In this document: piece by piece, positions 1-64,000 of the stretch
Numbering within the stretch: the first letter of the stretch is position 1
Layout: each line of letters begins with the position of its first letter
From: Candidatus Haiyanarchaeum thermophilum
Lineage (GTDB): Archaea > Nanobdellota > Nanobdellia > JAPDLS01 > Haiyanarchaeaceae
DNA length: 64,000 nucleotides
Assembly: GCA_025920425.1 (NCBI GenBank)
Contig: JAPDLS010000001.1
Location: 92,288 to 156,287 of the forward strand
Direction of reading: 5' to 3'
The notes under the pieces: model-generated
Database searches by the model: none
The model's input: only the letters and a program-made list of their open reading frames with translations
What the model was told of the DNA's origin: nothing
Position numbers and translations under genes: made by a program

Positions 1-157
1 TACTTTTTGAGCCACGATCTCAGAACCTTTGAAGTTTGGAATTCTTCCATCAAGTGGTAGGGGAAATCTGGCTACCCCTTTCTTCTCCAGCAATCTCCAT
101 ATATAGATTCTAATCTTCATCTTCTCCTCAGAGATTCCCATAAAGAAAGTTAATTTC

Positions 158-167
158 TTTATAAATA
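158..167 (+). promoter_or_regulatory. putative archaeal TATA box (TTTATAAATA) about 24 nt upstream of the ATG at 186; would give a leaderless or near-leaderless transcript
   Basis: AT-rich TATA-like octamer at the expected distance from the start codon; inference only. Confidence 0.3.
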
Positions 168-185
168 AAAAACATCTAAGTGTAT

Positions 186-938
186 ATGGAGCTCTTCCCT
201 GGAATGAGGATAATAAACAGCTTCCCAGCTCTCTATATAGAGCCATTAGATCTTTTAGTGATCTCAGATCTCCATCTGGGATTTGAAGGCATTATGAGTG
301 AACAGGGAGTTTTCTTGCCAAAGGTACAGTTTACCAAGCTCATAGAGATTATTGGAAAAGTTCTTCAGGAAGTTGAAGCTGAAAATTTATTGATAAACGG
401 AGACCTCAAGCATGAATTTAGTGAGACTACCTACCATGAGTTTAAAGAGGTAGGCGATTTTCTCACCTTTGCTAAAGAGAGATTTAAGAGAGTTATAGTG
501 ATAAAGGGGAATCATGATAACTTTATAATTTATGTGACTAAGAGATATGGAGCAGAGTTATATGATGAATTGAATCTGAGGGGTTTTTACTTCCTTCATG
601 GGCATAAACCAATTGATTGGAAGAGGAAGTTCAATTGTCTTATAATCGGGCATGAACATCCAAGTATCGTTTTGTTCGATGAGATTGGGGGTAAGGAAAA
701 GGTAAAGTGCTTTCTGTATGGTGAGGTGATGGGAAAGAAATTGATAGTTATGCCAGCTATGAGTTACTTTGCTTATGGGACAGATATTAATTTAATCCCG
801 CGAAGTGAGCTCCTCTCTCCAATTTTGAAAGAGATTGAGGTAGACTCGCTTAAAGCAGTAGGACTAATAGAGGGAGAACAACTCCTCAGGTTTCCGACCA
901 TTTTGGAACTTAAGAAGGCTCAAAGATTAGTGGAATAA
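186..938 (+). CDS. calcineurin-like metallophosphoesterase (COG1407-like)
   Basis: Translation carries the metallophosphoesterase motifs DLHLG, GDLKHEF and GNHD; ORF track begins at GTG 180, ATG at 186 is the more likely start. Confidence 0.6.
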   Translation: MELFPGMRIINSFPALYIEPLDLLVISDLHLGFEGIMSEQGVFLPKVQFTKLIEIIGKVLQEVEAENLLINGDLKHEFSETTYHEFKEVGDFLTFAKERFKRVIVIKGNHDNFIIYVTKRYGAELYDELNLRGFYFLHGHKPIDWKRKFNCLIIGHEHPSIVLFDEIGGKEKVKCFLYGEVMGKKLIVMPAMSYFAYGTDINLIPRSELLSPILKEIEVDSLKAVGLIEGEQLLRFPTILELKKAQRLVE

Positions 939-1023
939 GGTAATTTTTAGGGCAATACATAAAGCGTGAGTGTCTTACACTATTCTGATCCTCAGTTTTT
1001 GCAAGCAAGTCACAATTCGATGA

Positions 1024-1105
1024 CGCCGGGGCTGGGATTCGAACCCAGGAGGGCAAAGCCCACACGCTCTCAAGGCGTGCCCCTTAACCGCTTGGGTACC
1101 CCGGC
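1024..1105 (-). tRNA. tRNA-Ser (anticodon UGA), 82 nt, long variable arm
   Basis: Hand-folded cloverleaf: acceptor GCCGGGG/CCCCGGC, 3-bp D stem, anticodon stem CACGC/GCGTG with loop CTTGAGA, variable stem-loop GGGC-TTT-GCCC, T arm CTGGG-TTCGAAT-CCCAG, discriminator G. Confidence 0.85.
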
Positions 1106-1126
1106 TTATGAGAAAAAAATCCTGTG

Positions 1127-1136
1127 AATTTTTAAA
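1127..1136 (-). promoter_or_regulatory. putative TATA box (TTTAAAAATT) about 26 nt upstream of tRNA-Ser(UGA)
   Basis: AT-rich box at canonical archaeal spacing from the tRNA 5' end; the same arrangement recurs upstream of the other two tRNA-Ser genes. Confidence 0.35.
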
Positions 1137-1137
1137 C

Positions 1138-2136
1138 CTACTTCCTCTTTTTCCAAACCCTAGGATAAATATCTCTTGGCATTATTACCCTTTCCAGTTT
1201 TGCCACAATTCCTTTCTTAGCCTCGATCAAGCTTTCCCAATCCATCTGAGCTCTAGCTATGGCTACTAATTCTCCCTTCAAGGTCATAATAGCCAATATA
1301 TCATTGATCTCCCAGCCTGACTCAAACTTGACAACTCCAGGAACCATGAGGGGAGCTCCATAAGTGAGTGCCCCCACACTCGTATCACTCACATAAACTT
1401 TTGGTAAGTGGGCTACTGAGAATTCGCATGGGAGAATTAACTCAGCAATTTCTTTCTCATTTCCACTTTCCTTGAAAGAAAGGTAAGCCGCAGCTAATTT
1501 ATGAAGTGTAATAAGCTTTGTATTCTCATTGAATGCTCCAACCTTAGTCCTTCTCAGCTGTACCATATGTGCTCCCACTCCCAATTTTACACCTATGTCA
1601 TGGCATAATTTTCGAATATAGGTGCCTGATTCACATCCGATTTCTAAAAGTACATCTTTCCTCTCCACTTCTAAGATATTGATATAGTAGATCTCCCTTT
1701 CCCTCTCCACTCTTTTTGCTTTGGCCCTTACAGGAGGAATCTGCTTGATCTTGCCAACAAAACCTAGGATGGCTTCCCTCAACTTCTCAAATGGGACTTG
1801 AGAATGAAGATGCATGAGACATACATATTCCTTTCCAGCAAGCAGTAATGGTTTGATCAATTTCGTAGAATTTTGCAAGGCTACTGGTAATACTCCAGTG
1901 ACCTTCAAATCTAAAATTCCAGGATGTCCTGTTTTATCTAAATTAAGGATCCTCTTCACAAAATATGATACATTATGTGAACTTTGACCACTCGGCTTAT
2001 CTATATTCACGAATCCAAACTTCAACATTTCTGTAAGGTTTCTTTCTTCAGGAGGCTTCCCAAAAGAAGGATTCGATTCTTCCTCACGCTTTTCAATTAC
2101 CTCTCTCTTGACTTTCTCAAATGGAAGCAATCCCAT
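1138..2136 (-). CDS. cbf5: tRNA/rRNA pseudouridine synthase Cbf5 (H/ACA RNP catalytic subunit), apparently intron-free
   Basis: TruB-type motif GHPGILD, C-terminal PUA-like region, and conserved position downstream of L14e and cmk. Confidence 0.85.
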   Translation of the reverse strand: MGLLPFEKVKREVIEKREEESNPSFGKPPEERNLTEMLKFGFVNIDKPSGQSSHNVSYFVKRILNLDKTGHPGILDLKVTGVLPVALQNSTKLIKPLLLAGKEYVCLMHLHSQVPFEKLREAILGFVGKIKQIPPVRAKAKRVEREREIYYINILEVERKDVLLEIGCESGTYIRKLCHDIGVKLGVGAHMVQLRRTKVGAFNENTKLITLHKLAAAYLSFKESGNEKEIAELILPCEFSVAHLPKVYVSDTSVGALTYGAPLMVPGVVKFESGWEINDILAIMTLKGELVAIARAQMDWESLIEAKKGIVAKLERVIMPRDIYPRVWKKRK

Positions 2137-2378
2137 TATGGTTTGAGTACTCCTGCCTCAGTCAGCTTTTTCAGAATTTCTTCTTTACTCATCTCCTTCT
2201 TTACTTCCACCTTGGTTGGTAAAGGAGTTAAATGAGCTATGTTGCATCTCCTTCTTTTCACTTGCCCATCTACTAGCACAAAATTATCGTCTATGACTTC
2301 CAGTATCACGCAATATTTGCCTTTCTCATGCCCTTTTTCTTTTCTACATACTCTTCCTACTTCGATCATCTCTTCCAC
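2136..2378 (-). CDS. rpl14e: 50S ribosomal protein L14e
   Basis: 80-aa KOW-type basic protein (GRVCRKEKGHEKGKYCVILEV) in the conserved cmk-L14e-cbf5 context. Confidence 0.8.
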   Translation of the reverse strand: MEEMIEVGRVCRKEKGHEKGKYCVILEVIDDNFVLVDGQVKRRRCNIAHLTPLPTKVEVKKEMSKEEILKKLTEAGVLKP

Positions 2379-2932
2379 CTCTTCACATATTCTTCAACAA
2401 CAGCTTCAACATCAGCTAATGAGAGATAAGTAGTATCTATTACTAAATGGAAAGGGGAGAGATCCTCTCCAAGTTTAATCCCATACAACTTGAAATATAA
2501 TTCCTTATTCTTCTCGTCCCTTTCCTGAATTATCTTTTTAGCTACTTCTATATCTATTTTGTCCCTTAAGCTCATCCTCCTAGCTCTTTCATTTTCAGAA
2601 ACCTTTAACCAGATCTTGATAAATTCATCATTAGTAAGCCAAGGAAGGGTCCAGCTCGTTACTACACAAAATTCCTTTTCTATAAGCTTTTTGAGCTCTT
2701 CATCCACTTTTCTATCTATTTCTAACTTTCTCTCCCTCTCCTTTAGAAATTTCAAACCTTCCTCAGAATCCCAGAAATCTATATCTTCTGTATGTTCAAA
2801 ACCCATCTCTTTGGCAAATTTTCTCAAGATTTCTCCCCCTCCATAATAATTGATTCCAAACTTTTTTGCCAAACCCTTAGCTAGTGATGTCTTGCCTACG
2901 CAAGCTAAGCCTGAAATAATTATAGATCTCAT
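2366..2932 (-). CDS. cmk: cytidylate kinase, archaeal type
   Basis: P-loop GLACVGKTS at the N-terminus, about 188 aa, conserved neighbourhood. Confidence 0.8.
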   Translation of the reverse strand: MRSIIISGLACVGKTSLAKGLAKKFGINYYGGGEILRKFAKEMGFEHTEDIDFWDSEEGLKFLKERERKLEIDRKVDEELKKLIEKEFCVVTSWTLPWLTNDEFIKIWLKVSENERARRMSLRDKIDIEVAKKIIQERDEKNKELYFKLYGIKLGEDLSPFHLVIDTTYLSLADVEAVVEEYVKRWKR

Positions 2933-2941
2933 AAAGAATAT

Positions 2942-3325
2942 CTAAAACCCAAAATCTTTAATAAATTTCGTCCTCCTCAACACCACTTTCAGGAGAATCG
3001 AGAAGAGGAGGGAAATCAAAACGAAGAGGAAGACATGCTTAGCTAGATTGAAAAAGGAGAGCCCAATTATAACAATCAAGATGGAAGGGAAAGATGCCAA
3101 TATACTTTTTCCTACCAATCTTTTTGTGAATTCCTTGCTCAGTGCAATCATCTTGTTATTTAACTCACTTAGCTCGACACTTCCTTCTAGTATCTTCTTC
3201 TGCATTGTATTTAACTCTCTCCTTATCTCCATCAATACCCTATCCCTCCCCAGCAGATACTGATATACTACAATATTTAGGGAGGCAGAGATTAGGGCTA
3301 AAGCCACGATAAATAATTCTTCCAT
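2942..3325 (-). CDS. small membrane protein (occupies the slot where archaea usually encode a DUF106/YidC-like protein)
   Basis: Two hydrophobic segments flanking a charged coiled-coil-like stretch; no motif-level assignment. Confidence 0.3.
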   Translation of the reverse strand: MEELFIVALALISASLNIVVYQYLLGRDRVLMEIRRELNTMQKKILEGSVELSELNNKMIALSKEFTKRLVGKSILASFPSILIVIIGLSFFNLAKHVFLFVLISLLFSILLKVVLRRTKFIKDFGF

Positions 3326-3326
3326 T

Positions 3327-4730
3327 TCAACCAGCCAAGAATTTCCTGATTGACGGATGGATTTCCTCTAGATGCATCCTCGTGATCTGCTCGTAGAGGG
3401 AATAAATGATCATCACCGAAAGCAGTATTCCTGTTCCCCTAGAAAGGGCTCCTAGGACATCGGCTATTGTAGCTAAGAGTCCTACTACGAAACCTCCCAA
3501 AATGGCTAGAGAGTAGATGTACTTAGAAAGTATTTGTTCTATAATTGGCTTAGAACTCCTAAATCCTGGAATGAGCAACCCACTCGAAATTATCTGGTCA
3601 GCTATGCTGCTTGGATCTTGCCCTCCAATTTCCACCCAGAGGTAAGAGAAGAACATAGACCCTATCATCATGAGAGATCCGTAGACAAGAATTGAGATAA
3701 GATGATCCCATTTGGGATTTGTTAACATCTCTGTGAGGTGAGGAACATTGAGATATTTCACTAAGCCACTAGCAGGGACTTCCCTCCTCTGCCCCCCAAT
3801 TTCCACCACTTCATAAGTTCCCAGGATCGGGAGATTTGCATGGTATAGCATTACTCCCCACACTTCAAGACTTGCTATGAGAGAAGCTACGAGGATCACA
3901 GGGATGTTACTTGTATAGAGTAGGTTAAGTGGCCATTTGATCGAGAATCCACCAACCCTCCCAAAGCTTAGCGGAATTTCTACCCTTACACTCTGGAAAT
4001 ATGTGGAAAGGAAGAAAATGAGGAGAGTAGCACACAAAGCCACAATTCCGAATGTAAACACATCTGCTGCTTGGGGAGATGATGAAAGGAATGAATAGAT
4101 AATATTTGGAATTATTCCTATTGGTCCTGATTGAGTAGTTATTGGAGAAAAGGCCGAGACGAAGATTTCCCTAGCTACTCCTGCCACGATAAATAGAGAA
4201 ATTCCAGACCCTATCCCCCACTTGCTGGCTACTTCATCTAGAAACATGAGGAGAAATCCACCGACGACCAACTGAGAGATGAGGAGAAATTGGTTCCAGA
4301 GAGTAGGTTGGGCTGGCATGAGAGCTCCACTTAACACATAAATAGAATTCTCAAAGAGGATAAAGAACACTGTAAATACTGTTTGAAATTCTTGGTACCT
4401 CTTCCTTCCTTCCTTACTTTTTAAGTCCACCTTAATTACATCTGCTCCTACCAGAAGTTGGAGGAAGATGCTGCCAGTAACTATCGGTCCTATTCCCAAA
4501 CTCAGGATGGAACCAAAGCTTGCAGCCAGCAATACAGCTAGAGCTTCAAATCGAGCCACTTGCTCGGGATGAAGCCCGTACAATGGAGTCATGGAGAGTA
4601 AATAGAAGAGGAAGAGCACTATTAAAGTCCATTTCAACTTCTCGTTCAAACTCAATCTTACCTTGGGCCCATCTATTTCCGGGACCAGTGAGGCTATCCT
4701 ACTTATTACATCCAATGATCTCCCCTCCAA
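3327..4730 (-). CDS. secY: preprotein translocase subunit SecY
   Basis: 467-aa polytopic membrane protein with SecY-like N-terminus, positioned immediately after L15. Confidence 0.9.
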   Translation of the reverse strand: MEGRSLDVISRIASLVPEIDGPKVRLSLNEKLKWTLIVLFLFYLLSMTPLYGLHPEQVARFEALAVLLAASFGSILSLGIGPIVTGSIFLQLLVGADVIKVDLKSKEGRKRYQEFQTVFTVFFILFENSIYVLSGALMPAQPTLWNQFLLISQLVVGGFLLMFLDEVASKWGIGSGISLFIVAGVAREIFVSAFSPITTQSGPIGIIPNIIYSFLSSSPQAADVFTFGIVALCATLLIFFLSTYFQSVRVEIPLSFGRVGGFSIKWPLNLLYTSNIPVILVASLIASLEVWGVMLYHANLPILGTYEVVEIGGQRREVPASGLVKYLNVPHLTEMLTNPKWDHLISILVYGSLMMIGSMFFSYLWVEIGGQDPSSIADQIISSGLLIPGFRSSKPIIEQILSKYIYSLAILGGFVVGLLATIADVLGALSRGTGILLSVMIIYSLYEQITRMHLEEIHPSIRKFLAG

Positions 4731-5130
4731 GTGCCTTGACCTTTTCCAGAGCTCCTCTTGAGCATTTTCTGATCTTAAGCTTTACTTTTCTCCCAAATGG
4801 TTCAAATTTTCCCCCTATAAGCTTTGTATAACCCATGCTATCTAAATCGAGCATGATTTCCTCTCCACAGCCTTCTTTCACCTTCTCCTCTATCAGTTTA
4901 GTAACCTCGGTTAAAGTAATTTCTACTTCCCCATTCCTCTTTACTTTAAGAGATTTGAATCCCCTCTTTCCAAGTTCCCCCAAATAAGAGAACTTCTTAT
5001 GCTTACCCCTCTTTCCTACTCCAGCCCTTCCCCTCCCTCCTCTGCTTCCTCCACCCCTCCTTTTATCCCCAAGCTTTCTTTCCTTTCCTCTCTTCTTTCT
5101 ACTCTTCTTCTCCTTTCTCTTTGTGATCAT
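4699..5130 (-). CDS. rpl15: 50S ribosomal protein L15 (uL15)
   Basis: Gly/Arg/Lys-rich N-terminus (GGGSRGGRGRAGVGKRGK) and spc-operon position. Confidence 0.85.
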   Translation of the reverse strand: MITKRKEKKSRKKRGKERKLGDKRRGGGSRGGRGRAGVGKRGKHKKFSYLGELGKRGFKSLKVKRNGEVEITLTEVTKLIEEKVKEGCGEEIMLDLDSMGYTKLIGGKFEPFGRKVKLKIRKCSRGALEKVKALGGEIIGCNK

Positions 5131-5591
5131 ATCATCCTCCTCAACAATTCATTTATCTTCACTCCTCTATAGCCTAGGGCTCCTCCCACCTTAAATGGCT
5201 GCTTTATTCCCTTTCTCTCAAAACCTCCACTAGGAGGAGCAAGCCTGAACACTTCCTTGATTCCGAAATCTCTGAGCTCACATTTGAATTGCATGAAATC
5301 CTCCACGATTTGCGAGATATTCTTCCCAGTTCTCTCTTTCATGAGTTCATCACTTAATCTCTTCTTTCCTATCCTTCCCCTCTTCCTTAGAAGAGCTTCC
5401 ATAGTTTCCCTATCTATTTCTCCCCAAGTTACGTAATTTTCTACCTTCTTCAGCATTCCCAGAATAGATGGTACATCCTTAACTATTACACAGTTATATT
5501 TTCTTTTCAAGTTAAGCAATTCCAGAGTCCTTTTAATATCTGGGCTTACTCCAACCCTTCCTCTTATCCGGATTACTGCTATTCGTCTCAT
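5127..5591 (-). CDS. rpl30: 50S ribosomal protein L30 (uL30)
   Basis: Starts MRRIAVIRIRG..., about 154 aa, between S5 and L15. Confidence 0.85.
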   Translation of the reverse strand: MRRIAVIRIRGRVGVSPDIKRTLELLNLKRKYNCVIVKDVPSILGMLKKVENYVTWGEIDRETMEALLRKRGRIGKKRLSDELMKERTGKNISQIVEDFMQFKCELRDFGIKEVFRLAPPSGGFERKGIKQPFKVGGALGYRGVKINELLRRMI

Positions 5592-5592
5592 C

Positions 5593-6285
5593 TCAAGTTT
5601 TAATTCGGGAAAGATTCTTTAAGGCCTCGAAACATGCAAAGATGAGATTAATTCTAGTTCTAGTTTCTCCAAATGTCTGGCTCCACACATCCTTGATTCC
5701 TGCCAACTCCAAGATACGTTTGCATTCCTCACCAATACAAAGTCCAAGCCCTCTCGGAGCTGGCTTTAGGATGACGCGAACGCTTCCCACTTTGCCTTCA
5801 GTCTTGAACGGAATACTGTGCTCTCTTCCACAACCACATTCCCAAGAGCCGCACCCCCTCTTTACCTTGATTATATTTAGCTTTGCATTTCTTAGTGCTT
5901 TTTCCCTAGCTATTACAGATTCTCTACCACTTCCCAATCCTACTCCTACATATCCGTCCCTATTACCTACTACTGCCGCACAGGTGAACTTTGAGACACT
6001 TCCCTCAGCTGTCTTTCTTTGAGTCACCCTAAAGATCTTCCTCCTTCCCCCTCCAAATTTACCTTTAGCCTGTCCTATGAGGAGAAAATCATACTCTAGA
6101 TTGGGTAAGAGAGTATCTACTATTTCCACCTCCTTTATCCTTATCCCTCTTGCCAAGATTTCATCTATGTTCCTAATCTTCCCTTCCTTCACGAGTCTCC
6201 CTATTTCCGTTTTAGGAATCCATTCCTTTTCAGGAGGTTTAACTATCTCCAGTTTCTCTTCCTCTCCTCTTTCACTTTCCTCCAT
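5593..6285 (-). CDS. rps5: 30S ribosomal protein S5 (uS5)
   Basis: S5 fold signature ([20 protein letters not shown]) and operon position. Confidence 0.9.
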
Positions 6286-6874
6286 TTCCTAACTCCTCCA
6301 AGATCCTATGTTTTACCTCTTCGAAATGGGCTGGAAGTTTTATTGGATCCAATCCCTTTCTAATATACTCGGAGAATATCTTATTAAATTCTTGCTTTTT
6401 GAGCTCCTTGAGGCTCCTAGCATAATTGGCTATATGCTCCCCTCTGATCCTGTTCTCATCTGGGAGGATTTCAGGAGAGTGGGGGATGTGGATGCCAGCA
6501 TCTAGTGCCCCTTTTAGGGAAGCATAGAGGGCAGAACCCTTTGTACTCCTATAAATTCCAATATCCAGAATTGCATCTGTAATGCCCAACTGCTTAGCCC
6601 TCAACCCAGAGAGTAAACCTGTGAGATAGGCTGCTGGAAGATTACCAGGGTGTCCAAGATATCCAAATCTTGCCAGTTCTTTCGAGTGAGCTGATACGAG
6701 AGTTTTATCACCATTTGGAGAATACTGTATGAACTGACAGGTAATATATCTGTTTGATTTCCTAACTACAAATCTCAACCTTCCTGAAAGTAAGAGTCTC
6801 AACCTTTTCCTATAATTCGTTTTTCCTTCCCTCCTCCTTCTGAACTTTACCACGTATCTTGCGGTTAACGCCAT
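6272..6874 (-). CDS. rpl18: 50S ribosomal protein L18 (uL18)
   Basis: N-terminus [13 protein letters not shown] typical of L18; operon position. Confidence 0.85.
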
Positions 6875-7323
6875 TTCTTCTCCCCAAGCTCTTTCTCTAG
6901 GAAAAGCTTCAGATGATGAAGAGATTTAAATTCTCCCCCCTTGATCTTTCTATATGCTATCTCAAATAACTTCTTATCTATCAACCTCTTCTTCTTTAAG
7001 AATTTGAGAAATCTTCTCTGCTTCCTTACAGTATTCACCCACCTCTCCTTCTTGCCAGTTCTAGCTCCCCTTTTTCCCTTTCTCTTTCCAATACCTCTCC
7101 TCCTTCCTTTCTTCCTTTGCTCATGCCTCTCCCTAGCCCTAGCCCTTGATGTCCCCTTCACAGGCCTAGCTGAGATAATGCCCTTCTTTATTAATTTCCT
7201 TATATCCTCACTGGTCACAGCTTCACTGATCTCTTTCAGCTTAGTTGGGTCAAGCCAGATCCTATTCTCACCTACGCCTAGCAACCTAGCTGCTATCTTC
7301 CTCTGGAGGCTTAGCTTCTTCAC
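6865..7323 (-). CDS. rpl19e: 50S ribosomal protein L19e
   Basis: [27 protein letters not shown]-terminus, very basic, operon position. Confidence 0.85.
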
Positions 7324-7741
7324 CAGTCTTCACCTCCTTCAAGAGTTCAGGCTTTACGTTAGCGATTTTAAATCCAAGTTCAAGAGCTCTTTTAACGATT
7401 TCCATTTTCTTCTTCTTTCCTACCCTGCTTGAAATCTTTAGGATATGTTTCTTAGGATCTAGATCGGTAAGTACATTCGGATTTTCCACTACACGTTCGA
7501 CTAGTCCGCATGGATGGAGCCCCCTTACTGCTTTCGGCTTTCTATATCCAACCTCAGGCATAGGGGATACGTAACATTTCCTCAATCTCTGCCTACTTCC
7601 AGAACCTCGAGGCCTTCTCCACACTTCCTCAAGTCTCTTTCTTCTATGAGATTCTCTCCTCAGGAACTTTGGCTTTTTCCTCCTTAACTTTCTCCTCACC
7701 CTAAGTAGCCTTTCCACATTTTTCGATAATATAGATTCCAT
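7286..7741 (-). CDS. rpl32e: 50S ribosomal protein L32e
   Basis: Basic N-terminus followed by a conserved L32e-like core; operon position. Confidence 0.8.
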   Translation of the reverse strand: MESILSKNVERLLRVRRKLRRKKPKFLRRESHRRKRLEEVWRRPRGSGSRQRLRKCYVSPMPEVGYRKPKAVRGLHPCGLVERVVENPNVLTDLDPKKHILKISSRVGKKKKMEIVKRALELGFKIANVKPELLKEVKTGEEAKPPEEDSS

Positions 7742-8243
7742 CTTGGAAGACCCTCCTATCTAGTCCTCTTATTCGGGTAGCCTTCTCTATATTTGCGGCA
7801 GTCTGACCTGCAGCTTCTTTATCTATACCAAATACTATAATTTCATCCCCAATTACTCGCACTGAAGTGTTTCCTACTATTTTTGCTATCCTCGGCTGCT
7901 TTTGTCCCATGAAATTTTCTATTATTACTTCATTTCCTACCACTTTGACAGTCATTGGAAAGTGGGAGAAACAGATCTTTAGCTTGTAAGTAAATCCTTG
8001 AGTTACGCCAGTGATCATGTTCTTTACATGAGCCAAAACAGTTTTCATCAACTTCTTATATTTCCTATTCTCCTCTTCAGAGGAGATACGAAATTCCTTT
8101 CCTTCAATTGAAATTTCAATCCCTTTCATCAATTTGAATTCCCTTTCCGTCCTTCCAAGTTTTCCATCTACCACGATTTTCCCATTCTCATACTTTACCT
8201 CCACTCCCTCAGGAATTTGAAGTTTGTAGCTCAACATTTTCAA
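7701..8243 (-). CDS. rpl6: 50S ribosomal protein L6 (uL6)
   Basis: Two-domain L6-like sequence, about 180 aa, operon position. Confidence 0.85.
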   Translation of the reverse strand: MKMLSYKLQIPEGVEVKYENGKIVVDGKLGRTEREFKLMKGIEISIEGKEFRISSEEENRKYKKLMKTVLAHVKNMITGVTQGFTYKLKICFSHFPMTVKVVGNEVIIENFMGQKQPRIAKIVGNTSVRVIGDEIIVFGIDKEAAGQTAANIEKATRIRGLDRRVFQDGIYIIEKCGKAT

Positions 8244-8635
8244 TAGACATATGCCACCAATACCCCTCCGATCCCCTTCTCCTTAGCCTCCCTATGGGTC
8301 ATTATACCCTTAGAAGTGGACACTATCAAAATTCCAAAGTCTCTAGAAAGCAAATACCTCTTTTCATATTTCTCAAACTCATCAAGCTTGCAGAAGTATC
8401 TTGGCTTTATTACATTGCAATTGTTGATCCTTCCTCTCAATTTTACTTTCACCACTCCTCCCCTCTCATCATTGATCACCTCAAAATCCTCTATATATTT
8501 ATGTTCCTTCATTATAGTAAGAATGCTCTGAATCAATTTAGATGCAGGTTTAAATTCAACTTCCCTCTTCCCGATCCTATCAGCGATCTTAATTTCATTT
8601 AACAGATCGGCTAATGGATCCATTCTCATGCTCAC
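8240..8635 (-). CDS. rps8: 30S ribosomal protein S8 (uS8)
   Basis: [14 protein letters not shown]-terminus typical of S8; operon position. Confidence 0.9.
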
Positions 8636-8871
8636 ACCTCATGTCCATATTTTTTGAATCCGAGCTCAGGAGCTACTTCCCTGAAGCATTGCCTGCACAG
8701 ATTCAATCCATACCTCCTTATTAGGGCTTGCCTCCTTCCACATCGTATACACCTCCTACTTCCCTTCCCGAACTTTCTCTCTTTAGGCTTATTATATTTT
8801 AGAAACCTTGCTACCTTTGCCTTCTTATGAATTATTTGCTTCAGTATCTTCTCATAATCTTCCATAACCAT
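8632..8871 (-). CDS. rps14: 30S ribosomal protein S14 (uS14, zinc-binding type); N-terminus possibly shorter than the ORF
   Basis: C-terminal zinc-ribbon core [31 protein letters not shown]; ORF is longer than typical archaeal S14. Confidence 0.75.
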
Positions 8872-9383
8872 TATACCACCTTTACTCCAAATTGCTTTAC
8901 TATGAAATTTATTGCCTCCTCCTTAGTAATCCTATGAGTTTTCCCTACCTTAGCCTTTTTGTACTTCCTTCTCTCCACTCTGAAACCTGGCCTACTCAAC
9001 TTGATCGCCACACTTACTCCTACTACTCCCAAAGATGGATCATAGGCTACTCCTGGAATGTGAAGATACTCCGGAATTCCAAAGTTGATATTTCCATTGT
9101 TATCAAACCACTCACGTTTGAGTGTATTATCTACTGCCTTGAGCAATCTCGGGAGGAGCTGGAGAGCTTCCTTTCCCCTTAGAGTTACCTTTACTCCTAT
9201 TTCCAGTCCCGGCCTTATCCCAAATTCAGGGATCCTCTTCTTCGCTAAAGTTTTCACAGCTCTTTTCTGGGTAATCCTCTCGAGCAACTTTTTGCATTTC
9301 TCAAGCTTTTCTCCAGGTTCCCCCACTCCAATGTTCAATACGAGCTTTTCCACTCTGATTTCCCTCATTGGGTTCATACACAT
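8871..9383 (-). CDS. rpl5: 50S ribosomal protein L5 (uL5)
   Basis: L5-like sequence (VLNIGVGE...), about 170 aa, operon position. Confidence 0.9.
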
Positions 9384-10072
9384 TTCACCTCAGGTTTTTC
9401 CTTACCTACTGCTATTACATTCTCGATTGATGCTGTGAAGCTCTTTCCCTCTTCATCTCTTAAGTTCAAGCTTTTTCCCGAGATGCCCTCCACCCTAGCC
9501 AACTTTCCCGAATGCTCACCTCCCAGTACTAGTACCAAACTCCCTTCTTCCAGTGGAATATACTTCACAATTTGCTGAGAAGGAAGCTGGAGCAGGAGAG
9601 AGGATTGAGTGTGATATAGTTTAGAGAGATTATAATCTACGAGCACGTTTCTTCCATCATGCAAATTGAGTTGAAGCCTTCTTCCCTTCAATCTTCTCTT
9701 TCCAATGATCTTACAGATCTTCAAATTCCTCTCCCCTTCCGGAATTTCGATTAATTTAATCCTTCTCTTCCTATCTATTCCTATCCTATAGATGAGTTTT
9801 AGCTTTGGAATTTCTAGAAGATCCATGAAGCCAACTGGAAATTTATAATCCTTCCTAGGCACGCAGTCGACCAATACTTCTCCCGCATTTAGAATCCGTT
9901 TTCCTTCTCTAGCGTTTTTTACGAGCTTGAGGATATCCCTCAAGATAAGGAGGAGGGGCATACATCTTTCCAGCTTATGTCTTCCTGGCGATGGTCTCAC
10001 AGTGAACTTATAGGTCTTTCTCTCGATGATCCAAGTGCTAGGGGCACTCAGTCTCTTAAGATGTCTCTTCAT
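9374..10072 (-). CDS. rps4e: 30S ribosomal protein S4e
   Basis: HLKRLSAPSTW N-terminus typical of S4e, about 232 aa. Confidence 0.9.
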   Translation of the reverse strand: MKRHLKRLSAPSTWIIERKTYKFTVRPSPGRHKLERCMPLLLILRDILKLVKNAREGKRILNAGEVLVDCVPRKDYKFPVGFMDLLEIPKLKLIYRIGIDRKRRIKLIEIPEGERNLKICKIIGKRRLKGRRLQLNLHDGRNVLVDYNLSKLYHTQSSLLLQLPSQQIVKYIPLEEGSLVLVLGGEHSGKLARVEGISGKSLNLRDEEGKSFTASIENVIAVGKEKPEVKCV

Positions 10073-10434
10073 TTTCCCATCCTCCTCTTATCACTCAAAT
10101 TCAAATCCACTATCATTACTTTAGATGGATGAACTGGATATTTTACCTTTGATCCATCCTTCTTAGTGAGGAAAACGTTATCTATGTAGATCCTATAATT
10201 CTTGAGATCAACTTTCTCCACCGTTCCTATCACCCCTTTGAATTTTCCTCTCATCACTTTCACCTTATCTCCCTTCCTTACTGTAATTCGTTTGATATTG
10301 TATTTCTTCCTAAGTTCCTCACTTACCTTAGCTCTCATCAATTTCCTCCTTATATGAAGAGGAGCAAAGAGCAAGTATTTTCTTTGCTTTCTTGGAAGCT
10401 TGCTCCTCACAAAGCTTTGTGAGAACTTAGCCAT
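10069..10434 (-). CDS. rpl24: 50S ribosomal protein L24 (uL24)
   Basis: KOW motif (RKGDKVKVMRGKFKG) and operon position. Confidence 0.85.
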   Translation of the reverse strand: MAKFSQSFVRSKLPRKQRKYLLFAPLHIRRKLMRAKVSEELRKKYNIKRITVRKGDKVKVMRGKFKGVIGTVEKVDLKNYRIYIDNVFLTKKDGSKVKYPVHPSKVMIVDLNLSDKRRMGK

Positions 10435-10865
10435 TATGCCACCATTAAGGCTATTTTTCCAATGAGCGGGAACCTTTCCACAACCTCCCTAGCTACAGGA
10501 CCCTTTATCATGGTGGCCTGAGGCTCCCCCTTCTTCTCATCCTTTAATATCACACAGGCGTTGTCTTCAAATTTGACTCTCAGACCATTTGGCCTCCTGA
10601 TTTCCTTTTTCTGCCTTATGATCACTGCTTTCACCACCTTATGTCTCATTCCTTCCTCTCCTTCTTTGATGACTACTGTCACTATATCTCCTATGCCTGC
10701 AGTTGCAAGCCTTCTTCTCTTTCCATGATAACCCCTTACAGCGATGATCTGAGCTAATCTCGCTCCAGAGTTGTCAGCTACATTTAAATATGCTCCAACT
10801 GGTAGAGCTTTGGTTATTTTTGCCTTGAGAGGTCTTAAACCAGCAGTTTTTCTACCTGTTCCCAT
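10434..10865 (-). CDS. rpl14: 50S ribosomal protein L14 (uL14)
   Basis: Highly conserved L14 core ([10 protein letters not shown]...). Confidence 0.9.
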
Positions 10866-11190
10866 GCCCTACCACCTGCAGTACCACAAACTTTTTCCCC
10901 CTACTCAGAGGCCTACATTCCCCAATTATTACTTTATCTCCCATCTTGGCGTTGATACATTCAGGGTTATGTGCCATTACCCGGCTTTTTCTCTTTTCAT
11001 ATCTTTCATATTTAGGCAAGTAATGATATCTTATCCATTCGACCACTACTGTCTTACTACTCTTGTCACTTACTACTATTCCTTCGAACAATTTTCCCCG
11101 AATGCTTAACTTTCCATGCCAAGGACATTTCCTATCATTACATTCCTTCGGAGGTGGAAGTAAATTTGGAATTCCTATATTTCTAACCAT
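10852..11190 (-). CDS. rps17: 30S ribosomal protein S17 (uS17)
   Basis: OB-fold S17-like sequence, about 112 aa, operon position. Confidence 0.85.
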
Positions 11191-11471
11191 CTGCTCCTCA
11201 CCCTAGGTTTCATTTTAACCCTTTCCTCGGGCCTCCCTATGAGAGTGAGGCCGTTCACTATTACCTTTTTACCTGAAGGTAGCGTGAATTTAAAGATGGC
11301 ATGAGCTTTTAAAACTTTTTTCTCCCCTCTCTTTGTTTCTATCTTCAATAAGTGTTTGGTTTCATCCACTACTTTTCCTCTAATCCCGATTAAATAACGA
11401 TTTCTCGCCCTAATTACTTCTACCTTTAGTCCTATCAATTCATGCCTCACCAGATCTTTTTCAGAGATCAT
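11175..11471 (-). CDS. rnp1: RNase P protein component 1 (Rpp29/Pop4-like)
   Basis: 98-aa basic protein in the conserved archaeal slot between L29/SUI1 and S17. Confidence 0.7.
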
Positions 11472-11515
11472 CTATTCTTAGCTAAATTTGACTTCGCATT
11501 TTTGAATCTCTGGAA

Positions 11516-11821
11516 TTAGAGTGTTTCGATGATGTCTTCTGGGAATCCCTGCTGCACCAAGAGCTCTTTTACTTTCGCTCTATGATCTCCTCTGAGTTCA
11601 ATTACATCGTCCTTGAACGTCCCTCCACATGCTAATTTGGTCTTCAGGAATTTGAGTAGAGATTTTACATCCACTGTTTTCTTGTCAACACCCTCGATTA
11701 TGGTTACTGTTCTTCCAAATCTCTTCTTTTCAGTTCTTATCCTTATCCTCTCCTTCTCAGCTGAGATCAGTTTACAGGTGCAAAGATCTTTCGGCAATCC
11801 ACAGACTGGACAGTTTTCCAT
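11516..11821 (-). CDS. sui1: translation initiation factor SUI1 (aIF1)
   Basis: SUI1-fold sequence (RTEKKRFGRTVTIIEG...ACGGT...IELRGDH). Confidence 0.8.
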   Translation of the reverse strand: MENCPVCGLPKDLCTCKLISAEKERIRIRTEKKRFGRTVTIIEGVDKKTVDVKSLLKFLKTKLACGGTFKDDVIELRGDHRAKVKELLVQQGFPEDIIETL

Positions 11822-11823
11822 CT

Positions 11824-12030
11824 TTACTTCTTAATCCCCCTTTCCCTAAGCACAGTAAGTATCCTAGCGATGGTTTTTCTAATTTCCCTCACCTTTCCAG
11901 GATTATCAGGAGTCATATGGGCTCTTATCTTGCCCCGAATGTTGAGTAGTTCCAACCTAAGCTCATCTAACTTTTTCTGTAGCTCTTCATTTTTCATTTC
12001 TCTAAGTTTTTTCAAGCTTAGAATTGCCAT
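11824..12030 (-). CDS. rpl29: 50S ribosomal protein L29 (uL29)
   Basis: 68-aa helical protein with L29-like sequence, adjacent to S3. Confidence 0.8.
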   Translation of the reverse strand: MAILSLKKLREMKNEELQKKLDELRLELLNIRGKIRAHMTPDNPGKVREIRKTIARILTVLRERGIKK

Positions 12031-12664
12031 CTGAATCCATTTCCTCCTTTACTTCCTCTACCTTTATCTCCTTTTTGATCTTTACGTTATCTGGAAGCTC
12101 TACATTTGGAGGAAGGATTTTTACCGAAACTCCAATTATGCCTGCAGGAAGAAGAATTTGCTTTTTAGCTTTCAATACATAGTTGTCAGCTATATAACCA
12201 CTTTTCGGCAAGTATCCTCCAGTGAATTTCCAGGAAGCGGCCTTGCTTCCAGGAACCTTTCCACTAATCACTATTTCAGCCCCTATAGCTCCGGCATTCA
12301 AGATGTTCTGGAGGTTTCCATATCCAACAGCCTTGAACTTTTGCACTCCAAATCTAGCCAATTGGAGGCATACCTTCTGAGCCACTATCTGGGGATCCAG
12401 AAATATATTTTCTATTACTTGCACATCTATCTTAGGATTCTCAAGCTTATACTTCTCCTTGAGAATTTGAGTGATTCTCTCTATGTTTTCCCCTCCCCTC
12501 CCAATTACTGCCCCTGGACGGGATGTGTAGATTATTATTCTATGGCCCACAGGAGTACTCTGAATGGAAATGTGAGAATAACCGCGATGCATAAATTCCT
12601 TCTCGAGGAATTCCTTAACCTTAAGTTCCCTGATACTCTCTTCTATGAATTTCCTTTCTATCAC
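12002..12664 (-). CDS. rps3: 30S ribosomal protein S3 (uS3)
   Basis: KH-domain S3-like sequence, 220 aa. Confidence 0.9.
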   Translation of the reverse strand: MIERKFIEESIRELKVKEFLEKEFMHRGYSHISIQSTPVGHRIIIYTSRPGAVIGRGGENIERITQILKEKYKLENPKIDVQVIENIFLDPQIVAQKVCLQLARFGVQKFKAVGYGNLQNILNAGAIGAEIVISGKVPGSKAASWKFTGGYLPKSGYIADNYVLKAKKQILLPAGIIGVSVKILPPNVELPDNVKIKKEIKVEEVKEEMDSDGNSKLEKT

Positions 12665-13116
12665 TTCTCCTCACCTCTTTTATCCTCTGCACTTTCCATC
12701 GCTTTTTCCTCTGTCTTCTTTTCCATCATCTCCTCAACTTCCACTAAGATATGGGTAGATTTTTTAAATCCTAACTTTACTTTCTCCTTAGATACAGCCC
12801 TATTCGCCTCTATTTTTGAGATATATAGCTTCTGCACATCTAATCCCTTAGCCTTAGCATTTGCTACCGCATTCTCTATAACTTTCTTTATATATTTGCA
12901 TTCCTTTACAGGAAATCTTCCAGGTCCAAGCTTACCTCTACGGTGAGGCATGTCTCTCTTGTATCTGAAGAAAGGTATTGCCCTCCTCTTTTCTATTACT
13001 TCGTCTAACAATTTAATTGCCTTAAGTACTTCTTTTCCCCTTATGAATCGACATACATTTACAGAATCTTTGAATGAAATTGGCAAATCCAAACCTTTTG
13101 CAGAAGCCTTCCTCAT
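12661..13116 (-). CDS. rpl22: 50S ribosomal protein L22 (uL22)
   Basis: L22-like sequence between S19 and S3. Confidence 0.85.
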
Positions 13117-13505
13117 TTCACTGCAATTGCCGTACTAGATTTCGTAGCTCCTATTCCAGGAGCGGAGTGCTCCACCTTCTTCCTAGTAAGAGCAAATTCT
13201 CCGAGTCTATGTCCGATCATTTCTGGCCTGATTTCCACATATTTATACTCCTTGCCTGCATGTACTCCGATTGTTACCCCAACCATGCATGGAAGCACGA
13301 TCATATCCCTGCAGTGGGTTCTGATAGGTTTATTTAATCCCTTCCTCCTATATTCCTCTATCTTCTCTAATAGCTTCTTTTGTTCCTTTGTAAGCCCTCT
13401 CAAAAGACTTCTCCTCTCTCTAGCTGGAAGTAGCTTAGCAAACTCATTCAAACTCATCTTCTGAAGTTCTTCCAAAGTGTACCCCCTATATCTGAACTCT
13501 GCCAT
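13113..13505 (-). CDS. rps19: 30S ribosomal protein S19 (uS19)
   Basis: Conserved S19 core ([19 protein letters not shown]). Confidence 0.9.
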
Positions 13506-13506
13506 T

Positions 13507-14223
13507 CTACTTCCTCCTACCAGTCCTCCTAGCCGCTATCGATCCAACCTTAGCTCCGGGTGGAGCTCTTCGGCTTACGGATTTAGACTTTCTTCCGGTC
13601 CTAGCTCTCTTCCCTCCAAATGGATGAGCAGCAGGCACCATAGCAACTCCTCTTACTCTAGGCCAATACTTTCCTCTCCTCTTCATCGCATAGTGTTTGG
13701 CTCCAGCCTTAGTAAATGGCTTTTCAGTTCTTCCACCTCCAGCTACTACGCCAATAGTAGCTAAACAGCTGGGATTAAATGGCTTGAGCTCCCTAGATGG
13801 CAATTGCACTATTACCCTGTCCTTCTCATGGCTTATAATTTGGGCAGAAGTACCACTCGCCCTCACGAGCTTTCCTCCATCCCCAGGTTTGAGCTCTAAA
13901 TTGAATACACTCATTCCATCAGGGATCGAAGAGAGAGGTAGAACATTTCCTGGCTTAAGTTTGGCCCCCACTCCAATCTCCACCTCATCATTTATCCCAA
14001 TCCCGAGAGCAGCTGGAATGTGGATTACTTTGCCATCCTCAAGCCTGATCTTAGCTATTGGAGCAGAATGCAAGGCATCATGAATTAAATCCACAACTTT
14101 GCCCTTAGTTAATCGGTTAATATCTAGCTTTCCGTAGCTTATCTTCACCTTAGCAGCTTTAGCCGGAGCTCTAAACACGTTTTTTCCTTTCCCTCTCCTC
14201 TGCTGTCTCAATCTCTTGGGCAT
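13507..14223 (-). CDS. rpl2: 50S ribosomal protein L2 (uL2)
   Basis: Conserved L2 C-terminal region ([10 protein letters not shown]). Confidence 0.9.
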
Positions 14224-14474
14224 TACAACACACCTAGTTTAGTGGCAATCTCTCTTGCTTTAAATGCTTTGTTGACCCTAATATAAGCCTTTTTCTCTCC
14301 ATGCTTTGTAGTACATACCCTTACTTCATCCACCTTTACACCAAACTGTCTCTCAAACTCTCGCTTAATCTCTATCTTATTCGCTTTCTCATTTACTATG
14401 AAGGTAATAGTATTTTCCTGCTCTATGAGTTTAACACTCTTTTCTGAGATAAGGGGATAAAGCAATGCCTTCAT
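14223..14474 (-). CDS. rpl23: 50S ribosomal protein L23 (uL23)
   Basis: 83-aa L23-like sequence between L4 and L2. Confidence 0.85.
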   Translation of the reverse strand: MKALLYPLISEKSVKLIEQENTITFIVNEKANKIEIKREFERQFGVKVDEVRVCTTKHGEKKAYIRVNKAFKAREIATKLGVL

Positions 14475-14475
14475 C

Positions 14476-15276
14476 TTACATGAATAATTTTTCCTCCTTC
14501 AATTTCTCCATAGCTTTCCTACTCCATATAGTAAGTCTGGGAATTCCTCCTGGACAGAGAATGAGGGGATTTAAATCTTTTACCAGTACTACTTCTACTA
14601 AATTGCGAGCAGCTTTCATGAGATTACATTTCTCACTTACCACTATGAGTGGGGGAACCTTGCGCCTATACTTTCTACCCCTAAATTTTCCTTTACCTGG
14701 CCTTATCTTCCTCTCCTTTCCCCTCAACACCTCATCCAGTACTCCAAATTTTTCCATCACCTGTACGAATTCTTTAGTTTTAGCTATGCTTTCAATATCA
14801 TCTATGATCAGGGGAATTTCTTTCACCTTATCAAGGTGCTTATGTCTTAACTTTAGCAGATCTTTGATTACTGTGGCTGCAAGAGCTGACCTTATAGCTT
14901 TCCTTCTCTCCCTCTTGTTTATTTTTTCATAGATCTTCTTTTCTACCTTGGGAGGATGAGCTTCCCTTCCTCCAACAGTCTGGGGTGCAAAAGCTCCAAC
15001 CCAATAGAATCTTTCTCCCCTTCTCCACATGATCTTCCTTGGAGTTCTGCTGATCCCATATCCATACGTAGTTTTATAGCTCCTCCTCCTTTTGGAGAGA
15101 GAAATTACTTTCTTCTTACCTGCATGGATATCCGTACCTTTTGGGATTCTGGAATGTGAGAGAATTGCTAGAATGCTTCTCATGATCAAATCTTCCCTAT
15201 ACTCCTCTTGGAATTGGGGAGGAAGTTCCATTTCTCCAATTTTCTCCGACTGCAATGAATAAATGTTCGCCTTCAT
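14476..15276 (-). CDS. rpl4: 50S ribosomal protein L4 (uL4)
   Basis: L4-like sequence, 266 aa, between L3 and L23. Confidence 0.85.
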   Translation of the reverse strand: MKANIYSLQSEKIGEMELPPQFQEEYREDLIMRSILAILSHSRIPKGTDIHAGKKKVISLSKRRRSYKTTYGYGISRTPRKIMWRRGERFYWVGAFAPQTVGGREAHPPKVEKKIYEKINKRERRKAIRSALAATVIKDLLKLRHKHLDKVKEIPLIIDDIESIAKTKEFVQVMEKFGVLDEVLRGKERKIRPGKGKFRGRKYRRKVPPLIVVSEKCNLMKAARNLVEVVLVKDLNPLILCPGGIPRLTIWSRKAMEKLKEEKLFM

Positions 15277-15277
15277 C

Positions 15278-16282
15278 TTATGTTACAACAGAAATTATCT
15301 TTGGAGGCACATTTGGCAATTTTCGATTACTTCTCAGAGCAAGCCTCAATCTCACAAGCCTCTTCTTGGCTCCAGGTACAGAGCCCATGAGTACTATATA
15401 TTCATTTCTTAGTATACCGTAATGAGGAAATCCTCCAGCAGGAGTGATGCTTCCACCATCATTCCGTATGTCCAAGATCCATTTGTTGTATTCGCACCTG
15501 CTGAAGAAGCCAAGTTGTCCGGCTAGTGGTACTGTAAAAAGTACCTTTCCAGGTCTCTCAGGTCCCAGAGTTCCTGGCTTCCTTCTTCCCTTCTTTGCTT
15601 TATGGTGAAGGAGCTTAATCCCAAATCTCTTCACAGGGCCTTGGAGACCTTTCCCTTTCGTAACTGCAAACACATCCACCTGTTCCCCAGGCTTGAATAC
15701 ATCACTTACCCTTATGAGTTTTCCCAGAAAATTCTTCAAGAAGTTGAACTTTTCTCTCACGTCCTTACCACCTACAGCCACTTCGAAGATTTCAGGCTTC
15801 TTCTTGATCTTGGTCAACCTAGGGATGGTGACACAGATAGCTCTAACATCAGTATACTCATCAATCTTAGCTTCCACATCCTTCAGCATCTTCTCAACAT
15901 CCTTATTTTGCTTCGGCAATTTTACCTTCCTACTAAGATCCTTAGCTAATTCCTTACTTATTTCAGCATGGATTTCTGTTTCACATACTAAGCCAGTTGT
16001 TTTTTTCTTATAGAATCTAAGCCCCCAAACTAAGATGGGAGGAGTCTCTAGAATTGTGATGGGTACACTGATTTCCATTCCTCGAGTAGGAGAAAACTTT
16101 CTATTGTCTATTATAATGGCATGTCCCATTCCCACTTTATATCCAGCAAATCCGAGGAAGCGCAACTCCTCAACCTTTGGCCAGTTTCTTATCCTTGGAT
16201 AGATCCTCCTAGCTCTAACTCTTGGGTAAAACTGAAGACTTCCTTTATGAGGGGTATGTGCCTTTCCAATCTTATGACCCAT
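15278..16282 (-). CDS. rpl3: 50S ribosomal protein L3 (uL3)
   Basis: L3-like sequence, 334 aa, first gene of the S10-type operon. Confidence 0.9.
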   Translation of the reverse strand: MGHKIGKAHTPHKGSLQFYPRVRARRIYPRIRNWPKVEELRFLGFAGYKVGMGHAIIIDNRKFSPTRGMEISVPITILETPPILVWGLRFYKKKTTGLVCETEIHAEISKELAKDLSRKVKLPKQNKDVEKMLKDVEAKIDEYTDVRAICVTIPRLTKIKKKPEIFEVAVGGKDVREKFNFLKNFLGKLIRVSDVFKPGEQVDVFAVTKGKGLQGPVKRFGIKLLHHKAKKGRRKPGTLGPERPGKVLFTVPLAGQLGFFSRCEYNKWILDIRNDGGSITPAGGFPHYGILRNEYIVLMGSVPGAKKRLVRLRLALRSNRKLPNVPPKIISVVT

Positions 16283-16321
16283 AGTTAATGTGTAAATCCA
16301 TTTAACTTAAAAACTTTAGGA

Positions 16322-17764
16322 TTAACCTTTGACCACACCCAGTGGTACTAGCCTAGCCACCAATTTCCCAATTCCAGCCCTATCACTTACAATGGCCACC
16401 TCATCTATATCTTTATATGCCCCTGGGGCCTCTTCTGCCACGATCTCCCAAGAAGCAGCCCTCACCAATATTCCCTTCCTTTCCAATTCTTGAGCAATTT
16501 CCTTCCCCCTGAACTTCTTTATTGCAGCATTCCTACTCATTTCCCTTCCAGCACCATGAGCAGTGGAATAAAAAGTTTTCCTTGCCTCAGGATTTCCAAC
16601 TAGAACATAACTTGCTGTGCCCATACAACCCGGAATTAGCACTGGTTGACCGGTTCTCCTATATTTTTGAGGCAAATCCTCACTTCCTGGGGGAAAGGCT
16701 CTAGTGGCTCCCTTCCTGTGCACGAATACTTTAACTTTCTCACCATTTACTTCATGATCTTCAATTTTCGCTATGTTATGTGCCACATCGTAGACTACTT
16801 GCAACCCCAAGGCATCCGGTTCCTTTTCAAATACTTGTTTGAAGCTTTCCCTTGTCCAATGCAAAATCATCTGCCTATTGCACCAAGCATAATTAGCTGC
16901 CGCACACATTGCAGCGAAGTAATTTTCAGCTATTTCACTTTTGGAAGGAGCATAAACCAGCTCTCTGTCAGGAAGCTTAGCTATCACTTCATGATATTTC
17001 CTCTCCATCTCTCTCAAGTAATCAGAACATACTTGATGCCCTAAGCCCCTCGAGCCTGTATGGATCATTATCATCACTTGTCCCTCTTCCTCTATTCCAA
17101 ATACTTTAGCTACTTCCCTATTGTAGATTTTGTCCACCTTTTGAACTTCTAGGAAATGATTTCCAGCCCCCAAGCTTCCAAGCTGGGGTAAACCTCTACT
17201 CTTAGCGGTGCTAGATACCTTTGATGGATCTGCTTGAGACATCCCTCCATTTTCCTCAAGATGCTCGAGATCCTCCTTCCAACCAAATCCATGCTCCACA
17301 GCCCACTTAGCTCCGAGCTGGAGCACTTGATCTAGTTCAGTGGAAGATACTCTTATCTTCCCACCCTTCCCCACACCAGATGGTATATTCCTAAAGATGA
17401 TCTCAAGCAATTCCCTAAGCCTAGGGCGGACATCTTCTTCTCTTAAATTACTTCTCACTAGGCGGACTCCACAGTTGATATCATACCCTATTCCTCCTGG
17501 GCTAATACAACCTTCCTCATAATCTATAGCTGCTACCCCTCCAATGGGAAAGCCATAGCCCTCATGACCGTCAGGTAAAGTAATGGAGTATTTGTAGATT
17601 CCAGGCAAACATGCAACTCCAGCAGCCTGAATCAAAGTCCTATCCTGCTTCATTTTCTCCAGAAGCTTAGGACTAGCTATGATGAGGGCTGGTACTCTCA
17701 TTCCCGGAATACTCCCTTTAGGAATTTCCCACTCTATGTCGCTTATTTTCTTGAGCTCAACCAT
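16322..17764 (-). CDS. rtcB: RNA-splicing ligase RtcB (3'-phosphate/5'-hydroxyl ligase), no intein
   Basis: Conserved RtcB blocks GYDINCGVR, GAGNHFLEV, HTGSRGLG, STAHGAGR in a 480-aa protein. Confidence 0.9.
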   Translation of the reverse strand: MVELKKISDIEWEIPKGSIPGMRVPALIIASPKLLEKMKQDRTLIQAAGVACLPGIYKYSITLPDGHEGYGFPIGGVAAIDYEEGCISPGGIGYDINCGVRLVRSNLREEDVRPRLRELLEIIFRNIPSGVGKGGKIRVSSTELDQVLQLGAKWAVEHGFGWKEDLEHLEENGGMSQADPSKVSSTAKSRGLPQLGSLGAGNHFLEVQKVDKIYNREVAKVFGIEEEGQVMIMIHTGSRGLGHQVCSDYLREMERKYHEVIAKLPDRELVYAPSKSEIAENYFAAMCAAANYAWCNRQMILHWTRESFKQVFEKEPDALGLQVVYDVAHNIAKIEDHEVNGEKVKVFVHRKGATRAFPPGSEDLPQKYRRTGQPVLIPGCMGTASYVLVGNPEARKTFYSTAHGAGREMSRNAAIKKFRGKEIAQELERKGILVRAASWEIVAEEAPGAYKDIDEVAIVSDRAGIGKLVARLVPLGVVKG

Positions 17765-17796
17765 AAAACTACTAATTGAATTCCTTTTTAAAATTT

Positions 17797-18249
17797 TTAG
17801 ATATCTAACACTACATGAACGTAGAATTTTCCATCCTTTTTGCCAACTCTCATGCCATGATAGGTCACAGCTTTAACTACAGCGCGTCCTCTATGTTTCC
17901 TTGGATCGAACTCTTCTCCGAGCAGCACAGCAGAGACCTTAAGCTTATTTCCCTCCTTCCATATTTTAGATACCTTCACTTCAGAGAAGAATATATTTTC
18001 CGAATCATTGATGATCAGAATTTTTTCGAGGAAATCGTACAGAAGACTTTCATTATCTTCCCCTTCTGCTACGATTTCCCTCCTCACCTTCTTCTCTACT
18101 TCATGCAGATCAATCATTACGCTTTGCATAGCTATAGCTGCCCTCTCAAAGGCCTGCTCGAGAGAGTTTCCAAGAGCTTCGAATTCGACATCTGCTGTGT
18201 GTTCCAGAAATTTTATGTACTTAGACTCCATTTTTATATACGAAGACAC
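17797..18249 (-). CDS. archease (RtcB activator)
   Basis: N-terminal FLEHTADVEF and C-terminal KAVTYHGMRV archease signatures; directly upstream of rtcB on the same strand. Confidence 0.8.
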   Translation of the reverse strand: MSSYIKMESKYIKFLEHTADVEFEALGNSLEQAFERAAIAMQSVMIDLHEVEKKVRREIVAEGEDNESLLYDFLEKILIINDSENIFFSEVKVSKIWKEGNKLKVSAVLLGEEFDPRKHRGRAVVKAVTYHGMRVGKKDGKFYVHVVLDI

Positions 18250-18273
18250 AATAATTATTTTAAATAGTTTGGA

Positions 18274-19134
18274 ATGGTATGGATTCAGAGGTTTGATCCA
18301 TGGAGGAGTACCTTATGTACCTGTCCTTTCAAATACTCACTTAATATCTATACAGGATGTGCTCATGCATGCATCTATTGTTATATTACTTCTTATATAA
18401 GAGATGGATTCAAACCGAGGCCGAAGAGGGGATTGATAGGCGAATTGGAAAGGGAACTTCAGCGCTTTCATGCTAGAAGAAAAGTGGTAAGCATTTCCAA
18501 TAGCTCAGACCCTTATCAACCTATAGAAAAGAAACTAGAGCTAACTCGAAAGTGCTTGGAGCTTTTCAAGCGATTCGGATGGAAAATACTAATCGTTACG
18601 AAGAGCAATTTGATAACAAGAGACCTAGATCTCTTAAAGGAAGATTGTGTAGTGAGTGTTACAATCACTACCCTGGATTCAAAGCTGGCTCACATACTTG
18701 AGCCCAATGCTCCATCACCTTCCCTTAGAATAGATGCTATAAAATTGCTTAAACTCTACCATATCCCCGTATGTGTAAGAATAGATCCCCTAATTCCCTT
18801 CATCAATGATGATTGGGAAAAGCTTGAGAAATTAGTTAAGATTCTAGCAAAGCTAAAAGTGGACCATGTGATTTCTTCTACCTACAAAGCAAGAGGAGAC
18901 AGCCTAGCTAGATTAAGCCTGAACTTTCCTGAGAGATACATTAAATTATTGAAGCTCTACTTGATGGGTGAAAGAATCTCCAATTATTATTATCTCCCTA
19001 GGGATCTGAGATATAGACTAATGAGTAGGCTTAAGCAGCTCTGTGAGGAATATGGTCTAAGCTTTGCCTCCTGCAGAGAAGGCTTTAGGGAGCTCAACGA
19101 TAATATATGTGACGGGAGCTTTCTCCTCTCATAG
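18274..19134 (+). CDS. radical SAM protein, spore-photoproduct-lyase-like family (COG1533)
   Basis: CxxxCxxC cluster inside SLNIYTGCAHACIYCY, the characteristic N-terminal signature of this family. Confidence 0.65.
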   Translation: MVWIQRFDPWRSTLCTCPFKYSLNIYTGCAHACIYCYITSYIRDGFKPRPKRGLIGELERELQRFHARRKVVSISNSSDPYQPIEKKLELTRKCLELFKRFGWKILIVTKSNLITRDLDLLKEDCVVSVTITTLDSKLAHILEPNAPSPSLRIDAIKLLKLYHIPVCVRIDPLIPFINDDWEKLEKLVKILAKLKVDHVISSTYKARGDSLARLSLNFPERYIKLLKLYLMGERISNYYYLPRDLRYRLMSRLKQLCEEYGLSFASCREGFRELNDNICDGSFLLS

Positions 19135-19699
19135 ATTTTTTATCCAAAAAATTGTGAACTATAGTAATGCATTGACTGGAGAAGTAGGGTAGTGGGCCCA
19201 ACGAGATAGTATCTTTACAAAATCGCTTTGCAATTTTCTTCTCCCTCCTCGGGAGTCCTAGATGGTCTCCCAAGATGAATACAGGATCTTCCCCAATTTC
19301 CACATCATCTATCAATTTTCCCCTTTCATCCAACAAATAAATGTTTCTTCCACCATGCTCCTCAACTACTTCCTTAAAACCCTTCTTCTCTATATAGATT
19401 CCTGGAAATGCTAAGACCTTTCTTCCCTTCTTATATTTCCAGAGAACATATCTGAGGAGATCTCCTACATCCTTCTTTGAAATCGGCATTTCCTCATGGC
19501 TTATGAACTCAATATGTTTTGGAGGATCGGGGGGGCCGTTGAGGATGATATGAAGATTTACATCCATTCGCATCGCGTTCGAGATGAAAAAGGCGGCGAT
19601 GATGCTATGGCAGACTATGTCCAGCCTTCCTGCCTCCATTAGGCTCTTGAAATTTCCACTTGTCCTGCCATGTTCTGAGAAAAGGATAAATTCTCTCAT
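19094..19699 (-). CDS. trmY: tRNA (pseudouridine54-N1)-methyltransferase TrmY (SPOUT, DUF358)
   Basis: Strong resemblance to the TrmY core (GRLDIVCHSIIAAFFISNAMRMDVNLHIILNGPPDPP). Confidence 0.7.
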   Translation of the reverse strand: MREFILFSEHGRTSGNFKSLMEAGRLDIVCHSIIAAFFISNAMRMDVNLHIILNGPPDPPKHIEFISHEEMPISKKDVGDLLRYVLWKYKKGRKVLAFPGIYIEKKGFKEVVEEHGGRNIYLLDERGKLIDDVEIGEDPVFILGDHLGLPRREKKIAKRFCKDTISLGPLPYFSSQCITIVHNFLDKKSMRGESSRHIYYR

Positions 19700-19752
19700 C
19701 TAATCAAAAAGGTTTTAAATGTTAAAAAGCTTAACTTTACTGAAGTGAGACC

Positions 19753-21438
19753 ATGAGAAGATTAATTTTACCATTACTAATCTTATTCCTTGGAGTAGCA
19801 TTTGGGCAGGAAGCAATTCTTACCACCACTCTTACTTACCCAGATACTTTAGTGGCTGGAGTGATCGGAGCCAGAGACAGCATACCTATTTTTCTTACTT
19901 ACAGAGACATTCTCCCTCCAGAAGTACTGAGTGAACTCCAACAATTGAATATAACCAAAATATATATCATAGGGGGACCAGCAGTAGTAAGTGAGGCTGT
20001 AGAGAATACTCTGGTTCAAAATGGCTTTGAAGTGGTGAGGCTGTGGGGGATGACTCGATTTGGAACAGCATGTGAAGTAGCACAGTACTTCTGGCCTACA
20101 GGATCAAACAAAGTAGTAATTACTTGGGATCAACTTGATTCTCCTGAGCAGAACCTAACCACGGCTCAGCAATTGGCTATAGCAAAGGAGTTAGCAGTTG
20201 CAGAGAAAGTACCTCTTTTGATCATACCTAGAGATACCCTTCCTTGGACAATAGCAGACTGTCTAGCTCAGTTGAGGGTAAGCCGAGTGAAGATAGTAGG
20301 TGATATAGGGGAAATGGCCAAAAGGAAGCTTGCCGAGCTTGCATTTAACATCGAGGAAGAATTCACAGGAAATCTTAGCCAAATTCAAGAGAGAGTTAGG
20401 AGTAGAATTAGAGAAAGGATAGGGAAAAGTTTAATAGTAGCTGCCGTAGGGAACTGGACAGATGTGGTCAAAGCTCCCTATCATCCTGGAAATGGGACAG
20501 TAAGATTGATTTCAAGTGAGGCAGAGATTGAGCAGTTAATAGAAGAGATTCAAACTTATAACTATACAAATATAAAAATAGTAGGTAAACCAGATTTGGC
20601 ACAGAGAATTTGGGATGCATTAGCTTCTAAGGGAATTAATTCTACATTAGTTTCTGCCAAGCCTCTTCCCCAACAAGTAATTCAAAATGTGGAAGATCAT
20701 CTAAATGAGATGAAGAAAATTAGGGAACGACTGAGAGTTCAAATCCAAGAGATGAAGGAGATGGTTAAAGAGACGATCAGAGAGACAATTGATAAATGCA
20801 TGGACCAATATTTGGAAAGTGTTAGAAAGATCGAAGAGATTGGGAGCAGGGTAGTGATTCCAGGAAGGCCAGCTATCATGGATGAGCTCAATCGTACTAG
20901 GGATGAGCTTCAAAGGAGAATAGCAGAGAACAAAACGATAGAGGCCTATGAATCTTGTTTAAGATTACGAAAGCTAGTTCACCTAGTAAAGTGGAAGACA
21001 AATCAAACTGAAGAACTAATTGATGTCGAGACTAAGCCATTCAATCTGACGATCGGAGTAAAATCAGGAGATTACATCAGATACATGGTCGGAGATTTTG
21101 AAATTATGGTAAGGATTTTGGAAGTCAACCAGAGTGAGATTAAGCTCCAAGTAACTGGATTCAGGGAGAGCAGTAATCAAACCATTACTCTTAAACCTAC
21201 ACTTGCACCTAGTGAAGGACCTTTCATCCCAGCCAATTTATCTGAATCTTACTTGATCTCAAGACCACCATTCTGGGTAGTTTCAGTGGAAACTAAAGAG
21301 TATTTAGGGAAGGTAAGGGAAGTAATTAGAATAAAGAGGGAAAGGGGAGAAGCTTACTACGACAAGCTCACAGGAGTACTACTTGAGTTAAGAGAGGATT
21401 CTAATCGCCTCATAATAAAAGAAACAAATATCTTCTGA
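19753..21438 (+). CDS. secreted protein with three N-terminal cell-wall-binding-like (CWB2-type) repeats and many N-glycosylation sequons
   Basis: Signal peptide MRRLILPLLILFLGVAFG; repeats carrying the motif KIYIIGGPAVVS...RLWGMTRFGTA; more than ten N-x-S/T sequons. Confidence 0.5.
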   Translation: MRRLILPLLILFLGVAFGQEAILTTTLTYPDTLVAGVIGARDSIPIFLTYRDILPPEVLSELQQLNITKIYIIGGPAVVSEAVENTLVQNGFEVVRLWGMTRFGTACEVAQYFWPTGSNKVVITWDQLDSPEQNLTTAQQLAIAKELAVAEKVPLLIIPRDTLPWTIADCLAQLRVSRVKIVGDIGEMAKRKLAELAFNIEEEFTGNLSQIQERVRSRIRERIGKSLIVAAVGNWTDVVKAPYHPGNGTVRLISSEAEIEQLIEEIQTYNYTNIKIVGKPDLAQRIWDALASKGINSTLVSAKPLPQQVIQNVEDHLNEMKKIRERLRVQIQEMKEMVKETIRETIDKCMDQYLESVRKIEEIGSRVVIPGRPAIMDELNRTRDELQRRIAENKTIEAYESCLRLRKLVHLVKWKTNQTEELIDVETKPFNLTIGVKSGDYIRYMVGDFEIMVRILEVNQSEIKLQVTGFRESSNQTITLKPTLAPSEGPFIPANLSESYLISRPPFWVVSVETKEYLGKVREVIRIKRERGEAYYDKLTGVLLELREDSNRLIIKETNIF

Positions 21439-21514
21439 ACCTTACTTTAAATTTTTTATTATTGCCCTGGCGTTGGAAAGATTTAAATATCTTTAAGATG
21501 AAATTTAGAGAGGT

Positions 21515-23467
21515 ATGGAAGTAGCAATAATGGTGCTCTCCATCTTTTCCATCATCCTTCCTCTATACTTCTATTACTATATCAAAAAGCAAGCGGTAGG
21601 AACTCCAAGAATGGCTAAAATAGCGTCTTTCATCGAAGAGGGAGCAATGGCTTACCTCAAGAGACAATTCCTAGTACTTTCTATTTTCGTAATAATCTTT
21701 TCAGTCCTTCTAGCAATTTTTTTCTCCATTGGGATAGCACTCTCCTATCTCTTAGGAGCATTCCTGTGCAGTTTAGCCAGTCTGCTTGGGATGATGAGTG
21801 CGGTTAAGACAAATGTTAGGGTAGCTCATTTAGCTAGACGTGGTGTGAAGCCCGCCTTCAGGATCGCTTTTTTGGGTGGTTCTATTACTGGATTTTCAAT
21901 TGTAGGTTTGGCCCTATTTGGAATAGCTTTGCTTTACTACTTATTCAAAGACCTACAGTTGATTCTAGGCTTCAGCTTTGGGGCGAGTTCACTCGCACTT
22001 TTCGCCAAGGCTGGTGGAGGAATATATACCAAGACAGCTGACATAAGCGCAGACTTAGTAGGCAAGGTGGAGCTGGGGATTCCAGAAGACGATCCTAGAA
22101 ATCCGGCTGTAATCGCAGATAATGTTGGAGATAACGTAGGAGATGTGGCTGGAATGGCTGCAGACCTTATAGATTCCTATATCGCCAGTCTCATTGCTGC
22201 CATGATACTTGGATCAACAATTGGAGTTGCTGAAACTGTTCTTCCTCTACTATATGCGGCTGCAGGACTGCTAGCTTCTTGGCTTGCTGTAGCAATCATC
22301 ATCAGAAAGGATCCTGAGACCATGATGAATTTAGGTACTTTATTCACATGTGTAATCTTCGCCATTTTTTCCTCACTAGCTACTTATCTGCTAAATGTGA
22401 GTTTCAATGTATACTTTGCTATGCTCTCCGGATTGACGGTTGGAGCGATAATGGGAATTACTACGAATTATTTTACATCCATCGATAGAAATCCTGTCAG
22501 GAGAATCGCGAGCTCATCCACCAGCGGAGCAGCCCTAAACATCCTATATGGATTTTCCTATGGAATTATGAGTATAGTGCCATCTTTGATAGGAATTGCC
22601 ATTGCTACTATCTTAGCTTGGAATTTTGCCGGAGTATATGGGATTTCTATGGCTGCAGTAGGATTGCTTAGCATAGTAAGCTGGGTTGTCTCTGGAGATG
22701 CATATGGCCCAATTGTGGATAACTCCAAGGGGATTGCTGAACAATCCAGACTCCCAAAAAAAGTAATAGAAGTATGTGATAGATTAGATTCGATTGGAAA
22801 TACGACCAAAGCTGTAACTAAAGGGTTTGCTATAGGGGCAGCAGCTCTTACCGTACTTTCACTATTTTCAGCCTACTCTGAACTGGTTAAAATAGAGGTG
22901 TTGAGCTTAATTGATCCTCTTGTGATAGCAGGAATATTCATCGGAGCTATGGTTCCTCCACTACTCTCAGCTCTCCTGATCTTGGCTGTAGGTAAAAATT
23001 CAAATAGGATGATAGCTGAGATCAGGAGACAGTTTAGGGAAATTCCAGGATTAGTGGAGGGGAAGGCTAAACCAGATTATGGGAAATGTGTAGATATAGC
23101 CACTAAAGGAGCTTTGTTAGAACTAATGCCTATCTGTCTCATTTCGATTCTGTTCACTTTAGGAGTGGGTTTCCTCCTAGGAAAGGCAGCCTTGGCAGGC
23201 TACCTCGCTGGAAGCATAGTTACTGGAATTATCTTTGCACTCTTCATGGCCAATTCAGGAGGAGCTTGGGATAATGCAAAGAAATTGATTGAGTCAGGAG
23301 AATTTGGAGGGAAGGGTTCTGAAGCCCATAAGGCTGCAGTAATTGGGGATACTGTAGGAGATCCATTCAAAGATACAGCTGGACCATCTTTAAATACTCT
23401 AATCACTGTAATGTCCCTTACTGCCTCTGTCTTTGCCCCCCTGATCTCCGCATTCGCTCTTTTATAG
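21515..23467 (+). CDS. hppA: membrane-bound H+-translocating pyrophosphatase, predicted K+-independent subtype
   Basis: DNVGDNVGD signature, about 15 TM segments, GNTTKA motif with Lys at the K+-dependence position. Confidence 0.9.
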
Positions 23468-23477
23468 ATCTTAAATG

Positions 23478-23485
23478 TTTTAAAC
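23478..23485 (+). promoter_or_regulatory. putative TATA box (TTTTAAAC) about 26 nt upstream of tRNA-Ser(GGA)
   Basis: AT-rich box at canonical spacing from the tRNA 5' end. Confidence 0.35.
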
Positions 23486-23506
23486 TTCAAATTCATCTTC
23501 ATTCTA

Positions 23507-23588
23507 GCCGGGGTACCCAAGCGGTTAAGGGGCACGCCTGGAGAGCGTGTGGGCTTTGCCCTCCTGGGTTCGAATCCCAGCCCCGGCG
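23507..23588 (+). tRNA. tRNA-Ser (anticodon GGA), 82 nt
   Basis: Same cloverleaf as the gene at 1024..1105; anticodon loop CTGGAGA; differs from the UGA copy only at position 34. Confidence 0.85.
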
Positions 23589-23689
23589 TCCTCAACTTAA
23601 TTTAATATGCCTGTTTTCCTCCATAACTATCGGTGTGGGAAGTAATGTTACAAGTGAGAAAGGCTAGATTAAGAATCAGTGGTAATAGT

Positions 23690-24829
23690 CTATCTCGTAA
23701 CCTCAAGCTCCCGCATTTCTTCTAAATATTTCTTCCCATTTCCTTCTAGGAAATATTTTCTGGCCGGTTCTAAGATCTGAATGAGGTAGTTAGCAACAGT
23801 ATCCTTAAGATCCATTGGATGAATTTTTCCTTCCATGTATTCCTTCTCCAAATCTCCAAACACTTTGAATTTCTTCACACCTCCTTTCTTTAAATTCTTA
23901 ACTTGAAACTCTTCCTCTCTTCTACTTAACCATGGAAATATGATATGCTGGGCAATTTCCACTATAGGATTCAACTCAATCTCATTAGGTGGGCAGAAGG
24001 CGCTGCGAATTTTTTTTCTTATCTCCTCCTCACTATCATGGATAAATATAGCACTTTGAGGTCTAGACTTGGACATCTTAATATCTATAATACTCTCTTC
24101 AAATGTTTTCCTATCTCCTCTCTTTCTCGCTTCCAAGATTTTCCTTCTTTGCTCCTCGCTTACATGGATTCCCATTAGAAGATGATGATGTACTGCAACA
24201 GGCTTATATCCAAATTCTTTCCATACTTCAATAGCAATTACATGAGCCTTTCTTTGATCAAGTCCTCCATGAGCCAAGTTTACCCCTAAGCTGAAGATAT
24301 CTGCTACTTGCATCGGTACGTAAATCAACTGGGCAAAGTCAAGTTTTTCCCCCATTTTTCTTCCCATTATTGTTATGCTCCTCATAGCCCTTCCCAAACT
24401 TATTTTCTCACTTACCTTAATCACATTTTCTAGATACTTGAGGCCAAGTTTCCCATAAAATTCAGAGCCTAAGATGAATTTAGTCTTGCTAGGGTCTCCT
24501 CCAATACATTTTAATGAAATCTTGAGGGCTTCTTGGAAATATCCTCCAGCCACTTTTTTGATCACATCCAAATTTCCATTTAACTTCTTGTTGATCCAAG
24601 AATGGTAATCAGCCAAAAATATGGCGGTCTCAATTCCAGCCTCTTGAAAATCTGCCACTTTCCTAAGAGCTACGAGCCCCAAGCCTATATGTACTTCTCC
24701 AGAAATTTCAAACCCTATGTAGTGCCTCAATCTTTCTTTCTTTTCTAAGTATTCTAGTAATTTTTCCTCAGTTAGGATTTCCACAGTAGGAGGCTTCTTG
24801 ATTAACTCCAACATTTCGTGCCGATCCAT
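23690..24829 (-). CDS. tyrS: tyrosyl-tRNA synthetase (class I), divergent, with insertions
   Basis: KMSKS motif present; blocks YVPMQVADI...GGLDQRKAH and HPMDLK match archaeal TyrRS; likely start at the second Met (MDRHEML). Confidence 0.8.
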
Positions 24830-24886
24830 CGATATCACTTTATTCCTCAATTTTTATAAAGTTATTCCTATCAATTAAGATTAGTA

Positions 24887-25810
24887 ATGCAACTCATCGA
24901 TCTGGTGTGTATAGGAGATATTACTTTAGACATAGTTTCATATCCCCTCAGAGACTTTCCCAAGAAGGAGGAAGAGATCTCAACGCACGAGGAGATAAGA
25001 TTCCAAATAGGAGGAGGAGCAGCGATAGCTGCCTGTTCAGCTTCTTCGCTAGGTTTGAACACTGTGCTCTTGGGTTGTGTAGGTAGGGATTGGGCAGGAG
25101 ATTTTCTATTGAAACAAATCGGGAAATGGGGGGTGAAGTGTGAAGTGCGAAGGAAAGAAGTGAGTACAGCGAAAAGCATAATAATCTCGTTTGAAGATGG
25201 TCTTCGCAGCATCATTAATTATGCCGGGGCCAACGCACATTTAGCTTTGGAGGATCTCAATCTCAGCATCTTGAGGAGAACTAAGAACTTGCTCCTTTCA
25301 GGAGTTTTTCATTTGAAGAGATTAAAGAGAGATCTATGGAAGATTCTTAAGCTAGCTAAACAGAGTGGAGCCCATACTTTTATAAATCTCTCCACTGTTC
25401 GAACTGGAGCAAGCTATCTCTCTAAATGCTTAAGTTATATAGATTTCATCTTCTGCACTCAGAGAGAGCTTCATCTGCTTCTCAAGGAAATTTCAATTCC
25501 TAACGTTAGAGAGGTCTTCAGAAGGTATCCTATCACCCTAGTGATTCATCTAGGCAAAAAAGGAGCAGTGCTTCTGAGTAAGGACAAGTTGATCAGGCAG
25601 AAAAGTATTAAAGTCAAATCCCTCAATCCAGTAGGTTCAGGGGATGTGTTCAATTCAGCATTTATCTTAGCGATGCATAGAGGATTCAGTTTTGATAGGG
25701 CATTGAAGTTTGCCACTGCCTCAGCAGTCACATATCTTATGAAACCTGCTCAGCAATTTAGTAACTTTGAGGAAGTGAAAAATTTCGAGAAAAATTTTAA
25801 TCAAATCTAG
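24887..25810 (+). CDS. PfkB-family carbohydrate kinase (ribokinase-like)
   Basis: N-terminal GG motif (IGGGAAIAA) and C-terminal GSGDVFNSAF anion-hole motif. Confidence 0.7.
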   Translation: MQLIDLVCIGDITLDIVSYPLRDFPKKEEEISTHEEIRFQIGGGAAIAACSASSLGLNTVLLGCVGRDWAGDFLLKQIGKWGVKCEVRRKEVSTAKSIIISFEDGLRSIINYAGANAHLALEDLNLSILRRTKNLLLSGVFHLKRLKRDLWKILKLAKQSGAHTFINLSTVRTGASYLSKCLSYIDFIFCTQRELHLLLKEISIPNVREVFRRYPITLVIHLGKKGAVLLSKDKLIRQKSIKVKSLNPVGSGDVFNSAFILAMHRGFSFDRALKFATASAVTYLMKPAQQFSNFEEVKNFEKNFNQI

Positions 25811-25824
25811 TTCCTATAAAAAAT

Positions 25825-27690
25825 ATGTGGGAAAATATCTTTTTGATCGAGGTATCCTCTGAAACCGCCAGAAAGATAGGTGGAATTTATACTGTGCTTA
25901 TGAGTAAGTCTCACAGAATAGTAGAGATTTTCAAACAAAACTATCTCCTAGTTGGACTCTATGATCAATATGTTGGGAAAGGTGAATTCTTTGAAGAACA
26001 ACCTCCTGATGAAACTCTAGCCAAGATTTTTTCCGAATTGAAGGGTTTGGGAATTAAATGTTATTATGGGAAGTGGATCGTTGGAGGGGATGCTAGGGTA
26101 ATCTTGATTGAGCCTAGTGAGTTTGGAGAGAAAACAGTAAATGGGGAAAAGCAGATTAACTTAATAAAATATGAGTTGTGGAAGGACTTTGGAATAGATT
26201 CTCTCTTCATGGGGTGGGACTTCAATCGTAACGTATTATGGGCATATGCTGCTGGTATACTGATAGAGAAGATAATTAATTCCTATCCCAGTTTTAAATT
26301 CATAGTTCACTGTCATGAATGGATCTCAGGAGCAGCGCTCCTCTATTTGAGGAAGAAGAAGGTAAGAGCCTCCCTCATATTCACAACTCACGCTACCTCA
26401 TTAGGGAGGGCGAAAGTGGCTGCAGGAGAGGATTTAATCAAAGAAGTAAATGAGGGAATTAAAAGTGGTAAGACAGTAGATGTTCAGATAGCATACAGGT
26501 TCAAATTAGAGGGCCAGCATCTACTCGAGAAAGCCTGTGTAAATCACTGTGATGTGTTTACCACTGTGAGCGATGTAATAGACAGAGAGGCTGAATACAT
26601 GTTCGGTAGGAAGAGCGATGTCATCACTCCAAATGGAATAGATTTCAATAGGGTACCAAATGTAGGAGAGGTCAAGCATATAGCTAGGAGTGCTAGAGAA
26701 GAGGTGGAAAAATTATGTTATGCTATATTTCTTCCTTACTATGCCATTCATCCAAAAGATTCTCTATTTATCTATCTCTCCGGGAGATATGAGATGTATG
26801 ATAAGGGGATAGACCTCTATATCAAATGCCTAGCCAAGTTGGATGAACTCCTGAGAAAAAAACAAATTATAAAGGACATTTTTGCTTTCATCTTCGTACC
26901 TACTAGCATTACTAGACCAAATGAAGATATCTGTACTAATCTATTGATAGTAGATAGGATGTACGATTTGTTTAAGTCATATAGGATAGATCCCGAGATC
27001 CTCTCAGATTTCAATGAAGTTACCAAATTTCTAGCCGAATTTTCTGATGGGAAGAAAGTAGATATAAGTAAATTCTCTCAGTTTTTCCTAGATTTGCCCC
27101 AAGATGTGAAGATGGAAGCTGTGAAGCTCTATAAAAACTTAAGAAAATCAAATTCCAATCCTCCAATTAACTGCTTCCTCCTCACTTATCCAAATGACCA
27201 AATACTCAATCTTCTCACTTCTCTTGGCTTAGTAAATAGCCAATTTAATAGGGTGAAAGTGATATTTTATCCTACTTATCTCAGGCCAGGAGATGGGCTC
27301 CTCCATATGGAGTACTGGAAAGTGATCAGCGCCTTTGATCTGGGAATTTTTCCCTCCCGCTACGAGCCTTGGGGTTATACTCCTGTAGAAGCAGCTACAA
27401 TGCTAAATTTAGCTATGACTACAGATAAGGCAGGATTCGGAAGGTATATTCTCGAAAAATTTGGGGAGAAGTTGAGCATAGCAGTAATTCCTATGGTAGA
27501 TAGGAGTGAAGAAGAAGTAATTGAGTGGATGACTCAGCATGTGTTAAAGATATTGAACTTGAGTAGGGAGGAACTAGAACTGCTGAAGGAAGAAGCTAGA
27601 AAAATAGTAGAAAGTTGTGATTGGAGTACTCAAATAAATAGCTATCTCAAAGCATATGAGCTGGGGTTGAGGAAGGTTGAGGGAAAATAA
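25825..27690 (+). CDS. eukaryote-type glycogen (starch) synthase, glycosyltransferase family GT3-like
   Basis: Block-by-block resemblance to animal/fungal glycogen synthase: KIGGIYTV, HCHEW, FTTHATSLGR, TPNG, RVKVIFYP...FPSRYEPWGYTPVEA. Confidence 0.75.
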   Translation: MWENIFLIEVSSETARKIGGIYTVLMSKSHRIVEIFKQNYLLVGLYDQYVGKGEFFEEQPPDETLAKIFSELKGLGIKCYYGKWIVGGDARVILIEPSEFGEKTVNGEKQINLIKYELWKDFGIDSLFMGWDFNRNVLWAYAAGILIEKIINSYPSFKFIVHCHEWISGAALLYLRKKKVRASLIFTTHATSLGRAKVAAGEDLIKEVNEGIKSGKTVDVQIAYRFKLEGQHLLEKACVNHCDVFTTVSDVIDREAEYMFGRKSDVITPNGIDFNRVPNVGEVKHIARSAREEVEKLCYAIFLPYYAIHPKDSLFIYLSGRYEMYDKGIDLYIKCLAKLDELLRKKQIIKDIFAFIFVPTSITRPNEDICTNLLIVDRMYDLFKSYRIDPEILSDFNEVTKFLAEFSDGKKVDISKFSQFFLDLPQDVKMEAVKLYKNLRKSNSNPPINCFLLTYPNDQILNLLTSLGLVNSQFNRVKVIFYPTYLRPGDGLLHMEYWKVISAFDLGIFPSRYEPWGYTPVEAATMLNLAMTTDKAGFGRYILEKFGEKLSIAVIPMVDRSEEEVIEWMTQHVLKILNLSREELELLKEEARKIVESCDWSTQINSYLKAYELGLRKVEGK

Positions 27691-29632
27691 GAAATGTTAC
27701 CTAATTGCTGGTAATGAATGTTTTTTGCTTAGATTTACCAATACTTTTTTCGGTTCGAAATGGTTTGGAATTTGGTTTCCCCCGTATAAGTTCCTGGACT
27801 ACTTTGCTTATAGGATCACTCATGGCAATGATACTTTCTGGTTGACTAAGGATACACAGGAGCATTTTACATACCTCCCAGATATGGCGAAGCATATATT
27901 CAAGTATAAATCCCACGTAATCTTGGAAGAGGTCTATCCCACTATCGGATCGGGAATTGTAAGTGAACTAAAGTGGCTGGAGAAACCGGAGGGTGAAATA
28001 GAAGTTTTCTGTGAGGTAGGAGTGAACTTAAGAAAGTACTATGAGGATTTCTCATCTAATGATGTGAAGGTGCAGGAAACCGAAAATGGATTTAAGATAT
28101 ATAATTCTACTGTGAATTTCTTGTTAGGTTGTGACCATAAATTGAGAATCAATAGAGGCTTCTGGAAAGAACATTTTCCAGGAGATTATGTAAGAGATTG
28201 GATGTTCTTCAATGAGGTACCTCAGAGATGCTTCGTAATAGAATTGTCAACTGGACTGAAGGGGAATTCGATTAAATTTTTATTCTCAAGAGACGGAAAG
28301 TGGGAAAAACTTGAAAGGAAGGTGGAAGTAGATGTAGATCAAACCTATGAAGAAATTCTAAGAAGCTCTCTACTCTCTCCATCCATTTTCAAGCAAAGCT
28401 ATGATGGAAATTTTGGATATGTGGCAGGATTTCCATATTTTTTGGACTTCTGGGTAAGAGATGAATGTATAAACATCCAGAACTTCTTATTCCTCGGAGA
28501 ATTTCAAAACATAAGGAAAGCGCTTGAGAAGCATATCAAGATGGAGAGAAAAGGGACCATTCCTTTTCTGATAAGGCATAATGGCCAGATATTGTATCAC
28601 TCAGCAGATACAACCCCCCTCTGGCTTATCACCCTTTTTCATTACCTCAAATTTACGAATGACTGGAAGTTTTTGGCAGAATATGAGGATAGGATCAAGA
28701 ATTGTTTATTTAGTTTCTTTAAGCTGGATGAGGATGACGATTATCTCGCAGAATGTAGAAATCTCCTCAGCTGGATGGACTCAATAAATAGAGAGGGAAA
28801 ACCAATCGAAATCCAAGCTTTATGGGCAAAGGCTTTTCTCGAAGCCTACGATTTATTTGAGGAAAAATGGTTAAGAAGCATTGGAGAGAAAATTCTAATG
28901 CAAATTGAAAAGTTCTATCATGAAGGATTCTACTGGGACAGATTGGTAAACTCTTGGAAAGGAATGGGGAGAAGTTCCAATCCAGTTTGGCTCACCTTCT
29001 ATAAGTTACTAAATAAGCAAAGGGCTGAACAAATCTTAAATGTGTTGGAGGGGGAGGAGTTTACTACGAGGAGAGGCATAAGGAGCTTTTCTACTCAGGA
29101 TCCTCACTTCTCCCCGAATTCTTACCACAGAGGAATGGTATGGAACTTGCTCACTAACCTTATGATCATCTCTGAGTTTAATTATGGAAGGGTAGAAAAA
29201 GGTTTCAAATATCTAGAGTTACTCCTTCAGAACTACGGAGCTCGGTGCATGGGGAGCTTGGATGAAGTGTATGATGGTAATTTATCTCCACAAGGGGCTC
29301 TCTCCCAAGCTTGGAGCATTTCATTCATTCCAAGAATATTTTACGAGTTTATTCTTGGAATAAGGCCGAACACCTTTGAAAAAATTATTACTATGGCTCC
29401 GATAGATCAAGATAAGGTGAAGAGATTTTCTGGCAAGTTTAGGGTGGAAGACAGAGTGTTTGAGATTAAGTTTCGAATAGATAGGGAGGGAAGAAAAGTG
29501 TTCAGGATCCTAGAATTTCCTGAGGATTACAAATTACTCCTTACACCTCCTTCTCAAAAATTTTCAGTGAATCACGATATTTATACTGAGAAAGCAGTTT
29601 TGGAAGGGAAATATTTTGAAATTAGATATTAA
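27677..29632 (+). CDS. glycogen debranching enzyme-like protein (amylo-alpha-1,6-glucosidase C-terminal domain, GH133-like)
   Basis: Catalytic-domain blocks FLDFWVRDE and GALSQAWS; start overlaps the glycogen synthase gene by 14 nt. Confidence 0.55.
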   Translation: MRENKKCYLIAGNECFLLRFTNTFFGSKWFGIWFPPYKFLDYFAYRITHGNDTFWLTKDTQEHFTYLPDMAKHIFKYKSHVILEEVYPTIGSGIVSELKWLEKPEGEIEVFCEVGVNLRKYYEDFSSNDVKVQETENGFKIYNSTVNFLLGCDHKLRINRGFWKEHFPGDYVRDWMFFNEVPQRCFVIELSTGLKGNSIKFLFSRDGKWEKLERKVEVDVDQTYEEILRSSLLSPSIFKQSYDGNFGYVAGFPYFLDFWVRDECINIQNFLFLGEFQNIRKALEKHIKMERKGTIPFLIRHNGQILYHSADTTPLWLITLFHYLKFTNDWKFLAEYEDRIKNCLFSFFKLDEDDDYLAECRNLLSWMDSINREGKPIEIQALWAKAFLEAYDLFEEKWLRSIGEKILMQIEKFYHEGFYWDRLVNSWKGMGRSSNPVWLTFYKLLNKQRAEQILNVLEGEEFTTRRGIRSFSTQDPHFSPNSYHRGMVWNLLTNLMIISEFNYGRVEKGFKYLELLLQNYGARCMGSLDEVYDGNLSPQGALSQAWSISFIPRIFYEFILGIRPNTFEKIITMAPIDQDKVKRFSGKFRVEDRVFEIKFRIDREGRKVFRILEFPEDYKLLLTPPSQKFSVNHDIYTEKAVLEGKYFEIRY

Positions 29633-29937
29633 TCAGTGATCTCTATCTCCATGTGAACATCCTTTGGTACAGGAATCCTCATAATGAGTCTAAGAGCTCT
29701 CTCATTCAAATTGAGGTCTATTGTCCTCTTATGGATCCTGAGCTCCCAAGTCTCATATAATTCCCTTCCTTGCCCACAGGGAGAAGTTCTTACAGGGACC
29801 TTCAATCTTTTAGTTGGTAGAGGAATTGGCCCACGCATATCTGCCCCTATCTTCTTCACAATATCTTTAATTTGTTCACATACCTCATTTAATTTCTCTA
29901 TATTCGTACTGCTCAGTTTTATCCTGGCCCTAGGCAT
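29629..29937 (-). CDS. rps10: 30S ribosomal protein S10 (uS10)
   Basis: 102-aa S10-like sequence (ARIKLSSTN...GPIPLPTKR). Confidence 0.85.
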   Translation of the reverse strand: MPRARIKLSSTNIEKLNEVCEQIKDIVKKIGADMRGPIPLPTKRLKVPVRTSPCGQGRELYETWELRIHKRTIDLNLNERALRLIMRIPVPKDVHMEIEITD

Positions 29938-29986
29938 AAATGTGTGGAAAAAGGTAAAGTTAAAAAGTTTTCGTAATGTGAATCCA

Positions 29987-30724
29987 TTACCTTAGGAAGA
30001 TCCTGATATTTTCTTGAAAGACTTTCTCATTATCTCCAATAGCTCTTTCTACACTTAGTATGGAGGCTTGATAAAAATCATCATCACACTGAAGTCCGAA
30101 ATCGCTTTCAAATACTACCATATTTTCCAGTCCATCCTCCATAGCTTTAGCTACCTTCTCATTTGGTATATAAAAGAGGAAGTTTGAAGGGGAAGTTCCT
30201 AAAAGGAGGTTTCCTTCCAATCTTCTAAGTTGTCTAGCATTAATTTCAGTAAGATAATTGTAGAGAGCATCTACTCCATGCGCTACATAGATTAAAGCAT
30301 CATATTCCCTAATGTATCGGGAGAGTATCTCTAGGAACTCCTTAGTGAAATAATGACCATGAATTTGGATTTTTTTGAAGTTTTGAGAAAGAGCATCTTC
30401 GATCAAGTTTACCTTTTTCATATAGGGATGTATATCATCAGCCCCTATCTTAACGAACTGAAATTTGGAGATTTTCTTCAATTTTCCTATGTTTTCTCTA
30501 GGCGTGAGATAAATGCCAGGATAAATATATGGTGCTTTTTCCAGTATAGCCTTAACTAATGGTAAGTTTGGAGGAATGAAAATGCCTACGATCTTATCGA
30601 TGTTATACCTTTTTCTGATTCCTCCCACTCGTTTTAGGTCCTCATCTAAACTAATATCCATACTCCACCCGGGAACTAATCTCGGAGCTGGGTAATGGAA
30701 ATGAAAGTGCCCATCGTTGATCAT
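29987..30724 (-). CDS. metal-dependent hydrolase, amidohydrolase/TIM-barrel family
   Basis: N-terminal DGHFHF metal-binding motif and FESDF near the C-terminus. Confidence 0.45.
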   Translation of the reverse strand: MINDGHFHFHYPAPRLVPGWSMDISLDEDLKRVGGIRKRYNIDKIVGIFIPPNLPLVKAILEKAPYIYPGIYLTPRENIGKLKKISKFQFVKIGADDIHPYMKKVNLIEDALSQNFKKIQIHGHYFTKEFLEILSRYIREYDALIYVAHGVDALYNYLTEINARQLRRLEGNLLLGTSPSNFLFYIPNEKVAKAMEDGLENMVVFESDFGLQCDDDFYQASILSVERAIGDNEKVFQENIRIFLR

Positions 30725-30762
30725 AAGCCAAAAAGTAAGAAGAAAAGTTGGCTAGATACCAT

Positions 30763-32031
30763 TTACTTGAGCGGTACAACGTCAATACAAACTCCTGCTC
30801 CTATAGTTCTACCCATGTCCCTTATAGCAAAGCTCGCGAGCTGTGGGATTTTGTCCTTTTTCTCTATTACCACTGGTTTAGTAGGTTCCACTACGATTAC
30901 TGCTACATCTCCAGTTTTCAGTGACTCCGGATTTTCCTCAATTGTTTCACCTGTCCTAGGATCTATCTTCTTCAATATCTTCTTGATCTTACATGCTACC
31001 TGGGCCGTATGCATATGGAATACCGGTGTGTAACCTGCAGTAATCATAGTCGGATGGTATAGGACTACCATTTGAGCTGTGAACTCCTTCGCCACGGTTG
31101 GTGGATCTTCAGGATGTCCTATTACATCTCCCCGCTTCAGTTGCTCTTTTGTCACTCCGCGCAGGTTTACTCCTACATTATCCCCAGGGATAGCTTCAGG
31201 CAGCCTCTCGTGATGCATTTCAATGCTTTTCACTTCAGCTATGAGATTTGGTGGCTGAATTATCACTTTATCATTCTCCCTCAACCTTCCTGTTACCACT
31301 CTTCCTACTGGTACCGTACCTACTCCTGTGATGGAATACACTTCTTGGATAGGCATTCTCAATGGTAGGTTGATTGGTGGCTCAGGCACCTGTAGATTAT
31401 CGAGAGCCTCAACCAATGTTGGCCCCTTCCACCACTTCATATTTTCTGAAGGTTTTACTAAGTTATCCCCCTTCAATCCTGAGATAGGAATAATCTGGAT
31501 CTTGCTTACATCATAACCTATCGTCTTAAGGAATTTCTGGACCTCATCCCTGACTTGATTGAATCTCTTTTCATCGTAATTGGCGGCATCCATTTTGCTG
31601 ATAGCCACTATTAGTTGTTTCACTCCAAGTACCTTGCAGAGATAGGCATGTTCCCTAGTCTGAGGTTGAATTCCATCTACGGCGTCTATTACTAGTACAG
31701 CAGCATCAGCTTGCGAAGCTCCGGTGATCATATTCTTCACGAAGTCCACATGCCCAGGTGCATCGATAATGGTGAAGTAATACTTCTTGGTATCAAATCT
31801 CCTATGTGCTAAGTCGATGGTCATCCCCCTGAGTCTTTCATCTTTGCTTACATCGAGGATGAAGGCCCACTCGAATGTAGTTTTCCCTAGAGCTTGAATT
31901 TCCTTCTTGAATTTCTCCAGGTCTTGGTCGGTTACAGCCCCTGTTTCATACAATAACCTTCCTACAGTAGTAGACTTCCCATGATCTACATGGCCTACGA
32001 AGATGAGGTTGAGATGTGGCTTCTTCTCCAT
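30763..32031 (-). CDS. tuf: translation elongation factor 1-alpha (aEF-1A)
   Basis: GTPase motifs [18 protein letters not shown]; 422 aa. Confidence 0.95.
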
Positions 32032-32099
32032 TTCAATCCCCTATATCTATAAAACCAAGTGATTTAAAAACATTACCATCTTCTTCGAGGAATTGAGAA

Positions 32100-34301
32100 T
32101 TACTCCTCAATAATCCCCTTTCTCTTTCTAATCTGTTTAATGATTTCTTCTTCTAGGGAAGTGGGGAGTTTCTCAAATCTAGAGTCAACTAGAAACCATG
32201 CCCCCCTTCCTTCAGTAGTGCTCCTCAGCTCATCTGTGAATCCAAACATTTCAGCTACAGGCAGGTCGCAGATGAGAATACCTCTTCCATCTTCCTCTTT
32301 TACCTCTAGTAGTTGTCCCCTTCTACTCTGGATGATCTTTATTACTTTCCCACTGTACTCGGGAGGAAGATCTATCCTGATCCTCTGGATAGGCTCCATT
32401 AGGATCGGTTTGGCTTGGAGGATAGCATCCCTAATGGCACTCTTCACAGCAGGAATTACCTGAGCAGGTCCCCTATGAATTGAATCCTCATGGAGTACAC
32501 AATGGACTAGTTTAACTTTGATTCCGAAACACTTTTCATGTGCGAGGGGGCCCCTCTTCATAGCATCCTCGAAAGCAGTCAAACACATTTCCATCACTTC
32601 ACCTATATGCACTACTCCTCTAGTTTCATCGATGAATATATTTCTTTCATAGATGTGCTTTACCCTTTTAGCTTCTTCCCTATCCATTCCAGCTTCAACC
32701 AATTTGCTCCAAAGTTCCTCAGTTTTTCGCTTGATTTTTCCTTCAGGTATATCTCCCCGTACGATGGCTTCATAAACCCCTTTTTCCAGAGGTTCAACCA
32801 CTATATAGAACTTGTTATGTTTATTTGGGGATTTACCCTCTACCACAGGGCTTTTATCGGTAACGCTTTCTCTATATACCACTATGGGGTTAGACTTGGT
32901 TATGGGAATTCCTCGCTCCACACTTATTTTATATTCGACTATTTCTAGGTGAAGTTCTCCTAGCCCAGAGACAAGGTTTTCTCCTGTCTCTGGATTAATC
33001 TCTACCTTGATAGTAGGATCTTCTTTTGCAATGTCATTGAGGGCTTCGATGAGCTTAGGGAGATCCCCTGGTCTTGTGGGTTCAATGGCCTTAGTTACTA
33101 CTGGCTCAAAGATATGCTTGATCTCCTCAAATGGGGTTACAGGTTCTCTGCTCACAGTTTCTCCAGCATTTATTCCCTTCAGCCCGATCAATCCACATAT
33201 GTTTCCAGCATATACTTCATCGATAGGGTAACGATGAGCACCTCTCCATACTAATATCTGTTGAACTTTCTGCACGCTCTTGGCTGAGTTAAGATATACT
33301 TCCTCGCCCCGTGTCAACTTCCCAGCGAAGAGACGTCCTACAGCAATTTCTCCAGCTTGGGGATCGACGATAATCTTAGACACGCAGAAAATTGGTTTGA
33401 AGTTATGGTCACATGCTAGCAGAGCTTTTCCCACATCTGAATCTAGATCTCCACTCCAGATCCTTGGAATCCTGTACTTTTGAGCTTCGACAGGACTTGG
33501 TAGATGCTTTATTATCATTTCTAGCAAAATTTTGTGGAGAGGAGCTTTCTTCGCAAATTCCTCAATCTTCCCCTCTCTATACGCCTGGATTACATCCTTA
33601 AAGGAGAGGTTAGTTTTTTGCATGTAAGGATAACTTAGCGCCCATTTTTCCAGAGCAGAACCAAAGGCTACTGTACCTTCATTTACCCTTAACTGCCATT
33701 TCTCTTTAAATGGGGAGGGGGCGAGGGCAGCTATTAGTTCGTTGACATTCATTATTACCTTGATGAACCTCTCCTGAATTTTCTCAGGAGGTAATTTTAG
33801 TTCGTTGATTAATCTATCTACTTTATTCAAAAAGAGCACAGGTTTTACCCCTTCTTTAAGAGATTGCCTCAACACCGTCTCGGTTTGAGGCATTACTCCT
33901 TCCACAGCATCGATGACGAGGAGAGCACCATCTATAATCCTAACAGCCCTAGTTACATGCCCCCCAAAATCTACATGTCCTGGAGTATCTACTAAGTTTA
34001 TTAAATATTCTTCCCCATCTATCTCAAAAACAATATTGGCATCCGCACTCTTAATCGTCATCTGCCTCTCTTGCTCGATCTTTACATAGTCCAATGCTAA
34101 CTTTTTTCCAGCTACTTCCCAAGAGAGCATGCCAGCTCCAGCTAAAAGGGAGTCGCACGTAGTGGTCTCGATGGGTTCTAAACTTGAAGTTTAGAACTTT
34201 CCATGATCTACGTGCGCGATAGTTCCTATGTTTCTAATCCTCTCCTTTTCCTTCATCAATCTGTTTATCTTTTGAATGAGCTCCTCCTCCTTTGTTCCCA
34301 T
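32100..34301 (-). CDS. fusA: translation elongation factor 2 (aEF-2) in two exons, 34301..34199 and 34168..32100, separated by a 30-nt bulge-helix-bulge intron
   Basis: Exon 1 encodes [35 protein letters not shown]; exon 2 continues [12 protein letters not shown]...DTPGHVDF; between them lie 30 nt with an in-frame TAA that fold as a BHB motif; joined product is 723 aa. Confidence 0.85.
34169..34198 (-). other. predicted archaeal BHB intron inside the EF-2 P-loop coding region
   Basis: Transcript-sense 5'-AGUUCUAAACUUCAAGUUUAGAACCCAUCG-3'; central helix AUGG/CCAU, 3-nt bulges AAA and CGA, 10-bp inner helix with UCA loop; cutting after the 2nd nt of each bulge restores the frame. Confidence 0.75.
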
Positions 34302-34333
34302 AGCACATCACCTCTTCAAGAAAGGTGAAAGCA

Positions 34334-34343
34334 TTTAAAATTT
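34334..34343 (-). promoter_or_regulatory. putative TATA-like element upstream of fusA, followed by a GAGGTGA Shine-Dalgarno-like sequence before the ATG
   Basis: AT-rich AAAATTTTAAAT about 38 nt upstream of the start codon in the S7-fusA intergenic region; inference only. Confidence 0.25.
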
Positions 34344-34354
34344 TTTGGTTTTTC

Positions 34355-34945
34355 TTACCTAGATGCTAGAGCCTGCCTCTCCACCTCTATTTTCTTCGAG
34401 ACGGAAAAGCTCTTCAGATCGTTCTTGCTAGCCAAGATCAATTCATCTGCGAGGGCTTCAGAGATCTTCTTTTTGGAAGTCACAGCAGCATTATATGCTC
34501 CTTGTGCTATCCAACGTAGAGCTAAATCTATCCTCCTCTGGGGGGAGCAATCAACAGCTTTTGGATACCTTACCCCTCCATATTCTATAGTGGTGGTCTC
34601 TTCTCTCGGAGCTGAGTTCTCAATCGCTCTCACAAGTACTTCTACTGGATTCATTGATGTCTTCTTTTCAATTAATTCAAATGCCTTTTTAACGATTCTG
34701 TAACCCAAATAGAACTTTCCAACATTCCTTCCTGATGTTCTCCAATGCTTTTTCCCTTTATGTCCGGAGACCAACAATTTGTTGATGAGCCTCTCTACTA
34801 TATGCACCTTACTTTTTCCAAACCTCTTCTTCGCCAGCCTTCCATGACTTCTTGGGAGGAGTTTTGGATCTAAATTGATGTATGGAGCTAATCCAGGATC
34901 ATTCACCTTTATTCCATTACACTCCCATCTATCGAAGAGCTTCAT
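34355..34945 (-). CDS. rps7: 30S ribosomal protein S7 (uS7)
   Basis: S7-like sequence, 196 aa, in S12-S7-EF-2 order. Confidence 0.9.
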   Translation of the reverse strand: MKLFDRWECNGIKVNDPGLAPYINLDPKLLPRSHGRLAKKRFGKSKVHIVERLINKLLVSGHKGKKHWRTSGRNVGKFYLGYRIVKKAFELIEKKTSMNPVEVLVRAIENSAPREETTTIEYGGVRYPKAVDCSPQRRIDLALRWIAQGAYNAAVTSKKKISEALADELILASKNDLKSFSVSKKIEVERQALASR

Positions 34946-35376
34946 CTCAATGGCTTTTCCTTCCTCCCAGCCAAAATTTCCTTTAGAGCTACTCCATTTA
35001 CCTTTACTACTTTGAAATTAACTCCAGGAAGATCTCCCCTCGCTCCCCTCTGAGCTCCTCCAATTTTCTCTACCACCACTTCATTATGCTCATCTATATG
35101 CTTAATTGCCCCCATGCCTGGGCAAAAGGCAGTGATCACTATATTATTCTTTACGAGCTGCACTTTCACACATTTCCTGAGCCCGCTATTAGGCTTTCTT
35201 GGCTCTATTGCCACTTTCTCTATGACTATTCCCCTCCCCATTGGGGCTCCCTCCAAAGGATCGGTCTTAATCCATTCCCCAGTAGCTCTTACCCACTTAC
35301 CTTTCTTTGCGAACTTGAACTTTTTCCTATCTTCCTTGATTTTTCTCCCACTGAAGAGACCTCTTCCCATTTTCAA
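34942..35376 (-). CDS. rps12: 30S ribosomal protein S12 (uS12)
   Basis: Conserved S12 core (PNSGLRKCVKVQLVKNN). Confidence 0.9.
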   Translation of the reverse strand: MKMGRGLFSGRKIKEDRKKFKFAKKGKWVRATGEWIKTDPLEGAPMGRGIVIEKVAIEPRKPNSGLRKCVKVQLVKNNIVITAFCPGMGAIKHIDEHNEVVVEKIGGAQRGARGDLPGVNFKVVKVNGVALKEILAGRKEKPLR

Positions 35377-35783
35377 GAGATGAGCACATCATCTATCTCA
35401 AAATATTTTTGGAGCATCAATTTAGCTCGCCTCAATTTACTTCCAGTGAGGGGATGATTTTTAACTGTTTCGATACGCATTATCTTCTTCCCTCCCTGCT
35501 CATGCAGTTGCACATTTCCCACCTTGAGGGGCTTGAAGATGTTGCGTACGAAGATTTTGGGATCTGGAGAGAACTCCATAACCTCCACCTCTTTTCCAGT
35601 AATTTCACTCACCTTCCTCACATTTTTTCCATCCTTTCCGATGGCGATGCCTGCTTCTCCTTCATTCACCACGAAAATGAGTTTGTTGTCCTCTATCAAG
35701 CAGTCCTTGATGGTAGCTCCGGTTAGGGTTTCAAGCAATGTAATATACCTCATTACCTCAGAATTGAGCTTAATCTTCACCAT
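35373..35783 (-). CDS. nusA: archaeal NusA-like protein (two KH domains)
   Basis: 136-aa KH-domain protein (GKDGKNVRK) in the conserved slot between L30e and S12. Confidence 0.8.
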   Translation of the reverse strand: MVKIKLNSEVMRYITLLETLTGATIKDCLIEDNKLIFVVNEGEAGIAIGKDGKNVRKVSEITGKEVEVMEFSPDPKIFVRNIFKPLKVGNVQLHEQGGKKIMRIETVKNHPLTGSKLRRAKLMLQKYFEIDDVLIS

Positions 35784-36039
35784 TTTTGAGGATCCCTAAT
35801 ACACTGATCCCATGTTTTCTTCCACAAATTACCCCTAGCTCATAATTCGAACCATCGAAGTTTACTAACTTCACCTTAAAACTTTGAGCTACATCCTCAA
35901 ATTTCTTTCTCAGCATTTCAGGACAATTTTTGGATAGATAGATCTTACGTACCTTACCTGAGAGGAGAGCCTTCCATACTTCTCTCGCCCCAATTACCTT
36001 ATTACTTCTCTTTAGCTCCTCTATTTCCTCCATCCTCAC
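35770..36039 (-). CDS. rpl30e: 50S ribosomal protein L30e
   Basis: 89-aa L30e-like sequence between rpoA'' and nusA. Confidence 0.8.
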
Positions 36040-37147
36040 TCACGCCATATATGAGTTTCGGTATTCCAGTGCCTATTGGAATTGGCTGATTGGCTATAAC
36101 ATTTGGAATGATGCTCCTGAATTCATCTATCTCATTGAAGATAGAGGCCTCCACTAAGTGGTGGAGAGGAATTTCAAAGCTAGCTCTGGTAAGCACACTT
36201 GCTTTTTCTCCAGTGATTCCGTATCTGGTCACTCCTCTAATCCTACCGCTCCAACACATTAGGTCAGCAATTAGTAAAATGTGCCTAATATCCACCACTA
36301 CCCCCTGCTCCGAAAGAGTTCTCTCTATTTCTTCTACGATCATATTCCTCGCCGCTTCTATTCCTAGTACTCTAGCCACTTCAAATATATCGTTTGTGAT
36401 CGTACGAGTTGGATCTACCTCCTTCAACTTGAGAACATCTTTAAGATTCGAGCCGCTAGTTTTAATTATCCATTCATCTCTCTCCTTAATTGGAAGCACT
36501 TGCTTAATTCCATGAATTCCTTTGATGTGGAGGTTCTCCACGAAGTTCTTAGCATCATATAACTCCTTAACCCCTATCCTCCTCCTCTTTGGAGTAAGGA
36601 TAATCCAATTTTCCTTCTTCCTGATCTTAAAGGCTTTAAGAAGATTTCTGAGAGCAGCATTTACCTCATCAAACCTAACTCCTAGTGCCTTCATCTTCTT
36701 CAAATTGAGGAGGATCTCAATCCTCTTTTCAATTAGATCAATGGTGATTTCATCTGCTATATTCTTGCAGGTGATCTCTAGGAGTTTCTTAGCAACTCTC
36801 TTGGCATCCTCAGCATTCCTATACTCCTTCTTTAGATAGATCTGCATCGTCGGAGTAGATGGTTCCTTTTTAGCATCTAAGATCTCGATAAGCCTAGGTA
36901 AGCCCAAGGTGATGGTAATTTCCCCAACTCCTGAAGTAAGCTTAGTTCTCATAGTAAGTTGAGTTCCTGGCTCACCTATGGATTGGGCAGCTACTACTCC
37001 TATAGCTACTCCAGGAGTGATCAAACATGATTCCCAGGCTTTCCTCACGTTGGCTATAATTTTCTCTTTCTCTTCCTTTCCTAGTTTTTTCTCCTCACAA
37101 ATTCGATTTATCTCTTCCAAAATTTTAGGTGGAAGCTCTAAGTTCAT
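36002..37147 (-). CDS. rpoA2: DNA-directed RNA polymerase subunit A''
   Basis: 381 aa with conserved largest-subunit C-terminal blocks; follows rpoA'. Confidence 0.9.
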
Positions 37148-39743
37148 TTATCACACCTTCAACGATTTTGTGAAATGTTGGGTCTAATCCATCCTCCCCA
37201 TATATGAATTGGACTATTTTATTTTCACTATCTCTCACGCTTAGGTCGTAGGAGACCTTCAGATCTTGGAGAGCATTTACAAGCCTCCTCTGTAAGTAAC
37301 CCGATCTTGGAGTTCTCAAGCTGGTATCCATTACTGAATCTCTTCCAACTATAGAATGGAAGAAGAATTCGATTGGAGTGAGGCCTGCTTTGTACCCATG
37401 AGTAATGAATCCTCGAGCTGCAGCACTAAGATCTCCTCTCTCGAAATGAGGCAGAGTTCTTTCCTTATATCCTCTTCTTATTCTTAGCCCTCTCAAATTT
37501 TGCTGTCCCACGCAAGCAGCCATCGATGCTAGATTTGAGAGACTCCCCCTGGCTCCAGATCTTGCCATTTGAAGAGTTGGAATGTTTGGAGAACTTATGT
37601 ATTTCTCCACGATCTGAGCTACTTTATTTCTGGTCCTGTTGAGTTCCATCATCGCCATTAGCTCAAATGTCTCCTCCAAAGTTTTACCTGGATAGGCTTC
37701 CAGCTCACCTTTTCTATATATCTCGATGAGTCTGTCCACTTTCTCTACTCCTCTCCTGATTTCTTCCTTGATCTCCTTGATCGCCTCGGGAGGAAGATCT
37801 GTGTCGCTGATATAGATGGAGGAACCATGATACTGGAGAAATAATATCCCTAGCATAGAGACTTTCTGGATAAAATCGTATGCTTCCTTCATCCCTAGGT
37901 CATTTACGATCTTTTGAATGAGGAATCCCTTCTCTGGGGCTATAAGTTTAGCATCTATACATCCAGAAATTAGCTTCCCATTTCTGATCTTTACATATGC
38001 TCCATATTCACACTTTTCAAGCTTGCATTTTTCACATTTTCTACAACTTAAGTTCTTATCTTCATAATTAACCTTGGGGAGGGAACAGCTGAACAGAAGC
38101 TTTCCAGAATAGTACCTCTTTCCATCCTTCTTCACATCTGGCTCAGGCATATCATATATTCCCATAAAATACAATATCTTCTGAGCTTCATCCTCCTCTA
38201 CTAGAGTATCTGGCTGTGTGAGCAGGTAACATCCCAGTACATAATCTTGAATACATCCTATGATAGGAAGACCATATCTTGGAGTAAGAATATGTTGTCT
38301 GACACTCATAAGGATTTCAGCTTCAGCTCGAGCTTCCTCAGTCTGAGGCACATGCAGGTTCATCTCATCCCCATCAAAGTCAGCGTTATATGGGATGGTA
38401 GCACATACATTGATTCTAAAGCTTCTATATGGAAGTACTTTCACCCTATGGGCTATAATGCTTATCTTATGGAGACTTGGCTGCCTGTTGAAGAGTACTA
38501 TATCCCCATCCTGTAATTGTCTCTCCACGATATATCCTGGGGCAAGCTCTTTGAGGATGAGTTCCTTTGTCTCTTTAGTTACCCTCTTCCTCTTATTATC
38601 TGGCGTGACTACATAAAGGGCGCATGGATAATTTTCAGCATTTTCTATGTATTTCTTCATTTGCTCAATATTGAGTTCATTCACTCTCTCAGGAACGGTA
38701 AGTTCCATTGCTATTTCTAGTGGCACTCCTACCTCATCTATACCAATGAATGGATCCGGAGATATCACGGTTCTGGCGCAGAAGTTTACCCTCTTTCCAG
38801 CGAGATGCTTCCTGAAGATTCCATCCTTTCCCCTAATCCTTTGGGCTAAGGTCTTGAGGGGCCTTCCACTTCTATGCCTTGCCACTGGAATTTGGGCTAT
38901 AGTATTGTTAAAGTATGTAGTCACATGATATTGGAGAAGTTCCCATAGGTCCTCTATGATTACTTCAGGAGCTCCCGCATTCAAATTTTCATACAATCTC
39001 TCATTATTTCTAATGATGTCACTTAACTTATGTGTGAGATCATCCTCACTCCTTTGTCCAGTCTCCAAGGTGATGGTGGGTCTCATTGATGGAGGGGGAA
39101 TTGGCAAGAGGGTTAATACTGCCCATTCAGGTCTACCGACATTCGGATCAAGGCCTAGGAGAATGCAGTCCTGATCAGGTACTTTTTCTAATCTTTCCCT
39201 TACATCTATAGGGGTAAGTTGTTTATTTCCTTCGTAGAAAGTGCTTGGCTTCTCAAGCTTGATCTTTTCCTGGATAGTATGGCAGTGAGGACATTTCTTC
39301 ACATTTTTAAGCTTATTTATTATCTGCCCTACAATATACTTTCTTCTTATCTTGCTTTCAGCCTTAAGGATCTTTGCCTTCCACTTTTCACACTCTTCGT
39401 CACTCATTAATATCCTTCCACACTTTCTGCACGTGCATCTGAGGAAATTGTAGATGAGAGGTACGTACTCCACATGGATGACTGGATAGGCCAGTTCTAT
39501 ATATCCAAAATGTCCTGGACAGTCATTTATACTCCCTCCACAAGTCCTACATCTAAGGGCAGGATCGATGGAACCCATCCTCGGATCCATAAGGCCCCCT
39601 TCAGTGGGATAACCATCAGCATCATAAAGTTCAGAAGAAGTAATTTTCACCACTGCCATCTTCTTGATCATCTCAGGAGAAAGCATTCTAAATTCAATTC
39701 CAGCTATTTTCTCTCTACAAATCTCTTGTTCCATTTCACTCAC
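37125..39743 (-). CDS. rpoA1: DNA-directed RNA polymerase subunit A'
   Basis: 872 aa with N-terminal zinc-binding clamp ([21 protein letters not shown]) and NADFDGDEM active-site motif. Confidence 0.9.
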
Positions 39744-41532
39744 CCTTAGGTTTGAGGATCAACTTGGGATAAATACATAGGCTCTTCAGTTCATCCAATA
39801 AGAGCTTGAATGCATAGCTTACCTCTACTAAAGTAATTGGAGCATCAGCTCCACAAACCGGGCAGAAATATTTGTTCTTAGGTTTGTTATACACTGCTAC
39901 AAGGCCGCAGTTTTTACATACAGGAATTATCCATCTATCTGAATCGAATCTTTCTTTCAGGAGGAGTGAAGCTCCATGAGCCACTAGACAATCTTTCTCC
40001 ATTTCACCTAGCCTCAGTCCTCCTTCCTTACTTCTTCCTTCAGTAGGCTGTCTTGTAAGTAGTTGCATAGCCCCTCTTGCTCTAGCTTGGATTTTACCAG
40101 CTACCATGTGGCGAAGCTTGAGATAATACATGTTCCCAATGAATATCCTCACCTTGTACATCTTCCCAGAGATTCCATCATACATAGTCTCCGTCCCATT
40201 ATCCCTAAATCCGAGCTCAAGCAACCTTTTTCTAAGATCGAATTCGTTCTCATCATTCCAAGGAGTACCATCTATGTACCTTCCCTCTAAAGCACCCACC
40301 TTTCCGGCCAAAATTTCAAGCATATGACCGAAACTCAGCCTACTGGGAAGGGATTGAGGTGAGAAGATGATATCGGGCACAATTCCACTGGCAGTGAATG
40401 GCATATCTTCTTGAGGCACTATCATCCCAATTACTCCCTTCTGACCATGTCTGCTAGCAAACTTATCCCCAAGTTCAGGAATTCTATCGTCCCTCACTTT
40501 CACCTTTACTAGTTTGTTTCCCTCAGCACTTTCAGTAATAATTACATTTTCCACTATCCCCTTCTCAGCAAATTTTACCACTTCTGAAGTTTCCTTTCTT
40601 TCAAGGGTTACTCTAAATCCTCCTTCTAGAAATCTGGGTGGAGAGGTCTTTCCAATGAGTACATCTCCTGCCTTGACTTCTACCTCAGGATAAACAATTC
40701 CATCCTTCTCTAGGAATCTATAACTCTCTTCGCTCTTATATCCCCTTATATCCTTGGATGGCACTTCTATCTTATCTACCTGACCTCCAGGGTAGCGGAG
40801 CTCCTCAGATTTGTATGGCCTATAATAAGCAGATCTCCCGAATCCTCTTTCTACACTCCCTTTATTTACTACAATTGCATCCTGCATGTTATAACCATAA
40901 TGTTGCATTACAGCAACCACTATATTCTGACCAATTGGATGGGAATCGTATCCTACATAATCCTGAGTCATCGTTCTCACAATTGGCCTTTGAGGATAAA
41001 TTAAGAATGAAGAATCTGTATCAGCTCGTATGAGGAAATTGGTCACATAGAGCCCAAGCCCCTGCTCTAAAGACTTAGGTCCAAGCAAGGCTCTGAATGC
41101 CTGATTGTGTTCCACAAAGGGAATTAGCGAAGTTAATATGCCTAACATAGCTAAAGGAGTAATTTCTAGGTGAGTATGCTTCTTGGTTAACTCGCTTTCG
41201 TCCATAGCCACTAAACAATTCTCTTCCTCTTCAGCATCTAAGTATTCGATGATTCCCATCGAAATTAAATCATCCCAGCTTAGTTCCCCCTTCTCCACTT
41301 TTTCCAAGATTTCTGAAGTTAGTTTTGGCTTCCCATTCTCCACGATGATCAGAGGCCTTCTGGCCCTCCCCTTCTCAGTGAAGATCACTACTATATCCTC
41401 ATCTTCATTATAGGCTACATTGAGCTCAGGAGGCAGTTCCCCACTTCTTCTTAACTGCCTTATCTTCTCTACAAATTCTTTCGGATTTTCGCAGAATCCT
41501 ATCAACCTATTATTTAGAAATACATCCGTCAT
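39736..41532 (-). CDS. rpoB1: DNA-directed RNA polymerase subunit B' (C-terminal part of a split B subunit)
   Basis: 598 aa with conserved second-largest-subunit C-terminal blocks and C-terminal zinc ribbon (CKNCG...CPVCG). Confidence 0.9.
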   Translation of the reverse strand: MTDVFLNNRLIGFCENPKEFVEKIRQLRRSGELPPELNVAYNEDEDIVVIFTEKGRARRPLIIVENGKPKLTSEILEKVEKGELSWDDLISMGIIEYLDAEEEENCLVAMDESELTKKHTHLEITPLAMLGILTSLIPFVEHNQAFRALLGPKSLEQGLGLYVTNFLIRADTDSSFLIYPQRPIVRTMTQDYVGYDSHPIGQNIVVAVMQHYGYNMQDAIVVNKGSVERGFGRSAYYRPYKSEELRYPGGQVDKIEVPSKDIRGYKSEESYRFLEKDGIVYPEVEVKAGDVLIGKTSPPRFLEGGFRVTLERKETSEVVKFAEKGIVENVIITESAEGNKLVKVKVRDDRIPELGDKFASRHGQKGVIGMIVPQEDMPFTASGIVPDIIFSPQSLPSRLSFGHMLEILAGKVGALEGRYIDGTPWNDENEFDLRKRLLELGFRDNGTETMYDGISGKMYKVRIFIGNMYYLKLRHMVAGKIQARARGAMQLLTRQPTEGRSKEGGLRLGEMEKDCLVAHGASLLLKERFDSDRWIIPVCKNCGLVAVYNKPKNKYFCPVCGADAPITLVEVSYAFKLLLDELKSLCIYPKLILKPKGE

Positions 41533-43022
41533 GAGATTCGCCTCAATCCGATTTTTTCCAGCATCCTTTCTAACTTCTCATCAGAGATACTTGGCTCAGT
41601 TGAGACTTCGCACATTAGAGCTAAGTGTTTCCTCAGTCCTACGTTAATCCCTTCTGGAGTATGAGCAGGGCAGATTCTTCCATAATGTGTGGGATGAACA
41701 TCCCTAGCCTCGAAGTTTTCCTTTCCACTCGTGAGCAGAGATACAACTCTTCTCAATTGGGAGACGAGAATGTATTGATTCAACCGGTTAAGGGCTTGAC
41801 AGATCCCAGTCCTCTCCCCAACCCATTCCCCAGTTGCCATAGCACTTCGTATCCTACTAGTCAGTTGCTGAGCTCTTACTACAGTTTCAACCGATGGAAT
41901 TTTTCCTCTCCTTATGATCCTTTCCAAACTATACTTGATATCACTTACAAATACCCTAAACACGACTCTAAAAAGAGATTCCATCAGATCTCCACATAGC
42001 CTCAATCTCTTATTGGCATAGTGATCCTTATCATCCTCACTCAAACGATTTGTAGCTACCATGAGCAATTTCTTAATGGCCCTTCCCAAATAATATGCCT
42101 TGAATATCCTATCCTTCCTCTCAGATCCAAGGTGTGGAAGAAAGAACTTATCTAACATTTCAATACTTCTCTGGATCTTTACTGACTTTTCTTGAGTAAT
42201 TCCTATCTTCCTTCCAATGAATTCCAAAGCATCTTCCCTTGATCTAATATCAGCAGTGTGGTAAAGATTAAGATAGATCTCATTGAAGAATTCTTCCCCT
42301 CCACATAACTCTAGGATTTCCTTATCCTTCGTCACTCCGAGTGCTTTCATTATGATTGGGAAAGGTATCCTATGAACCCTAGCAAAGCTTACGAAGATAA
42401 TTCCATCTTTTCTCCTTTCTATCTCATGCACTACTGCCTGTCTAGCTTCTGAGAATATCTTGGCCACATAGGGAAATGGTCCATCCTTCCTCTCCACGAA
42501 GGGCTTATTCGGGGCCAGATCTTCTACAGTTACGATTAATCTTTCAGTACCATTGATGATAAAGTACCCTCCAGGATCATCTGGATCCTCTCCTAAGCTG
42601 ATAAGTTCCTCTCTACTTTTTCCGTATAAGTGGCAGTACTTGGATTTGAGGAGAATAGGGATAGATCCTATATACACGTGTCTGTTGGTCTCAAGCTCCA
42701 CATCATCTTTGATGAGGGTCATTTCCATGAAGAGAGGAGCTTCGTAAGTGAGATCTCTAAGTCTAGCTTCCATTGGATAAATAACTCTTTTAGTCCCATC
42801 AGCTTCTATAATTGAGGGAGGCTCCACATATACTCTGCCGAATTTTATCTTAAGGCTTTCACACCCTGGAGGAAGAATATCAGAAGCTACTTCCCCTATC
42901 TCATCCACCACTCTCTGAATTCCAAACTCCATGAACTTATTGAAAGATTCAATGTTATGACTAACCAGGCCTCTACTTTTGAAGTAAGCATCCAACAATA
43001 CTTTTTGGACGTGCTTATTCAA
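41529..43022 (-). CDS. rpoB2: DNA-directed RNA polymerase subunit B'' (N-terminal part of a split B subunit)
   Basis: 497-aa N-terminal homolog; its stop overlaps the rpoB' start by 4 nt. Confidence 0.9.
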
Positions 43023-43278
43023 CTATCACCACCCTATAATATTTAGTTTCTCCAGCGGTAGGGGAACTACGAGTAATTTCTATCACATCTCCAGGCTTAG
43101 CCCCAAGCTTCCGTACGACAGGATCCGTGATTAGAATCCTCGGGAGATCTGCGAGTTTGGCATTATATTTGGTTAGCAACTCTCTCTTCTCCTCCTCGCT
43201 AATGATCCTATGTCTAGGTACGAGTCTGTGGGTAAAGATGTCAAATTCTTCTTTATCTCTCTCCTCTATCATCTTCAT
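43015..43278 (-). CDS. rpoH: DNA-directed RNA polymerase subunit H (Rpb5-like)
   Basis: About 85-aa Rpb5-like sequence ([10 protein letters not shown]...[12 protein letters not shown]); the ORF-track N-terminus runs into tRNA-Lys, so the true start is MKM at 43278 or MIE at 43272. Confidence 0.8.
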
Positions 43279-43400
43279 GGGCCGTGCGGGATTCGAACCC
43301 GCGACCACTGGGTCTCTTCATCCTCAGGTTCAGAGCTTTTATCTTGGGATAAAAGCCCAGTGCTCTTGGTAAGCTTTCTACCAGGCTGAGCTAACGGCCC
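43278..43400 (-). tRNA. tRNA-Lys (anticodon UUU) with two predicted introns: about 11-13 nt in the D-loop and about 36 nt at canonical position 37/38
   Basis: Removing both insertions gives a standard 73-nt tRNA-Lys (acceptor GGGCCGT, D stem GCTC/GAGC, anticodon stem CTGGG/CCCAG with loop CTTTTAA); canonical intron has a CUUU/GAAG central helix. Confidence 0.7.
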
Positions 43401-43539
43401 GAGATCAGAAGATATTCTGTCATCATTAAAGGGGGAAATACTCATAGCATTTTGTATGATAATAGAATATTTTTTAAATTTTACGGTAGCTAGATTCGTG
43501 AAAATCATTTTAAATGTGGTGAGTTATGATTTTTTTATA

Positions 43540-44241
43540 ATGATTTCAGTGATCATTCCTACCCTCAATGAAGAAAAATTAATAGGTTTTACCTTGAAAT
43601 GCTTGAGAAATCAAGATTTCAGTGGAAAGTATGAGGTAATAGTTGCAGACTCATGCAGTACGGACAATACTGTAAGAATTGCTCGGAAATATGCAGATAA
43701 AGTAGTAATCGATAGGAAGGGAGGTGTTTCTGCTGGGAGAAACTTAGGAGCAAGGGCCGCAAGGGGCGAAATCTTAGTGTTTGTGGATGCAGACGTCTAT
43801 GTTTTACCTAATTTCCTCTCAACAATCAATAAACATTTCAGAGACAAGAACTTGATAGGACTCCAAATAGCCCTGATGGCTACATCCTATCCACATATCA
43901 AATGGCATGTGCTTGGTGGTATCTTCCATAGGCTTTCCTTCAAGCTGAATTTTCCAATCGCTTCCACTGGCGCCTTCGCTTGCAGGAGGAAGCCTTTCTT
44001 CGAAGTGGGAGGTTTTAATGAAAAGTTGAGATTGGGAGAAGATGTAGATCTTGGAATGAGATTAGCAAGATATGCCAAAATTCATGGTAAGTACCTAAAA
44101 TACACTTCAGATACTTTTGTTATGGCCTCAACGAGAAGATTGGAGAAGTGGGGGATGATAAAAGTGCTTACGAGATGGCCATTAGGTTATTTCATCTGGC
44201 GTTTCTTTAAGAAAAATTTAGCTTACGATCCTATCAGATAA
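43540..44241 (+). CDS. family 2 glycosyltransferase (GT2)
   Basis: N-terminal SVIIPTLNEE and DxD-like VDADV motifs; start taken at the internal Met because the longer ORF overlaps tRNA-Lys. Confidence 0.7.
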   Translation: MISVIIPTLNEEKLIGFTLKCLRNQDFSGKYEVIVADSCSTDNTVRIARKYADKVVIDRKGGVSAGRNLGARAARGEILVFVDADVYVLPNFLSTINKHFRDKNLIGLQIALMATSYPHIKWHVLGGIFHRLSFKLNFPIASTGAFACRRKPFFEVGGFNEKLRLGEDVDLGMRLARYAKIHGKYLKYTSDTFVMASTRRLEKWGMIKVLTRWPLGYFIWRFFKKNLAYDPIR

Positions 44242-44451
44242 GTTTCTCAGCCCTATAATGAGGAGAAGTACTACAAGTAGTAACCAGAGAATAGAAAATA
44301 ATAAGATAGCCCTTACACCTGAAAGCTCCTTAAAACCATAGCTTAACCCAGTTACATTAGCTGTGAGGAAGGCGAGAAATAAGACTACTAAAATAGAGGT
44401 TACTAGTACTAGATCTCGAAATATAACTTTCCTTAAGTTATCCATCCCCAC
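44218..44451 (-). CDS. small hypothetical membrane protein
   Basis: 77 aa with two hydrophobic helices; no motif support. Confidence 0.25.
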   Translation of the reverse strand: MGMDNLRKVIFRDLVLVTSILVVLFLAFLTANVTGLSYGFKELSGVRAILLFSILWLLLVVLLLIIGLRNLSDRIVS

Positions 44452-44507
44452 CCTCGTTGTAGCTAAAAAGATGGAAGTTTAAAAAAGTTTCTCAGGATAG
44501 AACATTT

Positions 44508-45521
44508 ATGGAGAAGATAAGGATAAGTGGGAGAGTCTTGGAAAAGCTAAAGAAGGCACATTATGGAGTCTTCGGTCACTCGGCTGTGGAGATATGCCTA
44601 TGGAATAAGAAGGCGATAAGGGGAGAGGGAGTATGTTATAAGCGCAAATTCTTTGGAATAGAAACACATAGGTGTATGCAGTTCTCTCCAGCAGCTGCCT
44701 ATTGTGAGAATAGATGCATCTATTGTTGGAGGTTTTCAGAGTTCTATAGAATTTTGAATATGCCTGAGGAAGCTGTAGATGATCCGCAAGAGATAATTGA
44801 GAATTTAATGAGAGAAAGGAGAAGATTACTCTCAGGGTTTTTTGGAAATGTGAAGGCAAATAAGGAGCTTTTGAAGGAGGCAATGATTCCCAGCCACTTT
44901 GCTATTTCCCTTATAGGAGAGCCTACACTTTATCCCAAGCTTCCAAAGATGATCAAGTATTTGAAGTCCCTTCCCCATACGAGATCTGTTTTCTTGGTTA
45001 CCAATGGGCAGGAGCCACAAATGCTTAAGAGACTCGAAGCTGAGAGAGCCCTACCTACTCAACTTTATCTCTCTTTAAATGCTGGCTCAATGGAGAAGTT
45101 TAGAGAGATTAATAGACCCTTGCTTCCCGATGCATGGGAGAGATTCTGGGAAAGCTTGGAGTTCCTGAGAAAAAATGAAGTGAGAAGCGTGATTAGGGTT
45201 ACACTTATTAAAAGTCTTAATACTAATGAGGAAGAGCTTGAGAAGATGTGTGAATTGATAAAGGTAGCAAATCCCAACTTCGTGGAAGTGAAGTCTTACA
45301 TGCATTTGGGCTATTCCACCCGGAGACTCAGTAAGACTAACATGCTTACTCAACTTGAGTTGAAAAAATGCATAAATAAAATGTTAAAGCATCTTCGGTT
45401 TTTCAAATACATGGATGAACAGGAGGAATCTAGAGTCATAATCCTTCAGAACGTTGAAAGATTTGTGGAACGGTGGATTCTTAGACCTGAAGAGTCAACT
45501 CTCCATAAATTCAACTTATAA
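44508..45521 (+). CDS. taw1: tRNA 4-demethylwyosine synthase Taw1/TYW1 (radical SAM)
   Basis: GIETHRCMQ...CENRCIYCWR radical SAM region and the SLIGEPTLYP block typical of TYW1 homologs. Confidence 0.75.
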   Translation: MEKIRISGRVLEKLKKAHYGVFGHSAVEICLWNKKAIRGEGVCYKRKFFGIETHRCMQFSPAAAYCENRCIYCWRFSEFYRILNMPEEAVDDPQEIIENLMRERRRLLSGFFGNVKANKELLKEAMIPSHFAISLIGEPTLYPKLPKMIKYLKSLPHTRSVFLVTNGQEPQMLKRLEAERALPTQLYLSLNAGSMEKFREINRPLLPDAWERFWESLEFLRKNEVRSVIRVTLIKSLNTNEEELEKMCELIKVANPNFVEVKSYMHLGYSTRRLSKTNMLTQLELKKCINKMLKHLRFFKYMDEQEESRVIILQNVERFVERWILRPEESTLHKFNL

Positions 45522-45528
45522 TTCCAAT

Positions 45529-45601
45529 CGCCCCAGCCGGGATTTGAACCCGGGTCCCGAGCTCGACAGGCTCGGATCCTAGGCCACTAGACTACTGGGG
45601 C
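45529..45601 (-). tRNA. tRNA-Asp (anticodon GUC), 73 nt, no intron
   Basis: Cloverleaf: acceptor GCCCCAG/CTGGGGC, anticodon stem CGAGC/GCTCG with loop CTGTCGA, T arm CCGGG-TTCAAAT-CCCGG, discriminator G. Confidence 0.85.
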
Positions 45602-45684
45602 TCCGAAGAGGAAATACTCCTCCTTACTTTAAATTTTTATCCTCTAACCTCCAACATCATTATTTCCCACAAAAGAAATTGGAA

Positions 45685-45804
45685 TCCTGCGGGCCGGATT
45701 TGAACCGGCGATCTTCCGGTAACCGCTGAGTTTTGGTCATCGATACCAATACAGTTACTCCCAACTCTACAGCCGGACGCGTTACCGGGCTACGCTACCG
45801 CAGG
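45685..45804 (-). tRNA. tRNA-Tyr (anticodon GUA) with a canonical-position intron of about 45 nt
   Basis: C1:G72 acceptor pair, D stem GCGT/ACGC, anticodon stem TCCGG/CCGGA with loop CTGTAGA after removing the insertion, T arm GCCGG-TTCAAAT-CCGGC, discriminator A. Confidence 0.8.
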
Positions 45805-45876
45805 TCAATTATAATATTCCGCTTAGATCTTTTAAAGCTTTTCTGCAAATTTGGTCTTTCTGAAAAGTTTAAAAGA

Positions 45877-46485
45877 GTGGAAAGCTTTCCCAATAAAGTG
45901 GGGGGATGGCTATATTTTGAATTGAAACCATCGACCTTAGCCAGAATCATCGAGGCCTTGGAGGAGAAGGATGAGGTTTACAAGAGAGCTAGGATATTTT
46001 TTCCTTATGCTAATTCACCAGAGGAATTAAAACAAACAATAGGAGGCTTAGAACATTTAATTGAAGAGGTGGCTAGGCGAAGATATCAGGAAAATAGGTC
46101 GAAAGCTTCTATAGTCCCTCCTAAGTGTAAGGAGACGATAGAAAGTTTCTTTAAGGAAGAGGTAAAGAAAAATATTCCTTATCCAGTAGAGGGAGCTAAT
46201 CTTTACTTTTCAGAGTTCGAAAAATCTTTTCTCGTAGCAGTAAAAACTGATATCGAAGGATTGGTTGCAGCCAGATACGATGAGGATTTATTCGGATGGA
46301 GACTAACAAATATAGTAGTCACCCAAAAGCATGAGCTAGATCATGGAATAACCACCTTGCATGAAGGTGCAGCTTTATTCAATCTCCCCAATTTTTTGAG
46401 AAAATCTAAGCCTCCTTACGCTCCATTTTCCTACGAATTTGACTCCCTCTCAATTCCGATATCAAAAACCTTTCCAAAAAGTTAA
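45877..46485 (+). CDS. hypothetical protein, start uncertain
   Basis: Long ORF with no internal Met; its annotated N-terminus overlaps tRNA-Tyr, so a downstream GTG start (45877) is assumed. Confidence 0.3.
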   Translation: MESFPNKVGGWLYFELKPSTLARIIEALEEKDEVYKRARIFFPYANSPEELKQTIGGLEHLIEEVARRRYQENRSKASIVPPKCKETIESFFKEEVKKNIPYPVEGANLYFSEFEKSFLVAVKTDIEGLVAARYDEDLFGWRLTNIVVTQKHELDHGITTLHEGAALFNLPNFLRKSKPPYAPFSYEFDSLSIPISKTFPKS

Positions 46486-46511
46486 TATAGAAGTTTGTCA
46501 CCACAGCAATT

Positions 46512-46787
46512 ATGGCAAAAGTTACGGTTACTATCTGTGATATTTGCAAGGAGAGATTGGCCATATCCACTTGTCCAATCTGTGGTAAAGATCTATGCAA
46601 GACATGCACCAAGAACGTGAGCTTTAATCTCGCAGTCAAATTTGGGCCAGCATTAGAATTTTGGAAGGGAAATATGTGCGATGATTGCTTCAGGAAGATC
46701 GAGAGCAGATACAAGGAGATCATTCAAGAATTATCAACAAAAATTGAACCAGAAGTGGTAAATGTTGTGAAGAAATATTCAGCCTAA
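46512..46787 (+). CDS. small zinc-ribbon protein (four CxxC pairs)
   Basis: 91 aa with CDIC, CPIC, CKTC and CDDC pairs. Confidence 0.35.
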   Translation: MAKVTVTICDICKERLAISTCPICGKDLCKTCTKNVSFNLAVKFGPALEFWKGNMCDDCFRKIESRYKEIIQELSTKIEPEVVNVVKKYSA

Positions 46788-48161
46788 TACAATTTTAGCA
46801 TAGTTAGACTCAGAAGAATAGGTTTTTCCATCTACCTTGCACTTCAATTCGAAGGGTGGAATAGATATTTCCCCTACCAGTTGAAGCCTGCTTCTTACCT
46901 TGTAAGAGATTATCACTTCTTCTCCAGCAGAGATCTCAGGGAGTTCCCACCTTACTGTCCTCTTCTCCTTGTTTAAGATGGCCTTTGCACTGAATGCCCC
47001 AATTTCATGCACGAACTTGGGAATGACATCTATTATTTCTACTTCACTCAACCTCTTAGACGTAGTATTCCTAATCCTCAGTACAATTTTAGCTTCTATT
47101 TTATCGTCTACGTGTCTTTTCTCCACTACATTTTTCTCTAGGATAATGCCTCTCCTGAAATGCAGGAATACCCACCCAGCTACTATTATCACCACTGGAA
47201 TTAGGATGAGGGGGAGATAGGAAATCGAGATACGAATCTCTTTTTCCTCTCCGGGCTGGAGAGTGATTTCATAAATTATTTTGTCCCCCTTCCTCACGTA
47301 GTTAGGGGTGATCCCTGTTAAGAAGAGATTATCTAGGAAAGAGAGAGTGAATTCGAATCTGAATGTGGAGCTTTGAGTTCCTTCATTTTTCCAAGCATAA
47401 TAGATTTCCCTTCCGAAGAGACTTGTGATTTCCTCTTTAGCAATAGGAACCACTTTTTCATAACCCAGCACACTAAAGTTTAAGGAACTAGAAGCAGTAG
47501 AATTGAGGAAGGAAATGGTGAATACTAGAGTATAATCGCCAGGTGCCTGAGTATCGTTAAGTTTCAGGAGCTCTTGTAATACATAGAGAGCTGCAGGAGC
47601 TATGGGAGAGGTGACATGTTTCTCGAGTATAATTTTTCCGGAGCTATCATATATTTCTATTTTCTTCTCAGTGGTGTCTTCTTCTAGGTTAGAAAAGATG
47701 GATATCTTAAGCGATACAACTTCTCTAGGATCTATGGAGGTAGGAAAACTTAGGTTTAAGATCTTCACGTCCCAGATCTCTCCAGCAGCCACTTTAGCTC
47801 CGTAGAGCTTAGAATCATAGGATATATAGATCTTAAAGCTTACTTTGTTTGGGTATCTATAGGAGGAAAAGGTACTGATTTCAAGTGGCAAGTATACTTC
47901 AGTTCTGGGAGGGATAGAGAAGGCAAAGGCATAGGTAGTGGTAGTATAATTCCAGCGGACACCATATTCTGGGGAAGTGGGTAATGTTAAGTAAACAGTG
48001 ATGGTCGAATCCTCATTATTCCAAAATCTTAATCTGTAGAGAAATGTATCTCCCACCATTATCTTATTTTTCACATCAATTACTTCCACTTCAAGTCCTT
48101 TAGCACAGTTTAGCAGTAAGAAACTTATCGCCAATAATAGGATTATGCACTTCCTTATCAT
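46779..48161 (-). CDS. hypothetical surface glycoprotein with signal peptide and one C-proximal transmembrane helix
   Basis: N-terminal signal sequence, beta-rich ectodomain with several N-x-S/T sequons, hydrophobic segment LPLILIPVVIIVAGWVFL. Confidence 0.4.
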   Translation of the reverse strand: MIRKCIILLLAISFLLLNCAKGLEVEVIDVKNKIMVGDTFLYRLRFWNNEDSTITVYLTLPTSPEYGVRWNYTTTTYAFAFSIPPRTEVYLPLEISTFSSYRYPNKVSFKIYISYDSKLYGAKVAAGEIWDVKILNLSFPTSIDPREVVSLKISIFSNLEEDTTEKKIEIYDSSGKIILEKHVTSPIAPAALYVLQELLKLNDTQAPGDYTLVFTISFLNSTASSSLNFSVLGYEKVVPIAKEEITSLFGREIYYAWKNEGTQSSTFRFEFTLSFLDNLFLTGITPNYVRKGDKIIYEITLQPGEEKEIRISISYLPLILIPVVIIVAGWVFLHFRRGIILEKNVVEKRHVDDKIEAKIVLRIRNTTSKRLSEVEIIDVIPKFVHEIGAFSAKAILNKEKRTVRWELPEISAGEEVIISYKVRSRLQLVGEISIPPFELKCKVDGKTYSSESNYAKIVLG

Positions 48162-48212
48162 TTCCCTTCCTTAAACCACAAACCGCATAAAGTATTTAAA
48201 TTTTTTCAGCAC

Positions 48213-48830
48213 TTAGAAAAGTCCAAACTTATTCACGAATTCGTCCACTCTAGTATAAAGTTCAACCAAGGATCCATCATTCTCTATTTTATAATCTGCT
48301 ATCTTCTCCAACTCCTCTAGGTCGAATGTTTCCCTCTCAGCCAATTCTTGGAGAAGGAATTGATCGAAGTTCTTAGGATCTCCTTCCCTTCCTCGTTTAA
48401 CAAGTCTTTCAAATCTTATCTTAGGATCAGCATCTATTACCAGGAGCACTACCCTGTCATTTATGAAAGCCTGCTTAAGTACCTTTATATCTTCGATTCT
48501 TCTGATTCCATTCACCACTATCTTTTCGGAAGCTATGCTTTGAATTTTTTCCACAGCCCTTTTTCCCCAATATTCTCTTCCGAATTGTTCCACGTACCTT
48601 TTCTGGAGTTTAAGAAGATTCTCACGACTTGGCTCTAATTTGAGCTCATTAGCCAGATCTCGCACTAGATCCCCCATTATTATTTCTATGTATCCATATT
48701 TCTGAGCCAAATAATGGCTTACTACATCTTTGCCGCTCCCTATGGTTCCTGCGATTCCGACTATCTTCCTCACTTTTTCACCTATGGAGTAACTTTTCGG
48801 AAGGGGAAAGTTGTCCCTATACTTTTCCAT
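48213..48830 (-). CDS. P-loop nucleotide/nucleoside kinase-family protein (CoaE/NMP-kinase-like)
   Basis: Walker A motif GIAGTIGSGKD in a protein of about 200 aa. Confidence 0.4.
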   Translation of the reverse strand: MEKYRDNFPLPKSYSIGEKVRKIVGIAGTIGSGKDVVSHYLAQKYGYIEIIMGDLVRDLANELKLEPSRENLLKLQKRYVEQFGREYWGKRAVEKIQSIASEKIVVNGIRRIEDIKVLKQAFINDRVVLLVIDADPKIRFERLVKRGREGDPKNFDQFLLQELAERETFDLEELEKIADYKIENDGSLVELYTRVDEFVNKFGLF

Positions 48831-48886
48831 GAGATAATTGGCAGATATATAAATTTTTAAAGTTTGGACCTTTATTTCAACTATTA

Positions 48887-50083
48887 ATGATAGCTATTGT
48901 TGGAGTGGGAAGAACTAAGTTCGGAGAACTTTTCGAGAAACAACCTGAGGAGCTAATCGAAGAAGCTGGCTTAATGGCTTTGGAGAGTGCAGGAGTGGAG
49001 AAAAAAGAACTGAAAGCTTGCTTTCTAGCAGATTATTTCCTTCCCCTTACCAATAAGATTGGAGTGGAGGAAGGAATGCTGGCTGAAATGCTTGGAACTA
49101 ATATTCCAATGGAGAAATTTAGGAGCTTTAATGGAGCATTAGCAAATGCAGCGAATGCATTAGAGCTAAAAAAGTATGATGTGGTACTTGTAGGAGGACT
49201 GGAGAAGATGACTGATAGATTAGATAAGATAAGAGATGATCTGATGATCCTTGAGGATCCATGGAGCTTCCATACAGGAGCTACTCCAGAGGCAAATCAT
49301 GAGCTCCTAGCTAAGGAATATATGAAACCTCTCTCAGCTGAGGAGAGGAATAAATTCTTACATGCTCTTGGCTGGATCTCAGTGAAAAATCATGGAAATG
49401 CTCTTAAGAATGAGTACGCCCACTTTAGGAGAAAGATAAATCTAGAAGATGTCCTGAAAGCCAGAAGTAAGGGGAGGGTACTTGGAATGTATGACTTCGC
49501 CCCCATTTCTGACGGGGCTACAGCCTTAATAGCTACCCGTCCCGAACTAGCTGACTGTTTTGAGGAGAAAATTTACTTGGTGGCTTCAGGTTCCGCCACA
49601 GATTATTTGAGCTATCATGCTAGAGAGGAGAGAAATTCGTTAAGAGCTGTAAAATTAGCTTGTGCGACAGCTTTACACCAGCTTAAGAATCTCATAGGTG
49701 AAACTCCGGATAGGTTGCTAAACAAAATTAAAATAGTTGAAACATACGACCAGTCTACTCTTCTCGAACTCCTCTCCCTTGAGGATCTAGGTTTCGTTGA
49801 GAGGGGAAAAGCTTGGAAGATTGTATTCGAAAGCTTAGAAGGGATAAACAAGTTCCCTGCACCCTATAAGACAGAAGCGGGAGAAATATATTTCAACACA
49901 AATGGCGGTCTTAAAGCCGACGGAAATCCTCTAGGGGCTACAGGAGGGGCGCAAGTATTTGAGATCTTCAGACAGCTTACTGGAAAAGCTGGGGAAATGC
50001 AAGTGGATACAGAGTACGCCCTTTCCCTAGAATTGGAAGGATTTGGCACTAAGGCCTATGTAAACATTTTCTCCAAAGCCTAA
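48887..50083 (+). CDS. thiolase-fold protein, apparently lacking the canonical catalytic Cys/His residues
   Basis: Thiolase-like N-terminus IAIVGVGRTKFG and C-terminal GNPLGATGGAQ block, but no Cys at the expected nucleophile position and Asn in place of the expected His. Confidence 0.55.
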   Translation: MIAIVGVGRTKFGELFEKQPEELIEEAGLMALESAGVEKKELKACFLADYFLPLTNKIGVEEGMLAEMLGTNIPMEKFRSFNGALANAANALELKKYDVVLVGGLEKMTDRLDKIRDDLMILEDPWSFHTGATPEANHELLAKEYMKPLSAEERNKFLHALGWISVKNHGNALKNEYAHFRRKINLEDVLKARSKGRVLGMYDFAPISDGATALIATRPELADCFEEKIYLVASGSATDYLSYHAREERNSLRAVKLACATALHQLKNLIGETPDRLLNKIKIVETYDQSTLLELLSLEDLGFVERGKAWKIVFESLEGINKFPAPYKTEAGEIYFNTNGGLKADGNPLGATGGAQVFEIFRQLTGKAGEMQVDTEYALSLELEGFGTKAYVNIFSKA

Positions 50084-50089
50084 TTTTCA

Positions 50090-50177
50090 TGGACCGGCCG
50101 GGACTCGAACCCGGAGCCTTCTCCACTTCCGAGTACCCTCTGCGAAGGAGACGCTCTACCAGTTGAGCTACCGGCCC
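50090..50177 (-). tRNA. tRNA-Ala (anticodon CGC) with a 15-nt intron at position 37/38
   Basis: G3:U70 wobble pair in the acceptor stem, anticodon stem TCTCC/GGAGA, intron with UUCG/CGGA central helix, T arm CCGGG-TTCGAGT-CCCGG. Confidence 0.8.
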
Positions 50178-50197
50178 ACTAATGAAATTAATCTTCA

Positions 50198-50989
50198 TCA
50201 CTTAATAAATCTCACATATTTTACTAGTTTGGTTGGAGTCCTGCAGATCTCATCGATCCTATCTTTTGGGATCTGGAGGAAATGAGGAATCCCTCCATAC
50301 ACTCTTGTGGAAGAAATCGTAACTACCTTTCCTCCATGCGAAAAATAAATGCCATCTCTCGCTAAATTTGGTTGATGGCTCCTTATGATTAAACTTGCAC
50401 CCAGTTTTTTCAATACTTTTTCAGTTACGTCCTTCCCAAACTTTACCCCAGCGCCCCTCCAATTTGGTACCTCTCCTTCCTCATCTGGGTCGCTCCAAAG
50501 AATATCTTCCTCAACCTCTCTCGAGGGGACCCTAAGATCATTTATTCCACTTATTTTGGAGCTAATTCCTCCATGAAGAAGGAGAATTCTCCCATCCACG
50601 ATAGCAGCCAAATAAAGATTCTCCAAGAATGTTTTTAGCTTACTTCGAAAATAGGAGTACCAATCTCCAAATTTTCTATAGACTTCTGAGATTAATGTAC
50701 ATGGGGAAAAATTCGGAATTCCAGAGCTGGAGTAATCTTCATGATTGCCCTTTAACAATACAACGTTTTCAGCACTTCTCAACTTCATTAATTCTTCCAA
50801 TACTTCATAACCCATTTCTCCCCGGTCTGCATAATCTCCAAGAAATATAAGGTATCCTAGATTTGAATTTGCTAATATGGTTCGAAAGGAAGTATAATCC
50901 CCATGTATATCTCCAACTATAAGTAAGTTCTCCAGCTCCCCAAGCTCAAGTTCAACTAGTTTTCCAGAGTTCCTCCTCATAAGATCCAC
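50198..50989 (-). CDS. serine/threonine protein phosphatase (PPP-family metallophosphatase)
   Basis: GDIHGD, GDYADRG and GNHE motifs. Confidence 0.7.
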   Translation of the reverse strand: MDLMRRNSGKLVELELGELENLLIVGDIHGDYTSFRTILANSNLGYLIFLGDYADRGEMGYEVLEELMKLRSAENVVLLKGNHEDYSSSGIPNFSPCTLISEVYRKFGDWYSYFRSKLKTFLENLYLAAIVDGRILLLHGGISSKISGINDLRVPSREVEEDILWSDPDEEGEVPNWRGAGVKFGKDVTEKVLKKLGASLIIRSHQPNLARDGIYFSHGGKVVTISSTRVYGGIPHFLQIPKDRIDEICRTPTKLVKYVRFIK

Positions 50990-51036
50990 ACTTAGAAATA
51001 TTGTTTTTAAGTTTTTTCAAAATTTTTAAATAAGGG

Positions 51037-52053
51037 GTGACTAGAATAAGCATGTACTTTAAATTAAATGAGCTTGAGAAAGTGGTGAACACAAAAGTAT
51101 ATGACGAAATTCATAAACAGGAGATTGAGAGGACGATCATTTTCAGAGAGAATCCAATTTTCATGAGCAGGGCCAGAATTGAGCCATCCAGAGAAGAGAG
51201 GAAAATAGAGACAGATTTTGCCTATCCTATTAAGGTGAAGGAGGAAGAATGCTTTTTCTGTCATCCCAATGAAAAATGCTCCAAGTTCCGGCATGAAAAT
51301 CTGAGCCCTATTTATTTTCTCAACGAGAGTGTTGTATTCTCTAACCTTTATCCTATAGATGAAATAATGGGGGTAGTGGTTTACGATTATAAGAGACATG
51401 TAGTCTCTCCGCTTGAGCTGAATTCCTCTCACTGGAGGGATGGATTGTTGTTAGTAAAAAAAGTGTTCGAGAGTTCTGGTAAAAAGTATGTATACAATCA
51501 TCTCAACTTTGGACCAAAGTCAGCAGCCTCAATTGAACATTTCCATGGCCAGTTTATCTGTAGTAATTACGAAAGCATACTCACGAGCAGAGTGAGGGAG
51601 AATGCGAGGAAGTTAGAAGTAAGTCCAAGGCTAGCATTAAAATCTTGGATTGAGGCGCTTGATGAAAAGGGATTAATACTAAAGCGAGATGAGAATACTA
51701 GCACTTATCTCTTTGTAGAATGGGCTCCAGTATTTGGTAAGAGTGAGCTGGTAATTACCTCCACTTATCATTCTAACTTAGGGGAGATGGAAGATTTAGA
51801 AATTCAGAAGGTAGCTGAGTTCTTAGAGCTTGGTAGTAAACTTTTTTTTACTCATGTGAGCAATCAATTTACCATAATCAATGTAGCCTCCTTCAAGTCC
51901 GATGAGTTCTGCAATCAGTTTAGGATAGTAGCAAGAGCCCCCTTAGAGCAGGGGATGAAGAGTTGGGAGGGTTTCTTAGAGCTTTCGGGGGAAAGTGTAC
52001 CAAATATACTACCAGAAGCTTTGGCTCAAAAATTGAAGAATGAATTACGTTAA
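51037..52053 (+). CDS. galactose-1-phosphate uridylyltransferase-like nucleotidyltransferase (HIT superfamily)
   Basis: N-terminal CFFCHP zinc-type motif and HFHGQ active-site-like motif. Confidence 0.5.
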   Translation: MTRISMYFKLNELEKVVNTKVYDEIHKQEIERTIIFRENPIFMSRARIEPSREERKIETDFAYPIKVKEEECFFCHPNEKCSKFRHENLSPIYFLNESVVFSNLYPIDEIMGVVVYDYKRHVVSPLELNSSHWRDGLLLVKKVFESSGKKYVYNHLNFGPKSAASIEHFHGQFICSNYESILTSRVRENARKLEVSPRLALKSWIEALDEKGLILKRDENTSTYLFVEWAPVFGKSELVITSTYHSNLGEMEDLEIQKVAEFLELGSKLFFTHVSNQFTIINVASFKSDEFCNQFRIVARAPLEQGMKSWEGFLELSGESVPNILPEALAQKLKNELR

Positions 52054-52367
52054 GGCTTTTCTATAAGTTCCTTCACGATTTTAGCTAGTTCTTCATAACT
52101 TTTGTAGCCGACCACTCTTGCTACCTCTCTGCCATCCTTAAAGAAAATAATCGTGGGAACGCCGAGGATCTCATATTTTTCAGCCACTTCTGGAGATTCT
52201 GCAATGTTACATGTAGCAAATTTAACCATTTTGAATTGCTTGGAAACCATCTCAAAGTTTGGGGCAAGCATTCTGCAGAAAATACAGTTTGGGGACCAGA
52301 AATCTATTGCTATCAATCCTTTTTGTTTGAGTACTTCATCCAGTTCAGAGGAATTTAACTCGAGCAT
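52050..52367 (-). CDS. trx: thioredoxin
   Basis: CIFC active-site pair in WSPNCIFCRM and a thioredoxin-fold length of about 105 aa from the internal Met. Confidence 0.7.
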   Translation of the reverse strand: MLELNSSELDEVLKQKGLIAIDFWSPNCIFCRMLAPNFEMVSKQFKMVKFATCNIAESPEVAEKYEILGVPTIIFFKDGREVARVVGYKSYEELAKIVKELIEKP

Positions 52368-52410
52368 GAATCGAAGAAATAATTTAAATTTAATAAAGTT
52401 AACTAAAACT

Positions 52411-52869
52411 ATGGAGGGGCTCAGAATAGAGAAATTCAATCCAGAGGAACTAGATGAAGTATTAGAAGTGGAGAGGGATTGCTTCCCAAAAAAACCATAT
52501 GATGCTGCTACCTTTCTTATCTACTCCTCACTTGAGCCGGATGGCTTCTTTGTGGCCAAGCTTTTCGATGAGATAGTTGGGTATATAATAGCCTCCTCAA
52601 AAGCTAGTGAGATAGTTTCAATAGCTGTTAAACAAAAATATAGGAAGATGGGAATTGGGAGGGCTCTTGTGAAGAGGGCAGTTGATTACTTGATAGCGAT
52701 GAACTGTAGGGAAATAAAGCTTCATGTAAGAGAGAGTAATGTTGGAGCCATAGCTTTCTATGAGAAGTGCGGATTTAGGAAAGTGGAAAAGGTGAGATGT
52801 TATTATGGAGATGAAGATGGGTACCTCATGAAATTAGAAAAATTTTTTAAGGAGGATAGAGAAACATAA
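52411..52869 (+). CDS. GNAT-family N-acetyltransferase (RimI-like)
   Basis: Acetyl-CoA binding motif QKYRKMGIGRALV; start taken at the internal Met to avoid overlap with thioredoxin. Confidence 0.7.
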   Translation: MEGLRIEKFNPEELDEVLEVERDCFPKKPYDAATFLIYSSLEPDGFFVAKLFDEIVGYIIASSKASEIVSIAVKQKYRKMGIGRALVKRAVDYLIAMNCREIKLHVRESNVGAIAFYEKCGFRKVEKVRCYYGDEDGYLMKLEKFFKEDRET

Positions 52870-52873
52870 ACAC

Positions 52874-53182
52874 ATGTTTTGCGAAAAATGTGGGTCAGTA
52901 CTTGTAGTGAAGGAAAAAGACGGGAAGAAGTTTTTCTATTGTAAAAGCTGTGGAAGTACTTTTGATATCACCTCAGAGCTTAAGATCAGAAGCAAATTTG
53001 GGGAGGAGGAAAGAATGATAGAATTCACTGAAAGTCTGGGGGAAAAGACCACAGCCATCTGTCCGAAGTGTGGAAATAATGAAGCCTTTTTTTGGGTACA
53101 GCAGACGAGAGCTGTAGATGAGCCACCTACCCGTTTCTATCGTTGCACCAAATGCAACTATACTTGGCGAGAATATGCTTGA
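52874..53182 (+). CDS. tfs: transcription factor S (TFIIS-like zinc ribbon)
   Basis: N-terminal CxxC...CxxC ribbon and C-terminal QQTRAVDEPPTRFYRCTKCNYTW motif. Confidence 0.8.
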   Translation: MFCEKCGSVLVVKEKDGKKFFYCKSCGSTFDITSELKIRSKFGEEERMIEFTESLGEKTTAICPKCGNNEAFFWVQQTRAVDEPPTRFYRCTKCNYTWREYA

Positions 53183-53522
53183 AAAGCTGAAGAGGGCTTT
53201 CATAGAGAAGGAAATAGGAGAAATAGATCCAGATAGAGATAACTTAGTAAGCTTCTTTGGTACTGTAGTCAACATAGATGAAACCAGTTCATCGATAATC
53301 GTAGATGATTCAAAAGCAAGGGCCACTGTAGTGATAAAAGATGAAAACACTTTGAAAGAGTTAAAGGTTGGAGAACTAGTAAGGGTGATGGGAGCAGTAA
53401 TAAAGCATGAGGAGGGATTTGAGGTGATAGCTGAGTTAGTTCAGCATATGGATGGTATGAACAGGAAGCTTCTCCAAGAATATCTGGAATTGAGAAAAAG
53501 ATTTAAAATTTCTATGTGTTGA
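53175..53522 (+). CDS. hypothetical protein, possible OB-fold
   Basis: About 115 aa, beta-rich; located between tfs and the PCNA gene; no motif support. Confidence 0.3.
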   Translation: MLEKLKRAFIEKEIGEIDPDRDNLVSFFGTVVNIDETSSSIIVDDSKARATVVIKDENTLKELKVGELVRVMGAVIKHEEGFEVIAELVQHMDGMNRKLLQEYLELRKRFKISMC

Positions 53523-53528
53523 GGAGAT

Positions 53529-53732
53529 ATGAAATTTAAACTAACAGTTATAGGTTTAATCCTTACCTTATTTGCAGCCTTTCTCCTATTACCTGCACAA
53601 TTTTTGGGAAGCTTAGCAGAGTATAGGGCTTACTTTCAAACTGTTGCTGAAGCTAAGATTTATAATGTAGAGCTCCCACTGATAATTTTATTAATAGGTT
53701 TGATCATATTATTTTGGGGATTGAAAAGGTAG
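53529..53732 (+). CDS. small hypothetical membrane protein
   Basis: 67 aa with two hydrophobic helices. Confidence 0.25.
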   Translation: MKFKLTVIGLILTLFAAFLLLPAQFLGSLAEYRAYFQTVAEAKIYNVELPLIILLIGLIILFWGLKR

Positions 53733-53735
53733 GGG

Positions 53736-54497
53736 GTGAATGCGTTGTTTAGACTTGTAACCAATGAAGTGGGAATAATCCGGGATAGCTTCGATACAAT
53801 TTCCAGCTTAGTTTCGGAGGGCACATTCCACATTTCGAAGGATGGGGTAAAGCTAGTGGCTATAGATCCATCGAATGTAGCGATGGTTATCTTCAACCTC
53901 TTTTCAATAGCCTTCTCCGAGTATGAGGTAAAGGAGGAAACTCCAATCACAGTAAACATAGAACAGCTAGTAAAAGTACTGAAGAGAGCTAAAGCCAGCG
54001 ACCAGATCGTATTTCAGCTAGATGAGAGCAAATCAAGGCTCATGATTCAAATGCTCGGCACAGTGAAACGATATTTCAGCATACCTCTGATAGGAACTGT
54101 GGAAAGTGAGACGAAGGTACCTGAATTTGATAGAAAATTTACCACCAAGATCGAACTAGATGCAGAGATTCTGGAGGATAGTATTAAAGATGCTGAGATG
54201 ATAAGTGACTCTCTTACTTTTGAGGCTACAAAAGATAAATTTGTGCTTTATGCTTCTGGGGATAGCAGTGAAGTGAGAACCGAACTTACTAGAGATTCTC
54301 CAAGTCTGATTTCACTAGATGTATCAGAAAGCAGCAGAGCCAAATATTCAATCGAATATCTCTCCAAAGCAATCAAAGCAGCAAAAATAGCAGATACGCT
54401 GATCATTCAATTTAAGACTGATTTCCCGATAAGGTTAGACTTTAAGGCGGTGGATAAACTGCAGATAAGCTTCATCATAGCTCCAAGGGTAGATTGA
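53736..54497 (+). CDS. pcn: DNA polymerase sliding clamp (PCNA)
   Basis: PCNA-like N-terminus (FRLVTNEVGIIRD) and C-terminal IAPRVD; GTG start preceded by a G-rich ribosome-binding-like sequence. Confidence 0.85.
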   Translation: MNALFRLVTNEVGIIRDSFDTISSLVSEGTFHISKDGVKLVAIDPSNVAMVIFNLFSIAFSEYEVKEETPITVNIEQLVKVLKRAKASDQIVFQLDESKSRLMIQMLGTVKRYFSIPLIGTVESETKVPEFDRKFTTKIELDAEILEDSIKDAEMISDSLTFEATKDKFVLYASGDSSEVRTELTRDSPSLISLDVSESSRAKYSIEYLSKAIKAAKIADTLIIQFKTDFPIRLDFKAVDKLQISFIIAPRVD

Positions 54498-54502
54498 AGA
54501 TC

Positions 54503-55051
54503 TTACCAGTAAACTTTGCCGGTGGCTGAATCCACTACTGCAAATGCATCCACACCAGCCTCCCAGTTGCAGAGAAGATAGAGTGCGTAGTAATCATCGA
54601 CGATAGGAGGTACTGGTTCATCCAATGGAAAATCATAATGTTGGGGTACTCTGATTGCATTATCTATTATGCTAGCCACCTCCTGATTACATTCATCAAA
54701 GAGAGGGATATTTTCTCCAAACTTATAGTAAGCATTTCCTCTCTTACATGCTATTGATAATGTGTAGTTTCCCTTTTTTATGTGGATGGTAAGAATTATG
54801 GAGTCTGAAGTAAATGGAGAAGTACAGTTAGATTCATTCCACAGACGCTTCATCCTTTCCGAGTAGAGGAAAAATTTCTCAGCATCTTCGAAGCTTCGCA
54901 CCCTTAGTAGTGGTGGTTCTTGAATATGATCAGTAGGCTTAGAAACTTTACCTTCAACCCCATATCTAAGCAATAAAGCTACCGAGGAGAGAAAGAAGGT
55001 AATGATTAGAATAAGCGCTATATTCATGCAGACCTCATATGTTTTCATCAT
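54503..55051 (-). CDS. hypothetical membrane-anchored, Cys-containing protein
   Basis: N-terminal signal anchor followed by a 150-aa soluble domain; no motif support. Confidence 0.3.
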   Translation of the reverse strand: MMKTYEVCMNIALILIITFFLSSVALLLRYGVEGKVSKPTDHIQEPPLLRVRSFEDAEKFFLYSERMKRLWNESNCTSPFTSDSIILTIHIKKGNYTLSIACKRGNAYYKFGENIPLFDECNQEVASIIDNAIRVPQHYDFPLDEPVPPIVDDYYALYLLCNWEAGVDAFAVVDSATGKVYW

Positions 55052-55079
55052 AGCTGCTAGGATTTAGGAGTATAAAAAA

Positions 55080-55730
55080 TTATCTTCCAAGCACTAGGGT
55101 GAGCACATTATTTTTAAACTCTTTCGTGAGAATTTGAAAATCCTTTGGAATCGGTAGGAGCTTAAAATAAGCCTTATCCTTAGCTATAGCCTTGATCTCA
55201 ATAGACTGCTCCAGCTTACGGATCTCAATGTTCTTCTCATCTTTCACATCCGGCAATGTAATTTCTATCCTCATGTAATCCTTTCCCTTTTCCACCTTAG
55301 TTTCAGGCTCCTCGGTCACAGGAGGCATCTTCAACTCCATCTTCTCCTCTTCCTCACTAATTTCTCTTACTCCTTCACTTACTCCAAGTCGAGCCTTGAT
55401 TTCAGGCTCATACTTCTTGAAATCTCCTGTGGTCTTTACCCAGATTTTTGGCTTACCCTTCCCTGTGCTCTCTATTCTGATACTAATTCCTCCCCCACTC
55501 ACATAGGGAAGACCCATCTCTAACTGCTTGAACTCCTTATCCAACCTACTAAATTCCTTCTCAATTTCTTTCTCGATTTCCTCGAAGAAGCTAAAACCAA
55601 ATGTCCCTAGCTCCCCCCACTTTGTCTTTAACCCTATTTTTTCTCCGATCGTGGCTCCACAGTAGGGGCAATAGCTCCACTCATCCTTTATAACTTTACC
55701 GCAGCTCTCACACCTCTTTCTCTTCAGCAT
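55080..55730 (-). CDS. zinc-ribbon protein with C-terminal Hsp20/alpha-crystallin-like domain
   Basis: N-terminal CESCG...CPYCG ribbon and C-terminal sHsp-like signature (ITLPDV...NNVLTLVL). Confidence 0.4.
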   Translation of the reverse strand: MLKRKRCESCGKVIKDEWSYCPYCGATIGEKIGLKTKWGELGTFGFSFFEEIEKEIEKEFSRLDKEFKQLEMGLPYVSGGGISIRIESTGKGKPKIWVKTTGDFKKYEPEIKARLGVSEGVREISEEEEKMELKMPPVTEEPETKVEKGKDYMRIEITLPDVKDEKNIEIRKLEQSIEIKAIAKDKAYFKLLPIPKDFQILTKEFKNNVLTLVLGR

Positions 55731-55817
55731 TTTAATTCACAGTAATTTCGTTTATTTTAACTTTTCTATCCATTCCTCCCACAGCTTTTTAATATATAGA
55801 CAAGTTTTAAGAATAGG

Positions 55818-58343
55818 ATGAAAGTGGAGTTGGCTTGGAAGAAAAGTGTAGAGGAAGTGATAAAAGAACTGAATTCTTCTCCTAAAGGTCTAAGTAAGGA
55901 AGAAGCAAAGAGGAGATTTAGAGAATTTGGAGAAAATGATGTTCCAAGGAGAAAGGAGAGGGGAAAGCTCTCTTTGCTTCTCTCCCAATTTAGGAATCCT
56001 CTTGTGATGGTACTCATTTGCGTAGCTATTCTCTCATTCCTTACTGGAGGGGAACTTGAAGCTATCACAGTAATAGGAATAGTACTCATCAATGCATTGG
56101 TAGGATTTGTTCAAGAGCATAAGTCAGAGGAAGCTTTAAGCAAACTCTGTAGATATATCACTTACACTGCAAAGGTAATCAGAGACGATGAAATAATAGA
56201 GATAGATAGTAGGGAAATAGTCCCCGGAGATATAGTAGTTATAGAGAGTGGAGATAGGGTTCCAGCAGATCTGCGTCTTATTGAGGTAAATGAATTGGAG
56301 ATGGATGAATCCATAATTACTGGAGAAGCATTTCCAGTGGAGAAGAACGTAGCTCCTATTCAAACTGAGAAGCTGGAAGCCAAGGAAATGAAAAATATGG
56401 CATTTATGGGAACGATAGTGGCGAGTGGAAGTGGGAAGGGAATAGTTGTGGCCACAGGAATGGATACAATGTTTGGAGAGATCGTTGGGTATTTGAAGGC
56501 TGAAGAGCCAAAGACTAGTTACGAGGAGAATATTAAGAACTTCAGCAATTTCTTAGTAAAGCTCATCTTAATAGGAACAATTTTCATCTTCTTAGTAAAC
56601 TTTATCATTCTCAGAGAGTTAGTTGAGGTACTTCTTTTCTCAATAGCTCTCGCAGTGGCTGTTACTCCGGAGGCATTGCCGGTAATAATCACTATCTGTT
56701 TATCTCAGGGGGCAGTAAGGATGAGTAGACTTGGCATCTTCGTGAAAAGACTCTCCGCAATAGAAGATCTGGGTGATATGGATGTAATATGTTTTGATAA
56801 GACTGGAACCATCACTGAAAATCTAATTCAGCTTGTCGATTTCTTTGATCTAAACGAGAGGAGGAACTTGGAAGTGCTCGAATTGGCAAGAGCCTGTATT
56901 TCGGTGAGAAAGACTGGAAAGAGGTTAAGCGGAAATCCGTTGGATCTGGCTATTTACAATTATAGTGAAGTAAAGGTGATGAGAGAATTTGAAGTAATTG
57001 AACAAATTCCTTTCGATTTTGAGAGGAAGAGGATGAGTTCTGTGATCAAGGAGAAGGGGAAACTATGGTTGGTAACTAAAGGTGAGCCTAGGAGCGTCAT
57101 TTCAGCATGCACTTATATGTTGTGGGAAGGAAAGATAGAAAAAATAGATAGAGAGAGGGCAATTTCCCTCTTCGAGAAGAAATCAGCCGAGGGATATAGG
57201 GTACTTGCTCTAGCCTTCAAAAGTATTCCATATAAGCAAAATTATGAGAAGAGCGATGAGCATGACTTAATCCTCTTGGGTTTTCTCTGTTTTACAGATA
57301 AGCTCAAGAAGGATGTGGGGGAATTTGTGAAAAGACTAGAGAAGCTTGGGGTGAAGATAAAGATCCTTACTGGAGATAATGAGATTGTAAGTCAGAAAGT
57401 GGCTAGAGATGCTGGAATTGAGGTGAGGGGAGTAATTACTGGAGCTCAAATCGATGCGATGAGTGAGGATGAACTTATAGAGGCAGTGGAGAGGGCCAAT
57501 CTATTCACTGGTCTAAGTCCAAAACAGAAAGTTAGGATAGTAGAAGCTCTAAAGAAGAGGGGTCACACAGTTGGTTTCCTCGGAGATGGGGTGAACGATG
57601 CTCCAGTACTCAGGTTCAGTGATGTAGGAATCTCCGTGAGCAGCGGAGTTGATGTGGCTAAGGAGGCTTCGGATATAGTGTTGAATAGGAAAAGCCTTAA
57701 GGACATATTAAATGGAATCATTGAGGGAAGGAAGACATTTGCAAACACCACAAAATATATCCTCAACACAGTTTCGGCAAATATAGGAAATACGATAACT
57801 TTAGCCCTCGTCTCCCCTTTCCTAGGATTCCTAGCGATGCTTCCAGCCCAGATTCTATTAACAAATTTATTGAGTGACTGTCCCCTCCTTGCCATTTCCA
57901 TTGATAATGTAGATGAGGATGAACTTAGGGCTCCAAAAAAATGGAACTTAGCATTTATAAGCAAGTTCGTCCTCCTCTTTGGAGCAGTGAGCTCTGTTTT
58001 TGATTTAGTTCTGATCCTCTCATTCAATTTTTTCCTAAAGGTAAGTGAGAGTTTATTGAGGACAATTTGGTTTGTATATTCAACACTCTCCGAAATTGCA
58101 GTAACATTCGTCATAAGGACGAGAAAGCCATTCTTCAAGAGTAGACCAAGTAAGATATTACTCCTCACTTCGACGATTTTTTCCATAATTACCTTATTGG
58201 TAATTTTTCCACCAATGGCAAACTGGTTTGAGTTTTCTACTTTAAACTCACAACATATTTCCCTACTTTTCTTGGTAATCTTCCTATACTTCATTACGGA
58301 GGAAGTAGCTAAGCTTCTTTTTTTCGCCAGATCTCAAGCTTGA
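55818..58343 (+). CDS. P-type cation-transporting ATPase (P2/P3-like)
   Basis: Phosphorylation motif DKTGTIT, hinge GDGVNDAP, TM4 PEALP, about 10 TM segments. Confidence 0.85.
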   Translation: MKVELAWKKSVEEVIKELNSSPKGLSKEEAKRRFREFGENDVPRRKERGKLSLLLSQFRNPLVMVLICVAILSFLTGGELEAITVIGIVLINALVGFVQEHKSEEALSKLCRYITYTAKVIRDDEIIEIDSREIVPGDIVVIESGDRVPADLRLIEVNELEMDESIITGEAFPVEKNVAPIQTEKLEAKEMKNMAFMGTIVASGSGKGIVVATGMDTMFGEIVGYLKAEEPKTSYEENIKNFSNFLVKLILIGTIFIFLVNFIILRELVEVLLFSIALAVAVTPEALPVIITICLSQGAVRMSRLGIFVKRLSAIEDLGDMDVICFDKTGTITENLIQLVDFFDLNERRNLEVLELARACISVRKTGKRLSGNPLDLAIYNYSEVKVMREFEVIEQIPFDFERKRMSSVIKEKGKLWLVTKGEPRSVISACTYMLWEGKIEKIDRERAISLFEKKSAEGYRVLALAFKSIPYKQNYEKSDEHDLILLGFLCFTDKLKKDVGEFVKRLEKLGVKIKILTGDNEIVSQKVARDAGIEVRGVITGAQIDAMSEDELIEAVERANLFTGLSPKQKVRIVEALKKRGHTVGFLGDGVNDAPVLRFSDVGISVSSGVDVAKEASDIVLNRKSLKDILNGIIEGRKTFANTTKYILNTVSANIGNTITLALVSPFLGFLAMLPAQILLTNLLSDCPLLAISIDNVDEDELRAPKKWNLAFISKFVLLFGAVSSVFDLVLILSFNFFLKVSESLLRTIWFVYSTLSEIAVTFVIRTRKPFFKSRPSKILLLTSTIFSIITLLVIFPPMANWFEFSTLNSQHISLLFLVIFLYFITEEVAKLLFFARSQA

Positions 58344-58354
58344 GAACCTTTGGA

Positions 58355-58453
58355 TGGGCCCGGTGGGATTTGAACCCACGACCTACGGTTCTCTTAGATG
58401 TGCGGAACTCGGTCTTATAAGACCGTCGCTCCACCAGGCTAAGCTACGGGCCC
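58355..58453 (-). tRNA. tRNA-Ile with predicted anticodon UAU and a 25-nt intron at position 37/38
   Basis: Acceptor GGGCCCG/CGGGCCC, discriminator A, anticodon stem ACGGT/ACCGT, 5-nt variable loop; intron has a perfect CUUA/UAAG central helix with 3-nt bulges, leaving loop CUUAUAA. Confidence 0.7.
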
Positions 58454-58487
58454 TTATTTCTCTATGGAGGAGTTGAAATTTTAAAGT

Positions 58488-59465
58488 TTACTCAAGTCTA
58501 CATTCATAGATCGTCTTATCCTCCCTAATCCTCAAAAATACTGGAGCCCTCAATTTCTTGTCCTTTGTAATTTCCATGCATTTCACCTCACATATATATC
58601 TTGGCTCAACGAAGACCATCTTTTCAGCCATGTTTGGTTCCTCTTCGAAGATCTCAAATGGGTTTTTATCGATTGTAATTGGTTCGAGCATTTCTTTGAG
58701 CTTAGCTAGATCACTCTCACTAAAACCGGTTCCTACTCTCCCAACATATCTCAGCTTTCCCTCATCCAAACATCCGAGCACTAGGGCTCCTAAGTATTTC
58801 TCCCGAATCCCTTCTCCTCTCGTAAAGCCACAGATCACACAGTCCACAGTCTTCGTAGCCTTTATCTTAAGCCAGTACTTAGATCTCTCTCCAATCAGAT
58901 AGGGACTGTCTATCTTCTTAGCCATTATTCCCTCGAAACCTTTCTTTGCCACTTCTTCAAAAAATTTGATCCCACCTCCTATTATGAATCTCGTAAGCTT
59001 CACCCTTTCTCCTTCAGTTACACATTCTCCTAAAATTCTCTTCCTCTCGATAAGTGGGAACTCAAGGAGAGATTTTCCATCTTTATAGAGAATATCAAAT
59101 ATGAAGAGGGTAGCCGGGCTCAATTTGGAGAGAAGTTCTATCCTTAGCTCATCACTTGTGTGTTCCCTCTCCTGCAATTTCCAAAAGTTTGGCTTCTCCC
59201 CATCCAGCACTACGATTTCTCCATCTAGAATTCCTTTATTTCCTAGGAAGGCATTAGGAAGCTCTTTTAATATTTCTGGATATCTCTTCTCAAAGAAGAG
59301 GCCTCTCCTATTGAGGAACTTAACTCTTTCCTTCTCTTTATCTATGTATACGATGGTTCTAGTTCCATCGTATTTTATTTCAAATAAATACTGCTCAGAA
59401 TCAAAAGGCCTAGCTGAAAATGCTAGCATTGGCTTTATCTTCTGATCGAAAAGATCTCCTTCCAT
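58488..59465 (-). CDS. ATP-dependent DNA ligase, small LigD/LigC-like ligase domain
   Basis: Motif I KxDGxR (EIKYDGTR) in a protein of only 325 aa; immediately downstream of the Ku gene. Confidence 0.75.
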   Translation of the reverse strand: MEGDLFDQKIKPMLAFSARPFDSEQYLFEIKYDGTRTIVYIDKEKERVKFLNRRGLFFEKRYPEILKELPNAFLGNKGILDGEIVVLDGEKPNFWKLQEREHTSDELRIELLSKLSPATLFIFDILYKDGKSLLEFPLIERKRILGECVTEGERVKLTRFIIGGGIKFFEEVAKKGFEGIMAKKIDSPYLIGERSKYWLKIKATKTVDCVICGFTRGEGIREKYLGALVLGCLDEGKLRYVGRVGTGFSESDLAKLKEMLEPITIDKNPFEIFEEEPNMAEKMVFVEPRYICEVKCMEITKDKKLRAPVFLRIREDKTIYECRLE

Positions 59466-60260
59466 TTAGCTGATCTGAGATACTTTCTTTTTCTTCTTTT
59501 CCAACAACTCCAAACTGCTTTTGAGAGCATCTACCAATGATTCAGTTACGATCTCTTCCTTCTCCTCCTTGGAAATAAATTCTCTCCCTTCCACCTTAGC
59601 TTTGATAAGTTCCTTGACCTTTTCACTAAATTCATCTTTAAACTTAGTGATATCGAATTCACTACTCAACTTCTGAATGAGCATTTGAGCTAACTTCAGT
59701 TCTTCCTCGCTTACCACTACCAACTGCTTCATTTCAGGAATCTCCTCCAGAGGCTTTACTTCAGAAAGATAATGAAGAATGTGCATAAGCAAACCATCCT
59801 TGTATGGCCTCAAGGCTACGAGATATTCCTTATTTCGCATGACTACCTTACCTATTGCCACTTTATTCGTAAGTCTTAGGGCCTGTACGAATAAGCTAAA
59901 TGCTTTGGCTCCTAGTTCCTGGGGCACCAAATAGTAGCTCTTCTCAAAGTAGATGGGATCTATTTGGGCTGGATCCACAAATTGTTTGATTTCTATTGTC
60001 TTTGTGGTCTTCAATTTAATCTTTTCAAGATCACTTCTTTCCACTACTACATACTGATCTTTGCTTATCTTGTACCCTTTCTTTATTTCATCCCACGAGA
60101 TCTCCCTATTGCAAACCGGGCACCAGCGTTTATGCTCTATAGGATGACCCTCCCTACAGAGATTCTTAAATTTTATGCCTGTACTCTCAGTAGCTACATA
60201 TACTTTAACCGGAATGTTGATCAGGGAGAAGGAAATACTCCCAGCCCAAATAGCTTTCAT
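59466..60260 (-). CDS. ku: Ku protein, bacterial-type (non-homologous end joining)
   Basis: Bacterial-Ku N-terminal signature MKAIWAGSISFSLINIPVKVYVA and core DPIYFEKSYYLVP. Confidence 0.8.
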   Translation of the reverse strand: MKAIWAGSISFSLINIPVKVYVATESTGIKFKNLCREGHPIEHKRWCPVCNREISWDEIKKGYKISKDQYVVVERSDLEKIKLKTTKTIEIKQFVDPAQIDPIYFEKSYYLVPQELGAKAFSLFVQALRLTNKVAIGKVVMRNKEYLVALRPYKDGLLMHILHYLSEVKPLEEIPEMKQLVVVSEEELKLAQMLIQKLSSEFDITKFKDEFSEKVKELIKAKVEGREFISKEEKEEIVTESLVDALKSSLELLEKKKKKVSQIS

Positions 60261-60283
60261 AAATGGATAGGTAAGTCCTTAGA

Positions 60284-60586
60284 TTAAAAACTTTTTGAAC
60301 CTTCAAGTGTAAGCATTTTATTCCCATTTTCCCTCTCATCTCTCCCAAAAAACTCTATGGATCTTCTAAAGATGCATTTCTTGTCGTTGCAATCCAAAGC
60401 CCTACTGCAATTGTAGTAATACTTCACATCTATCACTTTTCCCTCCTCCCTTTCGAACTTTTGCCTCGATAGATAAAGCATAGTTTCTCCACCATAAGAT
60501 GGACAGTAAAGCTTAGCCACGAGATTTGGGAGATGAAAATGGATCTCCTGCCCAAGAATTTCCTCTAACCCCTCGACAACCTCCAT
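60284..60586 (-). CDS. hypothetical Cys/His-containing protein upstream of ku
   Basis: 100 aa, co-directional with ku and separated by 24 nt; no motif support. Confidence 0.3.
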   Translation of the reverse strand: MEVVEGLEEILGQEIHFHLPNLVAKLYCPSYGGETMLYLSRQKFEREEGKVIDVKYYYNCSRALDCNDKKCIFRRSIEFFGRDERENGNKMLTLEGSKSF

Positions 60587-60609
60587 AAAAATAAAGAATA
60601 ACTCTACTT

Positions 60610-61524
60610 TTAAATCTTTATTCGCTTGAAGAGAGATGCTACTAAGATGGGAAGATTAATAGTAGCATCCCCGTAAACTACAGCCTGCTTCGCCCCCTCT
60701 TTTACCTTTCCCCAAGAAATTCCCTCCCTAGAGTGAGCTCCACTCAGGCTACCATCCCATTCAACCGCTGTACTAAGATATACCACATAGTCTAATCCTC
60801 CCTTAAACTGATTCCACCAGATCACATGATGTTTGGAAATTCCTCCCCCTATTACGAGGGCTCCGCTAAGCTTAGCTTTCCATACCAGCTCACTAAGCAG
60901 ATCTTCGTCCTTAAATTGATCTATTCTAAGTTTCTTCCCAAATTCCCAGATATGGTATCCTACAGCCCCATCTGTAAGACCAGGGATTATCATAGGTATC
61001 CTATTCCTGAAACACCAGTAAAGGATCGAGTCCTCATTTCCTATAAACTCTCCTAGTTTCCAGCAGAGCTCATAGGTGCTAAGCTCCTTATCAACCGTTA
61101 ATCCTTTGATGAACTCTCTCATCTTTTCCTCAATAATTATTCCATAGCTCTCATTTGGAATGAAGACGTTTCCCAATCTGCAAATTCCCTTCCTCCTCAA
61201 TTCAGAGTCATCAGTAAAAAAGCTCCCGTGAAAATACTCCTTGAAACTTCTAGCTAGATCATGATCAAGAGTACCACATGTGGTAATTATCACATCGAAC
61301 AATTTTCTCCTCACGAGTTCTCTTATTATTCCCCTACACCCAGTAGCTATTATGCATGCTGGAAAAGATAGAAATTTCAAGCAATCCTTTTGCTTTATCA
61401 TCTCTTCCAAAATATCTACAGCTTCTCCAAGTTCCTTTGCCATAAATCCTCCGGAAGCCTTCAGCTCCCTCAATAACTCGTCCACATCATGTTTTATCTC
61501 AATATCCTTCACTGGAATTTGCAT
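60610..61524 (-). CDS. dys: deoxyhypusine synthase
   Basis: Conserved blocks DVIITTCG, IPGLTDGAVG, GGGISKHH and DGSLSGA. Confidence 0.8.
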   Translation of the reverse strand: MQIPVKDIEIKHDVDELLRELKASGGFMAKELGEAVDILEEMIKQKDCLKFLSFPACIIATGCRGIIRELVRRKLFDVIITTCGTLDHDLARSFKEYFHGSFFTDDSELRRKGICRLGNVFIPNESYGIIIEEKMREFIKGLTVDKELSTYELCWKLGEFIGNEDSILYWCFRNRIPMIIPGLTDGAVGYHIWEFGKKLRIDQFKDEDLLSELVWKAKLSGALVIGGGISKHHVIWWNQFKGGLDYVVYLSTAVEWDGSLSGAHSREGISWGKVKEGAKQAVVYGDATINLPILVASLFKRIKI

Positions 61525-61570
61525 AGAATCCCAAAACCCTTCTAGATTTAAAAAGCTTGAGATAGATATC

Positions 61571-61578
61571 TTTATTTA
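61571..61578 (+). promoter_or_regulatory. putative TATA box (TTTATTTA) about 27 nt upstream of tRNA-Ser(GCU)
   Basis: AT-rich box at canonical spacing from the tRNA 5' end. Confidence 0.35.
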
Positions 61579-61601
61579 GAGGAGATTTCTCTGAGTTTTT
61601 A

Positions 61602-61683
61602 GCCGGGGTACCCAAGCGGTTAAGGGGCACGCCTGCTAAGCGTGTGGGCTTTGCCCTCCTGGGTTCGAATCCCAGCCCCGGCG
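61602..61683 (+). tRNA. tRNA-Ser (anticodon GCU), 82 nt
   Basis: Same body as the other two tRNA-Ser genes; anticodon loop CTGCTAA; differs only at positions 35-37. Confidence 0.85.
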
Positions 61684-61754
61684 TCTGGTAACAATTAAAA
61701 AATTTCTAAGAAATGTGAATAATCTTTAAATCCATGTAATTTACCATACTGATC

Positions 61755-62216
61755 ATGATAAGGGAAGCTAGGAAAGAAGATGTAAATTCTATTCTTCAGA
61801 TAATAAATGAAAGTAATCGTAAAAGTTTCAGTCAAGTGATTCCTAAAGAATACTTCAGGCAGCCTATCCTAACACTGGAGGATTTACTTCAAGATTTTGA
61901 AAAAATGAAGTTTTTAGTCTACGAAGAAAATGGTCTTCCAATAGGTGTAGCAGGTTTCTATGTGAAGCCAGAAGAGGGTGTATGTCGAATAAGATGGTTC
62001 TCTGTGCATCCAGAATATCAAGGGAGAGGAATTGGGAGTAAAATGATGGAATTCTTACAAAATGAAGCAAAAAAGCTTGGATTGAGGAAGATGAGAGTGG
62101 TAACTTTAAGAGAAGCATATTGGGCTGTAAATTTTTATTCAAAATGTGGATATAGGGAAGTGGAGAGAATTCCTAGGCCATGGGGAACTGACGTAGTTTT
62201 GGAGAAAGAACTATGA
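61755..62216 (+). CDS. GNAT-family N-acetyltransferase
   Basis: Acetyl-CoA binding motif QGRGIGSKMM, 153 aa. Confidence 0.7.
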   Translation: MIREARKEDVNSILQIINESNRKSFSQVIPKEYFRQPILTLEDLLQDFEKMKFLVYEENGLPIGVAGFYVKPEEGVCRIRWFSVHPEYQGRGIGSKMMEFLQNEAKKLGLRKMRVVTLREAYWAVNFYSKCGYREVERIPRPWGTDVVLEKEL

Positions 62217-62296
62217 AAAAAAACCAAGCTTTTCGAAAAGATTTCGGGAAATTAACTAGAAAACTTTTTATAGAGAAAGAAAATAGAAACCACTAG

Positions 62297-63130
62297 ATGG
62301 TAACCAAAAAAGTTTGGGCTAAAGAACCTAGACCCGATTTTTGTTTGGTACGGGTGCCTTCTTACCTAGGTAAGAAATATTCAATGGTTTTATTTGGGAA
62401 ATGTAATTTTCGGTGTAAATTTTGCTTCGAGAAAGGAGATAAAGCTGACGAGAAAGGAGTACTCCCGGATGCAAGATTAATGGATTTCAGTGAGCTGGAG
62501 GAATTCGTAAGAAGAGAAGCCAGCGCTGGGAAGCCAATAAAAATAACAGGGGGGGAACCTTCACTCTATCCTGATGAAACTATTCAGTTAATTAAAATAG
62601 CTAAATCCCAGAACGTATTCACACAGGTAGATGTAAACGGTTCTCTTCCTGATGTGTGTGAGGAGTTAGCAAAATATGTGGATTCTATTGGGTTAGATAT
62701 AAAAGGTAATGAAAAAAACATAGAGTACTTGACAGGGGTCAATAAGAAGATAAGTCTTGACGCCCCACTCGAGACACTTCATCGAGCAGAAAAATTTCCA
62801 TGTTTCGTAGAGTTTAAGACAGTAATGTTTGATTTTACAGACATTGATCATTTAGAATGGTTGTATAGTCATTTACCTAAAAAGGCTTTTTGGGAGCTTA
62901 AGCAGTATAGGCCCCATGAGGGAGTAGAAAGAACTCCAAAACAAATAGATCTGAGGCCTGCAAGCAAAGAACAGATATTACATCTAATGGATGAAATGTG
63001 TAGAAGACATCCTGATTTAGAAGACAGAATGGTAGCAATAATAGGGTCAGCCAAAGATTATAGAAACTATTACTGCCCAGGTGGGAAGAACCTACTTGAG
63101 AAATTTTTGGGTGTTGGAAATATCCAATGA
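62297..63130 (+). CDS. radical SAM protein (activating-enzyme-like, COG1180-type)
   Basis: CNFRCKFC cluster near the N-terminus and ITGGEPSLYP SAM-binding block. Confidence 0.6.
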   Translation: MVTKKVWAKEPRPDFCLVRVPSYLGKKYSMVLFGKCNFRCKFCFEKGDKADEKGVLPDARLMDFSELEEFVRREASAGKPIKITGGEPSLYPDETIQLIKIAKSQNVFTQVDVNGSLPDVCEELAKYVDSIGLDIKGNEKNIEYLTGVNKKISLDAPLETLHRAEKFPCFVEFKTVMFDFTDIDHLEWLYSHLPKKAFWELKQYRPHEGVERTPKQIDLRPASKEQILHLMDEMCRRHPDLEDRMVAIIGSAKDYRNYYCPGGKNLLEKFLGVGNIQ

Positions 63131-63936
63131 AAGTAAATCCCATAGCGGATACGGATTTCATAATTTTCTTTAAAACAACTCAGGAGGAAAAAGTGAAAAA
63201 AATAGAAAGTGTTTTAGAAAAGTTTAATTTACTCGATCAGTTCAATAACAAGAGAGTTTTTATCAAACCCAATCTTGTCTCAATGGAACCGTTCCCAACC
63301 ACTACAGATCCAAGAGTTCTCGACCTCCTTTTAAATAAGCTAAAAAAAATTTGTAAAGAAATCCTAGTTGGGGATCTTCCAGCTCAGAGGGGTATAAAAA
63401 TTGAGGAACATCCTCTAGTGAAGGTAACTCGCCAGCACGAGGTTAAATTTACAAACTTTTTAGATACGGAACTATCTCAAATTACAATCGATGGGGAGAG
63501 TGTGAAAATTTACACATTGGCTACAACCTTTGATAGAATAATTTCACTGCCAGTACTTAAAGAACATAAAGTTTGTAGGATGACTTTTTCTCTAAAGAAT
63601 AATGTTGGCTTCGTGGAGAGGGATTATAGGAATTTGCTTCACAAAAATGTAAGCCTCCTGAATAGGACGATAGCTGTGCTTTCTACTTTCTTTAAGCCTT
63701 CGTTGGTAATTGGAGATGCTTCTAAGATTATGGTAGAAGCTCAAGAGGTAAGATGGGGTGGAAGGGAAAGGGAGCTTGGCTTTTTCTTCATCAGCAATAA
63801 TCCCGTAGAGCTAGATATCTTCGCATCTCAATTTTTAAATTTATCCTACCAAGACGTACCTTATCTAATTGAGAGTATAAAAATTTGGGGGAGAAAGGAG
63901 TGTGTAATAAAAGATGTCACAGAGGATTTCCACTAA
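63127..63936 (+). CDS. DUF362-like domain protein
   Basis: N-terminal block RVFIKPNLVS...TTDPRVL resembles the DUF362 family; start overlaps the radical SAM gene by 4 nt. Confidence 0.45.
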   Translation: MKVNPIADTDFIIFFKTTQEEKVKKIESVLEKFNLLDQFNNKRVFIKPNLVSMEPFPTTTDPRVLDLLLNKLKKICKEILVGDLPAQRGIKIEEHPLVKVTRQHEVKFTNFLDTELSQITIDGESVKIYTLATTFDRIISLPVLKEHKVCRMTFSLKNNVGFVERDYRNLLHKNVSLLNRTIAVLSTFFKPSLVIGDASKIMVEAQEVRWGGRERELGFFFISNNPVELDIFASQFLNLSYQDVPYLIESIKIWGRKECVIKDVTEDFH

Positions 63937-64000
63937 ATGGGAAGAAAGATTGAGGAGAGTGAAGGAGTTGTGGGAGAGTGGTTTTTATGAAAAGATGGAT

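Follow-up and report, generated by a model that had tools for sequence, protein, structure and literature searches.

How can three serine tRNA genes, spaced 22 kb and 38 kb apart and serving two unrelated codon boxes (UCN and AGY), carry one and the same body? The genes lie in a 64,000-nucleotide stretch of archaeal DNA, referred to here as the window, and were recovered by both ARAGORN and Rfam (RF00005) exactly where the initial annotation had located them, with the anticodons TGA, GGA and GCT:

1024..1105, minus strand: tRNA-Ser(UGA), 82 nt, called by ARAGORN and scored at 57.1 bits by the Rfam tRNA model; cloverleaf with a 4-bp variable arm
23507..23588, plus strand: tRNA-Ser(GGA), with the same 82-nt body as the UGA gene (ARAGORN, Rfam)
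61602..61683, plus strand: tRNA-Ser(GCU), with the same 82-nt body, A37 replacing G37 (ARAGORN, Rfam)

Their RF00005 scores range from 56.6 to 58.8 bits against a gathering score of 29. All three are class II tRNAs with a 14-nt variable region, a G73 and no encoded CCA; the 3′ end reads ...CCCCGGC-G, while the class II tRNA-Leu(UAA) of the same genome carries A73. The minimum free energy (MFE) fold of the UGA and GGA genes includes the acceptor, D, anticodon and T arms and a variable arm (4 bp, 3-nt loop), and that of tRNA-Ser(GCU) is an alternative fold even though its body is identical. A degenerate class II tRNA pattern matched these three sites only in the window and gave 0 matches in 100 shuffles, and no CGA isoacceptor was found in the window, whose serine set consists of the three isoacceptors listed. 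The window has a G+C content of about 40% and codes for archaeal RpoA′, aEF-2, RtcB, Cbf5, deoxyhypusine synthase (DHS) and TyrRS; proteins identical to its own are labelled 'Candidatus Nanoarchaeia' or 'Parvarchaeota' at NCBI (metagenome-assembled genomes, MAGs), and the nearest relatives are MAGs labelled Woesearchaeota, Nanoarchaeota and Aenigmarchaeota. The host thus belongs to the uncultured DPANN archaea, and few of its close relatives have been sequenced.

When the 82-nt genes were compared base by base, TGA and GGA differed at position 34, TGA and GCT at 34-37, and GGA and GCT at 35-37, with no difference anywhere else; the identity that had been claimed outside positions 34-37, including the 2 nt past the discriminator, is therefore real. 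The anticodon and the base that follows it read UGA-G, GGA-G and GCU-A, so that position 37 is a G in the two UCN readers and an A in the AGY reader, and this small island is flanked by perfectly identical blocks of 33 nt and 45 nt. The likeness ends abruptly at the gene boundaries. Outside the genes, a single nucleotide on the 5′ side (A) and two on the 3′ side (TC) are shared and none further, BLAST matches between the loci measure 85 nt, and over 150 nt of flank the ungapped identity is 23-30%, which is the chance level; whether identity extended into the flanks had been raised as a check, and it does not go beyond -1/+2. The neighbours differ as well. The UGA gene lies directly downstream of cbf5 (1138-2136), the GGA gene is flanked by the genes for an H+-pyrophosphatase (21515-23467) and a TyrRS (tyrS, 23690-24850), and the GCU gene is divergent from the DHS gene (60610-61524).

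The initial annotation had also noticed a TATA-like box upstream of each gene, and such boxes do occur at the following places:

1131..1136, minus strand: TTTAAA box of the archaeal TATA (box A) type, starting at -31 of tRNA-Ser(UGA)
23479..23484, plus strand: TTTAAA box, starting at -28 of tRNA-Ser(GGA)
61571..61576, plus strand: TTTATT box, starting at -31 of tRNA-Ser(GCU)

They are generic to the tRNA genes of this genome, as 9 out of 9 tRNA genes examined have a TTTAWW motif with its first base at -35 to -28, compared with 2.8% of random positions. The TTTAWW upstream of the tRNA-Ser genes is the ordinary archaeal box A and is not specific to serine. Since each gene has a box of its own, each is predicted to form its own transcription unit.

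Both codon boxes need a decoder in this genome, given that AGY codons make up 44% and UCG 5.6% of its serine codons. Seryl-tRNA synthetase (SerRS) does not read the anticodon; serine identity being independent of it, one body is functionally allowed for any serine anticodon. The modifications expected at position 37 are m1G at G37 of the UCN readers and t6A at A37 of the AGY reader. Anticodon shifts are reportedly rare in archaea.

In order to place the window genes among those of relatives, we distinguished lineage A (the window species), a relative A′ (contig L124, from run SRR32459162, with a Cbf5 89% identical) and a sister lineage B (GCA_964386445.1 / ERZ25515786), represented by L125/L122 for Ser(GGA) and by L001/L002 for Ser(GCU). 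The two B loci, the only tRNA-Ser loci recovered from this lineage, come from different records and samples, and their origin in a single genome is unproven. Proteins of B are 45-86% identical to those of the window, the core genes 68-86%. The two B genes, and the number of differences outside positions 34-37 in each comparison, are:

L125 5051-5134: B tRNA-Ser(GGA), behind cbf5; the same gene occurs in L122
L001 8581-8663: B tRNA-Ser(GCU), near the DHS gene; the same gene occurs in L002
A with A, the three window genes: 0 differences
A with B GGA: 3 differences
A with B GCU: 7 differences
B GGA with B GCU: 4 differences

The differences that separate A from B are C16T, an additional A in the variable loop and T56G. 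Both B genes have T16, the variable arm TGGGCTTATGCCCGC and G56, whereas all three window genes have C16, the variable arm TGGGCTTTGCCCTC and T56. Comparing tRNA-Ser sets with those of related genomes, as the initial annotation had suggested, thus revealed that the GGA and GCU genes of the sister lineage share three body changes of their own. Whichever lineage changed, the same three events, one of them an indel, have to be accounted for in two or three separate genes, which argues for concerted evolution and goes beyond what constraint alone would produce. Paralogues within a genome being closer than orthologues between genomes is, as far as sequence comparison can tell, the pattern of concerted evolution. 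That tRNA bodies drift over this split is seen in the single-copy tRNA-Gly(GCC), whose A and B versions are unlike at about 6 of 73 positions; three genes evolving independently would not be expected to show no difference at all. Homogenisation has not gone to completion in every gene, since B GCU retains four private changes, all in the D-arm, of which the one at 10-25 is compensatory.

Relatives of the TyrRS (67-72% identity, L131-L134) have no tRNA-Ser beside tyrS, and the B counterpart of the pyrophosphatase/TyrRS site was not found; near the genes for relatives of the DHS (68% identity, L140-L143) no tRNA-Ser was found, so that no outgroup polarises the changes between A and B. A metagenome scan with a clade-specific pattern yielded two contigs only, and a scan of viral contigs gave no match. 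In two of the TyrRS relatives (71% identity), a tRNA-Leu(GAG) and an untyped tRNA lie just upstream of tyrS (L131 4383-4656 and L132 673-946); the second tRNA, for which ARAGORN calls a 4-base 'attt' anticodon, probably contains an intron.

The surroundings of the genes, mapped by searching the window and its extensions with lineage-B genes (tblastn), are arranged as follows:

A, UGA: SecY...Cbf5 on the 5′ side; a metallophosphatase on the 3′ side
A, GCU: ligase-Ku-DHS on the 5′ side; a 7.7-kb radical-SAM cluster and then DUF116-tRNAGly on the 3′ side
A, GGA: H+-PPase on the 5′ side; TyrRS and then PfkB-GlgA-GDE-S10-EF1A on the 3′ side
B, GGA: SecY...Cbf5-methyltransferase on the 5′ side; MazG and then DUF116-tRNAGly on the 3′ side
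B, GCU: ligase-Ku-DHS-rSAM on the 5′ side; two small genes and then PfkB-GlgA-GDE-S10-EF1A on the 3′ side

The GCU gene adjoins the DHS-Ku-ligase block in both lineages, so this site should be older than the split and older than the homogenised sequence that it now carries. At the UGA and GGA loci, A and B have just one flank in common, and every B locus combines the 5′ neighbourhood of one A tRNA-Ser with the 3′ neighbourhood of another. Behind SecY...Cbf5 stands the UGA gene in A and the GGA gene in B, where an extra methyltransferase gene lies in between, and the 3′ flanks differ. The genes between the tRNA and the conserved blocks also differ between A and B, with TyrRS at one place where B has AcT and a gene of 293 aa, and the 7.7-kb cluster at another where B has MazG. 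Such a re-assortment of flanks between lineages suggests crossovers within or next to the tRNA-Ser genes, with breakpoints that are placed to within one or two genes, that is, near the tRNA-Ser genes, a position inside them being unproven. As the UGA gene is inverted relative to GGA and GCU, inversions are possible too.

Taken together, these observations make it probable that the three genes are functional serine tRNA genes at old sites, homogenised by ectopic gene conversion, with selection sparing positions 34-37 and with occasional crossovers that rearrange the chromosome. The three chromosomal sites would all be old and separately transcribed, and a single tRNA body could serve both the UCN and the AGY boxes because SerRS is blind to the anticodon. 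Recurrent homologous recombination among the three genes, in the form of ectopic gene conversion, would keep the bodies identical, and selection would preserve only 34-36 and 37, removing those convertants that lost an anticodon. Base 37 would follow the first base of the codon, with G37 for UCN (the tRNA-Tyr of the window has it as well) and A37 for AGY. Occasional crossovers in the 33-nt and 45-nt blocks would rearrange the chromosome and leave tRNA-Ser genes at synteny breakpoints. The identity, the unrelated flanks, the separate promoter boxes, the lineage-specific changes common to paralogues and the re-assorted flanks are observed, and from there we infer the recombination mechanism; the modifications at position 37 are those expected on general grounds, and the three tRNAs are presumed to be expressed and charged.

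A stronger and more doubtful version, which we put forward tentatively, is that the serine tRNA genes act as a recombination hub, where the crossovers in the two identical blocks that keep the bodies uniform also move anticodons between sites (UGA versus GGA behind cbf5) and invert or transpose the segments that lie between the genes, so that gene order and isoacceptor set would co-evolve. If this were true, exchange might even reach across amino-acid identities, considering that tRNA-Leu(UAA) has a similar D-arm and an identical T-arm.

The initial annotation had left the choice between recent duplication with anticodon switching and gene conversion. The non-independent evolution on which both rest has held up, and conversion is favoured by the three lineage-specific changes common to B GGA and B GCU; a recent segmental duplication has not stood, since no flank is shared. 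That one tRNA-Ser was recently copied to new sites, where it acquired new anticodons and a change at 37 while older, divergent isoacceptors were lost, is an unlikely account of the whole, even if it would explain bodies that are perfectly identical and genes only 1 to 4 point changes apart. Anticodon switching is documented, both experimentally and comparatively (PMC3868979 and PMC4981973), and the Cbf5-linked gene, UGA in A and GGA in B, presents just such a one-base difference; however, a crossover inside the tRNA explains that difference equally well as an anticodon shift. Flank identity stops at 1-2 nt, unlike in a segmental duplication, and the GCU gene occupies the same DHS-Ku-ligase setting in A and B, where the landing of a new copy would amount to gene conversion. 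The process would, moreover, have to be repeated independently in B, where GGA and GCU have a common body unlike that of A, and to arrive at GCU three or four positions (34-37) would have to change in concert. Gene conversion is more likely than duplication with later anticodon mutation because of the missing shared flank, the old GCU site and the need for a repeat in B.

Could the genes instead evolve independently, with SerRS, modification enzymes and a streamlined translation apparatus holding every body position in place? The bodies of tRNAs are slow-evolving, and a broad genome scan (acceptor stem GCCGGGG, long arm, T-loop) matched at least 118 loci in all archaeal phyla; among the matches listed, the GCCGGGG stem and the T-loop are common to serine isoacceptors with all four anticodons in many archaeal phyla. 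No close relatives of the host occur among the matches listed, in which four assemblies with two different serine genes are represented. In this very small sample, GCU and NGA genes with the same acceptor stem show 29 and 32 differences in the two genomes for which both kinds were sampled (a Woesearchaeota MAG and a Thermoproteota MAG); two UCN/UCN pairs show 6 and 14. Identity across the codon boxes is thus not the archaeal default, some 30 differences being seen under the same acceptor stem. Furthermore, A and B differ by 3 to 7 positions, an indel included, with the same changes in different isoacceptors of one lineage, and constraint alone is accordingly a very improbable explanation.

The loci themselves are well reproduced. 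The UGA locus recurs with 99.98-100% identity in GCA_025920595.1, GCA_025920555.1 and JGI 3300007999, the GGA locus is represented by the same gene in four long independent contigs from different samples (L135-L138), the GCU locus recurs in GCA_025920625.1 (contig L003), and tRNA-Ser loci are also reproduced in JGI 3300025090. The possibility that had been named against the identity, an assembly duplication with identical flanks, is excluded by the unique flanks and by this recurrence in independent assemblies. Short-read Logan contigs of the window species and of the relative with a Cbf5 89% identical terminate 28-29 nt inside a tRNA-Ser gene, from either side (L124 3917-3944, the ends of L129 and L130 and the start of L139), as is the effect on a k-mer assembler of a genuine repeat that is perfectly identical over 33 and 45 nt. 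That one tRNA-Ser was pasted into three places during assembly, or that true differences between copies were erased in polishing, is hardly conceivable, for although those contig ends confirm that the repeat does disturb assemblers, breaks within the gene are expected of a true repeat, 82 nt is shorter than a read pair, the sequence to either side of each copy is unique, the anticodons differ, and the UGA, GGA and GCU loci were obtained at 99.98-100% identity in several independent assemblies of different samples.

That dispersed tRNA genes evolve in concert through intergenic conversion is textbook knowledge. The classic case comes from S. pombe, with its unlinked serine tRNA genes sup3, sup9 and sup12 (Amstutz et al. 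1985 Cell 40:879, as cited in PMC4981973). As in S. pombe, three unlinked serine genes have unrelated flanks, the homology is confined to the gene and paralogues resemble each other more than orthologues. In contrast to S. pombe, the window copies differ in their anticodon and serve two unrelated codon boxes, so that a 4-nt island would need protection by selection; the host is a DPANN archaeon, and conversion is deduced here from comparison, not from genetic observation. Isoacceptor remolding, or anticodon shift, is described for Drosophila, primates and yeast experimental evolution (PMC4981973 and PMC3868979). It has in common with our case the shared body, the different anticodon and the single amino-acid family, and the UGA/GGA change at the Cbf5 site could be an example that occurred in place. 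However, the window anticodons form a normal, complete working set and not a redundant copy put to a new task, and the UCN/AGY pair requires 3-4 coordinated changes including position 37.

Dispersed repeats such as rRNA genes, tRNA genes or IS elements are a known route of chromosome rearrangement in prokaryotes through recombination. The synteny blocks beside tRNA-Ser are likewise joined differently in the two lineages, but perfect identity extends here over no more than 33 and 45 nt, and the breakpoints are known at the level of genes, not of bases. In Nanoarchaeum equitans and Caldivirga maquilingensis, split tRNAs are said, in work of Randau from 2005 and of Fujishima from 2009, to combine one 3′ half with different 5′ halves and so to yield several isoacceptors. 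These too are isoacceptors of a small archaeal genome with identical body segments, but the window genes are complete, contiguous and intron-free and have their own promoter, and the sharing would be evolutionary (through recombination), not physical. Background on tRNA trans-splicing in N. equitans is given in PMC3491384. Identical UCN/AGY isoacceptors in archaea were not described in the literature retrieved, which dealt in general terms with concerted evolution, remolding and serine identity. What the window adds to the known cases is the identity across both serine codon boxes and the possible link with synteny breakpoints, in poorly sampled archaea.

The window offers a natural example of one tRNA body used for UCN and AGY codons, in which only the anticodon and the modification-determining base 37 differ, and illustrates that the anticodon plays no part in serine identity. 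It would also provide evidence for the concerted evolution of isoacceptor tRNA genes in archaea. Repeats of 82 nt fragment short-read assemblies of DPANN genomes, and trees of tRNA genes from such lineages could not be read as orthology. Should the breakpoint link be true, tRNA paralogues would drive some of the rearrangement in very small, repeat-poor archaeal genomes.

Two other features near tRNA-Ser(GCU) deserve mention. The cluster of about 7.7 kb directly 3′ of tRNA-Ser(GCU) (62297-64000, plus strand, continuing into L003 2202-9228) codes for three radical-SAM proteins, two of them with a SPASM domain, a DUF362 protein, a GFO/IDH oxidoreductase and an asparagine-synthase-like protein. 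Lineage B has the MazG gene alone between a tRNA-Ser and the same DUF116-tRNAGly block, and the cluster may be an insertion beside tRNA-Ser(GCU). The adjacent genes at 58488-60260 (minus strand) have B orthologues (68% and 86% identical) in which Pfam recognises the domains DNA_ligase_A_M and Ku. Few archaea have a Ku-ligase pair, and its presence bears on how a very small genome repairs and recombines its DNA.

Some candidate tRNA genes were reassigned once introns were considered. ARAGORN reported a 'tRNA-Ser(cga)' at 45684-45777 and a 'tRNA-Arg(tcg)', both of which we rejected, the former being tRNA-Tyr(GUA) with a 46-nt intron and the latter tRNA-Ala(CGC) after removal of a 15-nt intron. 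A partial match to the serine body at L126 18656-18773, which could have been a fourth serine gene, was likewise rejected, as it is an intron-containing tRNA-Leu(UAA). Together with a gene that ARAGORN left as 'tRNA-???', the assignments are:

45685-45804, minus strand: tRNA-Tyr(GUA), 46-nt canonical 37/38 intron removed
50090-50177, minus strand: tRNA-Ala(CGC), 15-nt canonical 37/38 intron, G3:U70 and A73
58355-58453, minus strand: tRNA-Ile(UAU), clean after removal of a 25-nt canonical 37/38 intron
L126 18656-18773, plus strand: tRNA-Leu(UAA), class II, with an intron, 47 bits with Rfam, missed by ARAGORN, about 6.5 kb beyond the window start

The tRNA-Leu(UAA) has a T-arm identical to that of the serine body, 96% identity over a 28-nt stretch that covers the T-arm and 3′ acceptor strand, and nearly the same D-arm; what sets it apart is mainly the 3:70 pair, A73 and the arms of the anticodon and the variable region. 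This likeness could be the result of partial homogenisation across amino-acid identities or of common descent. With regard to tRNA-Ile(UAU), most archaea read AUA with a CAU anticodon modified to agmatidine, and a tRNA-Ile(UAU) gene is known from Nanoarchaeum and Korarchaeum.

Follow-up and report, generated by a model that had tools for sequence, protein, structure and literature searches.

Our analysis suggests that the archease and RtcB genes lying just upstream of a ribosomal-protein gene cluster in this DPANN archaeon are an ordinary archease-RtcB pair, and that their position next to the L3-led cluster is probably a product of genome compaction and loose clustering rather than of a shared operon. 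The evidence comes from the proteins themselves, from the signals that precede the genes and from the arrangement of RtcB loci in other genomes. The DNA analysed was a single stretch of 64,000 nt (the window; GC content about 40%), for which we used the gene table of the Pfam-annotated public record of the identical contig (GCA_025920595.1), a MAG of a DPANN archaeon.

An archease-RtcB pair next to the L3-led cluster

The gene for the RtcB 3'-phosphate/5'-OH RNA ligase occupies positions 16322..17764 of the minus strand and encodes a protein of 480 residues, named 'RtcB family protein' in public records. Pfam model PF01139 covers it in full (model positions 1-426 of 426, E 2.2e-175), and it aligns end to end with P. 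horikoshii RtcB (1UC2/4DWQ; 678 bits, residues 2-480), with no intein in the aligned residues 2-480. When compared with the list of catalytic residues of the P. horikoshii enzyme (PMC10630183), all five Mn2+ ligands (Asp95, Cys98, His203, His234 and His329 in P. horikoshii numbering) are identical in the window protein, as is the equivalent of His404, the residue that accepts GMP and becomes guanylylated. Judged by its sequence, the window RtcB is a full-length, catalytically intact ligase that would be expected to be active. A geometry like that of the bulge-helix-bulge (BHB) structure, at 17338..17368 inside the RtcB coding region, was attributed to chance: the MFE fold of this segment forms no BHB (z -1.33), and the candidate was rejected because removal of these 31 nt would cause a frameshift in a region that is colinear with P. 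horikoshii RtcB.

Archease is encoded on the same strand by the ORF at 17797..18249, which matches PF01951 (E 1.7e-42) and, over its full length, the P. horikoshii archease structure 4N2P (E 1.6e-29). Mutagenesis has shown that His9, Asp12, Lys117, Asp141 and the C-terminal residue are needed for RtcB activation (Desai et al., 2014, PMC3973293); in the alignment to 4N2P, the equivalents of the four named residues and a C-terminal Ile are kept in the window protein, within the motifs HTAD and KAVTYH and the terminal DI. The gene that the earlier note had placed at 17797..18249 is thus real, but its start needs correction. GTG 18249 is merely the first possible start codon, in frame and 18 nt upstream of ATG 18231, and the latter is probably the true start, since the public gene call (144 aa) begins there, the Pfam and PDB alignments open just past it and the distance to a TATA-like box upstream is 33 nt. 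The archease gene would then span 17797..18231 (minus strand) and encode 144 residues.

Read along the minus strand, the gene order is archease, RtcB, L3, L4, L23, L2, S19, L22, S3, L29, SUI1, Rpp29, S17, L14 and onward. Archease and RtcB are separated by 32 nt and RtcB and L3 by 39 nt, the L3 ATG being at 16282. The L3-led ribosomal-protein cluster extends from L3 (PF00297, E 4e-73) to L14 over 10434..16282 (minus strand) and continues downstream, with ORFs that are tightly packed or overlap. The Pfam matches, the alignments and the two short gaps bear out the earlier description of RtcB and archease as same-strand neighbours placed just upstream of this cluster. The cluster also has Rpp29, an RNase P subunit, and SUI1/aIF1 embedded in it, and Cbf5 is found further downstream (1138..2136).

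Linkage of RtcB to L3 among 51 sampled loci

RtcB loci were gathered from scans of genome and metagenome contigs and from exact-protein look-ups, giving 51 loci with enough flanking sequence, which include several near-duplicates and do not represent 51 independent lineages. Contig scans with RtcB yielded distant relatives only (at most 65% identity over the full length); the close relatives came from the exact-protein look-ups. Archease lies directly upstream of RtcB on the same strand at 29 of the 51 loci, from both archaea and bacteria, directly downstream at two and elsewhere within 5 kb at eight.

Linkage of RtcB to L3 is far rarer: it occurs at three of the 51 loci, all from the closest relatives, namely L077 (RtcB 94% identical) and L078 and L080 (82%), and is absent from the other 48. 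L077 has the order archease-RtcB-L3-L4-L23, as in the window. In L078 and L080, RtcB and L3 are parted by an ORF of 157 aa and by a spacer of 171 nt that has its own TATA-like box, and archease is not upstream of RtcB. The 157-aa ORF has no Pfam match even at E up to 1, nor does it match the window archease by tblastn, and we rejected the idea that it is a displaced, divergent archease. Somewhat further away (L079 and L081, RtcB 77-78% identical), unrelated genes follow RtcB and an oppositely oriented phosphoesterase gene splits archease from it; the downstream neighbour at 73% identity (L083) is Hjc, on the other strand, and the order at 72% (L085) is aIF2-beta, archease, RtcB, a small ORF and UbiA. 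Where RtcB is 65% identical or less, no locus has L3, L4 or L2 in the surrounding 5 kb. A link to the L3 operon is accordingly not conserved across lineages (3/51 loci), and in this sample of sequences the RtcB-L3 junction is a lineage-specific arrangement, found within one narrow lineage of DPANN archaea. The adjacency is nonetheless retained in three lineages of species rank, where weak selection is possible.

Promoter-like signals before archease, RtcB and L3

As the host is an archaeon, a sigma-70 promoter/terminator scanner was left out and a TATA/SD statistic was built from the window instead. A TATA-like hexamer was defined as TTTWAA, TTTTTA or TTTATA starting between -36 and -24 from the start codon, and its frequency before genes with an upstream gap of at least 20 nt (gapped genes, n=33) was compared with that before packed, operon-internal genes (n=29), a control internal to the window. 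The hexamer is a simple AT-rich motif, and no more than about half of the gapped genes (17 of 33) have it; it precedes one of the 29 operon-internal genes and occurs at 2.2% of random positions. Its occurrences peak sharply at -33 to -28. Conversely, an SD-like match of at least 4 nt is found before none of the 17 TATA genes and before 18 of the 29 operon-internal ones. We read this pattern as the division, familiar in archaea, of transcripts into first cistrons that are leaderless and internal cistrons that are led by an SD.

Archease, RtcB and L3 all belong to the class that has a TATA-like box and no SD-like sequence. The archease motif (TTTAAA, 18259..18264, minus strand) starts 33 nt before ATG 18231 and is kept in L077. 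That of RtcB (TTTTAAA, 17787..17793, minus strand) lies within the archease-RtcB gap, starts 29 nt before the RtcB ATG (-29/-28) and is also kept in L077, although the spacer behind it differs there. The third (TTTTTAA, 16307..16313, minus strand) lies in the RtcB-L3 gap and starts 31 nt before the L3 ATG (-31/-30); in L078 and L080 an equivalent motif occurs some 33 nt ahead of the L3 ATG, amid unrelated flanking sequence. An operon-internal junction would be expected to show no promoter signal and to carry an SD, and the L3 junction has the opposite combination. A run of five T residues (16309..16313) beginning 9 nt past the RtcB stop codon could serve as an archaeal oligo-T terminator. Taken together, these signals point to three separate transcription starts, for archease, RtcB and L3, and RtcB may have a start of its own, apart from that of archease. 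As the combination of a TATA-like box with no SD is the signature of first cistrons in the window, co-transcription of the pair with the ribosomal operon is left unsupported. Some read-through from archease and RtcB into L3 is possible, since the genes are only 32 and 39 nt apart and internal promoters can occur within archaeal operons.

Predicted substrates of the ligase in the window

The most notable feature of the window is an intron in the gene for EF-2, which the earlier note had also reported and which our analysis corroborates. The EF-2 reading frame opens with MGTK and runs to AHVDHGK, where it is interrupted by a 30-nt insert with an in-frame stop (34169..34198, minus strand), so that the P-loop is split between AHVDHGK and TT. 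The MFE fold of 78 nt around this site takes the textbook form of an hBHBh' motif (-24.1 kcal/mol, z -4.78), with a 4-bp central helix (AUGG/CCAU), 3-nt bulges (AAA and CGA) on opposite strands, a 10-bp intron hairpin and an outer helix formed between the exons (UC/GA plus 8 bp). If each bulge were cut after its second nucleotide, 34198..34169 would be removed and the two exons (34301..34199 and 34168..32100, minus strand) joined into a reading frame for a 723-aa EF-2, with a predicted junction, GATCATGGAA followed by AGACCACTACG, that is identical in sequence to that of intronless relatives. We predict this intron to be a substrate of RtcB.

Comparison with relatives lends further weight to the intron. 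The 94% relative shares it, with differences confined to the hairpin loop and its closing pair (U-A to U.G), and the next relative (L088, EF-2 85% identical) has an intact EF-2 gene with no intron. Relative to the intronless gene, synonymous changes in the window (GCT to GCG, GTT to GTA and a compensatory pair, CAT to CAC with ACA to ACG) complete the exon-exon helix. Public gene callers report only a truncated EF-2 ORF of 676 aa, and since they do so on nine contigs from several sources, an assembly error is not the explanation.

ARAGORN, run with its intron search, found eight tRNAs in the window, four of them with inserts. The earlier note had counted four intron-containing tRNAs; three are clear and the fourth is probable. 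The clear cases, all on the minus strand, are tRNA-Tyr(GUA) with a 46-nt intron (45685..45804), tRNA-Ala(CGC), which has the G3:U70 pair, with a 15-nt intron (50089..50178), and tRNA-Ile(UAU) with a 25-nt intron (58355..58453). The three genes score 56-60 bits against the Rfam tRNA model and each is interrupted at 37/38. A 4-bp central helix with 3-nt bulges can be drawn by eye for all three, that of tRNA-Ile (CUUA/UAAG) being perfect; the MFE folds of short fragments did not reproduce these motifs, and the three tRNA BHBs stand on inspection by eye. The fourth, at 43278..43400 (minus strand), is probably a multiply interrupted tRNA gene: its acceptor stem and T arm are perfect, it has no match to the Rfam tRNA model even at E up to 1, and it is read as Leu-GAG by ARAGORN and as Lys-UUU by a manual parse.

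As a means of discovering further introns, a scan of the whole window for BHB geometry was discarded. It returned hundreds of matches, and the strong ones (outer and inner helices of at least 5 bp) were no commoner than in shuffled sequence (35 in the real window, 23-39 in dinucleotide shuffles). A gene for the splicing endonuclease (EndA) was not found among the roughly 36 window proteins scanned against Pfam and presumably lies elsewhere in the genome. The small ATP-dependent ligase encoded at 58488..59465 was considered as an exon ligase and set aside: it combines an adenylation domain of the DNA-ligase type with an OB domain and adjoins Ku, with which it makes a DNA-repair pair.

Discussion

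The biochemistry of the family, together with the intact catalytic residues, makes RtcB and archease the expected ligase for ends left by the splicing endonuclease, in agreement with the earlier note. By analogy with the other members of the family, ligation would proceed as follows. The endonuclease would leave 2',3'-cyclic-phosphate and 5'-OH ends; RtcB would be guanylylated on His404, using GTP and Mn2+, with archease promoting or speeding the activation steps; and the GMP would then be moved to the 3'-phosphate, which the 5'-OH would attack, joining the ends. The tRNA and EF-2 introns of the window are the predicted substrates. With regard to expression, we propose that archease, RtcB and the L3 operon would each be transcribed from a TATA-box promoter of their own, giving leaderless transcripts, and with separate predicted promoters the juxtaposition of these genes would reflect the compaction of the genome and a loose tendency of information-processing genes to cluster.

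The earlier note had seen in the clustering a hint that the ligase is co-regulated with the translation apparatus. In its fullest form, this would mean that the archease-RtcB pair came by recruitment to head the ribosomal-protein operon and is co-transcribed or co-regulated with it, such that the supply of ligase tracks ribosome synthesis. The common strand and very short gaps fit this proposal, as does the retention of the gene order in the 94% and 82% relatives; the presence of Rpp29 and SUI1 within the same cluster, the proximity of the pair to aIF2-beta in one 72% relative and the several ligase substrates within the window can also be cited in its favour. It is nonetheless unlikely, as each of the three genes has a TATA-like box and no SD before it, a T5 run comes shortly after the RtcB stop codon, the 82% relatives interpose an extra ORF and a TATA-bearing spacer and lack archease upstream, unrelated genes follow RtcB in relatives whose RtcB is 72-78% identical, and the linkage is missing from 48 of the 51 loci. 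We are similarly doubtful that RtcB, by virtue of its place at the head of the cluster, adds some coupling through read-through.

A narrower proposal is that RtcB was kept beside L3 because the EF-2 mRNA needs ligation, which would make translation itself dependent on RtcB. The canonical BHB intron in the P-loop of EF-2, shared by the window and the 94% relative, gives this proposal its appeal, but the 82% relative L078 (sample ERZ584659) has the RtcB-L3 linkage, and L088, from the same sample, has an EF-2 gene with no intron. The shared sample and the matching divergence suggest that L078 and L088 belong to one genome. That a relative lacking the EF-2 intron has the linkage indicates that the intron did not drive the gene order, and we hold this proposal to be very improbable. 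We give equally little credence to a main role of the window RtcB in RNA repair rather than splicing, along the lines of bacterial rtcBA or PrfH-RtcB systems. Bacterial RtcB enzymes do repair RNA, but the window protein is of the archaeal type, closely matched to the P. horikoshii splicing ligase (678 bits), and has archease as its partner; RtcA, RtcR and PrfH were not found among the neighbouring genes, and the genome contains obligatory splicing substrates. An ordinary archease-RtcB pair that happens to adjoin the ribosomal-protein cluster thus remains the reading we favour.

This pair closely resembles the archease-rtcB 'tRNA splicing operon' described in P. horikoshii and elsewhere among the archaea and bacteria (Desai et al., 2014, PMC3973293; Desai et al., 2015, PMC4604427). 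Both proteins, their order, the common strand and the tiny gap are the same, as are all the residues that RtcB uses in catalysis and those that are essential in archease. The window differs in having a TATA-like box within the 32-nt gap, such that the two genes may be transcribed separately, and in that the pair abuts the L3 operon, which is not the case at 48 of the 51 sampled loci. With the E. coli rtcBA RNA-repair operon, it shares the ligase family; the window, however, has neither the RtcA cyclase nor the RtcR regulator nearby, and the partner of RtcB is archease in an archaeal splicing context.

Archaeal ribosomal-protein clusters carry embedded genes for RNA processing and for translation factors, and an RNA ligase at the edge of such a cluster fits the pattern of Rpp29, SUI1 and Cbf5. 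The embedded genes, however, are widely conserved in place and have no promoter-like signals of their own in the window, whereas RtcB and archease lie at the edge, have such signals and are linked to the cluster in only a few close relatives. The pair itself is already well known and annotated, and its place beside the ribosomal operon is probably a local accident of gene order.

The EF-2 intron has parallels in the BHB intron of crenarchaeal cbf5 pre-mRNA (Watanabe, 2002; Yokobori, 2009, PMC2738675) and in the RtcB-dependent splicing of XBP1 mRNA in metazoa (PMC4282640). In each case an endonuclease of the tRNA type cuts a protein-coding mRNA and RtcB joins it again, as is implied for EF-2; the differences lie in the gene, which is here EF-2 and is split in the P-loop, in the host, a DPANN archaeon, and in the intron, which is only 30 nt long. 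Our literature search found no published description of a BHB intron in EF-2, and the literature cites protein-coding BHB introns only for crenarchaeal cbf5. As far as these searches show, it would be the first BHB intron in any mRNA but that of crenarchaeal cbf5, and also the first to interrupt a core translation factor.

What the sequences suggest, then, is that this organism keeps a complete and intact ligation module, as any substrate of the splicing endonuclease needs. We consider it rather likely that the role of this module extends beyond tRNA splicing and that, in this lineage, the production of EF-2 would require the endonuclease together with RtcB and archease to excise the intron and join the exons in vivo. 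If the EF-2 mRNA intron is true, archaeal mRNA splicing extends to an essential translation factor and to the DPANN archaea.

Additional RNA genes and an intron in EF-2

The EF-2 gene of the window (32100..34301, minus strand) contains a 30-nt intron (34169..34198) with the canonical bulge-helix-bulge (BHB), the motif cut by the archaeal splicing endonuclease; it interrupts the P-loop codons (AHVDHGK|TT) and carries an in-frame stop. Comparison with relatives (including the regions L089:1326-1515 and L087:2997-3155) showed that the intron is also present in the closest relative, whose RtcB is 94% identical to that of the window, with differences limited to the hairpin loop and its closing pair, and is missing from the EF-2 of the next relative (85% identical in EF-2). 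The outer helix of the BHB is completed by synonymous and compensatory changes in the exons. Our literature search found no published account of a BHB intron in EF-2. No NCBI source carries the EF-2 protein of the window, and the gene is thus possibly treated there as a pseudogene. The known BHB intron of Crenarchaeota lies in Cbf5, whereas the Cbf5 gene of the window (1138..2136, minus strand) is uninterrupted. Other tRNA/rRNA-modification genes encode a TrmY-like Methyltrn_RNA_2 protein (19094..19699, minus strand) and a Taw1/Tyw1-like wyosine radical-SAM enzyme (44508..45521, plus strand).

The acceptor stem and T arm of a tRNA-like gene at 43278..43400 (minus strand) are perfect, and the gene has no match to the Rfam tRNA model, even at E-values up to 1. 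One or two inserts seemingly have to be removed from it, one of them possibly located in the D arm. ARAGORN assigns it to Leu(GAG), as opposed to Lys(UUU) by manual parsing. An ORF called at 43015..43308 overlaps at its start with the 3' part of this gene. Directly upstream of this disrupted tRNA is a weak match to the C/D-box sRNA sR9 of Rfam (43403..43452, minus strand; 18.7 bits, which is less than the gathering score), in which UGAUGA and CUGA boxes can be discerned. Three tRNA-Ser genes (1024..1105, minus strand; 23507..23588, plus strand; 61602..61683, plus strand), with the anticodons UGA, GGA and GCU, share identical 82-nt bodies apart from the anticodon itself and nucleotide 37. This suggests either that they were duplicated recently and changed their anticodons, or that they evolve in concert.

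Neighbouring genes and start signals

Immediately upstream of an intron-containing tRNA-Ile is a region (58488..60260, minus strand) encoding a Ku homologue (59466..60260; PF02735, E 1.5e-50) followed directly by a short, 325-aa ATP-dependent DNA ligase (58488..59465), which looks like an NHEJ-type pair in a small DPANN genome. In L078 and L080, loci of relatives with 82% identical RtcB, a conserved 157-aa ORF (L078:6225-6698 and L080:2804-3277) with its own TATA-like box and no Pfam match is placed between RtcB and L3; the window has no counterpart.

Two classes of genes are clearly separated throughout the window: those in which a TATA-like box lies about 30 nt 5' of the ATG and which have no Shine-Dalgarno (SD)-like sequence, which from these signals look leaderless, and operon-internal, tightly packed genes with GGAGG-type SD-like sequences. 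This split, exemplified upstream of 16282, 17764, 19699, 48830, 60260 and 61524, helps to delimit transcription units in this genome.

Follow-up and report, generated by a model that had tools for sequence, protein, structure and literature searches.

The window, by which we mean the whole 64-kb stretch of DNA that was analysed, carries between tyrS and rps10 a co-directional three-gene unit that is very likely a module for α-glucan (glycogen) storage native to a DPANN archaeon. Instead of being a recent acquisition, it was probably passed down within DPANN and relocated by ordinary genome rearrangement. The unit comprises a PfkB/ribokinase-family sugar kinase (307 aa; 24887..25810, + strand; PF00294, E=7e-43), a GT3-family glycogen(starch) synthase (621 aa; 25825..27690, + strand; PF05693, E=1.4e-90) and a GH133 (GDE_C) amylo-α-1,6-glucosidase homolog (651 aa, TTG start; 27677..29632, + strand; PF06202, E=4e-28). 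On the opposite strand, it is flanked by tyrS (23690-24850, - strand; NF006330, E=3e-123) and rps10 (29629-29937, - strand; TIGR01046, E=3e-39). All these open reading frames, reported in an earlier note on this DNA, were recovered at these positions, as was a gap of exactly 14 nt between the kinase and synthase genes. The 14-nt overlap of the synthase and debranching enzyme genes described there exists if translation starts at TTG 27677. With TTG 27725, which is used by other gene callers and yields 635 aa, a 34-nt gap takes its place. The upstream start is favoured because the N-terminus is conserved in the ortholog from the related locus L081; the choice between the two codons is uncertain.

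The 14-nt spacing between the PfkB and synthase genes suggests co-transcription, and judging from gene spacing and shared strand, all three genes are probably transcribed together. Transcription would probably start from a TATA-like element shared with the divergent tyrS: The tyrS/PfkB intergenic region (36-57 nt) contains the TATA-box-like palindrome TTTATAAA (24853..24860, no strand assigned) 27 nt upstream of the PfkB ATG. Since this sequence is not enriched in the window (3 occurrences versus 3.1 expected by chance), it is a candidate archaeal promoter element for tyrS and PfkB by virtue of its position only. A scan of the unit for sigma-70 promoters and intrinsic terminators, i.e. with bacterial models that are not applicable to archaea, yielded fewer matches than shuffled sequences.

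As the earlier note had recognised, the synthase is of the animal/fungal and not of the bacterial type: Pfam profile, PDB sequence search and fold comparison all support its assignment to GT3 ("eukaryote-type") instead of GT5 GlgA. PF05693 (Glycogen_syn) matches with 305 bits (gathering score 27), whereby residues 9-618 correspond to model positions 1-586 of 639. In the PDB sequence search, residues 3-617 of the synthase matched human GYS1 (E=2e-69); the matches to yeast Gsy2p and Caenorhabditis elegans gsy-1 were similar. By contrast, the bacterial-type glgA models of NCBIfam remained far below cut-off (TIGR02095: 29.3 bits, cut-off 328; NF001899: 21.2 bits, cut-off 459), and phmmer aligned GT5 GlgA of Pyrococcus abyssi with the last ~110 synthase residues only (E=8e-5). 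The AF2 model (pLDDT 92) contains the GT3-specific inserted helical hairpin (helices 367-386 and 390-407), which is the tetramerisation domain in GYS1/Gsy2p. With this model, Foldseek yielded TM scores of 0.84-0.87 to GYS1, Gsy2p and gsy-1 over ~625 aligned columns versus 0.48-0.51 to GT5 GlgA. NCBIfam scores, partial PDB match and low TM together rule out a GT5 GlgA assignment. Residues E165, R321, K327, E514 and E522 align with their human counterparts and are invariant in 31 DPANN GT3 sequences. E165 corresponds to yeast E169, the residue mutated in PDB 4kqm. E514 and E522 form the E-X7-E pair of the synthase. The catalytic residues of the family are the Glu at the position of yeast E169, an Arg and a Lys for the phosphates of the donor, and the E-X7-E motif (E510/E518 in the human enzyme). 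A 100% identical protein has been deposited at NCBI as 'glycogen/starch synthase [Candidatus Parvarchaeota archaeon]'.

While fold and catalytic residues are shared with the eukaryotic enzymes, their regulatory apparatus is not. Since the alignment covers GYS1 residues 25-615 of 737 only, Ser8, Ser11, Ser641 and Ser645 have no counterpart; the phosphorylation tails (N-terminal sites 2/2a, C-terminal sites 3a/3b) are absent from the 621-aa synthase. In these enzymes, a cluster of six arginines (R579, R580, R582, R586, R588, R591) in the regulatory helix binds Glc6P and senses phosphorylation (PMC9287172, also used here to map the regulatory residues). At these positions, the window synthase has R581, E582, L584, K588, E590 and K593, corresponding to the changes R580E, R582L, R586K, R588E and R591K. 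In addition, His501 is replaced by Asp. The same replacements recur across the DPANN set: R582 is Leu in 21/31 sequences, H501 is Asp in 26/31, and at the Arg586 position, a nearly invariant Lys is kept (30/31). As the tails and most Glc6P-binding Arg/His residues are missing, eukaryote-style regulation of the synthase is, to judge from its sequence, improbable.

The third gene encodes what by sequence criteria is a divergent GH133 subfamily member with its own N-terminal domain. PF06202 (GDE_C) matches residues 248-551 with 98.8 bits (threshold 21), and TIGR01561 (gde_arch) reaches 53 bits, which is under the NCBIfam cut-off. The distinct N-terminal domain comprises ~245 aa and displays the motif SKW-G-W-PP-K-LDY. 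A profile of nine orthologs matched the archaeal GDE 7vma (E=2.4e-25) and the GC domain of Candida glabrata GDE (E=5.6e-12). The catalytic Asp/Glu pair of GDEs is D1261/E1502 in the human and D1241/E1492 in the C. glabrata enzyme (PMC12219210). In the window protein, D368 (WMD) is invariant among the orthologs and E530 (LDEVYD) kept in 8/9 of them, and both motifs align with WKDS and PELY of 7vma. With the eukaryotic GC domain, only the first ~95 residues aligned, which falls short of a direct alignment to the catalytic positions. A Pfam profile search revealed no GH13/α-amylase domain. Lacking this glucanotransferase domain, the protein is not the bifunctional eukaryotic enzyme.

For a DPANN archaeon, the combination of GT3 and GH133 genes is already known and ordinary. 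The unusualness of the synthase implied by the earlier note is not supported: Published work already describes GT3 as the synthase that DPANN archaea normally have (Chem Rev 2024, PMC11046441; PMC7779479; PMC7443923). It was noted in Parvarchaeota MAGs (PMC7779479) and, within the archaea, is restricted to DPANN and Euryarchaeota (PMC11046441). Glycogen storage has even been termed a 'hallmark of DPANN' (PMC7443923). On the other hand, no archaeal GT3 enzyme has been biochemically characterised, archaea are not known to possess a glycogenin homolog, and whether DPANN contain glycogen 'remains questionable' (PMC11046441). The best 120 homologs of the window synthase are DPANN proteins wherever the source is named. 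Identity amounts to 38-67% to DPANN relatives versus ~26% to human GYS1 and other eukaryotic enzymes. In a neighbour-joining (NJ) tree, the synthase nests among DPANN sequences and not within eukaryotes: It groups with L081 inside the DPANN clade (distances 0.41-1.0 to DPANN relatives, 1.85 to human, 1.61 to yeast), and the eukaryotes join a Planctomycetota/Bacteroidota branch. This placement agrees with Fig. 6 of PMC11046441.

The location of the unit had been explained differently, namely by an insertion into a position where informational genes are normally contiguous. Indeed, informational genes lie on both sides of the unit. Glycogen genes were found near rps10 in 0/80 more distant relatives (EF-2 53-61% identical), which makes the position lineage-specific, and the tyrS side differs in L081. 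The archaeal S7-EF2-EF1a-S10 string ends with rps10, which does not normally have tyrS next to it. Adjacency of tyrS and rps10 was seen in 0/160 related loci: TyrRS was located within 10 kb of rps10/EF-2 in none of 80 EF-2 loci and within 10 kb of GT3 in none of 80 GT3 loci among the matches listed. Furthermore, the PfkB-GT3-GDE unit of L081 converges on S10-EF1a-EF2 as in the window and also abuts rps10. As EF-2 of L081 is only 85% identical to that of the window (GT3 67%, PfkB 45%), this arrangement must be old. The composition of the unit is typical of the window, too: Its tetranucleotide distance ranks 46th of 60, its codon-usage distance is 0.11-0.18 compared to 0.11-0.29 for other genes, and its GC content is unremarkable. 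Neither mobile-element genes nor flanking repeats were seen around it in the ORF list. Together with the DPANN origin of the nearest synthase homologs, this makes a recent horizontal insertion of an ultimately eukaryotic type, breaking an informational block between tyrS and rps10, extremely improbable, and a recent foreign insertion was rejected on composition and synteny. Inheritance within DPANN followed by ordinary rearrangement probably accounts for the location of the module. Compared to L081, the real interrupter of the informational string is a 245-aa ORF (29987-30724) between rps10 and EF-1alpha, for which no match was found in Pfam, NCBIfam or PDB.

The neighbouring EF-2 gene deserves a separate remark and is more interesting than the glycogen cluster. 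It is predicted to contain a 30-nt canonical bulge-helix-bulge (BHB) intron inside the P-loop codons, and similar introns occur in relatives. The minimum free energy structure calculated with RNAfold displays a 4-bp helix between two bulges of 3 nt each, one per strand (z = -5.8), which is the sole strict BHB in the 113-nt stretch. Applying the BHB cleavage rule, a cut after the second bulge nucleotide (PMC12397907), the spliced junction would join CAUGGAA to AGACCACU. Excision of the 30 nt restores a 14-residue stretch identical to the intact EF-2 of L081. Translational bypass was discarded because take-off and landing codons mismatch, and stop-codon readthrough because it would put 10 residues between GK and T of the P-loop. 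A naive window-wide scan for strict BHBs allowing G-U pairs was uninformative (1099 versus ~1000 in shuffled sequence). Long EF-2 matches in relatives are not generally inteins, as most of them represent the adjacent EF-1alpha GTPase domain; true inteins are present in 10 loci.

The kinase matches PF00294 with 147.5 bits (cut-off 25.8), and both the N-terminal GG motif 'IGGGAA' and the C-terminal 'GSGDVF' are visible in its translation. The G-x-G-D motif of the PfkB family contains the catalytic Asp. No NCBIfam equivalog reached its cut-off. The best sub-threshold match was ribokinase (99.7 bits versus 299.65), others were IolC and ribose-1-phosphate kinase, and the best PDB matches were YdjH and ribokinases. 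Such matches would suit a ribose, nucleoside or ribose-1-phosphate kinase that belongs to the DPANN nucleotide-salvage (pentose bisphosphate) route and is merely located upstream of the glycogen genes. This reading is conceivable, if rather unlikely. Within the unit, PfkB shows the lowest conservation (45% identity to L081), and in most loci no PfkB gene is located near GT3. However, at least six separate loci (the window, L081, L086, L088, L013, L024) have it as an immediate neighbour of GT3/GDE/GalT clusters. In L088, it adjoins an SIS-domain isomerase-type gene and an FBP aldolase/phosphatase, and the 14-nt distance to the synthase gene in the window also argues against an unrelated kinase. 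We favour a kinase that acts as part of the storage module.

In this module, the GT3 synthase would extend α-1,4-glucan chains from NDP-glucose, with UDP-glucose assumed by analogy. During mobilisation, the GH133 enzyme may hydrolyse α-1,6-linked glucose stubs or branches and release glucose. The PfkB kinase might then phosphorylate hexose (glucose) or fructose-6-phosphate and thereby feed glycolysis. Within this scheme, we infer the donor sugar, the kinase substrate, the co-transcription and the actual accumulation of glycogen. GT3 relatives were collected by a scan of genome contigs (≤40% identity among the matches listed), and closer ones by exact-protein look-ups. Among the matches listed, most DPANN/CPR GT3 loci have GT4/5-like, GH57 and GalT-like genes alongside GT3, and 25/49 have a GDE within 10 kb. 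The 64-kb window contains neither a branching enzyme (GH57) nor a GT4/5-like partner nor an NTP-transferase; a weak GalT/HIT-like candidate at 51037-52053 is the sole such pathway candidate. With these partners missing, completeness of the pathway is not demonstrable from the window alone.

Two further readings have to be weighed here. The module could process or salvage exogenous or host-derived α-glucans or make another glucoside instead of serving intracellular storage, with GH133 acting on an external substrate. This would be in line with Ca. Nanohalobium constans, whose debranching enzyme was detected in the secretome and enables growth on starch and glycogen from outside (PMC7443923), with the lack of a branching enzyme and a pyrophosphorylase within the window and with the doubts about glycogen in DPANN mentioned above. 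By contrast, the synthase keeps every glycogen-synthase catalytic residue and the full fold, the linkage of GT3 in relatives to GalT-like genes and a branching-type gene of family GH57 suggests a complete synthesis route, and no signal peptide is obvious at the N-terminus of the GH133 homolog (reading of the translation, no predictor). We consider this reading improbable. The second reading goes further: DPANN GT3 might have preserved the ancestral state of the eukaryotic synthase, unregulated and possibly independent of a primer, and the PfkB-GT3-GH133 unit might be a self-sufficient minimal α-glucan cycle without dedicated branching enzyme or pyrophosphorylase. This is a speculative idea with little chance of being correct. 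An inherited intracellular storage module is by far preferred.

That DPANN archaea use a GT3 synthase with GH133 enzymes is a published fact that was re-discovered here and matters little in itself. Modest additions are the residue-level evidence for DPANN enzymes without the eukaryotic regulatory apparatus, the recurrent PfkB partner in a Parvarchaeota/Micrarchaeota-like clade and the recurrent GT4/5-like / GH57 / GT3 / GalT-like / GH133 neighbourhood common to DPANN and CPR. These additions could serve as starting points when an archaeal GT3 enzyme is first studied biochemically.

Compared to the putative GlgA-GT3 of other DPANN (Ca. Nanohalobium constans, PMC7443923; Parvarchaeota MAGs, PMC7779479; review, PMC11046441), the window synthase belongs to the same family, clade and length class (~600-620 aa), and nothing essential differs. 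The local neighbourhood has shrunk to PfkB-GT3-GH133; the GT4/5-like, GH57 and GalT-like genes of most DPANN/CPR loci are missing from it. With GYS1, Gsy2p and gsy-1 (PDB 8cvx, 7q0b, 3nb0, 4qlb), it shares full-length homology, the GT-B fold with hairpin and the catalytic residues, whereas it is only ~26% identical, lacks the phospho-tails and has mostly lost the arginine cluster. GT5 GlgA (E. coli; P. abyssi, 2bis/3fro) has the reaction class and the GT-B superfold in common with the window synthase, which is not a member of this family. The GH133 homolog shares with archaeal 7vma the GDE_C match, and its Asp of WMD and the Glu further downstream are conserved at positions that align with 7vma. 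Another archaeal-type GH133 enzyme is 'GlgX' of Sulfolobus, a mutant of which has excess glycogen (cited in PMC11046441). Eukaryotic GDE (GC domain 5d06) is bifunctional and comprises ~1530 aa, whereas the window protein has 651 aa and no GH13 domain. Classical archaeal GDEs, e.g. in L028 and L031, have a GDE_N-type start instead of the distinct N-terminal domain found here. Bacterial glg operons (glgBXCAP) combine genes for synthesis and breakdown. The window unit differs from them by GT3 instead of GT5, GH133 instead of GH13 GlgX and a PfkB kinase in place of glgC, glgB and glgP, but like them, it unites synthesis and debranching genes in one co-directional unit.

Three genes on the + strand encode a PfkB kinase (24887-25810; Pfam PF00294, E=7e-43), a 621-aa GT3 glycogen synthase (25825-27690; PF05693 Glycogen_syn, E=1.4e-90, full length) and a 651-aa GDE_C protein (27677-29632; PF06202, E=4e-28). 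They are flanked by tyrS (23690-24850) and rps10 (29629-29937), both on the - strand. The ORF list reproduces exactly the three ORFs, the 14-nt spacing between PfkB and the synthase gene and the flanks described in an earlier note, and the profiles bear out its naming of the three genes. The 14-nt overlap between the synthase and GDE_C genes holds with a TTG start at 27677 and is lost with the TTG at 27725 chosen by other gene callers. The N-terminus is conserved in the ortholog from L081, a locus of a relative, and this favours 27677 as the putative start. The synthase had been described as animal/fungal and not bacterial in type, and this family assignment is right: Human GYS1 (residues 25-615) aligns end to end with synthase residues 3-617 (E=2e-69), and so do yeast Gsy2p and C. 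elegans gsy-1. The GT5 enzyme GlgA from Pyrococcus abyssi matches weakly and only in the C-terminal 110 residues, and the NCBIfam GT5 glgA model yields 29 bits, below its cut-off of 328. An AlphaFold model built from 31 homologs (mean pLDDT 92) superimposes on GYS1, Gsy2p and gsy-1 with TM values of 0.84-0.87 and on GT5 synthases with 0.48-0.51.

The window carries archaeal ribosomal-protein, S12-S7-EF2-EF1a-S10 and RNA-polymerase clusters as well as intron-containing tRNAs. A 100% identical synthase has been deposited as 'glycogen/starch synthase [Candidatus Parvarchaeota archaeon]', and the identical protein is present on 14 contigs from ENA, JGI, NCBI (GCA_025920525.1) and Logan. The best 120 homologs are 36-67% identical, their named sources being Micrarchaeota, Parvarchaeota, Aenigmarchaeota, Woesearchaeota and related DPANN groups. 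In a neighbour-joining tree of 93 GT3 sequences (580 columns), the window synthase groups with L081 within a DPANN clade, from whose members it is separated by 0.41-1.0; human (1.85) and yeast (1.61) are remote and lie on the Planctomycetota/Bacteroidota branch. A published GT3 tree shows DPANN close to PVC bacteria and eukaryotes; the same review describes GH133 as widespread among archaea and points out that a characterised archaeal GT3 enzyme is lacking (PMC11046441). GT3 was also reported in Parvarchaeota MAGs (PMC7779479), and glycogen metabolism is considered a hallmark of DPANN (PMC7443923). This means, a GT3 glycogen system in this DPANN archaeon is not unusual and is already described in the literature.

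The position between tyrS and rps10 had been taken as a sign of insertion into a normally contiguous block of informational genes. This proposal is not supported. Neither tyrS-rps10 nor glycogen gene-rps10 adjacency was found among the more distant GT3 loci listed or among 80 loci recovered via EF-2 (53-61% identical to the EF-2 of the window). The unit does not stand out from the window in GC content, GC3, codon usage or tetranucleotide composition. In L081, the PfkB-GT3-GDE unit converges on rps10-EF1a-EF2 as it does here; identities are 67% for GT3, 57% for GDE, 45% for PfkB and 85% for both EF-2 and EF-1alpha. The rps10 junction is, therefore, shared. On the PfkB side, L081 carries a GNAT gene followed by a block of ATP-dependent DNA ligase, Ku and deoxyhypusine synthase genes (L081 1663-5467). 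As this block is displaced in the window by about 30 kb, beyond the RNA-polymerase cluster (58488-61524), the tyrS/PfkB junction is a rearrangement breakpoint. A pair of Ku and ligase (NHEJ-type) is itself notable in so small an archaeal genome. PfkB is also found beside GT3 clusters in four more distant DPANN loci. Together, the data fit an old, native module relocated by rearrangement; a recent insertion does not fit. In the EF-2 loci, rps10 is the last gene of its string and variable genes often lie between it and EF-1alpha; gaps of 0.4-2 kb are common among other relatives. In the window, this gap holds a 245-aa ORF (29987-30724, - strand) that carries an HFHFH motif at its N-terminus and matches nothing in Pfam, NCBIfam or PDB. 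Since it is missing from the otherwise collinear L081, this ORF is what has really been inserted into the string of informational genes.

The neighbouring EF-2 gene (- strand) consists of exon 1 (34301-34199) and exon 2 (34168-32100), separated by 30 nt (34198-34169) that contain an in-frame TAA and split the P-loop codons IAHVDHGK|TTT. The RNA folds as a canonical bulge-helix-bulge (BHB) with an MFE of -27.5 kcal/mol (z = -5.8), comprising an outer exon-exon helix, a 3-nt bulge, the 4-bp helix AUGG/CCAU, a second 3-nt bulge and a 10-bp hairpin. If each bulge is cut behind its second nucleotide, the rule confirmed in PMC12397907, exactly 30 nt would be lost and a 24-residue EF-2 stretch equal to the intact L081 protein would be restored. 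The insert stretch is identical in three of four independent assemblies compared, and the gene call is split in all four. The insert has the appearance of a BHB intron, here within an essential protein-coding gene. In the literature covered, archaeal mRNA BHB introns are reported only for cbf5 and one 5'UTR (PMC7714728), and the search yielded no report for EF-2. Eight further short inserts (28-44 nt, often frame-shifting) occur in seven related metagenomic EF-2 genes that are 53-61% identical, one of which (L161) has two. They fall at I|D, at D|H or within the K codon, three sites in all among the codons for AH[IV]DHGKTT. Seven of the eight show canonical BHB geometry at a frame-restoring position (H 3-4/4, h' 4-10 bp; background rate 0.1-0.7%), and a compensatory change in the H (central) helix sets the L139 insert apart from the first L161 insert. 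Ten other EF-2 loci contain an intein at GK|T with the boundaries AHIDHGK|C[IV]SGDT ... HN|TTF. Judged from these loci, the EF-2 P-loop site is a hotspot for BHB-type inserts and inteins alike. RtcB and archease form the ligation machinery for BHB-spliced RNAs. By Pfam calls in locus L082, genes for RtcB RNA ligase (16322-17764, - strand) and archease (17797-18231, - strand) are placed between the ribosomal-protein cluster, on its L3 side, and the glycogen unit region. Three of the seven tRNA genes of the window are, with 88-120 nt, long enough for introns. For a 99-nt tRNA (58355-58453, - strand), ARAGORN left the anticodon undetermined (4-base 'aaga') and Rfam scored a normal tRNA with 60.5 bits; it probably has an intron at a non-canonical position.

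Glycogen turnover is the best-supported reading of the three-gene unit. GT3 would elongate alpha-1,4 chains, the GH133 enzyme would take off alpha-1,6 glucose, and PfkB would phosphorylate the released hexose or F6P. The kinase is by family a bona fide PfkB protein that matched no NCBIfam equivalog. A profile of the GDE_C protein built from nine orthologs matches PDB entry 7vma, a GDE of archaeal type (E=2.4e-25), and the first part of the glucosidase domain in Candida glabrata GDE (E=5.6e-12). All nine orthologs keep the aspartate of the WMD motif (D368), and eight of them keep the glutamate further downstream (E530). A GH13 transferase domain was not found in this protein, and its N-terminal domain of about 245 residues differs from that of classical archaeal GDEs. 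A TATA-like palindrome (24853-24860) upstream of PfkB may serve both divergent genes, tyrS and PfkB.

GT4/5-like glycosyltransferase (sometimes split), GH57, GT3, GalT/HIT-like nucleotidyltransferase and GH133 genes form a recurrent neighbourhood of variable order, common to DPANN archaea and CPR bacteria (L001-L049, L086, L088, L089). Among the 49 DPANN/CPR loci listed, GH57 lies within 10 kb of GT3 in 31, GH133 in 25 and a GalT-like gene in 17; a GT4/5-like transferase is near GT3 in many. In some Bacteroidales, a long GT3 ORF of about 1400 codons comes after GDE-GT4-GH57, and Planctomycetota-type GT3 genes among the loci listed are mostly solitary. In DPANN/CPR loci, there is often an overlap between the GT3 stop codon and the GalT-like gene, a hint that the NDP-glucose donor is supplied by a non-classical route. 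Neither a branching enzyme, a pyrophosphorylase nor a GT4/5 partner was detected in the 64-kb window. A weak GalT/HIT-like candidate is a 338-aa ORF (51037-52053, + strand) with an 'EHFHGQ' (HxHxQ) motif. It has no significant Pfam match (DUF4931_N, E=0.06) and resembles GalT-like proteins of GT3 clusters weakly (HMM E=4e-4, BLASTP E=0.003); it may belong to this nucleotidyltransferase group as a divergent member.

In the synthase, E165, R321, K327 and E514/E522 (E-X7-E), the GT3 catalytic positions, are invariant in an alignment of 31 DPANN sequences. E165 corresponds to E169 of yeast, which is mutated in PDB 4kqm, and E514/E522 to human E510/E518. Phospho-sites 2/2a and 3a/3b have no counterpart in the alignment because the synthase spans GYS1 residues 25-615 only. 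Within the GYS1-type arginine cluster (PMC9287172), R580, R582, R586, R588 and R591 are replaced by E, L, K, E and K, and His501 of GYS1 is Asp; the R582 position is Leu in 21 and the R586 position Lys in 30 of the 31 DPANN sequences. By this alignment, the eukaryotic regulatory apparatus is missing. With the phospho-sites absent and the arginine cluster mostly changed, the term 'eukaryote-type' holds for family and fold, in which the synthase is like GYS1 and Gsy2p, but not for regulation, in which it differs from them.

Follow-up and report, generated by a model that had tools for sequence, protein, structure and literature searches.

Pre-mRNA introns of the cbf5 gene are described from Crenarchaeota (Desulfurococcales and Sulfolobales; Watanabe 2002, Yoshinari 2006, Yokobori 2009, PMC2738675), and cbf5 in this one clade has been the experimental basis of archaeal pre-mRNA splicing since 2002. 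As late as 2025, reviews and primary papers cite cbf5 alone for this process; our literature search found no report of bulge-helix-bulge (BHB) introns in EF-2, DPANN or other non-cbf5 mRNAs, and in the Caldiarchaeum paper EF-2 serves merely as a marker. The 30-nt insert considered here was found in the EF-2 gene of the hot-spring archaeon Candidatus Haiyanarchaeum thermophilum, within a 64-kb stretch of DNA analyzed as a whole (the window), and is very probably a pre-mRNA intron of the archaeal hBHBh' type. Like the cbf5 introns, it interrupts a protein-coding frame that has intron-less orthologues in sister lineages, is misannotated by gene callers, and divides a catalytic-core codon between its first and second bases, that of the P-loop Lys here and that of the catalytic Asp in Cbf5 (PMC2738675). 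Unlike them, it resides in EF-2, in a lineage of DPANN Nanobdellota rather than TACK, and it combines a strict hBHBh' motif, where mostly relaxed motifs were reported for cbf5, with a long exon-exon clamp helix. Because the host gene is EF-2 and the window's own Cbf5 (1138..2136) is intact, the likeness is one of kind and not of descent. The cbf5 introns have been confirmed experimentally, whereas the EF-2 insert is known here from sequence and predicted fold; on this footing, it is a new gene and a new lineage for the cbf5-type kind of intron.

Three further systems invite comparison. The BHB introns of tRNA and rRNA share the 3-4-3 geometry and the predicted cut positions, with examples in the window in tRNA-Ile and tRNA-Ala, but here the intron sits in an mRNA and contains an in-frame stop, and codons take the place of an anticodon stem in forming the outer helix. 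The insert showed no sequence similarity to the tRNA introns of the window. HAC1/XBP1 splicing is likewise a spliceosome-independent, structure-guided excision of a short mRNA intron in which joining by a tRNA ligase gives the functional frame (PMC13149111). There, however, IRE1 acts on twin stem-loops, followed by RtcB or Trl1 ligation, in place of EndA on a BHB, and the system is a regulated stress switch. Finally, the EF-2 P-loop inteins of related DPANN archaea (P0062, P0077, P0101, P0102) are selfish insertions at the same junction (AHIDHGK|C...HN|TTFSD), the 30-nt insert being placed within 0-2 nt of the boundary between the K and T codons. These inteins are removed from the protein, measure ∼500 aa and contain a LAGLIDADG homing endonuclease domain, in contrast to an insert of 30 nt that carries a stop codon and would be removed at the RNA level.

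EF-2 gene structure

Gene callers report EF-2 in this window as two ORFs, both on the minus strand. The longer one (32100..34130, 676 aa) begins past the G1 motif and corresponds to the portion of exon 2 that lies 3' of an internal Met, in agreement with an earlier reading made from the sequence alone (hereafter the sequence-only reading), which had described it as N-terminally truncated. As that reading also proposed, an upstream ATG in the same frame (34301..34299) encodes the EF-2 N-terminus; it opens a 36-aa ORF that ends at a UAA (34193..34191). This stop codon belongs to the 30-nt insert (34198..34169, minus strand), which falls within the codons of the P-loop. Deleting the 30 nt creates a 2172-nt ORF encoding a 723-aa EF-2 in which the P-loop AHVDHGKTTTCD is restored. 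The proposed joining of GGAA to AGACC would give a product equal to the empty site in relatives. The accompanying label of a ‘crenarchaeal-type’ P-loop has no support, as the host belongs to DPANN.

In the resulting gene model, exon 1 (34199..34301) comprises codons 1-34 and the first base of Lys35, the predicted BHB intron (34169..34198) has the sequence AGUUCUAAACUUCAAGUUUAGAACCCAUCG, also read as AGTTCTAAACTTCAAGTTTAGAACCCATCG, and exon 2 (32100..34168) extends from bases 2-3 of Lys35 to the stop codon. The BHB sets the junction at GGA A|AG ACC, between bases 1 and 2 of the Lys35 codon, and two alternative 30-nt registers lead to an identical mRNA. The predicted spliced junction reads GTAGATCATGGAAAGACCACTACGTGC and the predicted circular-intron junction GAACCCATCGAGTTCTAAAC. 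Upstream, a TATA-like element (TTTTAAAT, 34340..34333) and a Shine-Dalgarno-like GAGGTGA (34314..34308), 6 nt 5' of the exon-1 ATG, can be read on the same strand as putative expression signals. Both (34308..34340) are kept in the second intron-bearing lineage described below, and the GGTGA of the latter is also kept in relatives with 85% identity.

RNA structure

The minimum-energy fold of the minus strand over 34150..34225 is a strict hBHBh' (-27.5 kcal/mol, z = -6.0, with 0 of 200 shuffled sequences folding as well), and the BHB motif is retained in both the minimum-energy and the centroid structure of a 301-nt context. The whole splice structure, as given by the dot-bracket fold, spans 34154..34216 (minus strand). 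Its core consists of two 3-nt bulges on opposite strands, AAA (34200..34198) and CGA (34170..34168), separated by the 4-bp H helix AUGG (34204..34201):CCAU (34174..34171). On the intron side, helix h' contains 10 bp (34197..34188 with 34184..34175) and is capped by a UCA loop (34187..34185); on the exon side, helix h contains 2 bp, U-A and C-G (UC, 34206..34205; GA, 34167..34166), both helices having at least the 2 bp that define the class. Beyond h, an A/CCA internal loop (CCA, 34165..34163) leads into a perfect 9-bp exon-exon helix, CGCACGUAG/CUACGUGCG, formed by 34216..34208 and 34162..34154, which contributes most of the stability of the fold. The sequence-only reading had correctly described a 30-nt segment with an in-frame TAA, the AUGG/CCAU helix, both bulges, the 10-bp inner helix and the UCA loop, but it overlooked this exon-exon helix. 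If each bulge is cut behind its second base, the excised segment corresponds to the 30-nt gap that intact orthologues show when aligned.

The exon helix is largely a product of coding: six of its nine pairs are dictated by the amino-acid sequence. The three pairs at wobble positions are all Watson-Crick in the intron-bearing lineages, versus one of three and none of three in intron-less relatives, and by our own calculation the chance of all three being Watson-Crick is 1/64 under uniform codon choice. The fold weakens with heat, to -6.8 kcal/mol at 75 °C and -1.4 kcal/mol at 85 °C according to nearest-neighbor parameters; at 65-75 °C, an alternative in a shifted register has the same energy, and pair probabilities in the H helix are no more than ∼0.5 already at 37 °C. 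For a host predicted to be a hyperthermophile, with optimal growth above 80 °C (PMC10134863), so marginal a fold counts against the intron reading.

BHB geometry by itself is by no means rare: a scan with permissive settings gives ∼1,200 hits on each strand of the window, compared with ∼1,000 in shuffled sequence. The significance of the motif therefore rests on the z-score, on the match between cut sites and homology, and on conservation, and the permissive scan is useless on its own given a match count close to that of shuffled sequence. Combined with a filter that requires excision to join otherwise broken long frames, the scan yielded two strong companions, both rejected. The candidate at 4246..4207 lies within an intact 467-aa SecY-like ORF and has a fold z-score of +1.3, while that at 60662..60634 lies within a complete deoxyhypusine synthase; hence, no second mRNA intron was found in the 64-kb window by this combination.

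Splicing components encoded nearby

The window encodes the ligation side of the splicing machinery 16 kb from the EF-2 insert. An RtcB RNA ligase of 480 aa (16322..17764, minus strand; full-length match to PF01139, E = 2e-175) is adjoined by an archease of 150 aa (17797..18249, minus strand; PF01951, E = 2e-42). Archease is a known activator of RtcB. No match to EndA (PF01974, PF02778) was obtained among the 40 non-ribosomal ORFs scanned with Pfam in the window, which is a part of the genome. Nonetheless, four of the eight tRNA genes in the window bear introns, which implies that the host possesses EndA. Two of the four introns have canonical BHBs, a 25-nt hBHBh' intron at 37/38 in tRNA-Ile(UAU) (58355..58453) and a 15-nt intron at 37/38 in tRNA-Ala(CGC) (50089..50178); tRNA-Tyr(GUA) (45685..45804) contains a 46-nt intron, all three genes being on the minus strand.

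Excision of the insert from RNA by a pathway other than EndA and RtcB, with the BHB-like fold being incidental, is the reading that the missing EndA match in the scanned ORFs would favor. However, the fold agrees with an EndA substrate in all dimensions that define one, and cutting at the canonical positions gives the exact junction. Rfam returned no match to the insert region at gathering score, be it a ribozyme or a group I/II intron, and the sole match of a permissive scan was a chance, sub-threshold C/D-box outside the insert. Since 30 nt is also too short for a self-splicing intron, removal by such a pathway is very unlikely.

Conservation and origin of the insert

An alignment of EF-2 from related genomes, the check proposed in the sequence-only reading, shows the insert to be missing from intact relatives and common to a second lineage. 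The closest intact orthologues lack exactly these 30 nt (L002-L004, 85% identity; L005 from Ca. Jingweiarchaeum, 72%), and the remaining 119 top EF-2 clusters are all full length. Within the species, the insert is identical in five further Ca. Haiyanarchaeum thermophilum assemblies (L001, L008, L010 and L012 among them), the sources of identical DNA being Logan SRR21619494, JGI Ga0209394, JGI 3300000866 and NCBI GCA_025920525.1; the exact 676-aa product is found on 16 contigs and the exact 36-aa product on 17. A deeply diverged second lineage (L013, Logan SRR32459162), reached via its S12 neighbor gene, has the same EF-2 architecture with the insert. An assembly or sequencing artefact, named in the sequence-only reading as grounds for refutation, would draw on the perfect hairpin formed by the insert and on nothing else. 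It is countered by the identical inserts in these independent assemblies and by the diverged copy in L013, comparisons by which this vanishingly improbable reading is effectively refuted.

A scan of metagenomes with a validated pattern of P-loop flanks enclosing any insert of 14-44 nt produced a sole match, the 375-kb contig of this organism. A dispersed palindromic repeat or MITE was considered and rejected: the intron core is present as a single copy in the 64-kb window and has no match in 100,044 GTDB species genomes. The intron is probably a lineage-specific gain, and its persistence may reflect the lethality of a broken copy and the rarity of exact loss.

Comparison of the spliced frame between the two intron-bearing lineages gives dS = 1.59 and dN = 0.0146. 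The resulting omega of 0.009 at this dS, across two lineages that both carry the insert, indicates that the interrupted EF-2 gene is functional. Exon 1 has a pN/pS of 0.095 against the 85% relative, equal to that of exon 2, and an omega of 0.06 against the second intron-bearing lineage. These values bear on the possibility that the gene is broken, either as a pseudogene or as a split gene producing a 36-aa peptide and a P-loop-less 676-aa protein, with EF-2 supplied from another copy or by a host. Such a state would agree with the two called ORFs, with NCBI MAGs of the species that appear to have no EF-2 protein record (inferred from consecutive accession numbers), and with the nature of the organism, a reduced, probably symbiotic DPANN archaeon (PMC10134863). 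Against it stand the strength of purifying selection, with exon 1 as constrained as exon 2, and the position of the split inside GxxxxGK|T, which leaves neither piece with a P-loop. In addition, the locus is a conserved S12-S7-EF2-EF1a operon, and none of the other EF-2 matches compared has the contig and source pattern of this organism. A broken gene is therefore most improbable.

The intron itself is 28/30 identical to that of L013, and its two changes in 30 positions compare with 142 changes in 275 four-fold sites (Fisher p = 1e-6). Both are neutral to the structure, altering the loop from UCA to UUA and the closing pair from U-A to U.G, while the AAA / AUGG:CCAU / CGA motif is unchanged. 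The 12 structured exon codons show zero synonymous change, which is only weakly significant because the 5' part of the gene evolves slowly in general, and double-sided covariation is absent between the two distinct intron sequences compared. The same substitutions speak to readthrough or recoding of the UAA, which would generate an EF-2 with a 10-residue insertion in its P-loop and for which the insert, being in frame and a multiple of three in length, is suited. However, the product would read HGKF... at this point, with the GK[ST] motif destroyed, and one of the two changes alters a codon (AGU to GGU). The difference between 2/30 and the 52% at four-fold sites points to constraint that acts across the entire nucleotide sequence and not at the level of codons. 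UAA is moreover the commonest stop codon of the window (30 of 67 ORFs); recoding of UAA was rejected on the basis of this usage, and an extended product is extremely unlikely.

Programmed translational bypass would account equally well for a conserved insert in a frame under purifying selection. Bypass elements such as T4 gene 60 and the yeast mitochondrial byps are also short hairpin inserts in coding regions, with a nearby stop, that leave the protein intact; none is known in Archaea. Here, ribosomes would take off at Lys35 AAG or Gly34 GGA, skip the hairpin and land before ACC, and a stable hairpin does follow directly after the putative take-off codon, with the stop codon two codons 3'. 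However, the matched take-off and landing codons on which known elements depend are wanting, as AAG faces GAG and no GGN precedes ACC. Bypass also has no need of the 3-4-3 geometry, of the CCAU complement or of an exon-exon helix, features that all occur here without variation, whereas tRNA introns and RtcB/archease indicate that BHB splicing is active in this genome. Bypass is consequently highly improbable.

Proposed mechanism and implications

Under the BHB-intron reading, exon codons 29-34 would pair with codons 36-40 and clamp the 4-bp AUGG (exon)/CCAU (intron) helix between the 3-nt bulges. EndA would then cleave after the second base of each bulge (34199/34198 and 34169/34168), and RtcB with archease would ligate the exons, the 30-mer probably being circularized. 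The spliced mRNA would yield a normal EF-2 of 723 aa whose P-loop is intact; translation of unspliced RNA would end at the intron UAA after 36 codons. Cleavage by EndA and ligation by RtcB are the probable route, and dependence of EF-2 expression on the tRNA-splicing endonuclease and RtcB would follow from the support for the BHB-intron reading. Coupled translation would drive ribosomes into the splice structure, a point that counts against this scheme.

Owing to its AHVD...TTCD codons, the landing site of the intron would have been self-complementary beforehand. Together with same-junction inteins in related lineages, this bears on how and where introns are gained. A broader joint reading treats the EF-2 K|T junction as a shared homing site in DPANN for LAGLIDADG inteins and the BHB intron. 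On this view, the 30-mer would be what remains, without its ORF, of a formerly mobile intron that carried an endonuclease, or would be kept for destroying an intein endonuclease target, and the step catalyzed by EndA and RtcB/archease would be a checkpoint tying elongation to tRNA-splicing capacity, an archaeal analogue of HAC1/XBP1. This joint reading is speculative and, as a whole, unlikely.

EF-2 is a universal marker, and the split call at this locus affects completeness estimates and phylogenomics. For tests of mRNA splicing by EndA and RtcB, the locus also offers a substrate of just 76 nt, and the genes for the ligase and for its activator lie close by. If the insert is spliced, archaeal mRNA splicing would be broader in both gene and lineage, extending to a GTPase that is essential for translation, in a hyperthermophile of the DPANN whose genome is streamlined.

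The EF-2 locus and its reading frames

EF-2 is encoded on the minus strand, as part of the conserved RpoA-L7Ae-NusA-S12-S7-EF2-EF1a-S10 cluster. The 676-aa product of its longest ORF (32100..34130) begins at an internal Met 3' of the G1 motif. Further upstream, an in-frame ATG at 34301 (-) begins an ORF of 36 aa, which ends at a TAA (34193..34191); the truncated ORF, upstream ATG and in-frame stop described in the sequence-only reading are thus all confirmed. Removal of 34198..34169 (AGTTCTAAACTTCAAGTTTAGAACCCATCG), which that reading had claimed would repair the frame, leaves an open frame of 2172 nt for an EF-2 of 723 aa. This 30-nt insert is very probably a bulge-helix-bulge (BHB) pre-mRNA intron. 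Archaeal tRNA-splicing endonuclease (EndA) cleaves after the second nucleotide of the bulge, so the predicted cuts fall at 34199/34198 and 34169/34168. The predicted junction is GGA A/AG ACC, which divides the Lys35 codon between its first and second bases. Since AG occurs at both borders, the same mRNA would also come from two other 30-nt registers, one of them cutting exactly at the K/T codon boundary.

An ORF of 245 aa without a Pfam match (29987..30724, minus strand) lies between EF-1a and S10; since S10 directly follows EF-1a in relatives with 85% and 72% EF-2 identity, it is a lineage-specific insertion in a conserved operon. In three NCBI MAGs of the species, the S7 and EF-1a accessions are consecutive (S12/S7/EF-1a: MCW1300941/40/39; MCW1303083/84/85; MCW1303748/49/50) and the truncated 676-aa protein (P0001) has no NCBI source, so EF-2 seems to lack a protein record in these MAGs, presumably having been classed as a pseudogene. 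An Rfam match to the C/D-box RNA sR-tMet within exon 2 (34038..34066, minus strand) is weak and below threshold (21 bits where the gathering score is 50; E = 0.2) and is taken as a chance hit.

Predicted RNA structure

When 34225..34150 is folded as RNA, both the MFE and the centroid structure reproduce the claimed motif: a central helix (H) AUGG/CCAU, 3-nt bulges AAA and CGA on opposite strands, and a 10-bp inner helix with a UCA loop. Outside H and the bulges, a 2-bp h helix (UC/GA) and a small A/CCA internal loop are followed by a perfect 9-bp helix, predicted to pair exon codons 29-32 (CGCACGUAG) with 37-40 (CUACGUGCG). The fold energy is -27.5 kcal/mol, compared with -11.6 +/- 2.6 for shuffles (z = -6.0), and the motif is kept within a 301-nt context. 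Its topology, h-H-B-h'...h'-H-B-h, is that of pre-tRNA position 37/38. The BHB core alone drops from -11.2 kcal/mol at 37 C to +0.4 at 75 C, whereas core plus exon helix goes from -27.5 to -6.8, suggesting that the exon clamp holds the motif together at hot-spring temperature. Nearest-neighbour energies extrapolated to 65-85 C are rough; on these values, a register-shifted alternative is isoenergetic at 65-75 C and stability at 85 C is marginal.

Six of the nine exon-helix pairs follow from codon positions 1 and 2 of A-H-V-D and T-T-C-D, making the EF-2 site intrinsically self-complementary. The wobble-involving pairs are Watson-Crick in 3/3 cases in the intron-bearing lineages, 1/3 in the 85% relatives (L002-L004) and 0/3 in the 72% relative (L005, two G.U); under uniform codon choice, the probability of 3/3, computed here, is 1/64. 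In addition, the Lys codon AAG pairs with the His33 C in helix h, where L002-L004 use AAA.

A permissive BHB scan returns ∼1,200 arrangements per strand of the window vs ∼1,000 in shuffled sequence. BHB geometry alone is no more than chance, so the argument has to come from independent lines of evidence. Under a stricter scan, in which excision must join two long frames otherwise broken, strong helices occur only at the EF-2 site and two others. Both companions were rejected, each falling within an uninterrupted gene: one in a SecY-like ORF (fold z = +1.3), the other in deoxyhypusine synthase.

Distribution of the insert and selection on EF-2

Candidatus Haiyanarchaeum thermophilum, of the order Jingweiarchaeales, comes from Tengchong hot springs and is described by its authors as a hyperthermophile that is streamlined and probably symbiotic (PMC10134863). 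The best database match of the spliced EF-2 protein is the truncated ORF itself, followed by the full-length proteins P0002 (85% identity) and P0003 (72%, Ca. Jingweiarchaeum tengchongense); the remaining 117 EF-2 clusters among the matches listed are all full length. In a DNA alignment of the 5' ends, exactly 30 nt are missing from L002-L004 and L005 at the predicted position, with no other gap, which by parsimony places the gain of the putative intron after the 85% lineage had split off.

The exact 676-aa product is recorded on 16 contigs and the exact 36-aa product on 17. The region, insert included, is identical base for base in four further assemblies of the organism: L001 (Logan SRR21619494), L008 (JGI Ga0209394_1000002, 375 kb), L010 (JGI 3300000866 JzSedJan11) and L012 (NCBI MAG GCA_025920525.1). 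The probability that the insert is an assembly artefact is accordingly negligible. At the site of window position 34076, the 2011 JGI contig L010 carries a G to T change by which the exon-2 codon GAG becomes TAG; in a 1.8-kb contig of low coverage, a read error is the probable cause, a defective allele being possible.

The insert is also present in a second lineage, L013 (Logan SRR32459162), reached via its S12 protein, whose EF-2 has the same 36 aa + 676 aa architecture. Its protein identity is 97%, and exon 2 DNA identity only 84%. For the spliced frame, dS = 1.59, dN = 0.0146 and omega = 0.009; exon 1 alone gives omega = 0.06. Because both lineages carry the insert, all of their EF-2 divergence arose with it in place, and an interrupted EF-2 under purifying selection this strong must, judging by these substitutions, still be made as a single protein. 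Complementation of a broken or split gene from elsewhere is contradicted by the omega of 0.009 and is highly improbable.

In this comparison of two distinct intron sequences, only 2/30 insert positions differ, compared with 142/275 four-fold degenerate sites (Fisher p = 1e-6; binomial 2e-7). One change lies in the middle of the loop (UCA becomes UUA); the other converts the pair closing the loop from U-A to U.G, which keeps it paired. No change affects the H helix, h, the exon helix, either bulge or the UAA, and the same fold and energy are predicted for both sequences. Among the 12 exon codons that take part in the structure, none has changed synonymously (0/12), a suggestive signal of constraint, with P ∼1e-3 vs the gene-wide 44% and ∼0.06 vs the generally slow first 40 codons. 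Synonymous divergence is indeed low across those 40 codons (34181..34301, minus strand; 5/36 codons vs ∼45% elsewhere), and TATA-like and SD-like elements in the upstream spacer (34302..34354) are also conserved between the two Haiyanarchaeum lineages; constraint may thus reach beyond the BHB.

Translational bypass of the insert, yielding the same protein, would account for this conservation too. However, its take-off and landing codons mismatch (AAG vs GAG), and it leaves the 3-4-3 geometry, the CCAU complement and the exon clamp unexplained, making it very unlikely. Readthrough of the UAA is hardly credible, recoding being excluded by the use of UAA as the commonest stop codon (30/67). For a BHB intron, conservation needs no benefit, because once it is fixed in an essential gene, a BHB-spoiling mutation would be lethal and precise deletion rare.

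Splicing machinery and tRNA introns in the window

The gene for the ligase RtcB (16322..17764, minus strand; PF01139, E = 2e-175) adjoins that for its activator, archease (17797..18249, minus strand; PF01951), forming a complete exon-ligation module 16 kb from the interrupted EF-2. Just past archease lies a putative SAM-dependent RNA methyltransferase gene (19094..19699, minus strand), separated from it by a radical-SAM gene on the opposite strand (18274..19134). No EndA domain was found among the 40 non-ribosomal window ORFs scanned. By the established pathway, EndA would cut the RNA at each bulge to give 2',3'-cyclic phosphate and 5'-OH ends; exon ligation and circularisation of the intron would fall to RtcB with archease. 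Unspliced mRNA would give the 36-aa peptide, the intron UAA blocking synthesis of EF-2 with a damaged P-loop. Excision by another nuclease, the same insert being removed, is given little credence.

ARAGORN with the intron option finds eight tRNA genes in the window, four with introns (15, 25, 39 and 46 nt); tRNA-Ile(UAU) and tRNA-Ala(CGC) carry textbook hBHBh' motifs at 37/38. The latter (50089..50178, minus strand) is called Arg(TCG) without intron handling and Ala(CGC) once its 15-nt BHB intron is removed, and has the G3:U70 alanine identity pair. A 123-nt tRNA-like gene (43278..43400, minus strand), missed by Rfam and by default ARAGORN, is read as Leu(GAG) interrupted by a 39-nt intron whose position is unusual; by eye, its anticodon arm could alternatively be CTGGG-CTTTTAT, leaving tRNA identity and intron number ambiguous. 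Three tRNA-Ser genes (1024..1105, minus strand, tga; 23507..23588, plus strand, gga; 61602..61683, plus strand, gct) differ solely in the anticodon and neighbouring bases. Elsewhere, Ku (264 aa) and an ATP-dependent DNA ligase (325 aa) are neighbours at 58488..60260 (minus strand), giving this very small DPANN genome an NHEJ-like pair.

Relation to known mRNA introns and EF-2 inteins

Archaeal mRNA introns have been experimentally established only in cbf5 of Desulfurococcales and Sulfolobales, those outside cbf5 being merely predicted as of 2009 (PMC2738675); EndA papers of 2018 and 2025 still cite no work other than that on cbf5. A literature search found no report of an mRNA intron in EF-2 or in DPANN. 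The EF-2 insert would work like the cbf5 intron, and in both a catalytic-core codon is divided between its first and second bases. The two are nevertheless not homologous: the EF-2 insert occupies another host gene in a DPANN lineage and has a strict rather than relaxed motif, and Cbf5 in the window (1138..2136, minus strand) is uninterrupted, one 332-aa ORF that has every domain.

Four DPANN EF-2 homologues of ∼1,200 aa (P0062, P0077, P0101, P0102) contain intein and LAGLIDADG domains. These inteins (∼500 aa) sit at AHIDHGK/C...HN/TTFSD, the same P-loop K/T junction, which corresponds to window 34199..34166 and lies within 0-2 nt of the 30-nt intron site. This suggests that the EF-2 K/T junction may be a recurrent insertion hot-spot.

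The EF-2 intron would broaden a known mechanism rather than reveal a new one, and the claim is directly testable. That an essential translation GTPase should depend on splicing of the tRNA type, in a DPANN hyperthermophile with a streamlined genome, would surprise specialists.
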